Shown: positions 1 to 64,000 of the stretch, one piece after another
Layout of the letters: each line of letters opens with the position of its first letter
Position numbering within the stretch: the stretch's first letter is position 1
Assembly: GCA_050084515.1 (NCBI GenBank)
Contig: CM114271.1
Coordinates: forward strand, 44,888,001-44,952,000
Direction: 5' to 3'
DNA: 64,000 nucleotides
DNA from: Blasia pusilla
Lineage: Eukaryota
Program-made: the position numbers and the translations under genes
The notes under the pieces: generated by a model
Told to the model about the DNA's origin: nothing
Databases searched by the model: none
What the model saw: only the letters and a program-made list of their open reading frames with translations

Positions 1-3000
1 CCAAGGCCCCACTCCGGCCCTTACTGCCTCACATGAGCAATATGACATACGGCGTTCCAATATTAGAAAAGAATACAGTAACAGAGCGAGCAGACAGCAT
101 TTGGCCAGCTCATGCGAAGAAGAAAGTATCAGTTAATGGCTTCACAGCTCACCAAATTGGTCAGTTATATTGCTTGATACACGAGCATGTACAGCTCCTC
201 GTTCAGGTTTTCTCCATGTGCATCTTAGAACCAGCTCGCCAGCAGCAAGCAATCGATACCCATCGCATGCTCATGGAGATGGTTGAGAAGCGCGATTTGC
301 TGCTTTCTTGGAAGAAAACTGCATTCCCCGATTTTTGTTTCCGGCCTCCTTACACTCATCCTTCCTTCACCGAGATAGAAGAGAGCAATCAAATGGGTCC
401 CAGCAACGTGTCTGGATCCAGTTCAGCAAGGCCTGGCGAAAATACCAATGGGATTTCAAATGTACAACTCGGAAACTTGCCACATGGGTCAGTAGGTGAC
501 TTTATGATGTGGAATTCGGGTTCCTCATCCACTTCTTTTCAAAATTTGCCACTTACGTCCTTGGGCCCCTCTGTAAAGCTAAACGCTGTGACTGAACCAC
601 CCTTGGGTTTGGCTCCTCAATCCTGCTCATTTCCAGTAACAATGGAGCCGGGGACTAGTGCTGTTGATCATTCTGCTATGCTGGCAAATTTCTCCCAGCA
701 ATCACCAAGAGTACCTCACTCCTGGCACCCAACTATCTCTCCATTCAATACCCACGAAGCTCCTCAAACGAGGCAAATAGTAGAGATTGCAGGTCCTGTA
801 CATAGTTGGGCTATGCCAAGAGCTTCTAGTAACGTACCCTTGACAAGGTCTAAAGATGCTACTGCTTCTTCAATCCCTCTTGGATCTGCTCACGAGGAAA
901 CATCTCTTCAGGTTCCTGGGAATTCAGGCTTGAATGGGAAGCAAACCAATTCTTCGATTGAATCATCAGAGTCGGTCTCATTACAAGTATGTGCATATTA
1001 TCGGGAAGGTTCACTGAAGGACACTGCAAGAATAAAAGCTCTTCATCCAACAACTACATTTATGTCAAGCTTGTGTTCTTCGGCATCTTTATCTTCAAAG
1101 AATGCACAGATGTTTAGACATCCTGCAGGAGAACCCTGTGGGAACATCTCAGAATGGGCACCTGCAACGTCAGGACCTGTAAGGTCATTGCTGGACGTGG
1201 CTCCACTTGCTCTAGTGAGGGATTTTTTGAACGATATGTCACGTGGTACGTCTCAATCCTCACTATCTCCACTTTGTATGGAGAATGATTCCTTAAGATT
1301 TTATCATCTTCTAATTTCTTCTTCAGTAAAATACCCCTCATAATACATCCAGGCTCCATGAGTCGTGATTCCACACCTGTATTAGTATCACCCCAACAAA
1401 AGGCAAAGTGAAGATTTGATGTTTGAAAGCTGTTTGGGAAAAAACTGGAGTAGTCCTCGGGGGGCCCTCAAATTTCGATGGACAGGAAAATTTGAAGAGG
1501 GATTTGAAGTAGTGAATTAATTTGACAATACAGTGAAAATTGTAGATGGACTGCCCCGTCAGTTCACTTTAGTTGCTTGAAACATGAGAGCCATTCTTAC
1601 AACACGCAGTATGATGACACGCTGAGAGTGAGAAGGGAAAAATTCTGACTCTGCTCAAGGCTTTATGTAAAGCTCTCAAGGTAGGAGAAAAACCAAAAAT
1701 TTGATGATTTCTCTGCTCTGTGGCACAAGATGCCCTTTTTCCTCAGCTTGAACAAAGCACTCTACTTGATCTTGGTCTCTACTTCCATTTTTGAACGCTC
1801 GAGTCCTCTCAGATCAGAGTCACCCTATTTATAATATGGTTGGCGAGATGCTTCCATGTTTGTGTCCTAATTCTTTTCCATAATGTCCTTTCTTGTGATG
1901 ATGGACACCTTAGAATTGCAGTTAATGTTTCAGGATTTATAACAATAGCATAGAGGCCATTATAGTTGTTGATCCAAGAGGGTTTTAAACAGAAGCGGGG
2001 AAAGAGGAAAGTTCATAGTTAGAATTCTTTCGGTCAACAGAACATCTACAGAATTCAAAGATGAATTTGTTAGGGTTTAATACAAGGAACATGGAATGAA
2101 GATCTATGGCTGCACTTGGTTGTGCCATCTTCAGTTTGCTAACTATCTGCAGAGAATAGCAGATGTTGAGAAGTTGTCTGTTAGTATGTGGATCTCATGA
2201 CATTTACTTGTTGCTGTGCAGTTGTAGAGGAGTACAGGCAACGACATGTGGAGAGCGGGGCATATCACAGTCAGTGTGAGAGGGAACCGCTTTTTCTTAC
2301 TTCAATACCTGATGAGCGTGAAGCGAATGTGAATAGAAAGCAAAACTTGAAGTCGATGCCATCTTTGCCAGGGCATGGAGAGGCCTTGCCAGCTGCATTG
2401 CCTCGATTGCAGGTCAAGAAAACGATGGCAGCTGCCCTTGTGGAAAGCACCAAAAAGCAAAGTCTGGCGTTGGTTCCCAAGGATGTTTCAATAGCTGTGC
2501 AGCGGTTTCTGCCATTCTTCAATAAAGCTTTATTTCCACACAAGCCTCCACCAATTGCTGCAGCCAATCGATTGCTCTTCACGGATTCAGAAGATGAGTA
2601 AGTGCATAATCTTAAGTCCACAGACTGTGAATTGGACTTGATCTATGAATTTAAAGTACATCCAGATGGTCAGTCACTTGTGAAGAGTGATGTGTAGTTG
2701 TATGGTCTTGTACAATAACCCACCAATATTGGTAGGTGATTGGAGATGTTGTTGCCCCTTTTGAGTGGTCTTTGTCTATGAGTCGGTCTGAGCAGAATAA
2801 TTTATGGTCAATAACATATAGGTGACTGGAAATATTAACGTGGATGCTGATGCCGCAACAGCCAAGATGATATGGACATGCTTGAAATGCTGAATAGACT
2901 GAAAATGCCATAAAAGGAGTTGTTCTGTCAGAATGCAGTCATGAGTCTTATCATCATGGAAGGTTTATGTGTCTGTTCAGCAATGGCTCGGTCTATTTGA

Positions 3001-6000
3001 ATTTACATCTTATTGTTCACTTGGGCCTGCTCCCAGTCTGTAGGTTCTTAATGGAAGTAGGGGCCAGCTGTAAAGTGTTTGGCACTCGATGCTTCTCTCA
3101 TTGTATCAAGCATCCTTTTCTCCAACCACCGGTGTTATCATTGATTGATGAGTTGGAATGGTTATCTTGCAGAAGTAATCTACTCCTCCCCACTTTCTCT
3201 GTCATAGATTTTTCTTAGTTTGTTCCTTTGTTTTACTTAGGCTGTTTTCATCATAGTGCACGCAACGTTTGGTTGTAATTATGTTTTCATTCTTCTATTA
3301 AATCTGGTCTCATATGTGAACATCGTGTTCTGGTATACTATTAGTGAATGTTGGGGATCGCAAGTCCAGATCATGCTTCAAATTAATTCAAAGGTTGCCA
3401 GTTGCTATCCTCTCTTTTTACTCGTGTGTAATCGTCCTCATTTCCATAACCTTTAGTTGTGAGGTAATTGTAGGCTGATTGCCTTTTGGAGCTTTTGTGC
3501 TGGAAATGGGATTACCAAGTGCTTAGCCTAAAGGTGTTTCTGTTCTTGGTTGTGAAGACTGCTTGCCATGGGTCTCATGATGTACAACACTGACTGGAAG
3601 GCTATTCAGCAACGCTTTCTTCCTTCGAAGTCAATGCATCAGGTGTGGTGCAAGTTGAAGTAATCTTGGTTTACAGCTATCTCACATTGGCCTTATTGCT
3701 TTTGTAAACACTTCTCCAAGGTTGCTGTGATGTTATTTTACAAGTGAGGACTTTGAATGCTCTCTCCTCTGTGCTCTGGTGTTTTTTAATATTCTATAGA
3801 TGTGCAACTTTGGTTGTACATAAAATCTATCGTATAGATTATACCAATACTAAGCACAGGTAAATGATTAAGAGGACCTCAGATGTTGAAAATCATGTAA
3901 CTTGCATCACTACTTTGATCTTTGACCCTTACAAATGATTTCTTTGCAGATTTTTGTCAGGCAGAAAAACCGCAGTTCTGCAAGAGCTCCAGAGAATTCT
4001 ATCAAGGTTCACTCAAAACCTAGTTCATAGGGTGTTATAATTTGAGTTACAAAGAGCTGGGAAGGAGGATGCCCTTGGCATTTGAAGATTTTCTTGTGTA
4101 GTCCAGTTGCAGTTGTGTGTAATGGAAGATTGACTTCGTTGTAAGCATGTGAGATAGCTTAAATGTGCACTCTATTCCACAGTCACACGCACTCAGGTGG
4201 TGGAGTGAGTGATCTTAGATTCCATGAAGGGTCTCATGATGCTATCCTAAAACGTGCCCTATAGTATCTTGAACTAGTTGGAGCAGCTGTTAGCATAAGG
4301 TGGTAATTTTGAGACTCCAGTCCTTCCACGACAAAGATTCAGTGTAAAATGATCTTGTACAGTGGGATGAGGTATTACGTCAACTTCATGTTTTAGATAA
4401 ACCTGATAAGTCTGGGTATTTTTCGTTCTTAAGTCTTGGGAAAGATGTTCGTAACATCTGACTTGTCTCATGGGTGTCACCTGAATGTGCAGGCAGTTCG
4501 CAGAATGAAGTCATCGCCTTTAACAGCTGCTGAGAAGGGATATATTCAAGAGGTAATCATCATAGAGAGATTTAATGCCAGAACTTTCTTCATTGGATGG
4601 AGCAGCCTGTTCGGAGGGCTACGTTTTGGAGCTGCTATGTATTGGGGGATTGGTTTGGTGAGCTGTGTAAAATGTTTGTCTTGTTTCCATGCTTCTGAAG
4701 AATCTTAACTTGGCCACAACTTACAATCCACACAATGCTTATGGGACGTTGTAAGGACATAGACATTCCAAAATGGTTGTAGCTTGTAAATGACAAGTCT
4801 CTTGATTGGGGATGGTTGCAGGGACTAAGGATGTACAAGTATGATTGGAACAAGGTGTGGGAACATTGTGTACCACATAGAGATCCTGCTGTTTTACCCC
4901 GTCAGTGGCGCATTGCCCTTGGTACGCAGAAATCCTATAAGACAAGCGAGACATCGAAAGAAAGACGCAGGGTTTATGAGGCCAATCGGCGTCAAATGAT
5001 TGCAGCAAAGAAAGCAAATGATACTTGCTTTCAAGCAAATAAGGTAAGTGGAGAGTGCTTGCTATTTCGTTGTCCTGTGTCATTAAGAATTGTGCAGCAG
5101 TTAATAGTTTATCACTTTTTATTTGGTTTCTTCCAGATTTCTTCTGGTTGTGGATCCATGCGAATTTTCGCAATTGATTGGTTTGTCCTTGATGTGTTTT
5201 GATGGTGAAAATTTGCCCAACCATCTTCATTACTTCTATGTCTGCAGGAAGCGGGCGCATCTTTTTTCGGGGCTGGAGTAGAATGCAGAGATGCCACCAG
5301 TGGTGAGGAGGATGGGGATGAGTCAGAGGATGCTTTTATCCGCGAAGCCTTTTTAGCTGATTGGTTCCCTAATACATCTCTATCTATTGGTGCTGCCTCT
5401 GTACCTGGACCAGCACCAGCGGAACCTAGTGGCGAGAGACAAATGACAAACAAACCAAGTGTATGTAGAAAAAGGAAAGCACGTGTAGAGTCACTGTCTC
5501 GTGTGAAGACTGTCTCTTCTGAACCTTCCTCCCATTTATTACCAAACTCGTCTTCATGGTTTAATCCTCCAGCTACTATGTTCAGCTGCAAGATGACAAA
5601 ACAGACTGTTAAACTGGCACCTGGGTTGCCTTCAGTTAAGCTTCCTCCTCATGTCCATGTTCTTTCTCAGTCCCATGTACAAACTGTGCCACCTCGTTTG
5701 CTGTCGGTAACTTCTTATTGGCCTCAAATTGGTGGTCAAGGGCTTGAGAACACTTCCTCTCGGGATCTATCTTCATCCTTGCCTTCATCTTCTCTATCTA
5801 GGAGTACAAGAGCAGTACGGCTTCATGAAAAAGGTGTTTCTTCTCTTCATCGCATGACTTTGGCAGGCTCTCATCGTAGCCACAAACAGGGTCTGTCCTC
5901 ACAGAAGGACGCTGGGTCAGGACTGAACGAATTAGCCAACTCTGTCAGTGAAGCAAGCGACTTGCATCCACAGGAAATAGCAAATCCACTGGATAAGAAA

Positions 6001-7860
6001 CTCGAAACTGTGCCATTGTCCTCAAGTTCATTCCACCAAGGAGGTCCCGTTGCTTTACACTCAAGGTTGGAGCCAGTGTTGGTTCAAGATCTGTCTTCTG
6101 AAGGATCATCTGCCAAGGATGTAGGGATTGCAACACTAAAACAAGCTGGTCCCCAATTTCATCCATTCTTTGGAGCATCAAGAGAACGCTCTTCAGTTTT
6201 GAGATTCGACAGCGCTTCACCACGTGGCATAAAGAAGATGATGGTGACCCCTTGCAATCAATTTGGGCGAAATTCCCAACCTCCTTCAACATCTGGAGAA
6301 GTAGTGGCTACTGAAAGTGTACACTCTGATATTTCAGATCGGGTTGTCTCAGAAACGCAGGTAAATGTATCTGACACAACAGATGATATGCCCCTTGCTA
6401 GCACCCAAGATCATCATACTGTGCAACTTTCAAAACAGGATAGTAGAAGAGGATCTGTCTCGCAACTCTCTGTAGACTGCCAACAGACAAGGGTCAGTCC
6501 GAGTAAAGTTGTGCCTATAGTTCAAGTAGCAGTTCATTCAACAGTTCAGTCACGCACAGATTTGATGGATGGTGAAGTAGCCAAGGGAAGGCGTGAAGAT
6601 ATTCTTAAACAGAGGGCTTCTATGGGGAAGAGAAAGTTAGAAAAGAGGAGCAAAAGGTTGGTTTGTGCTCAGCAAATTGGGAAGACCACCCAAAATCTGA
6701 ACACTCGAGATAGAAGAGAGAAGACTTTACAGCATGTGGCACCGGTCTCAGTAGAAGAATGTCAGACTCATGAAGGTGCAATAAGAAGTACACAGCCTAG
6801 GGTCATAGATGCTGGAATGGTGAGTAATAAAAGGAGATATTCAAAGGTCCAAGAAGGGAGGATAGAAACAGGTAATGAAGATCCACATTCAGAAGCCCAT
6901 GTCATAGTTATGGAGCAAGAAGAATTGAGTGACTCTGAAGATGAGGCTGATATTGGAGTACAATTTGAACATGAGGAGATGGGAGACTCTGACAAGGATA
7001 CAGATTTGGAGTTACATACTTCTAAACATTCAAAGGTAAGTAAAGTGAGCTCAAATAATGAAACTAGACTTTCATCTAGATCCAGGATTGTGGAGCTATA
7101 AGATACAGTAATTTGCGGGGGAAAGACATCAACTTTTATGTTTTCCTCATGGATTCCTTCATCTGGTGGAGGATCATCTTCAGAATCTCTTAATTCCGGT
7201 TTTGAACTCTATGCCGAGGTGTCTAGTGTTTGTAGAGGACTTTACTAGTGCTTCTAGATGTTGCCCTTTTTGGAAAGAGCAGTGAATCTCCTCACATTGT
7301 ATACAGCACATATCTTTTTTGGGAGCTCTTGTGTGCTAGTTCGGATTTGTGGTGCATTCTCATGAGATTTATGATCTATCAGGAGTGTAACATTGAGTTC
7401 GAAGAGGAGGAGATTGGGAGTGACAGAGAGAGAGAAGAGGATCATGATATTGTTGGGTGTTCACGAGAAAGAAGTAAAGAGAGGCTTGAATTGCCAGTGG
7501 AAGGATTAATGAATGCTGCCACCTCAAGATCAGCAGTGAAAAGGCAAAAACTACATCTTAAGAGAAGTGTGGGACAAAAAACTCTTAGGTTCCGAACTAG
7601 CAATCGGAAAGATCTGAAGACTACAGAGGACACAAAAACTGCCGAATGTAGCGTTCAGAAGACATGTAGGGGAACAGTACCAGGCTCAAGTGGGAAGCAG
7701 GTGGGGAGAGCCATGCAAGCCAAAACTGGAAGGACTATTCCTGAAAGACGAGAAAGTGGTAGCAGCTCTCAGGCTTGTAAGAAGAGAGGGCCTGGTTTCG
7801 CAAAGAAAGCATCTGCATGGGAAGACAAGGGTTCAGAAGTTGAAAACGAGGAGGCATTAG
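1..7860 (+). CDS. DUO3: DUO POLLEN 3 / GON-4-like Myb-homeodomain nuclear protein, multi-exon, 5' end upstream of window
   Basis: GT-AG exons <1-1245, 2222-2597, 3558-3642, 3950-4006, 4493-4552, 4822-5043, 5248-7035 and 7383-7860 splice in frame. They give NRLLFTDSEDELLAMGLMMYNTDWKAIQQRFLPSKSMHQIFVRQKNRSSARAPENSIKAVRRMKSSPLT...YDWNKVWEHCVPHRDPAVLPRQWRIALGTQKSYK, which matches my recollection of the plant DUO3 core, plus the IVMEQEELSDSEDE...VQFEHEEM acidic motif. A last exon may lie at ~8464-8563 (uncertain). Confidence 0.85.
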
Positions 7861-10800
7861 GTACAAAATCATGCCACTCTACATTCTATAATATTCCAGT
7901 ATGTACCAGAATGAGAAAGTTTGAAGCTTATGTTCGTGAATGGTCTGGGCTAGGTTTTTTTCTGACTGAGGTATCTTTTGTATTTACCTTGGATACAGCT
8001 TTTCATATGTATGGGTCCAAAACCCTTTTTACATGGGATTGCGGTGAATGTTTCTAGTGGGGCCGTCTTTACATTTCCAAGACTATGCATCTCGCCTTTT
8101 TTCTCTATTTTTTGTGACTCTGATTTGTGCATGCCCTTTTTGCTGTGTGCTTTTGAGGTATATATGAAAAACATAAACCAGCAATCATTATTACATCTTT
8201 TCTGTGGACGTGGTTTTATGACCTGCTACAGTAGGATGGAGGTCTGCAATTAGTAAAACACTTCTCATTTGAAGGGTTGGTAAATTATTATTGATATGCG
8301 AAAAGGGCTCGTGGTGATTGGTCGGACTGGTGTTGGTCTGACTGGTGTTTGTATGTTGGGACACAGATGAAACAGCCTTTGAGGCAGCTCGAGTTTTGGC
8401 TGTCATTTATCAAATTCCTGGAATTGCTCGGAAGTGAAGAGTGACTAGTTTAAAAGTCTTCAGGAGCGACTCTGCCATTACATCAGGCAGGCCTGGTTAC
8501 TCCTCTTTCACTGGAGTCGTCGAAGATTGTCCTTGCAAACCAAATGGCATTCCATCAATGCTAGGTACTTGGCTTCACAACCCTCTACCTCTCAACCTAG
8601 GATGGTACTCGAGTGGAATGTTTGATTTGTAAATGCTGCGTTGATCTAGGCAAGATACCCTACCCCAGCTCTCACTTAGCTCGAATCTGATCACTTGGAA
8701 AACTTCGGAGGAAATTCGGTGCTTTATTCTGTACTGAAGTTGAGAGATTCTAATCTGAAGTCGACAGAAGCAATGGTAACCGTTTTGGTGAGTTGAGACC
8801 GGGGATGCTCTCATGCCTCATCATCATAATATAGAAGGTATGTGGTTTTTCCAGCTAAGAGATTCAGAATAAGTTGATGAGTTCTCGTAGCATAACTTTC
8901 AGTCGCTGAGCTGACTGAAGAAGTTTTTCAAGAGCAGGAATGCCGCAAGTGCAGATGGAAGAAGCTTTGACGAAGAATTTTGTTCAACAACCTACAAAGG
9001 GCGGTCATGATGGGTAACAGCTTGGCAATCCGACTTGTGAATGTTTTCTCGGTGTGAAAGAATTGTCACCGGAGAAGAATTCTAAATCAGGCAGAAGGGT
9101 TCAAGCCAGTGTCGATGACTCTTTGGAGGGCAACTCTCACGATCGTCCCTGCAAGCTATCGAGCATAGAGTGGTTCGACTAAAGATCTTCCAGGAGGATT
9201 ATGCAGCTCGTGTCATTAACGTCAGATTTTCCATCGGCGATGGGTCGATTAGGAAGCTGTGCAATCTTATTGGCCTTTCCGGTTCCGATGAAGGTATCAT
9301 CTGCCAAACAAATTATGCCTTGATGACATCGTAAGAGAACGACTGCAACATCACCTACCAGTGAAATTGGCCTTCAAAAGAACCTACTGGTCTCCTATCA
9401 CCAAAAGGAGAAGTCTGCGGTATATGTTGATGGAGCGGAGGATCCGTCCTTGTTGACAGTGGGATGGGCTGTCATACGGTATCGCTGTCAACTGCCAGAT
9501 GAGATCAATTGTCCCTGATTAGTTGCAGATTATAAGACAGGAAGATTGCCGCTAACGAGTGTACGAATCTGTAGAATCAGATGTACGAAGAGTGAAGAAA
9601 TATGAACTTTGAGGTTTCATGCCGTTGCCTATCACCTTGTCATTTGTTGGTGATGAGGATGGTTGGCACACGGAATCCACGAATAAAGCGTAATTCGTCC
9701 AGTTGTACGTCACAGTGTACGCTTCGTATGGGTTAGCCGACAGTGGGATGGGCCTTTTTTCCTGCGATACGGTACGCTTTTAACTTACCAGCTTGAAACT
9801 TGTGTTCCCTCCCCTTTCTAAACTTGACAACGAAATGATGGCCGCATCCTGCGGTGGACGTGGTCATCGCGATGAATCGAAAACAATTCCACATTACCAC
9901 GTCATTTCACTCGGTTAAAGTCTCATTGCCACAAGCTGATCGCGAGGTTATCGCATGCTAGTACCCGACAGAACATGAGCAATGCGAGGGACATCGAAGA
10001 ATCCGTGCTCCGACCGAGATGAGAGAAGAATCCGTTCCAAATGCTGTCATTCCCATGGGACTGTACTCGTCACGACATGAGACGTTTAGACTACGCATAT
10101 ATAATCGCAGATAACATTTAGCAGACCTTGGCATGGCACCCGCAGTTTACGGCGTCACCATCCCATAGCCTAACTTTCTGGGCTCCTGGCACTAAGAATT
10201 GGATGAGACGTCGGGCTACAATACCTCTAACGCTGTCAATGTACACAAGCGCGCAAGAAGTACTCGACGGCGCTGCATCGGCCGTTTCCGCATTCGATGG
10301 TGCACCGGAAAGAATCCTCGGTCAGTCGGTCATGCTGTTGTCTTCCTGTGCTCAACGAACAATGACGTTCAGAGCAACTGTACGGGCAAACGCCGTTCAA
10401 TATTCGATATTCGGTATCGAACGGGCGTTGTGTAGTTTTTGACGGTGCACTTCCGGTGAGTTGTGGTCTGTTATATGTATGAGAGGAAGAACGGATCGGA
10501 GTAGACGAGGGAAGAGGAGGAACGGGTTCACATGGCCGGAGAGGGATGAACGCGTGTGGATTCTGTCGATATAGGAGATCGTTTAATGGGGCACGAGTCT
10601 GAGCAATCTAGTGTGCAGGGCTGAGCGATCGCGAAATTTCTGTCGCGAGGGAGTGCTTTGCACCGATTGCAGAGCTTAATGGAGGAACATCAGTTCCGGA
10701 GATTGTTGGAGCTGTTCCCCGTCGTCCGTTCCTCGACGTACTGTGTAAGCTTGTCGATAAACGTGTCCCTCTGATAGAAAAGCTATGATGTGGTTGGTAC

Positions 10801-10981
10801 TTGAATTGGTACGTGAGCGAGGTCTCGACCGTTGTTCAGCCTTTACGGGAGTGAGCGGATTTTCAGTTATTGGTGGAAGAGTTGAATTTTCTTTCCAGCT
10901 GCAATCCACAGAGATCCTTCTTCTAGGAGTGAAATCGGGATTTCTTTGAGCGTTTTGAACGAGAACTGGTTGTTCGTAAAG

Positions 10982-13409
10982 ATGCCTGAGGACAGCGATG
11001 TTTCTGTCGATCAAAGAACTGGAAAAATCTCAATTGTTCGTCTCATCCGGTGCAGTTCGGGAGTAGCCTTTACCTTTGTCGCCGAGTTCATCTACTGGCA
11101 ATCAGGGAGATGTTGTGAGCACCTTTCAAAGAAGAAGGATTAAAAAAGTGGAATTAGTACAGTTTACGGGATCTTGGATGGGAATCTGGAAGCGCGTCCC
11201 TCTGCTCCGGCAAGGCATCTCCTCTTGACCAGACACCTGTAATAATATTGTTTAGAGCTAAGAAGTAAATTTGAATTAGGGATACAGGGCAGGAGCCTAG
11301 ATAGATACACTTGAGAGTTATTCTCATAGCCGTATCACAGAACTGGAATTGCGATTCCCTGCCTACATCTCCAGTGAAGTGTAGGTTGCAAACGCGTATG
11401 TGCACTGGAAAATAGGATCCCTTTTTGTGTCTCCATTTGTAGAACGTAGGATCTGGATATTTCGTCACTAACGCATGGACCGGGAGTTTACTATCGTTAT
11501 GATAGCATAGAGTATACCTTCTGTCTTTGCAGTTTTGACAGTCTTGGAAATGAGAAACTGCCATCAAAACCCTCTCATATGATCGAGTCGAAAGTGTTGT
11601 TCAATCGATGAAGGAATGTACTTATCAAAACACTTCTTGACCATAGTGTCTCTGATTAATGAAGGAGTTTGAACGTTCGCGGGTCTGAATCGTTCCTCAA
11701 ATTTCTATTCTGTGACAGGCAGAGGAGGATGTCACCCGTACTTCTAACAGTAACAATGGTACAACTCACGGGACAAAAAAACTAGGAAAAACGTCCTCTG
11801 CGGATCCATCATCCGAGGTGGTGCAATCGGTAAACTGGACGGACCATTACTCTTATCTGATGTGGAAAGTGACCCGCTGCCCTGCGTTTATGCATGGAAT
11901 TCCTTGAGCTCATTCATTAAATGTACAATTACATGTGTGGGGGAGAGCAGATTAGAATGTGCCAGCAGGTAGGAATTGTCTAAAAATTTGATTGAAGAAC
12001 TGCCTCTGACGTTGTCTAATCGGTATCATTAAACGCAGGGTCTCCTAGACACAGATGTAGGGCATTCATCGGGGGAGGGCGAGCTCATACCAACGCAGCA
12101 TCAAAAAGCCTCACCAAGTGGATCTCAAGGACATGGTGGTACAGGCAAATCCTTTGCCTTCGTCTTTAGGGTGCAGCTGTTTAACACGCGGTCCTTGTCA
12201 GTCATGATGTAATAAGATCTGTCGATGGAATGAGTGTTAAGTTTGGATGTCTAAAATCTGTTTGTTGACAGTCATACCTCAGTAGAGCTAGCAATTGCGA
12301 TGTAATCTATAATTAATTTGGTATATGTGATTTTTTTCCCTTGTGAAGGGCTGACTTCTGTGCCTTGCACTGCTGATTCTCTCCCAGATCAGTCTTTGAA
12401 TGTGGTTTAACTACGAAGGTGTTAATGATGGTGTGCTGCTTCTCTTAACTTGTCACCACTTACTTTGTGTCAGATTTCTGGAGCACACTGAAAACTGTCA
12501 TGCAAGCACGGGTATTTTTCGATCATTTTATTCTGTTTCATTCCGTTCATTACTGATAGCATACCCTATCTAATGGAACATGCAATAATTACTACAGACA
12601 GAACTGTGAGAGGTCTCGTGAGGAATGTAGAAGTATTTTCTCTTAGTGGACACATTGAACTCTTTACTATAAATACTACATTGATGTGGTATACAATCTT
12701 GCAGGCATTTCCACTGAATGCTGGGCACACCTATAATCTATACAAAAGTAGTTGTGGATAGTAATGTGGGCAAGTCAATGTGTTATGTGCTGTTCAAGAA
12801 ATCAAACTTTTCCTCAAAGAGTGATGCAAAGAAAATGATCTCCACAGTGCTTGAGATAGGGGTGGCATTGGAGTGAGTAACTAAAGAGACTCCACTTAAA
12901 TCACTAGTTGACGATGTGGATTGGAATTGAGTGGTTGCAGCTTGGAGATCAGGAAGGCCAGCGTTTTTGTGAGGTTTTTAAGACAGTACATGATTCTCTG
13001 GTAAAATCTACTCCTGATTGATTGATCATGACAGGTTCATGTGTGTCTGTTGTACGTCTGCATGCAACTTACTTGTATCTCCATCTACGCAAACTAATAC
13101 AGCATGTTGAAGAAACGATTTTCTTTATGGCAAGCTTGATATTAGAGATTCCTTCTCCCCCAAGGTTTATCACGATGAGTTTGTTAGCAGTTTATACTTC
13201 CAGATAGAATAGGACTACCTCTCTGATCTTTGTGACAAAAATAAAGCCTCATTAGATTTCTAGAAATTGTGAACAAGGTGGTATTCGTGATAGTGTGCCA
13301 TCAATCTCAATGTATCCTGTGTTCTTTTGGTCTTTTGCAGATAATGAGGACGTTATCGTTGGATGACATCGAGAGGATGGCAAAACATCTACCTTTGCAG
13401 CGAAACTAA
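10982..13409 (+). CDS. Candidate small four-exon gene, 79 aa, unknown function
   Basis: Exons 10982-11035, 11719-11817, 11951-11968 and 13341-13409 have GT/AG boundaries, all phase 0. They join to MPEDSDVSVDQRTGKISI-AEEDVTRTSNSNNGTTHGTKKLGKTSSADPSSE-IRMCQQ-IMRTLSLDDIERMAKHLPLQRN*. No homologue recognised. Confidence 0.45.
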
Positions 13410-15458
13410 ATGTTGGTGATCCACCAGGCATTAATCATGTTCATCCTTGTCAACTATATGAGAGCTCAAATCCAGATTTCCTTCCACCATTACAGTTAGA
13501 ATATAAGCTTCCTCTTGGTACTGTGCAAATGATTTCTTTCTGCTACCCGAGCACTTGTGTATGACTACTCTGGAGAAAATGAATGAAAGGACGCATTTCG
13601 TTGTGTTTGATGTAATTTCGAGTGATCTTAACCTGGTGTATGGAAAATCCAAGCTGAGTATGGTCGGGTCAAGGTCACCCTCGTCCATCTGTGTGGAACA
13701 CCTAAAAGAGCATGTCCGCTACTAAGCATTTTGTCGAATGGTTTCCCACTACTGCAAATTTCCCGCTTATTTCCCATGAACTTGTGATGAGTAAGAGCAT
13801 AAGCAGACAACAATAAGTTTGTCCTCCGTGAGTTTGCAGGGGTTCCCGAGTCCTTCTGATGGGCAACCTCAGTGGCTCTTCTTTAAGGGCACCTCGAATC
13901 GAATCGAATGAGGGCACCTGTGAGAGTCGCAATTTGAGGATGTTGTCTTTGTGTGGCCGTTAATTCACCTCATCTCTGGAGCTCACTGAACCATAGAGAA
14001 GCGATCGAAGCTAATGTTTCTTGACCTGGTTCAGGTGGTTGAGGAATAGAAAGATATAGGGAAGCTCCACTGGAAAACGAGCACCAATACTCTGTCTGTG
14101 AGTAACCAGGCAATGAAGGTCCACGACTCCACGTCTGAGCACACTTTTGGAATTCGTTCTCGGTTCGACAAAAGCAGTTGAAGCGTCTTTGGTTGCTACG
14201 TGTTCCGCGGCAGAAGTAGAGGAACATAAGCGTCATTTATTAGTAACGTGGATAGCTTAGAAAAAGTTGAAAGTTGACGTCAGGAATTCCCCAAGTCCTC
14301 GCAGTAGGGGCGGATTTTGAACAAGGAAACGGCGATGGAAGTGAAGCTATCTATTCATAGCTAGACAGTCAACACAGGGACGACGAATAGCATGTTGTCG
14401 GTGCGCTGGTGTCCAACCTAAACAATCATTAACTTCAACGCAACTTCAATGCGCAGGTGTTGACCATAGAATCTCGCATTGTGGTACGCCGGCCTCGGAA
14501 CATGGATGAAACCAGTAGAGCAAACACTGCCAGGGCTCCGATTTGAAAAGCTCAGTGCACGCATGTGTGCGCCGTCCCTGGTGAGCTGAACCTCCGTCAC
14601 ATCCTTAAGCTTGCAACCGCACCTCTAGGATGGATCACAATTATTCCACGAATCAGCGGACTTCCCGCTGCACGGTTTTAGAGCAGTGGCAGTGAATCGC
14701 GACGTTCCTCTCCGCCCTCACAGCGTGAGCACCCGGCGAAATCATGCCATCGATCCCTGTGCCTATCTGCCTTCCGGGAAACGAGAACGAGAAAGGTAGA
14801 GATCTCACGAAACCTTTGTCGGAGCGTATGTGAATCGCCGAAGTCCTGCCATCAATTTCGGTGGTTACCTGCCGTCCAGGAAAAAGGAGTACGCGAGAAG
14901 CCTTTGTTGCACCGCACCCTTAGGGTTTAGGGTAGGTGTTCCGTCTCAAACCTGGGGTTTCGTAAAAGTTGGCCCGCGAAGATTCTCTCGCCGTTAAACG
15001 CACCGGGTTCCTAGAAACGACCATCTACTCTCGTCCTGATTCCAAAAGAATCTGGGGAGGATCTCTACTATTAAGGGAACATGCGAAGGGTAGGAAAAAA
15101 AAATGTTTTAGAAGCGTGGGCAATGAGAAAATCCTTTTCGAAAATTTGGGCAGCATGGCAAAAGGTCGGGTGGGTATTTTCGTTCAAAATCGGGAAAAAA
15201 TAGTTGGGGATCCCATCGAAAGTACAAGGCGATGCGTTCTATGATGAATGTTTCCTAAAGGAGCATAAGGTCTCATGTGGACGCCCAAAAAAAAAGGGAG
15301 AACTTTTTAACATCTAACTTAACCAGTAGTTGTTATTTGTAAATGACGTCTAAAAGGGCCTCCACCTATGGTATCTTCCACAACATGATCCCATCGTAGA
15401 AGCCCATTGGCTTGGGCATAGTTGATTCCTATTATAATCGGGCGTATCATACTCACGT

Positions 15459-15492
15459 CCCCTACAATACTCGATTTTGAGTATTGTAGGGG
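15459..15492. repeat. Perfect 14-bp inverted repeat (hairpin)
   Basis: cccctacaatactc-gatttt-gagtattgtagggg. Confidence 0.85.
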
Positions 15493-17599
15493 CTAAATCG
15501 AATAGCGTGATGAAGTTTTGGGGGATTTCTCAACCCTCGGATATGAATTTTTCAACCGTCGCGTCGGATTACTCCTTAGTGTTCTCAGCTCTCATATGTG
15601 AATTTCTCACCCGTCAGATTACTCCCCCATGTTAGTGTTAATGTTCTCCATTGGCACCAGAGTAAAATAACTATTCTTCCTAGTGTTCTCCTTTTGGTTG
15701 TGCTTCTTCTTCTTCTCGCCGTGTGTTACTCCACAACGTATTCTTCTTCTTTCCTTGTTGCGGCCATCCAACCATGAATTTCTCCTGCCGAGTTAGTCTC
15801 CCGACGGTATTAGTCTTCTCCGAATCCTCTTAACGGCGTTAAAAAAACCCAAAACCCTGCCCCAGGTTGCATTCTCGTTCTTCCAGATTTGGAGGACATG
15901 AATGCCAACTCTTTCCCAAATTGTGAGGGGATAAGATATTTGCACCCAACCGACATACATAGGCTCAAATGTCATGTGTTTAATCAAAGGGAAGTAATTT
16001 TCACCAAGCTCGCTTACATACGTATGAGTGCCGACTCTTTTCTTGGTTATATTGTAAGCCACATGCCCCCTCATGTGGCTTTCAACTTGCAAGTGGCTTT
16101 CCACATGCAAACTTCTCCCCTATGTTGAAGATGTTTGACACGCCCTGATGAGGAGATTCCAACTAACAAGGTTGCTTCTTTTTTTTTTTTTTTCAGAATC
16201 AAGTTGGATAGGATCAAGAAGGTAAGTATGGTGATCTCCCATGAAGGAAAACAAATTTAGGGGACGGATGAAGGCATAGGGTAGACAAGTTTTATTTCCA
16301 ACTAAGAAATCTAAAGTTGAAGTGAAAAAGGATTGGAGAACCGATCACGAATACAAAAGAGGTCGAGGATTCATAGGGCTAATGAATTCAATGTTGACAA
16401 CCAAGTGGAGGTGGGGAAAAGGGAGAATCCCCTCCAACATATGTGATTGGATGTTAAAGATATTATTATAGATATCAATAAATTACCATAGCCCAAAAGG
16501 GATACTTGAACATCATTATACTATATAGAATATTTTAGTCTAAGAGGAAAGGGAGAAATACAATGTTGGAATATAAGAGCATGGGAGAACCCCTCAAGAG
16601 AACAAAAAGGGGAAAGAAAATAATTGATGAACTCCAACATGTCATGCACATACACCTTGCAACACAATCTACATAGTTGTTTGCATCCACATAACAATAC
16701 CATCCATCCCCCTAACGAACACAAAAATACACTCATATGTATTTGTATCGTAAAAAAAATACCAACGATTAATTCCCCTCTCAAAAGTACATATTGTCAT
16801 CAAGCCACATCCATCCTATGCCATGAAGGAATCCTGGATTCTAACACCCTAGCTCCCACCAAACCTTTGAAGGAAGAGTATTTCCCAAGCTCGCGCAACA
16901 TGAAAAATCCGGGTTATGAAAGTCATTTCCTTCCCTCAAATACCATTTGGAAAAGCAAAAACATCATATCCCCCTAAATATAGTAAAAATTGGTAATCTA
17001 TATGGCTATCATTGAGTACAAGCACAAACACATAAGATATCATACTCACTCATGGTATTTGGATACCAAAACGATCGTGTACCAAAATATCTCCAATAAA
17101 ATCAAAAGCACTTGAATCTCTAACACAATCCCCATCTATATCTCAGGTTAGACCTAACCTGATCTTCTAATGAGAGGCTTGAGTCACTCACAAGGCAAGG
17201 TGGAGCATAGCTCCGCCCCTTCATGCTAGGATTTTCAACTCAAGATACCATACTCACTCATGACATCTAAATATTGAGACAATCGTGTATGAAAATATCT
17301 CCGATTGCCCCCTAATTGGTGGTTACATCGACCCTATAACTCCATATGGTCATCTATCCTTACCTATTATTGCATACATCTCTATGATTCTAAGAGCAAG
17401 AATGTCGAGTGTTTATGTGACCCCATCGTTAGTCGCCTTCTTATCATCCATGTTACTACCGCAAGTCTGGATCTATAACTACATAGGACCTACTCTATGT
17501 GCATCTAGTGCAAATCTATTGTCCCTAAGGAATCCTAGTGAGAGGTGGCGTTAAACATGCCATTTTCCACCCTCTCAAATATCCATCATAAATTAATAT

Positions 17600-17720
17600 T
17601 GTTGCGACCCTCATAACCAAACGTGCGTCGATACGAAACATTAGGACTCTAGTAGGCTCACACTAGGATGGATGCGCATTGGAGAAGTCTCTTGAAGAAG
17701 ATATGAGACTTCAAAATCAA
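17600..17720 (+). mobile_element. Truncated 5' fragment of the LTR family seen at 48068 and 53425
   Basis: Starts tgttgcgaccctcataaccaaac, nearly identical to tgtcgcgaccctcataaccaaac at 53425, and shares the downstream ttggaga...agtctcttg motif. Confidence 0.6.
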
Positions 17721-17897
17721 CATAGTAAGTGTGTTACTATTTTGTCTTGTTGATCTACTATTTTTTTTCTTATTATATATGGCATGTTGACAATAATAAT
17801 ATAGATTGATAGAGCATGTTGAAATCATGGCATGGTCATAGATATTACTAGTTCTGACAAGATTTGGATGGCTAGATATGTTGCCAATATGAGATAA

Positions 17898-18752
17898 CTA
17901 GTTAGCATGCTTGTGCTTGCGTACGAAAATGATCTTTTAAAAATAACTGATATTAATTTTCCTTTCAGAATTTAAAGATAATCTCCACTTTCATAAATCC
18001 TAAAAGAGTGATAACATTCCACTACTCTAAATAATCCCACCCCTTAATGAAATTTAAACAATACTCCACTCCCCTAAATAATTCCACCCCTCCACAAAAT
18101 TTTAAACAATATCTACTCCTCCCCCTCCACCCCTCCCACGAAAATAACACCCACTAACTAAATCATTAGTTAATTTTAATGAATGAAATCATTTCCCTCT
18201 TCCATTGAAATTCATTTTCCTATCCCAAAATATCAAATGTGAATAAAGAGACAAAATTGCAAGCTTGTTACTATGTTATCTTCTTGTGCATATAGGGTTG
18301 CCAATAATGATATAGACAAGACGCCAACCTGCGTGAGTTAGTATGCCCATGCTTGCGCACAAAATTTCTTTAAAGAAAATAATCATATTTTTTCATTTCA
18401 AAATTTACATATGATTTCCACTTTCTTAAAGTTTAAAGGAGTAATAACATTCCACTCTTCTAAATAACTACACTCTTCAATTAAAATTTAAACAATATCC
18501 CACTTCTCTAAATAATTCCACCCTTCCATAAAAGTATAAAAAATACCTAACCCCCCCCCCTCTACTCCTCCCACCAAAATAACACAGATTAATTAAATAA
18601 TTAGTTAATATTAATTAATAAAATCAATTTTCCTCTTCCATTCGAATTCATTTTCCCTTCCCAAAATATCAAGTACGAATTAAGGGAAAAAATTGCAAGC
18701 TAGTTTCTAATTTGTCTTATTATGCATAGAGGGTCTCCAATTATAATATAGA
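17898..18752 (-). mobile_element. Two tandem ~420-bp non-autonomous Helitron-like units
   Basis: Units ~17898-18316 and ~18335-18752 are mutually similar. On the minus strand each starts TCTATAT. The first unit ends ...cgtacgcaagcacaagcatgctaaCTAG, a Helitron-type 3' terminus. Confidence 0.55.
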
Positions 18753-19244
18753 TTATTGTATGCATATTTTAGACACTAACATAAATAAAGTTATGTCACT
18801 ATGAATAAGGATTCATCCACAAGACATGATTGTGGGAAAAATTTATAGTAAAGCATGTCAATATATGAGTAGACTTATATTTGGTTTGTCTAAGACTCCT
18901 TAATAGGACATCGTGAATGAAGATCTCCGTAATAATATTTGTAACTTGGTCATACTCATTTCTTAAACTTTAACATCAAGTATCCCATGCTAATCCCATA
19001 CATTCTCATCTCATATTGAAAATCCCATTTCAAATAGATCTAATAATAGTATGTGAGGATGTAGCATTGTGGGAAACACTTGCAACCAAACGCAAGTGCA
19101 ATCATGTGTAAGCACTCACAAAACCTCGTCCTAAAGAATGCTCTTTGCCTTAAGTTCGGGCTATAAGCCCATGCAATGCACTAGTTTAAATGATCTTCTA
19201 TAATTAACTCTTAAAGTTCTCAAGTCCTATTTAAAATTAATTGC

Positions 19245-19560
19245 GAACGACCCATTTTGATTAAAAAAGCGGACGATTTTATGGGCTTAAAGTGCCAAGT
19301 GCCAAGTGTCAAAAGGAGAAGTGTTTGCAATATGAAAGGGCACTCTCCCATAATAATATAAGTAAAATAAATTTCGAATAATCGTATTGGTTCAAAAAAT
19401 GGACGATCTTATTGGCGGAAAGTGCAAAGTGTCAAAAGGAGAAGTGTTTGAATTACCCATGTAAAGTGTATAATTGTATTCGAATGATCCTATTGGTTAG
19501 AGAATTAACGATTTTATTAGCTCAAAAAGACATGTGTCGAAAGGAAAGGTGATCTCAAAA
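19245..19560. repeat. Three degenerate ~115-130-bp direct repeats
   Basis: Recurring cgaa...attggtt...acgatt...gtgtc(a/g)aaagga units at ~19245, ~19375 and ~19481. Confidence 0.55.
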
Positions 19561-20521
19561 TGAAGAGGCACTCTCAAATAATAACATAGATTAGGGCACT
19601 CAAAGCCATCCCGTAGGGCTTTAAAGCGGAAGCCGTAAAGCTCATGCACAATTTATGGCCGTATACGAGAACAACATCCTTGAGTGTCTACCATTTAAGT
19701 TTTATGATTATTGCCATTAGGATGACCATTTAACGAAATTGGTAGGTAAATTTGCAACATATCATATTTTCATAAAACTAGAGGTCGATTTTATGATCCA
19801 AACTCTGAAAATCATAGAAAGTGGAAAGCCACTTCTTTTCGGAAACCGAATAAAAACAAGAGTTTGTGGAAAACCCCGTAAGTCCAACGGATACCCCATC
19901 CCTCTTGCGCGCGGGTACGGGCCCCTCGAAACGCCCTGAAAGTCAATCAAAGCACGAAACCCGTAAAACTCGTGCATTTCTCGGCGGGTCCCACCCACCT
20001 GGGAGTACCTTGTAGTTACGTGAAGGCGGTCTCTCCCAAACAGTTGTTTCGTCAATGAGGGGAGGGGATTGAGTGATAGAGGCGCCACGTGGCCCTTCCA
20101 GTTGGCCGTAGAAGTCAGTCGGGGCAAGCGACTACGGGTCGGGCTGCTGTAGTCTCTCTCGAGTCTCGAGCAGTCCCGGTCATCAGGTGCCCATGTGCGA
20201 GCCGAGTTTAGGGTCTTTGGACCGGAGAGAAGCGGAACGCAGCGCAGTGCAGCGCAGGGCAGGGGAGGGCAGTGCAGCAGAACAAGTGGAGGAAAACAAG
20301 GACGCAGAGAGAAAGACGAGCACTGAGGAAGACGCGACGCGGAAGGGAATGTGTGCTTAGACGGGGTGATTCGTTTCTCCATCGGCCGATCGGGAGGGGC
20401 TTGTGCAACAGCGGTGTGTTTGTTGTTCCGTTCAAAGCGTTGATTGTGAGTCCATTTGCGCTTACGGGAGACGGAGTGGAAATTTATGATTGCTTCACGT
20501 GCATGAACCAAGCGTGTGCTG

Positions 20522-23500
20522 ATGGAGCGCGCTATTTTGCGCCTGCTGCGCACTTCGGGCCTTCGTGCCTCCCGTGCCTCTCGCCCACGCTCCCTCGAGG
20601 TGTGTATGTGAGTGATCTGGTTGCTGCAGGGTAGCTTGCCAGATCCATGGTTCTGTGACTCGTCTTAAAATTTTGTTCATCAAATCTTAGGGGGAGCGTC
20701 CCACCTCGAAGGCACATGTTGCTGGTAGATCGGGTTCATCTAATGCCTGTAAATTCTACTTAGTCCGGAGAATAATTTGGACCGTCGGATGCTGCTTTGG
20801 GCATCCTCACGGTAGTTTTATGTTGGTGCGATTCGCGGTTGTCAGTGTCTAATACGGTAAATTCATTTCCATGAAAAAATCCTGCGGTCCCGGGCATTTG
20901 CTAAATTTCAATTTTGCTCTAGTTCAGGAATATCTTAGTTCCTCTAAGACGGTCAGGGGCAAACAAGGGTTTGTGCGGAAGACGTTTTTCCCTGGTATTG
21001 GACATTAGAAAATTGACGCCGCTGGTTCACATGTCCATCTTTGCAGCCTGTGTTGTTCAGGAGCCGTTCACAAGGATTTCGTCAGTACATTGCCGTTGCA
21101 AGTGAGTGGAAATACAATCGGGATCGTGTGAGCTCGTTCTATTGCTATCAGGTTGAATGCTATCGTAGTGCTGGGCGTCGTATGAGGATCTCACCGTCGT
21201 TGTTTTTTTCCTTGACAGATGCGATACCTTCTGAAGTCAAGCTAAGGTTTGTTCGCGTGAAGCCTTCTTACACCTAAGTGTTTTTGTGTACATTAGGGTT
21301 GTGGGTGTCTCCGAATTCCTCAGTAGCATCTCAGTTTATGTTAATCTCTAATCTTTTCAGAGCTAGTTTCTGATCCATATACTAGGGTCTGGCAGTGGTG
21401 GACTCTACCGGGAATCGTGCACTAGATTAAGCTGCTCTCTGGCTCACTTGCAAGAAGCTCTGCAAACAAAGAGATTTCATCAAGTTTCTGTGAGACTGCA
21501 TGGGTAATGGAAGGTAGGATTGTGGAGAGGCTTGTTGGAGCCTTCCTCGAAGGAAGGCACAATGTCAGAGTGATTACATTTTGAGTGATCGTCAACTCAG
21601 TCCAGCTAAATGCTATCAACTAACTTATGGGAGTTAAAATTATGCAGGGAATTCCAATCTTATCCTAGACGTGTAATCTGGGAGGGATCAAGCAGAAGTT
21701 TTGCATCAGATGCTGGTATGTTTGTTAATTGAGGTTGGACCTCAAGAATGCTAGTTGTTTTGTCAGAGTGGATGTCAGAGAGGATATGGTGAGAGCTGTT
21801 AACTATGGATGATATCAGTGAGCTATCTTTTTTGATTTCCGAGTTCTTTCCTATTGCCATTGCTAGGTTCATTTTATGAAGATAATATCTGCTTGCCTGT
21901 AACTGCGTACTCCCAGCTCTTTACATTTGTGGTTAGAATTTGACCCCTTCAGAAGGTGAGAGTGGATTTTCAGCAATTTCCTCCATTGGTTGAGACGTGT
22001 GCCAAGGTCTCCATCTGTTGCCTTGATAGGCCCACTTACTATTTGGTACATAAGTGTAAAGTCGTCTTTGCCAAGGTTTGGTCGTCATTAAGATGGCAGT
22101 GGTGTTGGTACTGGCAGGTCCTGGAGAAGTGGTGGTTCCATTCATGGGGGATTCAGTTCCAGATGGAAATCTGGCAGCCATATTGAAGCGTGAGTGTCAA
22201 ATTCTTGTGTTAGCAACATGTCGGCATCTACTACTGTGTGATGCTCTTTACTGTCTTTGTTTATGAAGTCCCTTCAAGGTGTTGCCAACCACAATCCAGC
22301 TGTGTAGAGCTCTATAAATTTTGGTGAAAAGGTTTCCTAATCAGATATGTCTTCTTCTTGGCTGTCACTGAATTGTGTCTCAGAGGCTGGTGATTCTGTG
22401 GAGGCTGATGAGGTCATAGCACAAATTGAAACTGACAAGGTTTGTGAATAGTGACAGTTTACCACATATTTTAGCGAGCTGTGGTGCCTTCCAGCCACTT
22501 AAGAACCCAAATCCTTAAAGAAGACTGAATTACCTTCTTGCTTCCACAGGTTACGATTGATGTTCGAAGTCCATTTGCGGGCACTATCGAACAGGTATAT
22601 TACGTACACCACCATTCAATTTTGTGAGGTGAAACCCTTCTAATACAGCTACATTCCTAATGGCAGGTACTTTGGATTCATAGCAATTTGTGTACATGGA
22701 GTGTACTTAATCACCTTCTTTTCATCTGACTAACCTTTTTCTTTTTCTGTGCTCGGACAGATTGTTGCAAAAGTAGGTGATACTGTGACTCCAGGAACAA
22801 AGGTTGCTATTGTCACCCAAGGTGCCTCTTCAGGAAAGCCTGCTGCAACAAAGAAACAAGAATCGACTCCGCCACCAACTCCACCTCCTCCACCACCACC
22901 ACAGTCAAACCCTACTCCTGGACCTCCACAGTCGTCACCAGTGAAAGCAGCAACTCCTGCACCACCCCCTCCTAAAGCCTCAAGCATGGGTCCGTCAGAT
23001 CCTCAACTTCCACCTAAGGCCGGCGAAAGAAGGGTAACAGCAGTCTTCAAGATTATTTGTTCTATTTCCACAATCACCTGACGAATGAGAAATGACTGAT
23101 ATGTGATGTATCTTCAGTTGACTGAAGGTGTCTGGATCATAACTTCCTCGTTGTTCAATTTAAGTACCTCACGTCTTCATTGTTACCCATCTTGCCAGTC
23201 ACTAGTTGGGAACCCCCCAACTTCTTTCTCTATGAAGTATAACATCCCTTCCCAATCTAATACATGTGCTGACAGGTGCCCATGACACGACTGAGAAAAC
23301 GGGTTGCTACTCGGCTGAAGGATTCACAGAACACCTTTGCTTTGCTGACCACTTTCAATGAGATTGACATGTATGTATTTGTCATTGCCTTCTAGCAGCT
23401 GAAAATCTTCCTAGCTTTGAAGTCTTGAATGAGACCTAAGAATGGGACTCTTCGCAATAGGTGGCCTTTTGGGCTGCATTAAGATATTGTTGTCCATACG

Positions 23501-26500
23501 ACTGTCTACATAGCATCAGATGAGAATCTAGAGAGTGGTTTCGTGTTCTTATGCCTGATTCCTATAGTCAGAGAGTTCTTGCATCAGTTTGAGCAGGGAA
23601 AAGAATCTACTATTCCAAGTTCAAGCAGTAAAAGTTGTAACTTTGGGAATGGTGATCAGGACCAATCTGATGGATTTGCGGGCTCAGTACAAGGATGCAT
23701 TTTTGGAAAAGCATGGAGTGAAACTCGGATTCATGTCTGGGTTTGTGAAGGTATTTCGATAAATTTCTAGCTCAGAGTGGTTTGATTGATGGCTGAAAGA
23801 TTTTATTTCCTTTCTCTGGTGCGAGGTGTATGTGTCATTTTGGACTGTTTATCGTTCTTTGAGGATACTTGATGCAGTTGGATTGTTTTCGTAGCAACAT
23901 TCATTGGTGGCAGAATTTGTTCCTTCCTTTTGTAGGCGGCTGTGAGTGCTCTGCATCAACTTCCTGCAGTGAATGCTGTAATCGATGGAGATGACATCAT
24001 CTATAGAGATTATGTGGACATCAGCATTGCAGTTGGTACAGAAAAGGTATTTACTCTGCTGACTGAAAATGGAGGATAAGAACTTACGAATCCTTAGCTG
24101 TGGTAGGGAAAATTTCCTGGAGAGATGCCTCAAGGACATCATGTAGTGTTTGTGTCAGCACCTGACACAATGTTGAACTTTTTCTATCTGCCACTTGTAC
24201 AAAATTTGAACAAGAAATTACTGTCCAATAATGAAAAAAGGAGGGCAATGGAAAAGAAATCGTCATGCTCCATTTTGCCTCCATCCCTCTCCCCCTCTAC
24301 CATGGAACGCACATCTAGGAGAGCACAGAGGAGAGAGGAGGACTTGAGACTATTAATTTTAGCCTTGTCACCACGGACCCTTTGCCCTGGTTGGATGGTG
24401 ATAGAGACTGGAGCCGGTGCAGAGTGAGGAAGAAGTGAAGAATGTACCCTATGAGACTCTCATATAGCTTGAGTGCTGACCATACACAGCATTTGTGGGA
24501 AATGTCCTGGTGTCAACCTAGAAGCTCTTTACTAGTTACCTCACCTGATTGGGATCCCTAATTCATGTCTATTACCAGTGCAGCAGCTTTGGGCATTGAA
24601 TCTAGGCCACTCAATGTGTTCAACAGTTCTGGTACTACCAGCTTAGCTAGAAGCATCAGCAGACGCCGCTGCTCCTTGTGTGGTGAATTTGGCACAAGTG
24701 ACCAGGTAGTGACTATAGAGGCGTTATCCCCATCCTCGCAGAAGATATATGACTTCAGTTCTATTAATGACTGGAGGAGACTGTACTCATTAAGTAGTGC
24801 CTGTCGTAGCCTTGCGACCATAGACCCCGCGCCCTGGTTGGACGGTGCTTGAGACTGGGATGGGTGTAGAGAGAGGAACAAGTGAAGAAGGTACCATATG
24901 AGAGGAGGGAGACACTCTCATATAGTGTGAGTGCTGACCAAACAACGTGTTGGTGCGGAGCTTCCAAGTGTCAACCAAGAAACTCTTCACCACACCATCT
25001 ACTTTACCTGATTGGGATCCCCAATAGACATTACTTACCAGTGCAGCAGCTTTGGGCAATGAATCAAGGCACCTGAATGTGTTGAACAATTCTGGTGTTA
25101 CCAGCTTAGCAATATCAGCATATGCTCTTGCTCTGTGTGTTGTGAATTTTGCGCAGGAGACCAAGTAATGACTAGAGGTTTCATCCCCATGGTCATACAA
25201 GGCGCAAGAGTTTAGTTGTGTTCCCATCCTGTTTTTCTTATGGTTCAAGGGGATTGCCCCCGTCCTGAACTTGAACTTGAGCCGGGTTCCCAAGGAAGGG
25301 GTTCCCGGCAAATAGTTCTTCAGTTTTGCATTCTCAGGATATACCGTCAAAAGAGAGAGGTCAGACATTTTCATGGCTTCCTCCGTGCTGTTCTGCTGTG
25401 AGCGTTTGCCCACTGCTTTGGTTATGGCATCCACATATGCTTTCTCATCTTGCTCCCACAGTTCAGGCCCTGCTGGGAGCTTGGATGCTTGCACCATCTC
25501 TTGAACCTTTTTCGTCCAAGATTTGGCCTGCTTTACGGGTCTTCTTTGGGTCTAGGTTTTCCCCATCACCTCTTTAGGATAGCGATGGGAGTCCATTGTC
25601 TCCAGCTGCCTCCTCCATTTCAACTTGGCGATGTCACGTCTATCCTCCAAGAGTTCCACTCCAAGTTCTGATCTCACACTAACTCTGGCTGTTCGTGAGG
25701 AAGCTGACATCATACCCTGAAACACCTTCAGCTGCACAGCTTCAAGCCTGTCCTTTTGTTTGGTGTTGGCATCCCACACTGCTGCCCTATATTCCAGCGA
25801 GGGACGAATGGTATGCAAAATGACAGAGGGCTTTACTTCTGATGTGATGTCCCGGCAGTGTAGGAATCTGGACAGACCGTTCACCTTCTTGTGGCCTTTC
25901 TCAGTAGTCTCTTAATGTGTGCATCCCACATGCAATCTTCCAAGAATTCTATGCCCAGATAGGTGTATGTGGGCACACGGGGGATCTCTTGTTCACCCCA
26001 GTACCACTGTTGGTCTTGGTCCTCCTCCTTGCCATTGAAAATCATCACACCGCACTTCAGTACATTTGCCTCCATGCCCCACATGTCACACCAGATTTTA
26101 GTCAGGAAGATCGTCTCTGGAGGAGAAAGGAGGACAGAGCAAAGTCGTGAAGGAGGGAAGAGGATGGACACCAAGTGTGGGTTAGGGAGAAAGATGAGGA
26201 CACTGTGGGATGGAAGTGTCACAGAGAAATGGAGAGTGACCAGGGTTGAGGAGAGGGAACAATGGAGTAGGGACAAGGGGACAGAGGGTAGAGGTACTTT
26301 GTGCCCCTTTGGTTCCGTCCCATCCCATAAGGAGTGGTGTCCAGGGCATAGCACAGGCAGCACCACACTAGTAAGGGTGTTTCATCTGTGACAAACTCTG
26401 GGAAATATGGTTGGGAGTTGTAAAATGTGTCCAGCTGCAAAGGTAACTTCTTGGTTCGATGGGATGAGAACTATCTTTTGTTGTTTCTGCAGGGACTTGT

Positions 26501-27016
26501 AGTGCCAGTTATTCGTGGTGCAGACCACATGAATTTTGCAGAAATAGAGAAAACAATCAACATTCTTGGAAAGAAGGCAAACTCTGGAACAATCTCGATT
26601 GATGACATGGCTGGTGGTACTTTCACTATATCAAATGGTGGTGTTTACGGAAGCCTCCTCAGTACACCTATCATCAACCCTCCACAGGTATGTCACTCCC
26701 AGAGTCATAGTTTTTGGGAAGTCCGGTGCTTGTGAAAATCTGGTGTATCTCATGTGTGGCTTGGTGGACAGGACCACATTCGTCTTCACTAATACTCACA
26801 CTGTTGGGCTTGGAATCGTTGCAGTCAGCAATTTTGGGAATGCACTCCATTCAAAAGCGTCCCGTGGTGGTTGGGAAGGAAATTGTGGCAAGGCCTATGA
26901 TGTTCGTTGCCCTCACATACGACCACCGTCTCATCGATGGGAGAGAGGCAGTACTCTTTCTCCGGGCCATCAAAGATATTGTTGAAGATCCAAGACGACT
27001 ACTCTTAGACCTCTAA
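20522..27016 (+). CDS. DLST: Mitochondrial 2-oxoglutarate dehydrogenase E2 (dihydrolipoyllysine-residue succinyltransferase), 14 exons
   Basis: Arg/Ser-rich transit peptide [26 protein letters not shown] (20522-20599). Lipoyl domain [15 protein letters not shown]...IETDKVTIDV (22118-22594). Pro-rich linker, then [23 protein letters not shown] and [20 protein letters not shown]. Catalytic [15 protein letters not shown]...[17 protein letters not shown]...DPRRLLLDL* (exons 26493-26687, 26825-27016). GT-AG junctions are in frame. Confidence 0.95.
24300..26400 (-). mobile_element. Degenerate LINE (non-LTR retrotransposon) 3' portions inside DLST intron 12, antisense to the host gene
   Basis: C-terminal RT motifs [27 protein letters not shown] and [13 protein letters not shown]...DRLEAVQ, followed by RLKFKFRTG and a degenerate C-x2-C...H-x4-C knuckle ([19 protein letters not shown] / [18 protein letters not shown]). 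Frameshifted. Clade (RTEX/L2/CR1-like) not resolved. Confidence 0.85.
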
Positions 27017-29535
27017 GGTACTCCTTGGTTGCTTTTGAATTGGTGGTGCCAGAGGTTTGGACGGAATACCATGCGGATTTGCAACTGGTGCTATCTCGTA
27101 CCCTTGCTGGAGTATTGACATTCTTTTTGATCTATTCCGACCAACTTGGAAGAGTTGGATTGTATGCATTTGCTGTGAGGGTTCTATATCTCTTAGTTGA
27201 ATTGAGGAAATGTTTTTCTGCATGTGGGAGCACCCCTTCCATGTCATTTATATTGGTTCTTTTGTCTGCATATAGCCACAGGTTTTCGATCTTCATGTCC
27301 GCTCTAGCTGAGTCTGTAACGGTTGCACTCAGTTTTGAGGTCGCTAAACTATGGAGAAATGACTTTTGGATGTATAAATCTTCATAAGACGCAGGAGTCT
27401 AAAGGGCATGGCTTGACTGGCTAGAAGAAATAGTAGCTTCACCAGGTCTTTGTCCAGGACTCCTGCAGTTTGGAATGGTGCTATTTTGCTCTCATCAATT
27501 AGCCTGATGATGTGGAGTGGCCGTGGGCCACATTCTTCTTTGATACAAAAGCCTTGGGGCGCATTAAATCAATATTGGTGATTGCACAAGACTCGACTTT
27601 CACGCCATAATTTCACAAGATACCGAGTTGTACGAGAATGTTGTGCGTATATCAGATTTATTGACTTCGTCAGAGGGACGAACCACTAATCCTACCTTCA
27701 GGTAGAATAGCTATCAAGTAGTACGCCCCACGTTGATAATCAAGCCGTCTATTGCTGGTTCTAGCGTACCTTACTCGTTGACTGTTTCTTCGGTCATCCA
27801 ACATGGTTGGTTACGTAATGGAACTTCTGCTTATCGAAACTGTGGGCTTGAGGGGGGAAAAAGGACTCGGTTCACGGGCAAAAATGAACGACTTTCATAT
27901 TTGTACGCAAGTCAAGGTCATCTAATTAGATTCATTTCCGGAGTCCCTGAAGATTTTTAGTTACCCCGAACAAAGGTAAGTTGAGCAACTAGAGACGAAA
28001 TCTAATCCTCATCTGTGACAGCATCCCGTATGGATGGATTACCCTGCACAGTTTCCTACGGATCCTGAGGTACTCTGAATCCATAGCATACTGTGCAGAG
28101 AGTGATCTAGAGTCAGTCTTACGTCACTGGGCCATTGGAAATCGCAGCGATAGGTAGGCGACGATGTGACGGTTCATCTGGGACTGCCGTTGGCCGTACA
28201 CTTCTCCAATTTGATCATTGATCACTTATGACAAGTCGCCCATCTGGACTTTAGGTTTTGGACACGAGGAAGAGTGCTTCCTGTCGCTCTCGGGGCATAT
28301 CGAGGCTCAGGAATCGAGAAGTTGGTCTCCCGATTCCGTGGCTATGAATTTCGTGACTATTCCTCACTCCGCTGTTCAAGTGAGGCACTTTCTCGACACG
28401 TAAAACTTGGGCGGGACTCCTTTCTTAGGCATTTTCGTCTTTTCATCGAACGTCATTCCACCTGAACACCCCGAAAGCGGTCGAAAGCGGACACGTTTAG
28501 AGACGACAAGCTACAGCAGAAGCATCCCATGCAATTGTCGTCTGGCGTACTCCAGACCTTCAAACGTCATGGCCAACGTCCCGCCCGCGCCATTATGCGC
28601 CTCTGGCTTTCGGACGAAGCAGCCCACAACCCCTTGATCCGAATTTCCCCGAGCCGCTGGGAAAACTACATACCCGCCCACTTCGCAACTGCCAATCGCT
28701 GTGTTTTTCAATTCCACGTGGCTACCAGGCAGCTCGCTTCGAGCCACTGGCGTGGAATATTTGGAATATCTATTTTCCTTCTCCTGCCCAGGGGCCGGGG
28801 AGAATCGGGGCTAGAAGTGGAGCTGGCCGACTGAAGTGGAAACTGCTGACGCCCGGGCAGAAAAGTCAGTCGTGTTTCCACCATCGCCTACCTATTACCG
28901 GGAATTGGATAGGCGGCACATGAACTGTCGAGTTTGCTGCTTACCGGGGGAAACGTGCCGGGGAATTCGGTTCTGGTTGAGACCTGGTGGATTATGACGG
29001 CTCCGCAATTTCCAAGGGCCGGATTATTCCCGGACAATTTCCAGGTGTCGGGAAACGAGGACATCGGTATGGTTAAGAGGGCCATGTGGCAATATATGAG
29101 TCGACCTTAACTCAGATGTCCGTTTTAGGCCAAGGCCGGGTCCCATGGGCAGGACGTCGCGACGACCTTAAGGGCCGGGTCGCATGGGCGACTTCTTGGG
29201 GTTCTTGGGTTCCACCCGCCGGCTGGAACTGCTCGCCGGCGGCGGCTTTCCAGCCGGTTCCTTCCAACCGGTTGGGAACGGAAAGTCCGTTTCCGGTTAC
29301 GGAAACGAATTTTCTCTGCTTTATTTTCCCTCCCAATCCCCCCCCTCTTTTTCCTTTCCTTTCGGTTCCTATAAATTCAATTTTTTTTATTCATTCTAAT
29401 TTTGTTACTTGCCTGAGTTGTCATTTTCATAGATTTCATGTTTCATACATATTTTAGTCACATCGTAAGACATTCATTTATTTTTTTATTATAAGATTTT
29501 TTTTTTTTTTTATTTCTTTTTCAACTTTTTTAATC

Positions 29536-30348
29536 ATGGATATTTTAGATGAAGAGAGAATGAACATGTGCTTCTTGACTATTTATTTGGTTCTTATAAT
29601 TCAAATTTTTTCTACTCGTTTTTTTTTCCTTCAAGTTAGGAGTAGGAGGTCCTTCTTTCATTATCGTGCTCTCTTCTATTTCCAATTCATGATGAATGCT
29701 AGGTCTAGTATTACATCACGTCGCATGTTCTCTCCTTGGTATATTTTACCACGATCTATGATATTTACATGTCTTTTCATTGACGAAACTATAATAAGAA
29801 GAGATCATCCGGAGCGATTTAGAGATTTCTTTCGTGTTACGGTAAATACATTTGACTTCATTTGTGATATGTTACGGAGTCGACTAACTACTAATCCTCC
29901 CCATTCCCTACAAGTCTTACCAAACAGGTTGTTGAGTGTTGAGAGACAAGTCGCTATTACTCTACGACGTCTTGCCACAGGGGATCAAATGAAGGGGATT
30001 GGAGAGCTTTTCGGTATCGGAAAATCTACAACTGTGCAAGTTGTCTTTAGAGTCATTAATGCACTTGTGGAGGAGGCACGTAGGGCAATGGCTTGGCCGA
30101 AAGGACAGCATATGGAGAGGGTAAAATCAGATTTCGAAGCACAACATGGATTTTTGAATTGTTACGGTGCAATTGATGTCACTCACTTCCTCATGGAACT
30201 ACCAGCGGGTGCAAATTCCACAGTTTGGTATAGTCATAAAAGCAAATCTTATGCTTGTGCAATGCAAGCTATCGTTGATTCAAGACTGAAATTCCTAGAT
30301 GTATTCATTGGATATCCTGCTTCTATTCATGATACTCGAATTCTTTGA
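29536..30348 (+). pseudogene. Truncated Harbinger DDE transposase (HARBI1-like, DDE_Tnp_4)
   Basis: FRDFFRVTVNTFDFICDML, HTH region LSVERQVAITLRRLATG...FGIGKSTT, GAIDVTH (first catalytic Asp) and QAIVDSRLKFLDV...GYPASIHDTRIL. Stops before the remaining catalytic residues. Confidence 0.9.
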
Positions 30349-30432
30349 AACTCCCAATATAAGTACATCTCATATGGCTATTTTTGTTCATTGTGTCCTC
30401 AATGAAGTTCAATTATTTCTTAATGTAAACTC

Positions 30433-31884
30433 TCAAGATCTCCCTTGAAATCCCCTACCAAAGGCATGACAAAAGGCTGTAGATATCATTGTAAGAGCAT
30501 CCGCATTCTGTTGTAGGACTTTCAACTCTAATTTTCGCTGTTCAATATCCATTCTTTGACCATCATGTATAACATCTATCATGGCATCAGTAGATTCCTT
30601 CATGGCATCTCCCATGGAGCTCTTACGCCGTCGTTTTCCTCTAATCCCATCCTTGAGGCTCTTCCTTTTCGAAGTTTCCTTGCCGAAATCTACATTGCCA
30701 CACAACACCACTAAAGTCATTAACTACATTTCCACATAAGACCAAAAAAGTCACAAAAATCATTAAAGACAATTATCAGAACCTTCAGTATGAGCACACG
30801 ATGAAGGCGCACGCGGAGTAGTTGGGATCTCTTCTGCATCCACTGGGATCTGAAATGACTCCACATCTATACAAACAATAAATAAATTAGTAGTAGCATA
30901 TGTGCATAATAAGTGAAATTAACAAAGAAAAGAACTTCCTTTGTTTCATATTCATGTACCTGGAGAAGACGATGGAGGAGAAGGTTCGTTGGTTGGGATC
31001 TCAAATGACTCCACCTCCATATAAACAGCCAATACGTTAGTAGTAGCCTTGTATTGATACTAAGAAACAAATGAACAAGGTGACCTCCTTCTTCTTTTGG
31101 TAAGATTGATATACCTGGTGGCACGAGTGAAGCTATCGGACTCATGGGTGGAGGATTGAAGTTAGCATTAAGATCAGGTAGAAGTGAAGTATCAAAGGTG
31201 GACACTCCCATGCTCTCCGGGTCCACGTCTTGTCTTTTGGGGAGCCATTCTACTAGACCCTTGTAATAGGCTTCATCAAAGTTTGAAGGTAAACCTAGTG
31301 ATTTCCGGTCCTTTCTCAGCATGCGAGTGTCAAAGTAAGACAATTGGCCGCTTTTGGCCTTTCGCTCCCAATCATGAACCTGTAATGAAAACTTACATGA
31401 GTGTCAATTGTAAAATAAAGACACTTCATGTTTTGCATCACATCATAAAAATTGGATACCACCAACTTAACTTACTTGTTTGAATTCTTTTATGAGAGCA
31501 CTCCATTTCTTTTTGCACGCCTAGCCATCACGAATAGGTTGCTTTATCCCATTCTTCAAACAAAAGTCAGCCATTTTTTTCCACTTTTGTTTTAAGGTGG
31601 CCATAGTAGATTGAGTAGTATAATTCAGTTCTAATCTCTCCATTTCATCTCGTTTTGCTGCAATCAGAATTTGAATCTCGGAAGTTGTCCATGGAATCAG
31701 CTTAGGCCATAGTAGATTGAGTAGTATAATTCAGTTCTAATCTCTCCATTTCATCTCGTTTTGCTGCAATCAGAATTTGAATCTCGGAAGTTGTCCATGG
31801 AATCAGCTTAGCATTCTGCGTTGGTACTTGAGAATCGAGTATGACACAATCCTCGTCCATATGACTTCCTTCCTGCAACGGCAA
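30433..31884 (-). pseudogene. Harbinger Myb/SANT (trihelix-like) DNA-binding partner protein, intron-containing and disrupted
   Basis: WTTSEIQILIAAKRDE...KQKWKKMADFC...CKKKWSALIKEF, then YFDTRMLRKDRKSLGLPSNFDEAYY and a C-terminal coiled region. Contains a stop codon and a tandem duplication. Confidence 0.75.
31599..31810. repeat. Exact 106-bp tandem duplication inside the Myb/SANT ORF
   Basis: ggccatagtagattgag...gaatcagctta occurs at 31599-31704 and again at 31705-31810. Confidence 0.9.
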
Positions 31885-34800
31885 GAAAAAGAGTAGTGAA
31901 ACTTTTATTTTTCAAAAAATGGATTGAAGAAATAATATGACTTTCCAAGAAAAAGAGTAGTGAAAATTTTATTGTTACTCTTATGCAGCTCGTATTCTCT
32001 TAACCTTTAGACTAGGCTTACTCTACATGATGTATTCTGGCCGGGTTCCTGCTGTGCAATTGCTAAGATTATTAAGCCAGCACGTAGATCAGTGGACTAA
32101 AGCATCGGCTGTTTTATCATCTCGTCCTTCGGATAAAGGAGCAACCAAGTCATCATCATCAGGTGCACTCTCTACGCATTGAGTTAGGTGCTTGAAATTT
32201 AAAGTTCATAAGGTCATGCGGTCGAAAGTCCTACGGTCTGATTCATTTGAATGCAAGTGTCATGTCTGTGTTGCGACTTCAAGTCAAAGTGACTTGTGCA
32301 AAGAGATGTCTGAATTTGAGGGAATAATGATTCGAGTCTTCTAATAGGGAGACCCTTCCCAGACGTATTCTACCCTTTCGGCTCCACAGCAAATTGATCT
32401 CTACCATTCACAGGAGAATGGGGTCACTGCGGCCAGTGCCAAGCAGAAGCGGTCATCTGAAGTTTTCGGAGTCATTACACAGACGTGCAAATTCCGGATG
32501 ATACTACTTGCAACTCAGGTCCCTTTGCAAACCAGTCTGAGAAGTCGAACGCATTGATTCGCTCTCTCCTCAGCGTTTTAGCCAGTTTTTCAACTCCGCT
32601 GGCGTCATGCGCAAGTCCGTGTGGCGTGTGTCTTCGTTATCTTGTCCTACTTATCCTGAACCTCTCGCTATCGCTCCATGAGGCTATATTCCAGGCAGGC
32701 TGTCTACTTGGAGGCTGCGGCCGTTGCCCAAGCTCCAGTCCAGCAGTGCTACCAAGGGAAAATACCATGGGAGGAACCGGAATGGATTCATTCACCTGGA
32801 CGGATGCCCATTGAAATCTCCCCGTCGTCTTGCACTCAAGCCCAAGTGACCATGGGTCAAGTAAGTCATCACTTTGAAAATGTAAAATCCATCCTCGTAG
32901 TCAAATCCTGTGCATGAAGTAACTGCCCCCACGAAATGTGCAAACTCGTGGCGGCGCTAGCAGCAGCAGCAACTCGTGGACACAATTGAGCCTGGAAATC
33001 ATCTTTCTCTTAAAGATGATTTCCAGGCTGCGATTGCGTCGTCGCTGCGACCTCGAAGATAAGGCGGATCCGCTGCAGCAGCACCCGAGGAAATTGGAGC
33101 TAATTGCGTCCCATCTTGACTGTCTGAGCTCACGGTACCGCCGGTATAGTGATTGTCACCGTTGGGGTGAAAGATCTCGAGAAAAAAGACGGCAGGCTCA
33201 CGTATTTCCCTACTGGTGACTTTGAGAGATGAAAACATCGCTTTGAGTTCACGTCCACAAGATCACTTTTGGAGGTCAGATTTCCTCTTCTTCATCCTGG
33301 AGGATCTTCTCCGGGTTATTTCAAGTTCGAATAAAAAAATGAACGCGCTCTTGCAACCGGAGAATAAGTGTGTGAAACTAAAGCTTTCCGCACTCTAAAA
33401 GAGTGGACAAAAAGGTGTCTACTCGTTCTGCTCATGCATGGTTTGCTTCGTGGGGTTTTACGGGAAGTCATAGCGAGTTCATCGTGTGATTATGCGCCAA
33501 CGTAAATAATTGAATGGGGGCATTAATTAACCTGATCCAGAAGCTCCATGATTCCATCATGACTTGCGGCTTTAGTTGCACACAAGTTGAGGTTGGTTAG
33601 CTCCAGCGACTCCTTAAGTTGAATCGCATAATGAGTTCATTGCCCAGAAGATCCACTGGCGGGATCGAGAATCCGTGCGATCAAATGCTGCGAGAGCTGT
33701 GTATTTTACGAGTAGGGCAAGTAGTTCGGATCGATTTGGTCACTGACTTTACTTCTCGAGCTACAGCACTTGAAGAATCAAGGAGATCCTAAGATTCTCT
33801 AATAGTATTCCACCTTGCGTCGAGATCTGCAGGATCTTATGAAACATTCTAGATTCCACAGAAATTCCAAAGAAATTCCAAACGCCTATATTCTAAGTGT
33901 GAATTACAATCTAATTTTCACACTTAGAATTACAATTCGAGTAATTAAGATTGATATGCTGGATCCGGTCACGGGTATGAAGGGGATTCTTCTCAAAACT
34001 CGTCAGTGCTTTTCCTTGGAATGATTCGGTAGGCTCACTCTGGCACTACTATCACCACTTTGCCCCGATTCGATGTAGCAATTTTGCTGCAGTTATTGAG
34101 CTGCATACTTCTTCTGAGCGACACTAAGAGGGCCTCATGAGACTCATGCAACGAAATCACAAATGTGTGGCTCAAAGACACACCCAACTGCACTTCTTTC
34201 GACAAATGATCTCTCGGCTTTTGTTCAGTCCTCGGTGGTCTTGAGCAAAGTGCAAACTTTCTCTTCAATTCAAAACTACATGAATACTGTATGCCTGGTG
34301 CAAGCTTTCCACCAGATTCTCCCAAGTAATAATCTGTGAATTCGAATGTAGGCCAAGAGCAGGGCCAACAGATCCAATTACTTCAATTCATGGCCATCCA
34401 ACCAAATTCTTCCTACGTCATGGGACCCGGCTACAAGAAGGCCTCTCAAGAAACTTTTCCTCACAAGAAACTATTCGTCACCCTGCCGTCGGAATGGATC
34501 CAAACAGAAAGCGAAAAAAACGGCTAGAATTGGAACCAGAAGGACCAGTTTTTTCAATTTTCTACCGGCCCCAACGGGTTGTGGACGTCGCAAGGACGCA
34601 AATCATTTCTTGCGCCCACTGTTTTTGGGCGCAAGAAAACGAAGGACTGCCGGATAAAACCAACGACTCTCTTTGCAAATCACCGACTCCGGCCTGGATA
34701 AAAAATTCTGGACCGTCAGATGGAGATCTGCTTTAACAAGGACCAACGTCGGACACCGACGCTGGCCCATGGGACCCGGCCCTAAGGGGTTGCCATTTTT

Positions 34801-35511
34801 TCTGCGCCCAAATTTTTGGGCACAGGAATTCTATCTCAATGTCTATCTAATGGTTTTTGCTAAAATCCTACCTGCTTTCTTGGCTTGTCCTACGGAGATA
34901 CAAGTTGGTCGCGGAAATAAGGTGGCTGCGACCTCTACGCAGGCCCATGGGACCCGGCCCTAAGGCGTGACTCCGCGTGAGCAGCCGCATGAGGTCAGTT
35001 GGGAGGGGGTTGGAAGGTTAGAAAGAAGGAAACCCTCCATACGAAGGGGGTGATGGAAAATCCATCAGAAATACAAAAGTTGGGCATTCATGAGAATATG
35101 AGTAGAGTACATGAAGGTCACGACCTTCATGTACTCGAGGGCAAATTCTCCTTGCCGACTAGACTGACCAACAGCAAAAACAATATCAAAAACACTTAGA
35201 GAGACATGAGTATCACTAAATAGGCCTTTAGCATCGGCGTCTCCCACAATCTGAGCCCACCACAAAAGCCCATTTAGCTTGGGCACACTGCTAAGCTATC
35301 GAGATTCGTCGCCTACAAGAAACAATCAGAGTAACTAAGGACAACCCATTTCTCTACTAGAGATGATGAGCACAATCCGTAAGGAACAAGTCAAACCTTT
35401 TAACTACATTTCCATAAATCTCTATCGCTAAGGGGATGAATCAATGTCCATCATGAAGTCGATTATAGAGATGGGTCTTCTTCACCATCACCGCTATTAC
35501 GGCCGCTCCTT

Positions 35512-35817
35512 CTAGCAATCTCCCCTTTGCCACCACTTGCCCTCGCACTTGCCCTCCCATGTAGGATTCATCACTACAACATCCCCCATCACCACCTTAG
35601 TCTCTTGCCTCATATAAAAGTCAGGACAAATAAGAGAATCCCGCATAGAGAAGCGCCTCTCTCTTTGCACATAAAAGCCACTCTCGCGAGCAATATAGAA
35701 CATGATATCCCACACAACATCATGAGTGAAAATCCTCTCACCCCGAATTGGACAACGTGCCAAATGCACATCAAGAGGATCCAGACTCTGTCGACACTCA
35801 TAATGGTGGGTAGTCAT
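35512..35817 (-). mobile_element. 3' fragment of an RLE-type (CRE-like) non-LTR retrotransposon
   Basis: CRQSLDPLDVHLARC...GERIFTHDVV (zinc knuckle plus the RHD-like motif) and CPDFYM...GDVVVMNP (PD...D endonuclease motif). Confidence 0.7.
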
Positions 35818-35819
35818 AA

Positions 35820-37080
35820 TGGATTAGCATCTTAGTTGAACCACAAAGTAAACCCTTTTCTGCTCTCTATACATTGTGTTACACATAGGACCAACTTGGT
35901 TGCTTTGACATCACCCAAAGGATCCAATTGTAAAGATGTTTCGACAAAAGTAGATTCCATCTTGAATGATAAAGTTGGACATTTTAAATCATCTTCAAAG
36001 AGGAAATGTGGTCTTTAAATTTTGCAAGAGAAGTCAAATGACTCATAGAGGGTCATAAAGCGATATCATAAAAATTGTCACGATTCAAGCCATGACTACT
36101 TTGTGTGGCTTATTGGAATATTTCCTATTATATTTAATTTTAAGGGATATTCTCCGCACCGAAGATGATGTTAATGTTGCTAATATGTACAAGAAGTTGA
36201 GATCATTTAAAATGATCTATCAGTTGTACTCATTGGTAGACATATTGTTTATACTTGTTAACTTGACTAAGGTTTCCCAATACATGTTTGTAGACGTTAG
36301 TACTATTAGCACTATTATGAATTCTAAGACTTCCAATATAAGAATCAACTTTATGATGGAAATCATGATGAATGCTTCTACATTTTCTAAAGAAATAGGT
36401 TATCATCTCTTACATGATTTTGGATCCCATGATGGATATTTAAAATGACCAAATTTAAATCAAGGGTAGAAAGTACCATAGCATTGAAATGTTGAAGGAT
36501 TGTAGTAGAAAGGATTTAAAGGCAGTTCTAAATTTTGAGAATAACTTTGTTGAGATTGTATGTGTAGCCTTACGAGATCAATTTAGGGACAATAATTTGA
36601 TATGTGCAATGAGGAATATGAATCCATTTCATACACCCTTAGGGCTACTAAGGTTTAATACTTAGGGTTGCAAGGAAGTGGATCACCTTTGCACATATTT
36701 TGGAAGGGAAATGCCTATGAGGGGTCAATTGTAGCTGGTTTTTGTGAACTCAAGAGTCGTGAGTAGAGTGTTAGTCATTTAAGCTTATGGCCATGATAGA
36801 GTGGGAAGATACAAACTTCCGAAGTTTATGGAAAATGGTAAGTTGGAGCCGATTCTTGCAATTGAAGTTATCGAATTCGCTTGTATTAGCCAACATTGCT
36901 AGGGTACAATGTATGAGTACTCCGATTTATGAGAGAGCTTTCGTTGTGAAATATGTGATCAAGAAAAGAGATGATAATATATTAACGACTAAGCATTTAG
37001 ATGTTGTTCTTAAGAAAGCCTTGCTGCCTTAGAGAGGAAAAGAATTGACTATGAGGATATGAGTATGACCAAATTTTGGA
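35820..37080 (+). mobile_element. Degenerate hAT transposase relic (ZNF862-like)
   Basis: LSIHCVTHRTNL (CxxH motif), HFKSSSKRK and a C-terminal dimerisation-like STPIYERAF...IKKRDDNILTTKHLDVVL. Many stops and frameshifts. Confidence 0.75.
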
Positions 37081-39204
37081 AGGAATGGATTTGACCAATT
37101 GGTCGAATCAATAGTGGTTTGAAAAATTTCTGCACACTTTAGATATGTGTATGCTAATCTTAAGAGATATGTTAGTGAACAAGACACTCCAATAGAGGGT
37201 GCAATTGTACACGATTCTTCAAGTGCACAAGTTTCACGTATTTAGTAATTAGGGAGGGAGGGGTGAGAGGTGAGGCGTTCCTTAGGTAATAAATTGAAGG
37301 TTTTTCTTTTTATATATATAAAATATTCAATGTATTATGAAGGGATAGGATCCTTGGCTCCCAATTGGTGGGAGGTGTGGCCATGTTCAATTTCTGCCAA
37401 GGATGTGAAAGTGAGATAGAGGGAGTGAGGAAAGGGGTGAGGTAGACGCATGGTTGCACTAAAACACACAAGTCCTTCCTTAGGAGGATCATGGATGGAC
37501 ATGTGCACAGACATAGGCTCCAAGAGGTGGGACCCACACTTATAGTCCATGATGGAAGGCAAGGCAAGGATGAGTGGAGCAATGAGGGAGGAGGGAGTGG
37601 AGGTGGAAGTGGAGGTGGAGGGAGGAAGAAACGGGGGAGTGTGGAACACAAAGGAAAGTAAGGGGAAGGAGAAAGAAGGGAAAGGTGGGGCCCATATGGA
37701 CAAGTCCTTCCATAAGACGGACACAAGTTCACGGACATGGACATGTCTATGAACACGGACTTTGTCCACATGCAACCTTTTGGAGACAGAAGGTGCAAGT
37801 GAGGGAAGGACTTGAGGCAAATGTCAAGTGGTGGGAGGCTTGGCCAAGTTCAAATCCTATCATGTAAAATTCAATTGGTGAAAGAAGAGGTGAGAATGGA
37901 GTGGAGACTCAAGACTCACTATAGAGTCTTCACTGTTTTGAAATATCTTCATTGAGGGTTGCTATGAAGTCTAAAGCGGGCCAGAAACGCTTTTCAGCCG
38001 TTTAAATATATATATATGTTCCTCAAAATTGGCCAGGCTTCTCTGAAAAGTAGCTAAAATATATCGTTTAAATATTAAATATTCAAAAAAATGGCTCTAA
38101 AAAATAATTTACATGAATTTTCTGTCTAATTCAAAAACATTTATTGGTTACAATGTCCCAAAAACTGACCCGAGAAAAAAATTTCTAATAAATTCATGGG
38201 TCATGGGGAAAAACTATCTAGAGCTTGCTCTTTTGTCACAAAGTTATGTGGGACAATGTTATTCTAATTTTTCAAGATTTCATGCATAATAATATTTTAT
38301 TAAAAAGGAGAATGAATTTGGAACTAGTAAGACGTAAAAAGAATCCCATTTCAAATTTTTTTATAAATGAAAAAGAGTTAGTAGAAAAGAATTGTAAAAC
38401 CGTTTTCTCTCACAAGATTTTTTACTTTTTAAAGCGTAAAATTTTTGATGGATTATGTCCACATGTTGTTCACCAATAGACCATATGGATGTAATCTTAT
38501 GAATCAATTTAAAAATGGATGTTTGATATTCTTACAATGTGTTTTCTTATTGCAAAATTAGTTTTAGATAGTAAGTTTGAATTACTATAGTGCATGTAGT
38601 GTACGTTATCACAATTTATGAATCCAATTCATCCCATATACTTTCTACTGCATTTTCAATATTTAATTACATTCCTCCTCCCACATAACACAAATCAAAA
38701 TAGTGTCCTCTAATAATAACGGATATATATACCTTCATACCAAGTCCTGATTTTAAAGAGAAAAACTACCTTTTATTTTGAAAATATATCTATTCCCTCC
38801 CCAAGCTTTTTTTTACATGGGAAAAAAATTTGGTGTAGAATAATCATTTTGATTTTATTTTCCCTAATGATTGTTATCTATCCAAACCTCAAATTTAAGT
38901 TTTTAATCAAAATTTGTTAAGGATTTTATAAAAATATTTCCCGCTATTCAATACACAAGAAAATCTCAACTCTGAACTTTAAAATATAATTCCACCACAA
39001 GTCAACAAGGAAAAAAATCCCCATGCTGCGAGAATGTTGTCCATAAAACTCATCAATTTACAAAAAATTTATATAATATAGTTGGCAACCTTTAAAGAGA
39101 CACAATTTGACCTTCTCAACCAATGAAAACCGTTTAAGCCAATAAAGCCAAAGTTTACTCCTAAATATGCAAACTTTATCAAGATTCCAAAAACTTTCCA
39201 CACA

Positions 39205-39910
39205 TGGAACGGAGCGGCCACACATGATGTCATTAGAGAGACAGTAGCATCAATGGCTCGTACTGTAGGATACACCATTGGGCAAGAGCAACTCGATGTC
39301 CTACCTTCAACCACATAAGCAACCTCTCGTCGGAGAGTGGATCTTGTTATGTCTCGAGGTGGATTCCGAACACTAGGTGATGTGGTGGTTGCTGATCCAA
39401 CACGTTCTGACTTGGTGTGTCGAGCCGCACATACCAAAGGTTTGCGGCCGAAGCTGCAGCAAGAATCAAGAAGTTAAGATATGATGTGAGACATGCGACT
39501 GATGGATTTTATTCCTTTTGCAGTGGAAGTATTCGATCATTTACATATGTCTTTTGATTCTTTCTTGAATACATGTGCTCACCACTCCGTGGAGAATCAT
39601 CACCTTGCCCCTTCTCGTAGTCCTTCTCTCTCCCTAATTACTACTTATTTTCGGCAATGCATCTTAGTGGCCTTACAACGTGCACAAGCATTGCCATGGA
39701 TACGTCGTGTAGAGGTAGTGGGGGGTCGCTCGCGTCGTCGTCCATTCACGTGTGACCAACCACTCGTGTTCTTGTCAGATTTGTTTCAGGCTATCAATCG
39801 TGTAGCTCGTTGAGTCGATGTTTGCGTTGGCTAGTTGCCATTTTCTTTTTTGCATTCTTTTATGTTTTTTTTCACTCCTCTTTTGAGATGTTATTACCTT
39901 CCTTTGTCCT
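39205..39910 (+). mobile_element. 3' fragment (REL endonuclease and 3'UTR) of a CRE-like non-LTR retrotransposon
   Basis: Direct homologue, in the opposite orientation, of 42970-43660: ATHDVIRE...RRVDLV...DVVVADP...FIPFAVEVF...VALQRAQA, and a shared 3'UTR ttggctagttgcca...ttttgagatgttattacctt. Confidence 0.85.
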
Positions 39911-42045
39911 CTTTTGAGGTTTATTTTATAATAAAGTGGATATATATTCAATGGTAGACTATATATCACAACTTCAACTTAACAGGAAAATTTAACAATA
40001 CATGAGGCAAAAGTCACAAAAGAACATCCCCTTTGCATGGGAAAAGAAGACATGCCCGGGCGCAAACATATTCCCTCAAAGACTTACATCATCCCATATA
40101 CCAATACCTATCTTATTGGAAATTTTAAGAACTTGAGAGAAGTATCCAAATTTTATAAGAGAATTTTTAAGCTTAGATTTTTAATGTGTATTGAAAGATG
40201 GGATGATATAGCTTTTCCAAATGGGGAATTTCTCATATCTCCTTTCAATTGCATCTAAATTATTGAAGTTTTGTATAACTCAGATATGTATGGACATTTT
40301 TTGAAATATTTAAGCTTAGATCCTGAATTCTTTATTCGTAGAGAGGATGATGTAATTTTTTTAAGGGAAATTGTTTTGTACACGTCTTCTTTTGCCATGC
40401 AAAGAGTGTTTTTTGTTCGTCTCATAGGCTCTTAAATTTTCTGGTTAATGTTGAAGGATAAGTAGGTCACTCATGAAAAAATAATTATATAATGTCATTT
40501 TTGAGGAAATAGAATTCCTTTGATGAAATCTTTGAGTGCAATTTTTAAAAATAAAACCCTTATCCTCTCAATTTCTTGGATTTTTAATATAAGATTTTTT
40601 ATCCATCAACTTGTTGCTTTTATCTATTAAATTTATAAAATAAAGAAATCTCATCTGAATATTAAAATAGAACTTTTATGTTTGGTCATTCCAAACATAA
40701 AAGTCGGAAGAGTTTCATTATGTTTAAAATGTGATAAAATTCATGAGTACTTAGAGTGATGCTTTCAGACGGCATGTGCCTTTTCGGACCGCCACCCACA
40801 CGTTTGAAGCGAATACCAACTCCCAAAGTCAGTGCAAAGGTAGTCCTTAAGGTAGGGGTGCGAAGACATCAATCCAGAAGTTTTCTCACGACATAACAAA
40901 AGTCGTCCTTTTTGGCCTTTCCTCTCGTAAAACTTGAAATCATAGCTTATCGTTCCTTTCTTCCATGGAGGCCAGGAGCTAGCTCTGCATGCTCCAATGG
41001 GGGGCTATGGGGATTATTTCAAGTAGGAAAGAAAAAATCTGGGTGCCCTCTACATGTGCCAAAAATACTTTGCAAAAAGGGTAATAGGGATCCTCGCTGG
41101 AAACTAAAGCTAGTAGACTTGTGCAGCAATTATGACACTCTGGAATTAAGCTAGGAGAAGAATCTCAATGATTATTATATTTTCTGATTATTAATGATAC
41201 TTTTTCATTTTATAAAATAGCATTATATGAGATACGCCAGACACGTCTTAGATATTGGTCCGCGGTCGCAAACGCACGAGACCCTGACTCACGAGGTGAA
41301 TATTTATTACGACGTCCTTTTAACCAAAAGGTTATGAAAGGAAAAGGCCGTAAATATTAGCCCCACTAACAGTAGAAACTTCCAGGACCCTGAGGAATGC
41401 AAAACACGTGGCTCAGAACTATTGCTTGGGCCGAGAGATTCATTCCACAGTAACAGGAGGCATGCTCTTCTAAGGCGCGGTGGACAAGTTTGCGCCACGT
41501 GTTTGTGCGCACCAATTCCATAAAGCAAAGGACCACCCATTTCCTGAAAAGAATGCGAAGCGTGAATGGATACTAAGAGTGGCAGAAAATTCGGATTTTT
41601 TGTTTTCTAATTCAATCAATATACTATTAGGAGGACTCATTTTCATGACGTTCAATATGTGATAATAATATTTGTATTCAGAAATATATTTAGATGTGGA
41701 TGATCCATTTTAGAGAGAAAAAAATATTTGAGATAGTGTATAGATCGTAATCTATGTTATTATTTGATGAGCGTTTTTCAAATGACAGCAATTTGAAGGT
41801 TCACCAAGTGTCTTTTTCAATTCAATAAGGTGTGGCATCTATGTTTTTAAGTTTTTTAATAAATTATTTTTAGGAACCCCATGCAATGCATAGTCCCTCG
41901 CAGGTCCTAGACGCCTAACTAGTTAATATTACTTGGGGCGCCAAGTTTTTGTAGCCTTTAGGATTAAAAATTGGAATGGAGTATGTCACCCCTAATTCAT
42001 ATAGAGCAATTTGTTTGCTTTTTCTTTTTTTAAAGGCCCCACCCT

Positions 42046-42143
42046 ATTTCTTGATTTTTGCGTGTCATCCTTGCGCAGGGGCCAATGGGCCATGCTAATC
42101 TCCTTTGTATCATTCCAATTTTATCAGATGTCCCCGAAGGGAC
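42046..42143 (-). pseudogene. U6 snRNA pseudogene
   Basis: Reverse complement reads GTCCCTTCGGGGACATCTGATAAAATTGGAATGATACAAAGGAGATTAGCATGGCCC(ATTGGCCC)CTGCGCAAGGATGACACGCAAAAATCAAGAAAT, i.e. plant U6. The ACAGAGA box is mutated to ACAAAGG, there is an 8-nt insertion in the ISL, and the 3' end is missing. Confidence 0.9.
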
Positions 42144-42969
42144 ATCCGATACAAATCTATAAGTGAGTGGAGATTCCATGGAAGTTCATAGTGCCCACCC
42201 TAAACTCTTCAAAACATTCCTACACGTGGTCAGTTTCATATGACCACAAAGTACATTGTAGCATTAGAATTCCTTTGATTTGACACACGGGGAATCTATT
42301 TTTCAAAGTGCCCTTGCTAACGGGATTATAATTCTCTACCTCTATGTTTCGGATTATGTACCCATGGTTTCACATCTTCCCAATTCCCAAAGTCTTCCCC
42401 TACCTAAAAGTGTCAATTTTTGGCGAAGTGAACAAACAAAGCCCAACTTCACTTTTATTTTCTTCAAGATGTATGGTGTAGTTTTTAACTCATACATCAT
42501 AAAATTATAACAATTATTTTTATATGCAAGAGTTTATACACCATTGAATGGAAAGAAATTGGAATAGATTTGCATCTAGTACCACCCATAAGCAAAACCT
42601 ACAGAAAAGGAAACTTCCTCTTTACGATATAAAAAAACCTCAAAAGTGGGCAAGGGAAATAGAAAATATGTAGCCAAGAAAGAAAGAAAACATGTATGAT
42701 TCTCACTAGCTTAGAGGTGTTCTTTGGATCCATTGGGTTCTAAGGGATACTAATACTTATTTGCCTTGAGAAGCACCAAATGCTTCTTTAGCTTTATGAA
42801 AGGACCCAATGAAATCAGATTTATTTTACGATAAGAAAGGTTAATTAATATTCGATTTTTGGAATTTCTATACACATCGTATCAATAACCTATACATCAC
42901 CCGAATTGCCACTAGAAAAAAGTCACCTCAAGACATAATCAAATGAACGACGAGAGGTATAATATCCAA

Positions 42970-45850
42970 AGAAAGGTAATAACATCTCAAAAGAGGAGTC
43001 AAAAAATGCATCATGGAATGCAAAAAGAAGATGGCAACTAGCCAACACAAACACCAAATCAACAAGCTACACGATTGATAACCTAAAACAAGTCTGACAA
43101 CAACACTATTGGTTGGTGAGACGTGAACGGATGATCAGGCGAGCGACCACCACCACCTCCGCACAACGTATCAATGCCAAGGCTTGTGCACGTTGTAAGG
43201 CCACTGAGATGCATTGCCAAAAATAAGTAGTAACTACAAAGAGAGAAGGACTACATGAAGGGGCAAGGTGATGATTCTCAAGGGAGTGGTGAGCACATGT
43301 TTTCAGGAAAGTATCAAAAGACATATGTAAATGACCGAATACTTCCACTCCAAAAGGAATAAGTCCATCGGTCGTATGCCTCACAACATAACTTAACTCC
43401 TTGATTCTTGCCGTTGCTTCGGCCACTGAACCTTTGGTATGTGCGGCTCGACACACCAAGTCACAACTTGTTGGATCAAAAACCAGTGCATCACCTAGTG
43501 TCTGGAATCCACCTCGAGACATAACAAGATCAACTCTACGATGACATGTTGCTTGTGTGGTTGAAGGTAGGACATGGAGTTGCTCTTGCCTAATGGTGTA
43601 CCATGCAGTATGAGCCACCAATGATATCGCCTCTCTAATGACATCATGTGTGGCCGTTCGTTCTCCACCATATGCACATCGAAGAATATGGATATCCTTT
43701 GAATCAATGGGATATCTGCATACACAATTCAACAACCTAACAGAGAAGGATGGATAAGTCCAAGCCGTAACCCCAAAGTTATCGAGAATATACTTCGAGG
43801 AAGACAAAATGGAAGAATAAGAGGATTTGCAATAAGCCACGCTCAGACTCTTGTACCTACACATGAACGCAAATGAGCCCAATGAGCGTTAGAAGATGCC
43901 TCAAAAAGAATGCTGGAATTGTTTATTTGGTGCAAATTCTTGGAGATATGCTCTTGGAGTTGATCAAGCCCTTCCGTAATCAATTGACTGAAAGGTAGAA
44001 TTGCTTATGTAGCAAGTGAAAGAAGAGCTCAGAAAGATCTCAGTTGTTGTTGAAATAACAAATCTTCCTCCTCTACATGGGCGACATGATACATCAAGAT
44101 AGATGTTTCTCCTCGGAGAAACCTTGAAACCATAATCGGTGCCACCAACACCCAACTCCCCAAATAAGTTGTTGGATCAGATGTGGCTATGGAGGAAAGC
44201 CCCATCCCTCCGAAAGAAATAGGCAAGATAGCTTGTCATGAAACCAAACACCCTCCTCTCCCTCAAATGTGTTCAGGCCAAGAAGTTGACCAAAAGTTGC
44301 CAAGATAGAAGCGTCAAAAGAGGCCAAACGATGTAAGAACCTTGAAGTGGGAGGACAAGTGCAAAGAAAGTACGAGGGATATTGTAGAAAATATTGGGAG
44401 AGAATCCCATAAGCCACTTGGAATCCCCTAGATGAGGTAACAAATCAAGCCATTCCACGTCTTTTAAAAGGGCCTCATCCAATAACTTCGAGACATAGTC
44501 AATGAAGCCAATTAGTACCCCGAGGACCCTAACCCCTTCAATGTAGATGGGAAAATCAAGAGTAGGTGGGGTGAATGTTGACGGAAGGCATGAAGGAGAC
44601 CATACCCGATATTTACTAGGTTGGACTTCAAGGTTTAAGAAAGAGAGTTGCTCCACAAAATGGGTATAAGTAGGAACCACTTCAGTAGGAGGACATATAA
44701 TGTGAGTGTCACCAACAATAGAAGGGACGAGACAAGATGGAAATGCTTGGGCTGATGCTAGAAGGGTACAAAAATAGGCAATGGCAAATAGTGGGTCACC
44801 CATGGGATCACCTTGACTCATTCCAGAAGTTGATTGGATAATACAATATTCCCCCGAAGTAGCATGATGAGAATAGATAATGGGCGTCTCATAGGCATAG
44901 AAGGAGCGGAGAAATGGAATGAGACTTGCAAGTTGTCCTCCTGCACAACATAACTCCTCAAAGATGGCCGACGAGAAAATGAATTGAATTTGTTAACCAC
45001 ATCAACTTGAATTGCTACCCACTCTGGATGAATTTCAAGAGTGGAGCGAATCCCATGCACCTGAGCCTCACAACAACTAGGGGTTGCCACTCCCAATCGA
45101 TGAGGAAATAAGTGAGGACGAAGTTGCAAGCATAGGGATCGATTAGCCAAGCGATATAAAACCTCTCCAATAGCCAAAGGGCGGACATATGAAGGAGGCT
45201 TATCCATAGCCAACAAATGACAAGACACTAAGAGCCTAGAGATAGAGAATGGGAGACGACTTGCCACAATATGTGCACACACCTTATATATAGTGATAAA
45301 GCCAGTTGTTGAATCTTCCTGGGATAAAGCAATCGCGGAGATGCTCAAACATCATGCTTGATAGCCCGCTTGCTGATAAGCGAGCAGTATGAGGAAAGCC
45401 CTTGTGAAAACCTCCCTATCAATCTCCAAGTCAAGATCCATTGTTTAGCCTTCCATAAAAGGTGGTGCATCAATACTTGAAGGAGGGTGAAGAGTTTCTA
45501 AGAGAGCCACCGTGTCTGCATTTGGAACCCCCAGAGAGAGAGGACCCGATGCTCAAGCCACACGTGAAAACTCACCAACTTGCCCCAAAAGTAGACTTCT
45601 TCAAAGACCTTGTTGTATTGAAGGCCTCTCATGATTCGCATGTTGAGTGGGATTAACAGTAGCCAAGGAAGTACATGTTCATTCTGAATATTCTCCCAAT
45701 CCCCATACATAAAACGCTTGATACCTGTAGAGGTTTCACAATGATCCGTCACACCGCCCCTTGGAAGGAGGACTAAAACCCATTGTGGGAAGAGTAATAG
45801 GAGATACCAAACATTGATATATGTGGGATCGCGCTAACCTTTCTAATGGG
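42970..45850 (-). mobile_element. Degenerate CRE-clade non-LTR retrotransposon (RT, CCHC knuckle, restriction-like endonuclease)
   Basis: VRPLAIGEVLYRLA, LGVATPSCCEA, DVVNKFNS, SQGDPMGDPLF, IVGDTHI (degenerate YxDD), LPISFGGMGL, CVC...HILRC..GGERTATHD and RRVDL...D...K...FGVEVFG. Frameshifted. Confidence 0.88.
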
Positions 45851-47079
45851 AAAAAAAAAAACTTGTTGGATGATGGGGCTTGTCTTGATTAAAGTATAGC
45901 ATATAATTCATAATTTAATTACTTAATTACTCTTTCCCTCTCTAAAGAGATACCTTTTTCTTTCTATAGCATATATCATGGTCCAAGCTAGGCCGATGGT
46001 GAAGTGGGGAGATTAAAAGCTCCTCCATGAGATGCCCTAATATTAAGGTAGAGGGTATAAGTTTCGTAAGTGTCTTTAATCTTTTCATTAAAAAATTAAC
46101 TCGTGTTACTTCTTAACCTTATAAAGACCTGAGGTTTGAGTCATTCACATTTTTGGGGAGAAGAAATGGAGAGAATGGTGATTATCACATACATAAAAGT
46201 ATTATTGATATATTATAAATAACTACTCAAAATATGTATTAAAATCTCCTCTAAATCTGGAGTTTAGTGGATCCTGAAATCCTGCATGATGTAATAATTA
46301 TAGATGATTCCTCTTGTGTGTCGGTGCCCGTATTAAAAAAATATAAAGAGCAGTAGATTTTTCATAAACGGGGAGAACCGGGGATCATTCAGAACCTGCC
46401 CGTCGATTTGGAAAACTTCTGAAATAGATTTAAGAGATGCCCCAAATCTTATCATGGCTTTCACAACTGTTGAGTTTGTCTTAATTGAAGAGACCGGAAC
46501 TTGATGCTGAAACTCTGCGATCCACCAATCGGGAGGAAGGGTTTTGTATGAAACGATTTTTTTTCTCACTAAAGTTGACACCATAAATGGGTTATGGTGT
46601 CAACTTTAGTAAAGTAGTTCGATTAGAGTAGGTCTCAATATTTCCGAACTCTTTATGCGTTTAGCTCAGACGAATTTGGACGAATGAATCGATCTCCATC
46701 ATAACTACAGAGACGTACGACAATAATTAGTTAAATGTATTCTAGCCTTTCTAGGATATTTAGTCCATTTATTTCTACCGGAAATCACGACAGTCGAGGC
46801 GCTGCGAAAATGCTAAGCGTGTACACCTGGATTTCCACGTCACTTCTCTATCCGATGTGGACAACCTAAGTGGAGTTTGTCGTCCACGGAGTTCCCGTAA
46901 TATACTCCCATATCGATCAGCTATCATCGTCATTCCCCGTCACCTGATGCCGACGACGGCCCGTTGGTGGGTGGCGCGCAGTGTGGCTTGTGCAGGACGT
47001 GGGAGGGAGCAGGTTTCATAGGAACTTCCGCCCGGGACGCTCATCCCGAAGGAGAATCTTTCCTTCGGTAGCGGATACC

Positions 47080-47266
47080 GCTCACGCCGGTTTTGGCGCT
47101 TGGGGTTTTTTTTTCTCTCTGTGATACCTCTTTTGAATTCCCATGGGTTTATATTCTGTACGTATATTCATGGGAATTGACTCTCGCGCCTATTCAGGCT
47201 CACGCCGGTTTTGGCGCTTGGGGTTCTTTTTTCTCTCTATGATACCTCTTTTGAATTCCCATGGGT
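47080..47266. repeat. ~69-bp direct repeat pair
   Basis: gctcacgccggttttggcgcttgggg...gatacctcttttgaattcccatgggtt at ~47080-47148 and ~47198-47266. Confidence 0.9.
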
Positions 47267-47579
47267 TCTCCATCCCAGTTTTCACTAAAATTTATTTCTG
47301 TACGTAATATTCTCGGCCTATTCGTGCTCGGGTTATCTAACTCGAAATTAGATTCATGTAAAGACTCGTGCAAAACTAACTTCCCCGAGCACCTAGACCT
47401 GCACTATGACAATGGGCGAACCATCTATTCCCTGCATGATAGGTATGGAATTAATAAATCTTTGAATCTGTTACATAAAATGGAACCTGAAATGTAAAGA
47501 TCTTGATCTCCGGTTAACTAATCCGAAGATGAATAGACGCGTAATAATAATAATCATTATTGTTTTTCTAAGAAAAGAA

Positions 47580-47967
47580 TTAGTTAGCATGTTTTTATTT
47601 TCGTATAACACAAATATTTTTAGATGAATTTTTAATGAAAAATATTTTTAAATTTTTGAAAGAAATATTGACATCCCATTCCTCAATTAAATTTTAAATC
47701 ATATCACACTCCACTAAATAATTCTACGCTTACATAATAGTTCAAAGAATATTTATTCCTCCTCCTTGGACTGCTCCCATTAAATAACACATACTAATTG
47801 AATCACAACTCGATTTACAGTTATGAACTTGTTCCTCTTCAATTAAATTTGATTTTTCCTTCCCAAAATTAAAATTAAAATAAATTAAAAATTTTAACTA
47901 ATTAGTATTTTTAGTATATCTTTATTTTGTCTTATTATGCATATATAATTTTTAAAAATAATATAGA
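47580..47967 (-). mobile_element. Third, more diverged copy of the Helitron-like unit at 17898-18752
   Basis: Shares tagttagcatg..., ...taaataattc..., ...ttttccttcccaaaat..., ...ttgtcttattatgcata...ataatataga. Confidence 0.55.
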
Positions 47968-48067
47968 TAATTTTTGATCTCATATGTGTCTAAACTTGTT
48001 AAATTTAAAGTAGACAAGTTTACAAATCAACCTTCCAATGAAAAAATATTGAATATGGAAATGTGAT

Positions 48068-48998
48068 TGTGGTGACCCTCGTAGCCAAATGTACGACGTC
48101 CAAATGATGATGGTCATGATCTAGTAGAACAAGACCAAACGTCAAGGGGAACTTGAGAGCTCAAGTCCCACAAGAGTTGGGCCCCAAGGGGATACCAACC
48201 GGACTTAGAACTTGACTTAGTGTTAGAAGGTTCTCTTTCTTTTATGTCATAATGGCTAGACCCAATATACGTTTGGGATGAATAAGGCTTTGTTGGAAAG
48301 CTTATGAGAAGATGATTCTAATGCACTAAAGATCTAAACAAACGCATGAGCAGAGATCAAGAAACCATCCCTAAGCTATCACGGTGATAATTGGGTTAAT
48401 GGCCACAAGGAGCATACAAAAAGGACTTTCCCACAAGGTAGAGAGGGGAATCAAGGGATGTAGATCTCTAGAGCTATATATAAGGAGGAGGGTCCAAAAG
48501 GGAGTTTGGGATCCGAACCCCACCTTAGGGAACCGTAGAGGTGAACCAAGCACAAGATGGATCGAGAGGTTGGCTTCGAGATGTGGACACCAAACCAAGT
48601 CCAAGGGGATTAATTATGGATATCAACCTTAGATCTTGACCCGTGATTTAGATACTAGATCTTGATTAGAGACTCGTTCGAGATCCATTTGGCAGTTGGG
48701 ACTGCTAGGCGTGTTAACATGATTTTAGGTTCTTGGACTATCGAGGAAAGTATGTCCCAAATCTTGAGGGATTTGCTTGTGTTGGGGAGTGGAGGGTTAG
48801 GTCGGTATCTGACCTCGCTTAGATTTTTTGAGCTTGAAGGATAGCCCCTGTTCACAACTTAGAAGACGCAAGACGAGTTGACCCAAAAATGGCTAATGTG
48901 AATGTGTTTGGATGCAGATCAGTAATAGGGCGTGATCTACTGAATGTAAGCTTAAGAAATACATGAGACCAACTTTCAAAAGGAGTAACAACACGATA
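48068..48998 (+). mobile_element. Solo LTR with 5-bp TSD GTGAT, related to the solo LTR at 53425
   Basis: gtgat|TGTGGTGACCCTC...ACACGATA|gtgat (terminal CA decayed to TA). Shares blocks such as gtgtttggatgcagatcag...gcgtga.ctactgaa with 53425-54455. Confidence 0.8.
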
Positions 48999-50065
48999 GT
49001 GATGGCATAGTTGCATGCCTTCTATATTTTTTTATTTTACAACATCATCAAATCAGACCTTAGATTCATGTACATATTGTTATCGTAGCTATGTCAGATC
49101 TCATGGTGGTTCTACATGTCTCAACTCTAATCTTTAATTTGTATGGATGTTAAAGGCAATCCAATCTTAAAAGAACAAATGTCCATACATATACACAATT
49201 TATTATTATCTCAAAATTATGAACTTACTATTTTCAAACTAACTCTCCTTTAAATTTTTTTAAAAAAGGCTTCATTTTTTTAGGAATATAAGTACTAAAC
49301 AAAATAATTCACCTCTCCTCTTATTATAATGTATATGGTGTCTCGTTCGAGCATATTACTCGTATTACTTCTTAGGATCAATTGAATGAAAACTAATTTT
49401 TTTAATATATTTCAAAGTTAAGATTCTTAACTATACCAAGGTTTTGTCACTGAATCGGTATGAGGGAAAATTAGTGGAAGGGATATGCTATGGAGGGAGA
49501 TTAGTGGGAGAGATAGGATAAATAAAATTGAGTTTGAGTTGGTAATGCATATGAACAAAAATACACGGATTTAATGGCCTTCAACATAACTTGTTATAAC
49601 ATGTTTAGTTTGAGGTTATGTAGAGGATGTCAATATCGGTGATGTCTTGTGTTAGGAGGTATGCAATGGTAAGATGGTCCAGTGGGAGATAGCAAGTAAC
49701 ATCAATTCTGAAGGTTGTCAAACCGGAGGTCTTGTAAAGTCCGTGACAATCAATTGGAGCACCACTAGAAGAGGAAGATATGTCGCATGACTACAAAGCA
49801 TTTGGAGGAGATTCCTCATGCGATAATAGAAGATCCATGGGCCAAGTGGAATGACACGCGGATCCACGTGATATATATATATCACCCTAATCATATTAGG
49901 CCCTAAAATAAATTTTCATCATAAAATACAAAGTAGGAAATAAAGCTATCTTACAAAATAAAAATATATTTATACGGTGACAAGCAAAGAAGACAATAAA
50001 GGAAATTTTCAAGAAAATAGGAATAGTTGTGTTAAGTAGGAGTAAAGTTGGTTGTTATGGAAATA

Positions 50066-50433
50066 TGTCATGACCATACAGATTATATCGTAGAGTATAG
50101 TGTGCTAGTAGAGGCCATACCTTATGTAGGGTCGTAGTGTATAGGTAGAGATGCAGTTTCATACATAGGGTTGGGGGTTACTCTGTTGAGGGTGACCTTT
50201 CTAGTAGGGGCCCGCTCTTAGGTTGGAGGATATAGTGTGGAGTGCACTCAAAGAATAGTTAGTTCTTTGAGTTGAGCCTGTTGCATTGGGAGTTAGCCTT
50301 GGTAGTGAGTAGAGCTCTTGGCTATGGTGGTTCCTGCAAGCTTCCACGTGGATTCTCCCATCGTGGAGTGGGTTTGGCTCGATCTATGTGATTCTATAAG
50401 TGTTTTATGACATTATGTCTTTCACGGATTTCA
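50066..50433 (+). repeat. Terminal repeat A1 of the gypsy element
   Basis: Colinear with 60062-60417 from tgtcatgaccatac to tttcacggatttca, with scattered substitutions and one ~10-bp indel. Confidence 0.9.
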
Positions 50434-52129
50434 CTCAAATAACTAGAGTAGATGGCTGGTAGCTTCGATCGTGGATCAGTAGGATCTGGTTAGGGCTGAT
50501 GGTGTACTCAGCCGTGGATGTTCGTGGCTTGTGGCCTATGTTGGAGGTGTGAATCTGGTGCGTGGTTGGATGAGGAAGAAGCGCCTTGCTGAGAGCTTTC
50601 CAACGCATTTTAGATTTTGTTAAGGGAGTTGGAAGTTATCAAGGATTGAAGATTCTGGTTCATGTTCAACGGTTTTCTGATATTGAGAGTTTGGAGTGCG
50701 GAAGCTCTTTTGAAGTTCATCCAAATTGGGTGAGAGGTTCCTGTTGCTACCTGTATTATGATCTCATGTGAAGCTATTTGCTTGAGTATGTGGAGCGTTG
50801 CGGATTTATGTGTGCATAAATCTGGGCGGAAGCACTGTCGGATTTTGGATTCTTGAGGTGTATGAACAACAATTTTGTCTGATCTTTAGCTCGGAGTACA
50901 AAGCTCATTTGTAGCTGATTTTTTGTGGAGAGATAGCTAGGATGGCCAATCGAATTCAAGTCAAAACAGATTCAATTTTGGTTGAGGATTTGTGGAGTAA
51001 TTTCTGATCAAAATTCTCCGGACTAGCTCAATTTGTGGATAGCAGATCGGAGGGGCTGGTTGGTTGGTGATTCATACGTTGTTGCTCCGGTTGGGGGCGC
51101 CCTGGTTGGGCCTCTCTCCATAGCAAAGAATGGCTAAGTGTGGCGAACAGGGCATGTCTCGAGCATTTCTCAGTGTTTCGAGGCTTCGAGGCAACTCGTG
51201 GTAGCTCGGGGCGAGTGGGCGTGAGAGGCGGAGTAAGGAGCAAGGAGCAAGCAAGCAAGCTTGCTTGCTTGCTTGCTTGGGCGTGAGGCAGTTTTTGCAG
51301 GATTTGTGAGTTGAGTGTTGCATAATTGGTCACCCATCTTTGGGCTATTCTGCCTAGAAGAGGCTTAACTGCTGAGTTCTTAACTAAGCCATTGTACACA
51401 CTAGTGTAGCTCATTTAGTGTTATTCGGAGATGTGTTAGGCGCTTTGTGCATCTCTGGTTTTTGGTTGATGGACTTCTACGCATAGTATGCTCCATAGTA
51501 TAGCCTTTCCATGCAGGTGATATTTTCAGGGGCTGTGAGTCCGACTAGCACGTCATCGACCAACGGCGGAGTAGCTATTACGTTAGAATTGTGTGATGGG
51601 TTCTGTGGATTCAGGGGCGCCACGTTTGGTGGATTGTATTACCTTGATTTCCATTTCCGATTGGAGGGTTGTCATTGGACTTCCTGTGTTTGGATCCCTT
51701 CCATCGTTGCTTCTTTCTTACGCGCCCATTGTTAGGGTTGACGCTGATTTCCAGAGTAGTGTTACTCCTGTGTGCTACCGGTAGTGAGGCTGGAGTGATG
51801 ACCAGTAGACCGTGGGAGGCTTCTTGTGGTGATGACATGTTAGGTTGCCTACACCTATAGCTAGTAGAGCTAGAATAGTATAGCGATATCGACGTCACTT
51901 GGTTACTTAGTGGTGGTGATTTGGTGGTGGTGCGGCATCGGCATTGGTCATCACGGAACTGTCGGGTGGTCTGGTTGGGGATCGTGGTGCGGACAATGGT
52001 GGTTTCACACGGAGTGGATTTAGGTATCGGCTACCTTTTCCACTTCCGACGGTTGATGAAGAAGAGGACGAGGATGTTCCAAACACCCAGTCTTCTACGT
52101 TGTTATCGAGTGTTGCAGCTCCATTGATT

Positions 52130-53424
52130 TAGGACATGGACGGGATATATGGGGCCATGAAGGGCCCACGACGATACTCGGATGCAGTGGGCACCATTGA
52201 GTTGGAGTAATTCATGCAGGAGTTTGATACGTGGTGTGATATGCAGATGTTGAGGAACGTCACGTTGTTTACATCCTTCTTGGCTTGGAAGGGGTTGTTT
52301 CAGCACTTGGAGGGACCACCCATGGATGATTACCATGAGTTTAGGAAGGACCATGTTGCTGAGATTGAGGCGTGGAGACAATATTGGTCTCCAAGCTATG
52401 TGTCTATCACCCATGGTGGTATTGGTAGTAGTGCTCCTACTATGCCTGCCAGCCCGACGTTGAGTGGTACGAGTACAAGCCGGAGTGGGGGTACCAGTGG
52501 AGGTACCCATGGAAGTACCAGTGGGGGTACTAGTGGAGGTACTAGTGCCCCACCATCGTTTAGCCCGGTTGCAGAACTATCATGGAGTGAAGACAGAGAA
52601 GTTGAGGAGTCTTCAAGAATTTGAGCGAAAGACTGGTGAGAGTCTTCGTGAGGCATACACTCGTATGCGACGCTTGATTTCAATTACCTAGGGTGTGACT
52701 CAGGCTCAGGTAGTCCAGTTTTGGTATGGGATCTTGGACAGAGAGTTGCGCCGCAGGGTATATGATGCTACTCTTATGAGTGATAATTCACCCACATTGA
52801 CCCATGTGTTTGCTCTATCTGAGAAGATTGAGCTTAACATGGTGGAGGAGAGAGTGGTGATATCCGCATTTAGTAGGGATACAACTACTACTTCTCGTGT
52901 TTAGCAGTCCACCTCACAGTCTCGTAGTAGTGGTGGTGGTAGTAGTAGTGGGAGTCGTGGGGGGTACACACAACCTCAATGAGGTCTTAGAGGGACAATT
53001 GCGCAGAGACCATTGCCTTCATTTGCTGCCCCGCAACAAGGACAGTCATGTTGGACATATGGAGGTGATCATGTTAGGAAGTTTTGTCCCCAAGAGGATG
53101 GGAGACGGACTTTGGAGGATGGGCCTCAATCGGCCCCAGCTCAATGTGATCATTGCGGGAGACCATGTCATCCTCGAGAGCGTTGCTTTGATCTTCATCC
53201 AGAGTTGAGATCACGCCGCGGCCATGGTGGAGTAGCTCCGAGAGGCCGAGGTGGTAGAGGTGGTAGGGGTGATAGAGGTGGACCAGTGGTTGGAGAGCCT
53301 ACGGTGGCTACCCCTACCATTACGACACAGTCAGCTATGGCTACCAGGATTGAGCAGTTGGAGCAGAAGTTGGCTATTATGGTTGGTATCCAGCATAGAT
53401 CAGGTTCGGGAGCAAGGGCTTCCA
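52130..53424 (+). pseudogene. Gag of the gypsy element (frameshifted, interrupted by a solo LTR)
   Basis: FERKTGESLREAYTRMRRL...QFWYGILDRELRRRV (capsid-like), knuckles CWTYGGDHVRKFC (degenerate) and CDHCGRPCHPRERC, and RGG repeats. Confidence 0.8.
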
Positions 53425-54455
53425 TGTCGCGACCCTCATAACCAAACAACACCAAATAGGCGCCAAGTGAAACATCAGTACTCAAAGGAACTCACGCTGC
53501 AAGGTTTGCGCTTTGGAGAGGCGTTTGGAAAAGTCTCTTGGAAAAGTCTAAGAGATGAAATGCGGAACAGAGTTGTGCATTTCATGCGTTAGTGGTCGCA
53601 ACCAGGAAACCTAGTCCAAACGCGAGCCAAGACTTGAGATGAGTTGAGTCTTGGGAGGTTGGTTGCCAAAGAGGTGAGAACCAGTTTGGAACACGACTAG
53701 CGTTTGGGAGAATCTGACTGTGTTTAGGACCATAACATTGAGCTCCAAGATGCATTTGGGAAAAGTAAGGCTGCTTTGGAAAGCTGATCTTGAGACGCTT
53801 TTGACGCACCAAAGATCTTAGCAAACGCATAAGTACAAGCTGAGATATTGGCCAAAAATGATTGAGAGAGCAATCGGGTTGAGGGCCAATTGGAGAGGCC
53901 CGGGTGTCTTTCCCCAAATGTAGGGGGCCCCCGGAGATCCCCAGAAGTACTATTAAGGGAGGACTCTCTCCGAGATGTCTCGGGAAATGAATCCCCACTT
54001 TGGATGCCAAACGGCGTTTCAGAGGCACGGGATGGAACGGGAGTTTGGCGTTGGAACTCGAAACCCAAACCTAATCCAAGGGAGTGGACTTTGTATGCCA
54101 CACTTGGATTCCAACCCGAGATTCACTTCATGCAAGTCTTGGTGAGGAGCTCATTGGATGTCCATTGGACAGTTGGAACCGCTAGGCGCGAAACGCTGTT
54201 TCAAGTTCCTGAACCGACCAGAAAGTCTGTCCCAAGTCTTTCGAGATTTTCCCGTGTTGTAAACCGCGAAACTAGGAAGGTTGAGCTTGATGAGAGTCCG
54301 AGATGAGAACTCGGAAAGTAATCCCGCTGATTGATCCAAGACCCGACTAACCAAAGTGCGTGTTTGGATGCAGATCAGCGTTGAGAGCGTGACCTACTGA
54401 ACGCACGCTTCCGCAACAAACAAGATTAACGTTCAAGGAGAGTAGGCGCACGACA
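53425..54455 (+). mobile_element. Solo LTR (1031 bp) nested in the gag-pol junction, TSD TTCCA
   Basis: ttcca|TGTCGCG...GCACGACA|ttcca, with TG...CA termini and a short terminal inverted repeat. Confidence 0.9.
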
Positions 54456-55059
54456 TTCCACCTCTTATGGAGGGGATGATCTCTCTTATATGGCGAGTGC
54501 AGAACAGGTTGAGGCATCGTCTCTAGTTATGAGAGGAGCCACTCGAGCGTCAGAGCCACGTGGTGCTACTGTGGAGTTGGACCCACATAGGGGTGAGGCT
54601 GGGAGGCAGGCTAGGCTTCCCCAGTCATTCTTGTTCTCAGAGGTGCTTAGGACTCCATCCATGGTTCCTACGCAGCCTATTGAGCCGATATTGGGGATTG
54701 AGGCATCTACATCACGTGTAGTAGACACGGATCGACATCGATCGATGTGCGGATGGCAACCGGTGTTGGGATCCCCATTGTTTTCGACCACGGAGTGATG
54801 GCTTTAGGAGTTGACTTAGCTCTTGTATTTCAGCTAGCAACCACGTTGTGTGAACGTGGGTGTTATTCTTGCTACACGTGTTGAGGTGGATGAGGGTGTT
54901 GCGGTGGAGCGACCCTCTATGTTAAGTGTAGCATTGAGTACCGGTGCTACTTGGCAAAGAAAGCGGCGAAGATGGATGCATTACCGGCCGGCCAGCCATT
55001 GATCGTGAGAGGCTTACACGGGTGTATGTATGTTGGACAACCGGAGTGGGATATTCGAT

Positions 55060-55420
55060 TGGTGAGTCCTACAGACATGTGTATAGACAAGGTAGAGTCT
55101 TGTTAGACTCGGTGCCCAACCTTTGATGTTGGGAAAGCGGCATGTATTGGTTTGGGTATTCGGAGGTCGAGCTTGAGCCTTGCCCATTCCACATTCAAAC
55201 ATCACTTGGAGGAGCCAATGATAGGTCTCAATTCATGACACGGGAGAAGTTTTCTCTGATTGAGACCAGATCATGCGATCGATAGGTCCCGGTTGGGAGT
55301 ATCTGCGGTAGTCACATCGGCCGAGTCGTATGATGTACTAGTTGGAGGAGCGATGATTGTACCCGATGGGTTTTCAGATGGATTCTTGGTCGAGACAAAG
55401 ATCTTATAGACCTGGTTGGC
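55060..55420 (+). pseudogene. Aspartic protease of the gypsy element (frameshifted)
   Basis: gtcttgttagactcggtgcccaacctttgatgttggga reads VLLDS(G)AQPLMLG once a 1-nt deletion is restored. Downstream YDVLVGG flap-like motif. Confidence 0.7.
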
Positions 55421-55827
55421 AGTCCGGGGATGGACGTATGAGCCAAGTTCCTGTGAGATTTATTTATGGGGCTCGACCAGGAGGGTCTTCCCCAACAGTG
55501 TTAGCATCTGTGGCTGGTTTTAGTGGAGTAGTCACTTGGCCAGGAGACTTTTTGGAGGCTAATGTTTCTGCTATGGATTCTCCTGTGCATGAGGAGGTAG
55601 AGGAGGTCCCTATTTTTGCAGCAGTGGCATCCTCATCGTTGGATGTGCCACTTTGGAGTTCAGGCGGTGTACTATGGCAGGAGGCTGATCGCCTAGTGCA
55701 GGAGGCTTGGTGTGAGGTTGTTATACCTCAAGAGATAGAGGAGGCCCTACAAAGGACTCCTACTTCAGGTCTAGTTGGGTTATCCCCTTTGGATACTACA
55801 CCCATTGTATGGCAATATCCGCCGGAG

Positions 55828-56540
55828 GGCATTTGTGTGTTAGATCTCTTTGGTGGGATTAGCACTGGTTTGGCTGCAGTGTTGCATGCTGGTATTCCTG
55901 TGCGGAGATACGTATATGTGGAGCGAGATGAGACGGCCCAGAGAGTCTCATCCCGACATATTGGTCAGTTGATACGGAGATATCGTGAGTTGTTGCCGCC
56001 ATCAACTATTCGTGGGTACCAGCGTGCTTTGCCGTCACACATTGCATTGTTGGGGGTGCATGACCTTGAGAGGGTTGGTCGTGTGGATTTGGTGATCGCT
56101 GGATGGCCATGTCAGGGTCATACACGTGTTGGTCGTGGTAAGGGATTACACAACGCTAGGTCTCGATTGTTTTGGGAGATGTTACAGGTGTTACAACATC
56201 TTCAGGTTCATCAAGCACGTGCTCTAGCTTACATTCTGGAGAATGCTCCATTGTTGGGTGACCCTCGGACCCGGATGATGGAGAGTGTTCATGAGGTGCG
56301 GTCTTGGATTGGACCAGCGGTGTTGTTGGATGCAGCGCGAGTTGACTCGCGTGCACATCGTCCACGCTTGTGGTGGACAAACTTGTTGCCTAAGCATATG
56401 ATGCAATGTAGCGGGATCCTTGCCTTACAGTGGATAGTATCTTGGATACTAGGCGACTTTCTCAGGTGGTGAGGGTTATTGATCGGTCACCCATGGCAGT
56501 GGTGAACCGTGTGGGCCAGCCTAGGATGGCACTACCCAAT
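55828..56540 (+). pseudogene. DNMT3-like C5 cytosine DNA methyltransferase domain within pol
   Basis: Motif I VLDLFGGI (55843), II YVYVERD, IV DLVIAGWPCQG (catalytic PC within 56101-56115), V RSRLFWE, VI YILENA (56239) and VIII DAA...AHRPRLWWTNL (56358). Motifs IX-X are not found and are apparently deleted. Confidence 0.9.
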
Positions 56541-56752
56541 GTAAATGGGATGTAATGGCTGGGCATGTGGAGTTGGTTGCTCATGCTGGTGGAGGAGTTA
56601 TTTGCTCACATGATGGTATAGCTAAGGGTGTACCATCTTGTGAGGGGGTTGCGTAGTAGCCAATGGCATCGTCCTCTCCCTCTAGTGTGCCATTGGAGGA
56701 GACTTGGGAGCCATTACTTGGGCCCAAGCTTACGGGAGGTGAGAAATGACGT

Positions 56753-58135
56753 TTGACACAGTTCCTATGTGCTTATAGGAGTTGTTTTGCCTTTAGCATG
56801 AAGGAGTTGGATGCTCTGGTTGGACCCGGTATACGGATTGATTTGGCTAGTGATACGCCAATCTTTCGTCGTCCCTACCGATATAGTGATATGGAGAGGG
56901 ACCTGATTCAGAGTAGGACGTTGGACCTTTTGGAGGCTGGATTAGTGGAGTTCTCGCATGGAGAGTATGCATCAGCCACTGTCATGCCTGCTAAAAAGGA
57001 TATGCATGGCAACTACACGGATAGGCGAATGTGTGGAGATTACCGTCCTATCAATCGGCAGACTAAGGCCGATAGGTATGCCATGCCTACACCTGAGGAG
57101 ATCTTTGATGTGGTGGGACAGGCAAAGATTTTTAGTACTTTGGATCTTCGGGCAAGATACCATCAATTGCCGATTCGGGAGAGTGACAAGGCCAAGACAA
57201 CATTTTGGGGTGTCAACTCTCATGGCAAGGATTGTTTGTACCAGTGGAAATTCTTACCCTTTGGGTTGAAGAATGCACCTGCCGAGTTTCAGAGAGTGAT
57301 GGACGGAATCCTAGCAGGGTTGGATTTTGTTCGGTGTTACATTGATGATATCTTCGTGTTCAGTAACACGGTGGAGGAGCATCATATACATTTGCAGATT
57401 GTGTTTGAGCGGTTGAAAGCTCATGGTCTACGTTTGCATCCAGGAAAGTGTAAGTTCTTCCATGAGGATGTTGAGTACTTGGGTCATGTGATCTATCCAT
57501 ATGGTTTGGGAGTTCAGCAAGCAAAGTTGGAGGCTATTGCACTTATTCCGCGTCCGATAGATGTGAGTAGAGTTTGAGCATTCATGGGATTGGCGAACTA
57601 CTATCGGAAGTATGTGAAGGGATTTAGTACTATGACAAAGCCTTTGAACCAATTGCTGAAATCAGATCAAGAGTGGCATTGGGGAGATGATCAAGAGAGA
57701 GCTTTTGTGGAGCTTAAGGCCCAATTGGTGGCGGCGCCTATCTTGAGGAGACTTATCAGAGGGTGCCCATTTCAGTTACACCCTGATTGGAGTAGGTTGG
57801 GACTTGGAGCGGTGTTGACACAACATGATGATGAGCACATGGAGTTTGTGGTGGCCTATGCAAGTCGTGCGAATAATGCAGCGGAGTCACGCTATAGTTC
57901 ATATGAGGGAGAGTGCTTGGCAGTAGTGTGGGCTGTGGCACACTTTAGGTGTTACTTGTTTGGCACGATTTACCCTTGTTCTCGATCACCAACCGCTCAA
58001 GTGGTTGATGGAGTCTGACAAGCTTACAGGGAAGCTTGCACGGTGGGCTCTTATCTTACAGGAGTATGACTTCCAGGTGGTACATAGACCTGGAGTTGCC
58101 AACCTTGATGCTGATGGGTTGAGTAGGAACCCATG
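56753..58135 (+). pseudogene. Ty3/gypsy reverse transcriptase and RNase H
   Basis: RMCGDYRPINRQT, FSTLDL..YHQ, LPFGLKNAPAEFQR, YIDDI, KCKF...VEYLGH, GLANYYRKYV, LHPDWSRLGLGAVL, YSSYEGECLAVVWAV, DHQPL and NLDADGLSR. Contains stops and a frameshift. Confidence 0.95.
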
Positions 58136-58499
58136 TACTAGCCAAGAGGATACAAGTGGGGCTAGATGGCATGGCGAGGTTGATGAGGAGATGGTGCTAG
58201 GTTGGCATGCATCCGCCTTTTTATGTTGGTTAGGGGTGGACTCTAGTATGGAGGACCACATGATATCTTACTCTTGTCAGAGGGTTGATGGCCAGCCTTC
58301 AGATCCTAAGGTTGGAGAAGGTGGTACGGATCAGCGTGATATTCATGATGATGCGTTGGTGTTGGAGTTCCTACGGACCACTAGGGTGCCAGGCATAGTG
58401 AGTGCCAAGGAGCGAGACCTTGTTCTTCAACGTGCTAAGAGGTATCCATTGGAGAGAACACATATTCTCCGAGTGTGGGAGGATGGTAGAGTACGAGAA

Positions 58500-59480
58500 G
58501 TGCCGCATTTGGCTGAGAGATAGCGCATTGTGCGACACGCCCATGAGGAGTTGGGACATTTTGGGGTAAAGCGTACGTATAGCTTACTCCTTGGTCAATA
58601 TTGGTGGCGTGGCATGCATACTCAGCTGCAGCTGTTGGTGTCATGTTGTATGGTTTGTGACCGGGTGAGGGCATCATTCAATGCCCCTACACCACAGTTA
58701 CACCCCTTGCCTATTATGGGGTTGGGTTACCGTTGGAGTGTGGACTTTGTGGGACCGTTATCGTTGAGTGTATGACATCATCGATATGTGTTGGTGATGG
58801 TGGAGCACTTCTCCAAGTGGATTGAGTTGGTGGCATTACCTGACAAGGCAAGTGAGGGAACGGCGTATGCGTTTCTTGATAGAGTGCTTAGTCATTTTTG
58901 TGCACTAGCTGAAGTGCTGACCGACCAGGGTACAGAGTTTCACGGTGAGTTTCAAGTCTTGTGTGACAAGGCGTTGATTGATCATCGGACCACGTCTTGA
59001 GATCATCTAGAGGCGGATGGTTTGGCTGAGCGTGTGGTTCAGACGGTGAAGAGGGCATTGCGCAAGTATGGCCTACAGAAGGGGCATCTTGGAGATTGGG
59101 ATATTCAGTTGTCATGGTTAGCCATGGGGTATAGGTTCAGTCGCCAAGCATCCTTGGCTTCCTTCTCATCTTATTTTCTGTTATATGGCTGAGATCCAAA
59201 CAAGCCAGCAGTTATTCGTCGGGAGTCTAGTGAGGTGGTGAACCTTGATGACCGAGAGATGTGGATGAGAGTGTGTTCTCAGCGGGCAGAGCTCTTTCGG
59301 AGAGTTATGCCAACAGCCTTTGAGAATCTTGCCGTTGCTCAACACATGGATACGTTGCGGTATGCAACCATTCGGGATGGAGGTTATCGACCATCGATTC
59401 GTAGGTTCCATGTGGGGGACTATGTCTATTTGCAGCAGATTGCACCGACAACGTTGGACGTGACGGCAGCCGCGACCGCT
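58500..59480 (+). pseudogene. Integrase (HHCC and DDE core, GPY/F-like region)
   Basis: HEELGHFG...CMVC, RWSVDFVGPL, VLTDQGTEF, DGLAERVVQT and FHVGDYVYL. Several stop codons. Confidence 0.93.
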
Positions 59481-59639
59481 TTTTTCGAGTCGCGAGGTGT
59501 TAGCTTCGGAGTTCTCATGTTGGAGGGTCGTGATGGAGTTGTTTGGAAGGACCATGTGCGTAATTGTGCGCCATGTCATCTTCCAAATGTGGATGGTACT
59601 GTTGACCCAAGCTTAGCCATGATACATGCTAGCTTGAGG

Positions 59640-59780
59640 TGCATGTTGTGTGGGTCTGCTGGTAACGCAACCCGTATGGTGGTGTGTGATCGGTGTTCTA
59701 GGGGTTGGCACATGATGTGTTTGACTCCACGTATGGATGTTGTTCCTACTAGAAGGTGGGTTTGTCCTCGATGTACTTAG
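59640..59780 (+). CDS. PHD finger at the integrase C-terminus (part of pseudogenised pol)
   Basis: CMLC-x8-VVCDRC-x3-WHMMC-x11-WVCPRC, a canonical C4HC3 pattern with the conserved Trp. Confidence 0.9.
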   Translation, partial: CMLCGSAGNATRMVVCDRCSRGWHMMCLTPRMDVVPTRRWVCPRCT

Positions 59781-59953
59781 AGAGGTAGATGACTTGATCT
59801 TTGCATGATATGGATTACATATGTGCAACTAACGATGGGGCAACCTAGCACCCGACCTTCTGATTCGTACACCCACGAAGGTGTATAGCATGTAGTAGAT
59901 GTATAAGGCTACCTGGGAGTTAGAGGGACCTAACCGCCAGTTAGGGGGGGCGA

Positions 59954-60523
59954 GTTGTGGTACACTTGTGTTTGTGGATGCTCTCGTCTATGTTATGTAT
60001 GTATGTGAGTATGGTATGTCAGCGATGTATGTTGTATGACGATGTGGATTCGCACGACAACTGTCATGACCATACGGATTATGTCGTAGAGTACAGTATG
60101 CTAGTAGAGGCCATACCTTATGTAGGGCCGCAGTGTCTAGGTAGAAATGCAATTTCATACATAGGGTTGGGGGTTACTCAGTTGAGGGTGACTTTTCCAA
60201 TAGGGCCCGCTCTTAGGTTGGAGGATATAAGGTGGAGTGCACTCAAAGAACAGTTAGTTCTTTGAGTTGAGCCTGTTGCGTTGGGAGTTAGCCTGGTAGT
60301 GAGTAGAGCTCTTGGCTATGGTAGTTTCCGCAAGCTTCTCCCATCGTGGAGTGGGTTTGGCTCGATTGTATGTGATTCTATACGTGTTTTATGACAGTAG
60401 ATCTTTCACGGATTTCAGTTGTGATACACTTGTGTTTGTAGATGCTCTCGTGTATGTTATGCATGTAAGTGAGTATGGTATGTCAACAATGTATGTTGTA
60501 TGACGATGTGGATTCGCACGACA
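59954..60523 (+). repeat. 3' terminal repeat block B1-A2-B2
   Basis: B1 59954-60059 and B2 60418-60523 (106 bp each, gttgtg(g/a)tacac...ttcgcacgaca) flank A2 60062-60417. Confidence 0.9.
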
Positions 60524-62012
60524 AATATTGAAGAGAGGCTCTAGAAAAAAATAGAAGAAACTTATGGGAAAAATTTTTAACCTATAGTGTATTATGAAGG
60601 ATTACCTCGTATACAACTGGAAAAATATGAATGTGAATATAGATAGTAAAAGAAAAATCAAAATATGTGTAAAGTGCATTATTCTGATTGTTTTTTATAC
60701 CTAGTTTGCAGTAGTTTAATAGTTAATATGAGTTTTTGTTTATGATCTTCATTGGTAAAGAGAGGACATTTATTAGTTGTGATGGGTGGATTAACTTTAG
60801 TGAAGGATAATTGCATATTTGACTTTGTGAACGTGCCCAATCACCATGCATTTTTGGTGCCTCTCTAAATACCTAAGTAATCTAAATAATGGAGTAAGCA
60901 ATAATTTTACATATAGAGAGGGAGTATTAGGAAGTCATCCAATTTTTTGCATATTCGCAATAGAATTTTAACTACCCAAGTTATATGGTGTAGTTATTTT
61001 AAGAGGCACTTATGTTTGTTAGGTGACTCAAGCAAGAGTGGTCCCTTGTAATCCATGTTGTCATTCATGAACTTTGAATTTTTAAACTTGTTGGATGGGT
61101 TAACGCTATGGCCAATAACATCATGAGTGTATTTTTATGGCTCAAATGGATTTCTAGAACCATGTAAAAAGTGGTTCCACCATCCCAAGAAATCTTCATG
61201 CACGTCACCAAGTGTTCTGCTTCTCTTTCAAGATAATCTTAGAAGCATAGAAATCAAAAGACGTATGATGACCTGCAATTCTTGGTCTTGCTAGGGATGC
61301 ATGTTTGCTATGAAACACATGTAGTAGGTTTTTTTTCCTTTGAATGTCTCCAATCTTTTTCATTAAATTTTAATGCCTCAAATACATTGATTTCCTTCTT
61401 AATACATACAAAGGATATGTAAATTTAAGGTTAAACAATATGATCCAAAAATGGAGAAATAAAAAGTAACCTATAGTGACATAATGATAATTCTGATAAA
61501 CGAATTTCACTAAAAGTTGAAGAATGTCATTTTTGTACAAGAAATCCATGCCAATCCTTGATGAGCCATTAGCATCTTGTCTTTTCTTATCATCATTACA
61601 AGTTAGAAGTGCCTTGCACCCAATAGAAATGTAGTGGTTCAAATCATTCATTGAACTCAATATTCGACAATGCGCTAGAGTAAAATTGAAGAGAAGAATA
61701 TTTTCCCGATAAAGATACAATGTTAAGAAAATTTACATCAATAAAATGAGAATAAATAATTTGTATATTTTTATCAATAAATTATGTTGTTTCATTTTCA
61801 ATAATGATTCATGGACTTTGAATCAAATACTTTTTGAGTCCAATTGGTTGTCATTTAGATGAAAAAGACTAGAGGAATTGCAATTAATTTTAATGATGCA
61901 TGGCCAAAGATAGAAACATATTTCTTTGTATTGTTGTAGACTGGGGAAGAGGATCTATGGCACACTCGGCATAAAGGTATAGTAATCTATTACTATAAAA
62001 CTCTTATGAGGA

Positions 62013-62529
62013 TACAAAACTACTTACTCTCATATGAAATACAAGGTCGAGGTAGTCTACACTGAAAAATAATCTAGTTGAAAAACTTACAAGATTGTTA
62101 GGTTTTTGAAACAAAGTTTCTCATGGGGTAGATTCCAAAAAAATATTTTAATCATGGATATTGTGTTGTTTTATCCGAGGTTTGTAGTATTTCCACTTAA
62201 CAATAGTCGAGTCAAGACTACATTGCATTCCATGTTTATAAGTGTTGGAAAATCCAGTAGACCGTAGGATGCATGCATTGAGTTCTTCAAACTATACATA
62301 CACCTTGCCTGCATGTGTGTAGTTGTTTCAACACAAAATATCTATATAACTTATGGTGAATATTATTTGAGGAGGGTGCATATGTTTGAGAAGGTTTTGT
62401 TTGCACAATGAGAACAAATTTTGGAGGTGGTCTTTTCAATAGCATTGCTATCAACTCATGATATTAAGATTATTTTTTAGTGTAGACTACCTCAACCTTG
62501 TATTTCATATGAGAGTAAGTAGTTTTGTA
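62013..62529. mobile_element. MITE-like/foldback element with ~63-bp terminal inverted repeats
   Basis: tacaaaactacttactctcatatgaaatacaaggtcgaggtagtctacactgaaaaataatct (62013-62075) is the near-perfect reverse complement of 62467-62529. No clear TSD. Confidence 0.7.
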
Positions 62530-64000
62530 GCGTCCCAAGAAATTTTGGGCCAGCAGGGATATAGCTATTTGGAAAGCTTGTAAGCATTTTTTGGAAACAC
62601 ATGTCACATTCAATTGGTGCATCCCCTAATTGAACCATATGTGTATCTTTATCCCCTAAAAAACGATTTTTAGTAGTCACTCGTGTATATAAACTCTGTG
62701 GTTGCATGTATTTTGGCCGAAAAATACATAAAGTTTTTTTTGATTTTTCATACTTCTATTAAAAAAAATTTAAATACTTACTTCATAAATATTACAAGCC
62801 CCCCTTATACTCACTACGCACGCTTGCCATAAAAAAGTTATCCCTTGATGCCAATTCTACCTTTAGCCCCTTCTGAAAAACAATGAATTGATTTGTTGGG
62901 CCGATCCATCCAATAGTGGGGGGGACCAAATTGAGATATATGTTGGTAGCAACATACAACTTGACTTTTGATTGGTAGAAGCAACACCAATAGAGTGCTT
63001 ATATCTTCAAGGGGTTTTCCATGGGCTATATGGCTTGCATTAATGCTTCTTGGTTTCCATTCATATCTTCCCCATCCATCTATATATACTACTAGCATAA
63101 CGCTTGTGCTATGCACGGGCGAAGGTTTCTTGACTTGTTAATTTAGTTATCTCCTTAATTTGATAATGTCAACACCAAAAGAGATTTGAGGGAATAGTTG
63201 TTATCATCGAAGGAGGGTTTTCTCTAATTCCATCCTATTTTAATTATATAGATTTAACAACGCTTGTTTTTTTTCTTTGCAATCAAATCTCTTATTGACA
63301 TATAGCAAGAATTTTTTAGGAATACGAGGAATCAAAATTTTTTGGGGGACTTTTTGGACAACTTGAATATTATTGGTCCAATTAATTATGCATGATGTAC
63401 ACTAGTTTGATATATAAGCATGTTTTAATCAAATGAATGGTGTTGTAGTTTTTAACATGGGACCCCATAACTTGGGATCGCATATGTTTCACTTTAAGTA
63501 AGGGATTTTACTTGATTGGACTGGATGTATTTCTATATTTGGGAAGATTAATAGTAATTTATTCATACTTCTATGGTAACAAAAGAAATTTTTCATATAG
63601 AAATTGAAAAATGCAAAATTGCATGATAAAAGTTAATTAAAGAGGGAAGTTTAAATTTTTGGGAAAATGGACCACAAATTATACAAATAGAGAAAAAGAA
63701 GTCCCAAATAAACTTGGGAGATGAAGGTCAAATAAGGAAATTCCCAAAAAATAAATAAATGAAGATCCCAAAACCTTATACAACACTTTAATACATACTA
63801 GTGTATAGTTTGTGCCATGCATGGGAGTGAAGGACTAACCATGATGTACACAAATTCAAAGTTTTTTGTTTGTTGCCCATAGTATAGGAAACATTTTCTT
63901 GTTGCCCAAGTGTCACATGTCAATCAGACAGGTGTTTTCAAATCAAGAAGGCACCCTCCAATAATAATCTAGATTTTAGGACACTTAATAGCCCTAATGG

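Follow-up and report, generated by a model that had tools for sequence, protein, structure and literature searches.

A plant (bryophyte-type) Gypsy family carries split direct repeats instead of two identical LTRs, yet its copies are flanked by 4-bp target-site duplications (TSDs), and the layout, the tips and the TSDs are shown here to repeat across many independent insertions. The copy at 50066–60523 of the window (the whole 64-kb stretch of DNA analysed) is probably an old, broken Ty3/gypsy-type copy, whose order A-internal-B-NN-A-B (NN, two nucleotides) would be the regular inserted form of the lineage, a permuted two-LTR cDNA.

Split repeats and 4-bp target-site duplications recur at independent insertions

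Sequence reads and a repeat finder confirmed the predicted layout A1...B1-ac-A2-B2 with flanking AATA (Table 1). A1 and A2 are 93.0% identical over 355 aligned positions, and B1 and B2 are 93.5% identical over 107 positions. The outer tips of the element read TGTCATG... on the left and ...CACGACA on the right, and the internal B1/A2 joint is the palindromic CACGACA-NN-TGTCATG, bearing out the claim that the right tip is abutted there to the left tip. Its likening to a circle junction holds for this tip-to-tip arrangement but not for a fresh end-to-end junction, which would instead be A2/B2 (U5 end against U3 start). A 31-nt A probe and a 35-nt B probe each matched twice in the window (≤3 mismatches; 0 expected from 100 shuffles), and neither repeat occurs a third time in the 64 kb at this threshold.

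Table 1. Features of the element and its flanks (positions in the window)
Feature	Position	Strand	Basis or remark
Left TSD copy, AATA	50062–50065	+	sequence read; partner at 60524–60527
Repeat A1, starting with integrase-type tip TGTCA	50066–50433	+	sequence read, repeat finder
Conserved hairpin within A, ACTCAAAGAA / TTCTTTGAGT	50246–50272	+	palindrome I1, repeat finder
Putative primer-binding position, directly after A1	50434–50443	+	not TGG-type
gag-like ORF with CCHC-type knuckle	52983–53419	+	ORF list; knuckle by eye
Nested 1,031-bp TG...CA insertion, 5-bp duplication TTCCA	53425–54455	+	sequence reads
C5 cytosine DNA methyltransferase (DNMT), motifs DLFGG and PCQ	55357–56472	+	PF00145, E 3.2e-06
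Reverse transcriptase (RVT_1)	56750–57577	+	PF00078, E 2.3e-31
RNase H (RT_RNaseH, RT_RNaseH_2), frameshift-split	57680–58067	+	PF17919 and PF17917
DDE integrase, in-frame stops	58512–58997	+	H2C2 PF17921, E 9.4e-13; rve PF00665, E 9.1e-11
PHD finger, C-terminus of integrase frame	59640–59774	+	PF00628, E 1e-10
Polypurine tract (PPT), AGGGGGGG	59943–59950	+	three bases upstream of B1
Repeat B1, integrase-type 3' tip ...CGACA	59953–60059	+	sequence read, repeat finder
2-nt spacer ac between abutted right and left tips	60060–60061	+	sequence read
Repeat A2	60062–60417	+	sequence read, repeat finder
Repeat B2, abutting the A2 end without added base, one A common to both	60417–60523	+	
Right TSD copy, AATA	60524–60527	+	sequence read

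Metagenomes scanned with an alignment of the DNMT yielded 80 related loci, whose ends were located by BLAST maps and boundary reads; the contigs are metagenome assemblies, in which chimeras are possible. All 24 readable 5' ends pass from an unrelated flank into A alone, and neither B nor A-B-NN-A was seen at any of them. These ends represent ~21 independent sites, because L004 equals L005, L023 equals L025 and L030 is close to L047. The 5' tip is TGTCATG or a one-base variant in 23 of the 24 and is altered in L028. The 3' ends comprise six with B-NN-A(-B), including the window, and 12 rows with a single B. PPT-B-NN-A-B is complete in L016, L028, L048, L055 and the window, and L011 reads PPT-B-NN-A until the contig end; the spacer is gc in L011, L016 and L055, ac in L028 and at in L048. 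The common flanks of L048 (B-A-B) and L030 (single B), with 93–95% identity, indicate that the single-B form derived from B-A-B at least once.

A perfect 4-bp TSD is present in seven of the nine copies with both ends (AATA in the window, CATA in L016, TGTT in L025, TGTG in L030, TTCA in L050, ATTA in L063 and CACA in L073). The two imperfect copies are L029, matching at 3/4 positions, and L028 with its altered 5' tip. Thus, the AATA match is a real TSD and not the chance match that the original prediction had allowed. The same prediction would have been undermined by ordinary paired LTRs in other copies; the related loci speak against these, and the uniform 5' ends and the recurring B-NN-A-B 3' end make the layout a family trait rather than one rearranged copy.

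Coding regions and a nested insertion

Together with the ORF list, the Pfam search, run in three frames with X at stops, gave the gene order gag-like, C5-DNMT, reverse transcriptase, RNase H, DDE integrase and PHD. In the gag-like ORF it reported no family and no knuckle, and Pfam scans of the window element and L016 found no tyrosine recombinase (PF00589). Homologues of the DNMT in bryophyte proteins show 60–70% identity. The frame of the window element is interrupted by stops and frameshifts, and all nine relatives subjected to an ORF check are decayed like it. The nested insertion does not belong to the family and splits the element: it is skipped (53419 joined to 54456) in contigs and reads from X4, X7 and X22, L016 is without it, and apart from its last 9 nt it resembles neither A nor B.

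Replication landmarks, RNA and repeat evolution

A G-run, with five to seven G after an A, lies two bases upstream of B in 16/16 rows (the window and 15 loci). As had been claimed, no TGG... primer-binding site follows A1; the ten bases there read CTCAAATAAC. In relatives the corresponding stretch is CTCAAAGAA in nine of the ten shown and TTCAAAGAA in one, while L030 deviates; 9–10 nt are conserved in 10 of 11 rows. The 3' arm of the hairpin within A is complementary to the 10 nt directly after A1. Of 28 aligned A copies, most keep this hairpin, three have a deletion there and several have single-base changes; RNA folding did not clearly support a switch between hairpin and primer site. Priming independent of tRNA, in the sense of the original prediction, is a conjecture. 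Tf1 is self-primed by the first 11 nt of its transcript. The window family resembles Tf1 in that the primer-binding sequence is complementary to the element's own 5' RNA, here the hairpin arm ~160 nt upstream. It differs in that the complementary stretch, a candidate by base pairing, is probably internal.

The TGTCA... and ...CGACA tips fit TGTNR, the tip pattern of Gypsy and Ginger elements (PMC2836005), whereas the start of B and the end of A do not. The A/B joint is base-precise in five copies. In L073/L060 the joint is aberrant: between the A end and B stand 9 nt from the start of the primer site and then 5 filler nt; the filler of L073 does not match the hairpin. This joint looks like an end-joined junction of U5, with a primer-site remnant, to U3.

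This is a highly abundant family, with sense transcription across the whole element length. In the stranded run X22, sense coverage extends from the 3' part of A1 through A2, although reads from other copies fit A1 or A2 interchangeably. Depth increases within A1. Of the last two bins, which cover A2 and B2, the first has a depth of 98.9 and the second, with the A2 end and B2, only 3.65, leaving B2 almost without coverage. The 29 fragment ends stacked at 60223 may reflect clipping or mark either end of an RNA, 5' or 3', and the position of R within A is therefore only rough.

No alignment column was diagnostic of repeat class when 21 A1 were compared with five A2 copies, or five B1 with four B2 copies. 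B1 and B2 of the window have an 8-bp deletion in common, and those of L048 have lineage variants in common. The window A1 shares 93% identity with its own A2 vs. ~72% with the metagenome A copies, and lineages differ from each other by 15–28%. The A1/A2 and B1/B2 pairs thus evolve in concert and are therefore remade in every replication cycle.

Origin of the inserted form and its relation to known systems

In the pathway that we propose from fossil copies alone, integrase would cut an internal joint and end-joining would follow. The RNA would run from within A1 to within A2, so that the LTR in reverse-transcription terms would be B-NN-A. U3 would consist of B, NN and the 5' part of A, with R and U5 in the remaining A; A1 would thus hold the promoter-proximal part of U3 followed by R and U5, and B1 the 5' part of U3, with the primer site after A and the polypurine tract before B. 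Integrase would ignore the outer ends of this LTR and use the pair of TGTNR-type tips separated by 2 nt at the internal B/A joint. Cutting this joint in the left LTR would remove the left B, and joint insertion of both tips would duplicate 4 bp of the target. A2/B2 would be the product of end-joining between U5 end and U3 start, the outer ends of the cDNA, and the inserted copy would thus be a circular permutation of the two-LTR form. Integrase cutting of a palindromic junction has precedents in PFV (PMC1180852) and HIV-1 (PMC1905944). Against the pathway, the mirror form A-B-NN-A-internal-B, predicted by a simple two-LTR circle, was seen at 0/24 5' ends. Its absence would be accounted for if, as proposed, cutting is confined to the left joint, the left LTR being double-stranded well ahead of the right. 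Single-B copies could arise by later B1/B2 recombination, or by cutting of the joint before the second strand transfer. With 12 single-B ends vs. six with B-NN-A(-B), A-internal-B could be what is mainly produced, with B-A-B as a by-product; alternatively, some copies may have been collapsed in metagenome assembly from short reads.

A less probable reading, to which we give some weight, is restoration of the DIRS/PAT-like kind. As proposed for DIRS-1 and PAT/Ngaro, B1-NN-A2 would be a bridging template on which a sub-genomic cDNA is extended to a unit molecule, which may be circular; the DDE integrase would then merely insert it, without LTR cutting or host end-joining. The layout formally equals the split direct repeats of PAT/Ngaro (PMC4157794, PMC8969392), and the internal region of DIRS-1 is described as required for end restoration (PMC7192593). 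Concerted repeat evolution fits as well, and the abundant RNA is without the A1 start and all of B2, so both would have to be regenerated from internal copies. However, the PPT before B and the conserved primer site after A are ordinary landmarks of LTR-type synthesis with B-NN-A as the LTR, the L073/L060 joint looks joined rather than templated, no polymerase stop mark is seen at the spacer, and TSDs and TGTNR tips belong to DDE chemistry, absent from DIRS-type models.

Far less credible is a frozen accident, in which one rearranged ancestor spread A...B-A-B as DNA, either by segmental duplication or by cut-and-paste, with its integrase working on the TGTCATG/CACGACA tips as a Ginger-type transposase would, and the split repeats have no replication role. 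Ginger1 DNA transposons are also marked by short inverted tips, TGTNR ends and 4-bp TSDs; their transposase is a Gypsy-type integrase, with PHD fingers in some (PMC2836005). However, DNA-only spread would allow the repeat copies to diverge, whereas A1/A2 and B1/B2 stay alike within the divergent lineages and show no A1- or B1-specific fixed differences; the abundance and full-length sense transcription of the family, and its reverse transcriptase, RNase H, PPT and primer site, also argue against it. The alternative in the original prediction, that B is a short LTR or the pattern an aberrant integration, finds no support, as no B lies upstream of any A1. In its LTR version, which we consider the least probable of all, A is a leader, and a small B-A-B element inserted itself, nested or in tandem, beside a 5'-truncated full element to give the window copy or the entire set. 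B1 does directly follow the polypurine tract, and B-NN-A resembles an LTR, 2-nt spacer and primer site. It is contradicted by the 5' ends, where B precedes A in 0/24, by TSDs that enclose A1...B2 (or A1...B) and not B...B, and by the B1–A2 gap, whose 2 nt leave no room for the 4-bp duplication of a second insertion.

PAT-like/Ngaro elements of the DIRS order have the same A1-internal-B1-A2-B2 and regenerate their ends from the internal B-A copy, but they are described with a tyrosine recombinase and no TSD (PMC4157794, PMC8969392, PMC7192593), whereas the window family has a DDE integrase (H2C2 and rve), 4-bp TSDs, TGTNR tips and a PPT before B, and its methyltransferase is of the C5 and not the Dam-like type. 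Ordinary Ty3/gypsy elements share with it the order reverse transcriptase-RNase H-integrase, a gag-like CCHC, a PPT, TGTNR-like TG...CA tips, a short TSD and an integrase with a C-terminal reader domain, which is PHD in this family. They differ in having two identical terminal LTRs; the primer site of the window family is not TGG-type, and its integrase tips would lie inside the functional LTR. In 2-LTR circles of PFV and HIV-1, abutted integrase ends likewise form a palindrome that is cut internally into processed ends (PMC1180852, PMC1905944). As described there, the junction exists solely in the circle between complete LTRs, whereas the abutted tips here, with their 2-nt spacer, are permanent in every LTR, and their cutting is a proposal drawn from genomic copies.

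The assignment of A1...B1A2B2 to PAT/Ngaro in the original prediction stands, but its exclusion from Ty3/gypsy does not, since the split-repeat Gypsy kind is already known from a figure legend of de Mendoza et al. 2018 (PMC5890265, Fig. 4c), which gives KnitGypsy-Dnmt3 of Klebsormidium nitens 'DIRS-like repeats, Gypsy domains'. That element, also from a streptophyte host, is Gypsy-type with a cytosine DNMT inside Pol. Compared by description and not by sequence, it has no TSDs, tip analysis, PHD finger or mechanism in the text covered here, and its DNMT is called Dnmt3-type, whereas the window DNMT is assigned only as C5 (PF00145). No row named Klebsormidium occurs among the 120 and 36 homologues listed. 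The layout is thus recorded once earlier, in an algal relative and, in that legend, without explanation; apparently new are the TSDs, the location of the tips and what the junctions show.

Organization of the window copy

The window sequence and a repeat finder confirmed the layout that the original prediction had described at the ends of the element, in which the direct repeats A and B are split as A1...B1-A2-B2 (see table). The outer tips are TGTCATG... on the left and ...CACGACA on the right. A1 and A2 are 93.0% identical (355 aligned positions), and B1 and B2 are 93.5% identical (107 positions). Probes of A and B each have exactly two matches within the window, where shuffles expect none. 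Pfam scans, run on single ORFs and on three frames read through with stops as X, showed the Pol order RT, RNase H and DDE integrase (H2C2 plus rve) in the window and in the related metagenome locus L016. The tyrosine recombinase family (PF00589) has no match in these three frames of the window element or in L016. The window copy is dead, with many stops and frameshifts.

Features of the split-repeat element, in window positions
Feature	Position	Basis or remark
Flanking AATA	50062-50065 and 60524-60527	both sides of the element
Repeat A1	50066-50433	sequence and repeat finder
Gag-like ORF with CCHC knuckle		upstream of the Pfam domains; knuckle spotted by eye
C5 DNA methylase domain (PF00145)	55357-56472	Pfam; upstream of RT
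RT	56750-57577	Pfam
RNase H		Pfam; between RT and integrase
Integrase H2C2 and rve	58512-58997	Pfam
PHD finger	59640-59774	Pfam
G-run AGGGGGGG	59943-59950	sequence and repeat finder
Repeat B1	59953-60059	sequence and repeat finder
Spacer 'ac'	60060-60061	between B1 and A2
Repeat A2	60062-60417	sequence and repeat finder
Repeat B2	60417-60523	one A common to the A2 end and the B2 start

The DNA methyltransferase (DNMT) domain is divergent; its Pfam match spans just profile positions 61-119 of 324, and a motif I-like DLFGG and a motif IV PCQ are visible. In the gag-like region, four 23-nt in-register copies with a 12-nt period (AGTGGGGGTACC-like, 52484-52542) encode a Gly/Ser/Thr-rich repeat. 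Nested in the same region, at 53425-54455, is a TG...CA element of 1,031 bp. It has a duplication of 5 bp (TTCCA) and is missing from other family copies. Its last 9 nt (CGCACGACA) are identical to the end of B. There is no likeness to A or B past these 9 nt, which rules out a solo A-B unit, and the nested element probably represents a solo LTR from a different family whose integrase tip is the same.

Other repeats lie elsewhere in the window. Two tandem units of ~440 bp, 74-80% alike, are present at each of 17900-18752 and 24360-25190, and a third, partial relative of the former lies at 47673-47972. Since a search upstream gave no matching repeat, these duplications do not obviously represent B-A-B ends of other families. 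Inverted repeats of ~640 bp (39212-39850 and 43022-43659), 85-89% complementary in three blocks and ~3.2 kb apart, may belong to a large terminal-inverted-repeat element or be a pair of LTR-like pieces in inverted orientation. A 106-nt unit at 31599-31810 is tandemly duplicated with 100% identity.

Recurrence of the ends and target-site duplications

Homologues of the window DNMT ORF with 60-70% identity occur in proteins source-labelled Marchantia, Sphagnum and Calypogeia, more distant ones in Closterium, and many unnamed metagenome proteins match too. The long homologues (P0153, for example) combine PF00145 with RT, RNase H, integrase and PHD. Scanning metagenome contigs with an alignment of the DNMT homologue proteins gave 80 loci (L numbers), in which the parts were mapped by BLAST, using first window A and B and subsequently L016 reference pieces. 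All 24 related loci with a readable 5′ end have A alone, preceded by unrelated flank, as in the window. Of these 5′ ends, 23 begin with TGTCATG, at most one base changed, and L028 has an altered tip. Because L004 and L005, L023 and L025, and L030 and L047 are same-site pairs, the 24 ends represent ~21 independent insertions. B precedes A at none of the 24 readable 5′ ends, and the mirror form, A-B-NN-A-interior-B (NN, the 2-nt spacer), is seen at none of them. The count sets aside L010 and L045, which are cut within A; L033, which has the primer-site region (the site being the 10 nt directly after A1) without A; L001, which has A and an internal deletion; and L031/L034. In the last pair an inverted piece of polypurine tract (PPT) and B (L031 6578-6949, equal to L034 6343-6714) occupies the A1 position directly before the primer-site region; it is a head-to-head rearrangement.

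At the 3′ end, PPT-B-NN-A-B is present in L016, L028, L048 and L055, and L011 shows PPT-B-NN-A up to the contig end, which makes six with the window. A single B followed by unrelated sequence is found in 12 rows (L021, L025, L026, L029, L030, L032, L033, L043, L050, L063, L065 and L071). The form of the family is thus A alone at the 5′ end and B-NN-A-B or B at the 3′ end, not two identical LTRs. L048 (B-A-B) and L030 (single B) are diverged copies at one old insertion site, with flanks 93-95% identical, indicating that at least some single-B copies are secondary deletions between B1 and B2. For the other single-B copies, collapse during short-read contig assembly is conceivable.

Perfect 4-bp target-site duplications (TSDs) flank seven of the nine copies with both ends, exactly outside TGTCATG... 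and ...CACGACA. They are AATA in the window, CATA in L016, TGTT in L025, TGTG in L030, TTCA in L050, ATTA in L063 and CACA in L073. In L029 three of four bases match; in L028 AATG follows on the right, and the left AATG lies five bases ahead of where the damaged tip resumes. Since relatives carry 4-bp TSDs at the same boundaries, the AATA match of the window is not a chance one, as the original prediction had allowed. The position of the TSDs outside the tips further indicates that a DDE reaction with staggered cuts inserted A...B-A-B (or A...B) as a whole. At the tips, both TGTCA and TGTCG, the latter as reverse complement, conform to the TGTNR rule given for Gypsy and Ginger elements in PMC2836005, whereas the B start (AGTTG) and the A end (reverse complement TGAAA) do not. 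The recurring A-alone 5′ ends, B-NN-A-B 3′ ends and TSDs support the prediction's main proposal, an unusual, family-wide way of regenerating the ends of a DDE-integrase element. With A alone at every readable 5′ end, where ordinary paired LTRs would have marked a one-off event, the window element is not a single rearranged copy. A split-repeat layout with DDE insertion at the level of the family is very probable.

Joints, renewal and transcription of the repeats

At the B1|A2 joint the right and left tips abut across the 2-nt spacer, which is ac in the window, gc in L011, L016 and L055, ac in L028 and at in L048. The A2|B2 joint, base-precise in five copies, fuses the A end, set by the primer site, to the B start, set by the PPT. 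In L073 and L060, which represent the same insertion, the A|B joint runs from the A end through 9 nt from the start of the primer site and 5 filler bases into B. The 5 extra bases of L073 do not match the hairpin region of A. Judged by its sequence, this joint looks like an end-joined U5/U3 junction with an unremoved copy of the primer site. The remnant and filler suggest that the A|B joint arises afresh from cDNA ends, without copying of a template. The 3′ part of L073 (13007-13903) is aberrant, with inverted pieces of A and interior and without PPT-B1, and the perfect TSD CACA is retained; L073 looks like a faulty product of reverse transcription that was yet inserted through normal tips.

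Comparisons of the repeats bear on whether a rearrangement, once frozen, could have spread as DNA. Among the metagenome copies, no alignment column separates A1 from A2 (21 vs. 5 sequences) or B1 from B2 (5 vs. 4 sequences). An 8-bp deletion is common to B1 and B2 of the window, and several variants are common to B1 and B2 of L048. Window A1, 93% identical to its own A2, is ~72% identical to the metagenome A copies. This concerted pattern is that of LTRs, indicating that A and B are remade in each cycle, and it argues against the spread of a frozen rearrangement. Within a metagenome copy, a repeat does not match its partner better than it matches repeats of other copies (partner rank 1st to 15th). 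That test is silent because the copies are old and stem from a burst; the class-difference test and the comparison of the window with the metagenome copies were used in place of within-copy identity ranking.

The landmarks of reverse transcription are conserved. All 16 rows have the PPT, a G-run (A, then five to seven G), two bases upstream of B. Ten of 11 rows carry the 10-mer CTCAAAGAAC, with at most one base changed, directly after A1, and L030 is the exception; the site is CTCAAA(G/T)AAC and not TGG.... A search for tRNA genes gave none in the window and none in 30 loci. Inside A is a hairpin (CTCAAAGAAC-loop-GTTCTTTGAG) whose 5′ arm repeats the primer-site 10-mer and whose 3′ arm is complementary to it; the window's family and the metagenome family both keep this hairpin. 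This match hints at self-priming, for which Tf1 is the comparison case, or at a regulated primer site. RNA folding of the stretch from A to the primer site gave a z of -3.08 in the window, with the local hairpin not formed, and of -1.82 in L028, with the hairpin formed.

Three sets of DNA contigs and one stranded RNA run (X22), labelled as the same species, were mapped. In the DNA runs the split-repeat family reaches an extremely high abundance. In X22, sense transcription covers the 3′ part of A1 and the whole interior and continues into A2, and the depth falls from 98.9 (59949-60335) to 3.65 (60336-60722). Among the best-supported rows listed, 29 fragment ends pile up at 60223 (~position 162 of A), which may reflect clipping or else the start or end of an RNA. 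Flanks of other copies do not appear in the rows listed. A robust result is the placement of the transcript boundary within A, with hardly any transcription of B2. Together with ordinary LTR logic, a boundary within A suggests that the functional LTR is B-NN-A, in which B, NN and the first part of A would be U3 and the remainder of A would be R and U5.

A possible insertion route and known elements

The inserted A-interior-PPT-B-NN-A-B may be described as a circular permutation of [B-NN-A]-interior-[B-NN-A], opened at NN of the left LTR. We favour this permuted-LTR reading, with some reserve. The simplest route that could produce it is read from fossil copies. The integrase would cut both strands at the internal palindrome and insert the two tips of that single joint together, producing the 4-bp TSD, and the outer cDNA ends would be joined before or after insertion. 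A cut ahead of the second strand transfer would give A-interior-B directly. A plain 2-LTR circle predicts the mirror form equally; that form was seen in 0 of 24. Under the cut-then-join route, the left joint would be captured first, since the left LTR would become double-stranded soon after second strand transfer and the right LTR would be complete only after ~8.5 kb of plus-strand synthesis. We suggest that this order may account for the absence of the mirror form. As a specific pathway, cut-then-join is put forward tentatively. In vitro, the integrases of PFV (PMC1180852) and HIV-1 (PMC1905944) cut a palindromic LTR-LTR junction internally, and the internal junction has been proposed from such work as a normal integrase substrate. 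It is conceivable, if somewhat doubtful, that a DDE integrase of retroviral type here routinely acts on a circle-junction-like palindrome inside the LTR, that the element enters as permuted cDNA and that host end-joining makes the A|B joint.

The element resembles Ty3/gypsy (Metaviridae) in the order RT, RNase H and DDE integrase, in TGTNR tips with a short TSD and in the PPT by the 3′ repeat, but it lacks paired identical LTRs and its primer site is not of the TGG type. PAT-like and Ngaro elements (DIRS order) have the same layout, being defined by split direct repeats A1-interior-B1-A2-B2 (PMC4157794, PMC8969392). However, they are tyrosine-recombinase elements without TSDs (PMC4157794, PMC8969392, PMC7192593), and the element here differs in both defining features, with a DDE integrase and with TSDs. 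Ginger DNA transposons have terminal inverted repeats of 40-270 bp and no reverse transcriptase, whereas the inverted tips here are ~7 nt (6/7 match) and RT and RNase H are present.

The closest description is that of KnitGypsy-Dnmt3, a Gypsy-DNMT element of Klebsormidium nitens (de Mendoza et al. 2018, PMC5890265), for which the legend of Fig. 4c already records the paradox of Gypsy affinity and DIRS-type repeats. Common to both are a cytosine DNMT in a Gypsy-type Pol and, according to that legend, the layout A-coding-B-A-B. The main text of PMC5890265 gives no TSDs, tips or mechanism for it. No Klebsormidium-named sequence is among the DNMT homologue matches listed; compared by description, the window element and the K. 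nitens elements are likely to stem from one lineage. The name 'KnitGypsy' was not found in literature beyond PMC5890265. By title, the papers listed on split direct repeats concern tyrosine-recombinase or other element classes, or are reviews. Nothing further was found on split-repeat or permuted LTR elements with integrase, a 2026 preprint on retrotransposon adenine methyltransferases included, and no TSD or integration-route analysis of split-repeat Gypsy elements was found in the open-access literature. The window element is thus a bryophyte-type member of a kind of element already recorded in print, and the new descriptive evidence consists of the 4-bp TSDs, the internal joint with its TGTNR tips, an A|B joint of U5|U3 character, the missing mirror form and the derived single-B copies.

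People and annotation software alike identify textbook LTR retrotransposons by their two identical LTRs, so that a highly abundant family inserting as A...B-A-B or A...B will be mis-annotated or missed. The finding also has a bearing on the origin of DIRS-like split repeats. TSDs at permuted ends, abutted tips, the remnant at the U5|U3 joint and the missing mirror form turn a figure-legend remark of 2018 into a testable question, namely whether the internal junction is a normal substrate of a DDE integrase. If this is true, split direct repeats would be a convergent solution of tyrosine-recombinase and DDE retroelements, and the lineage would link LTR retrotransposons mechanistically to cut-and-paste elements of the Ginger type.
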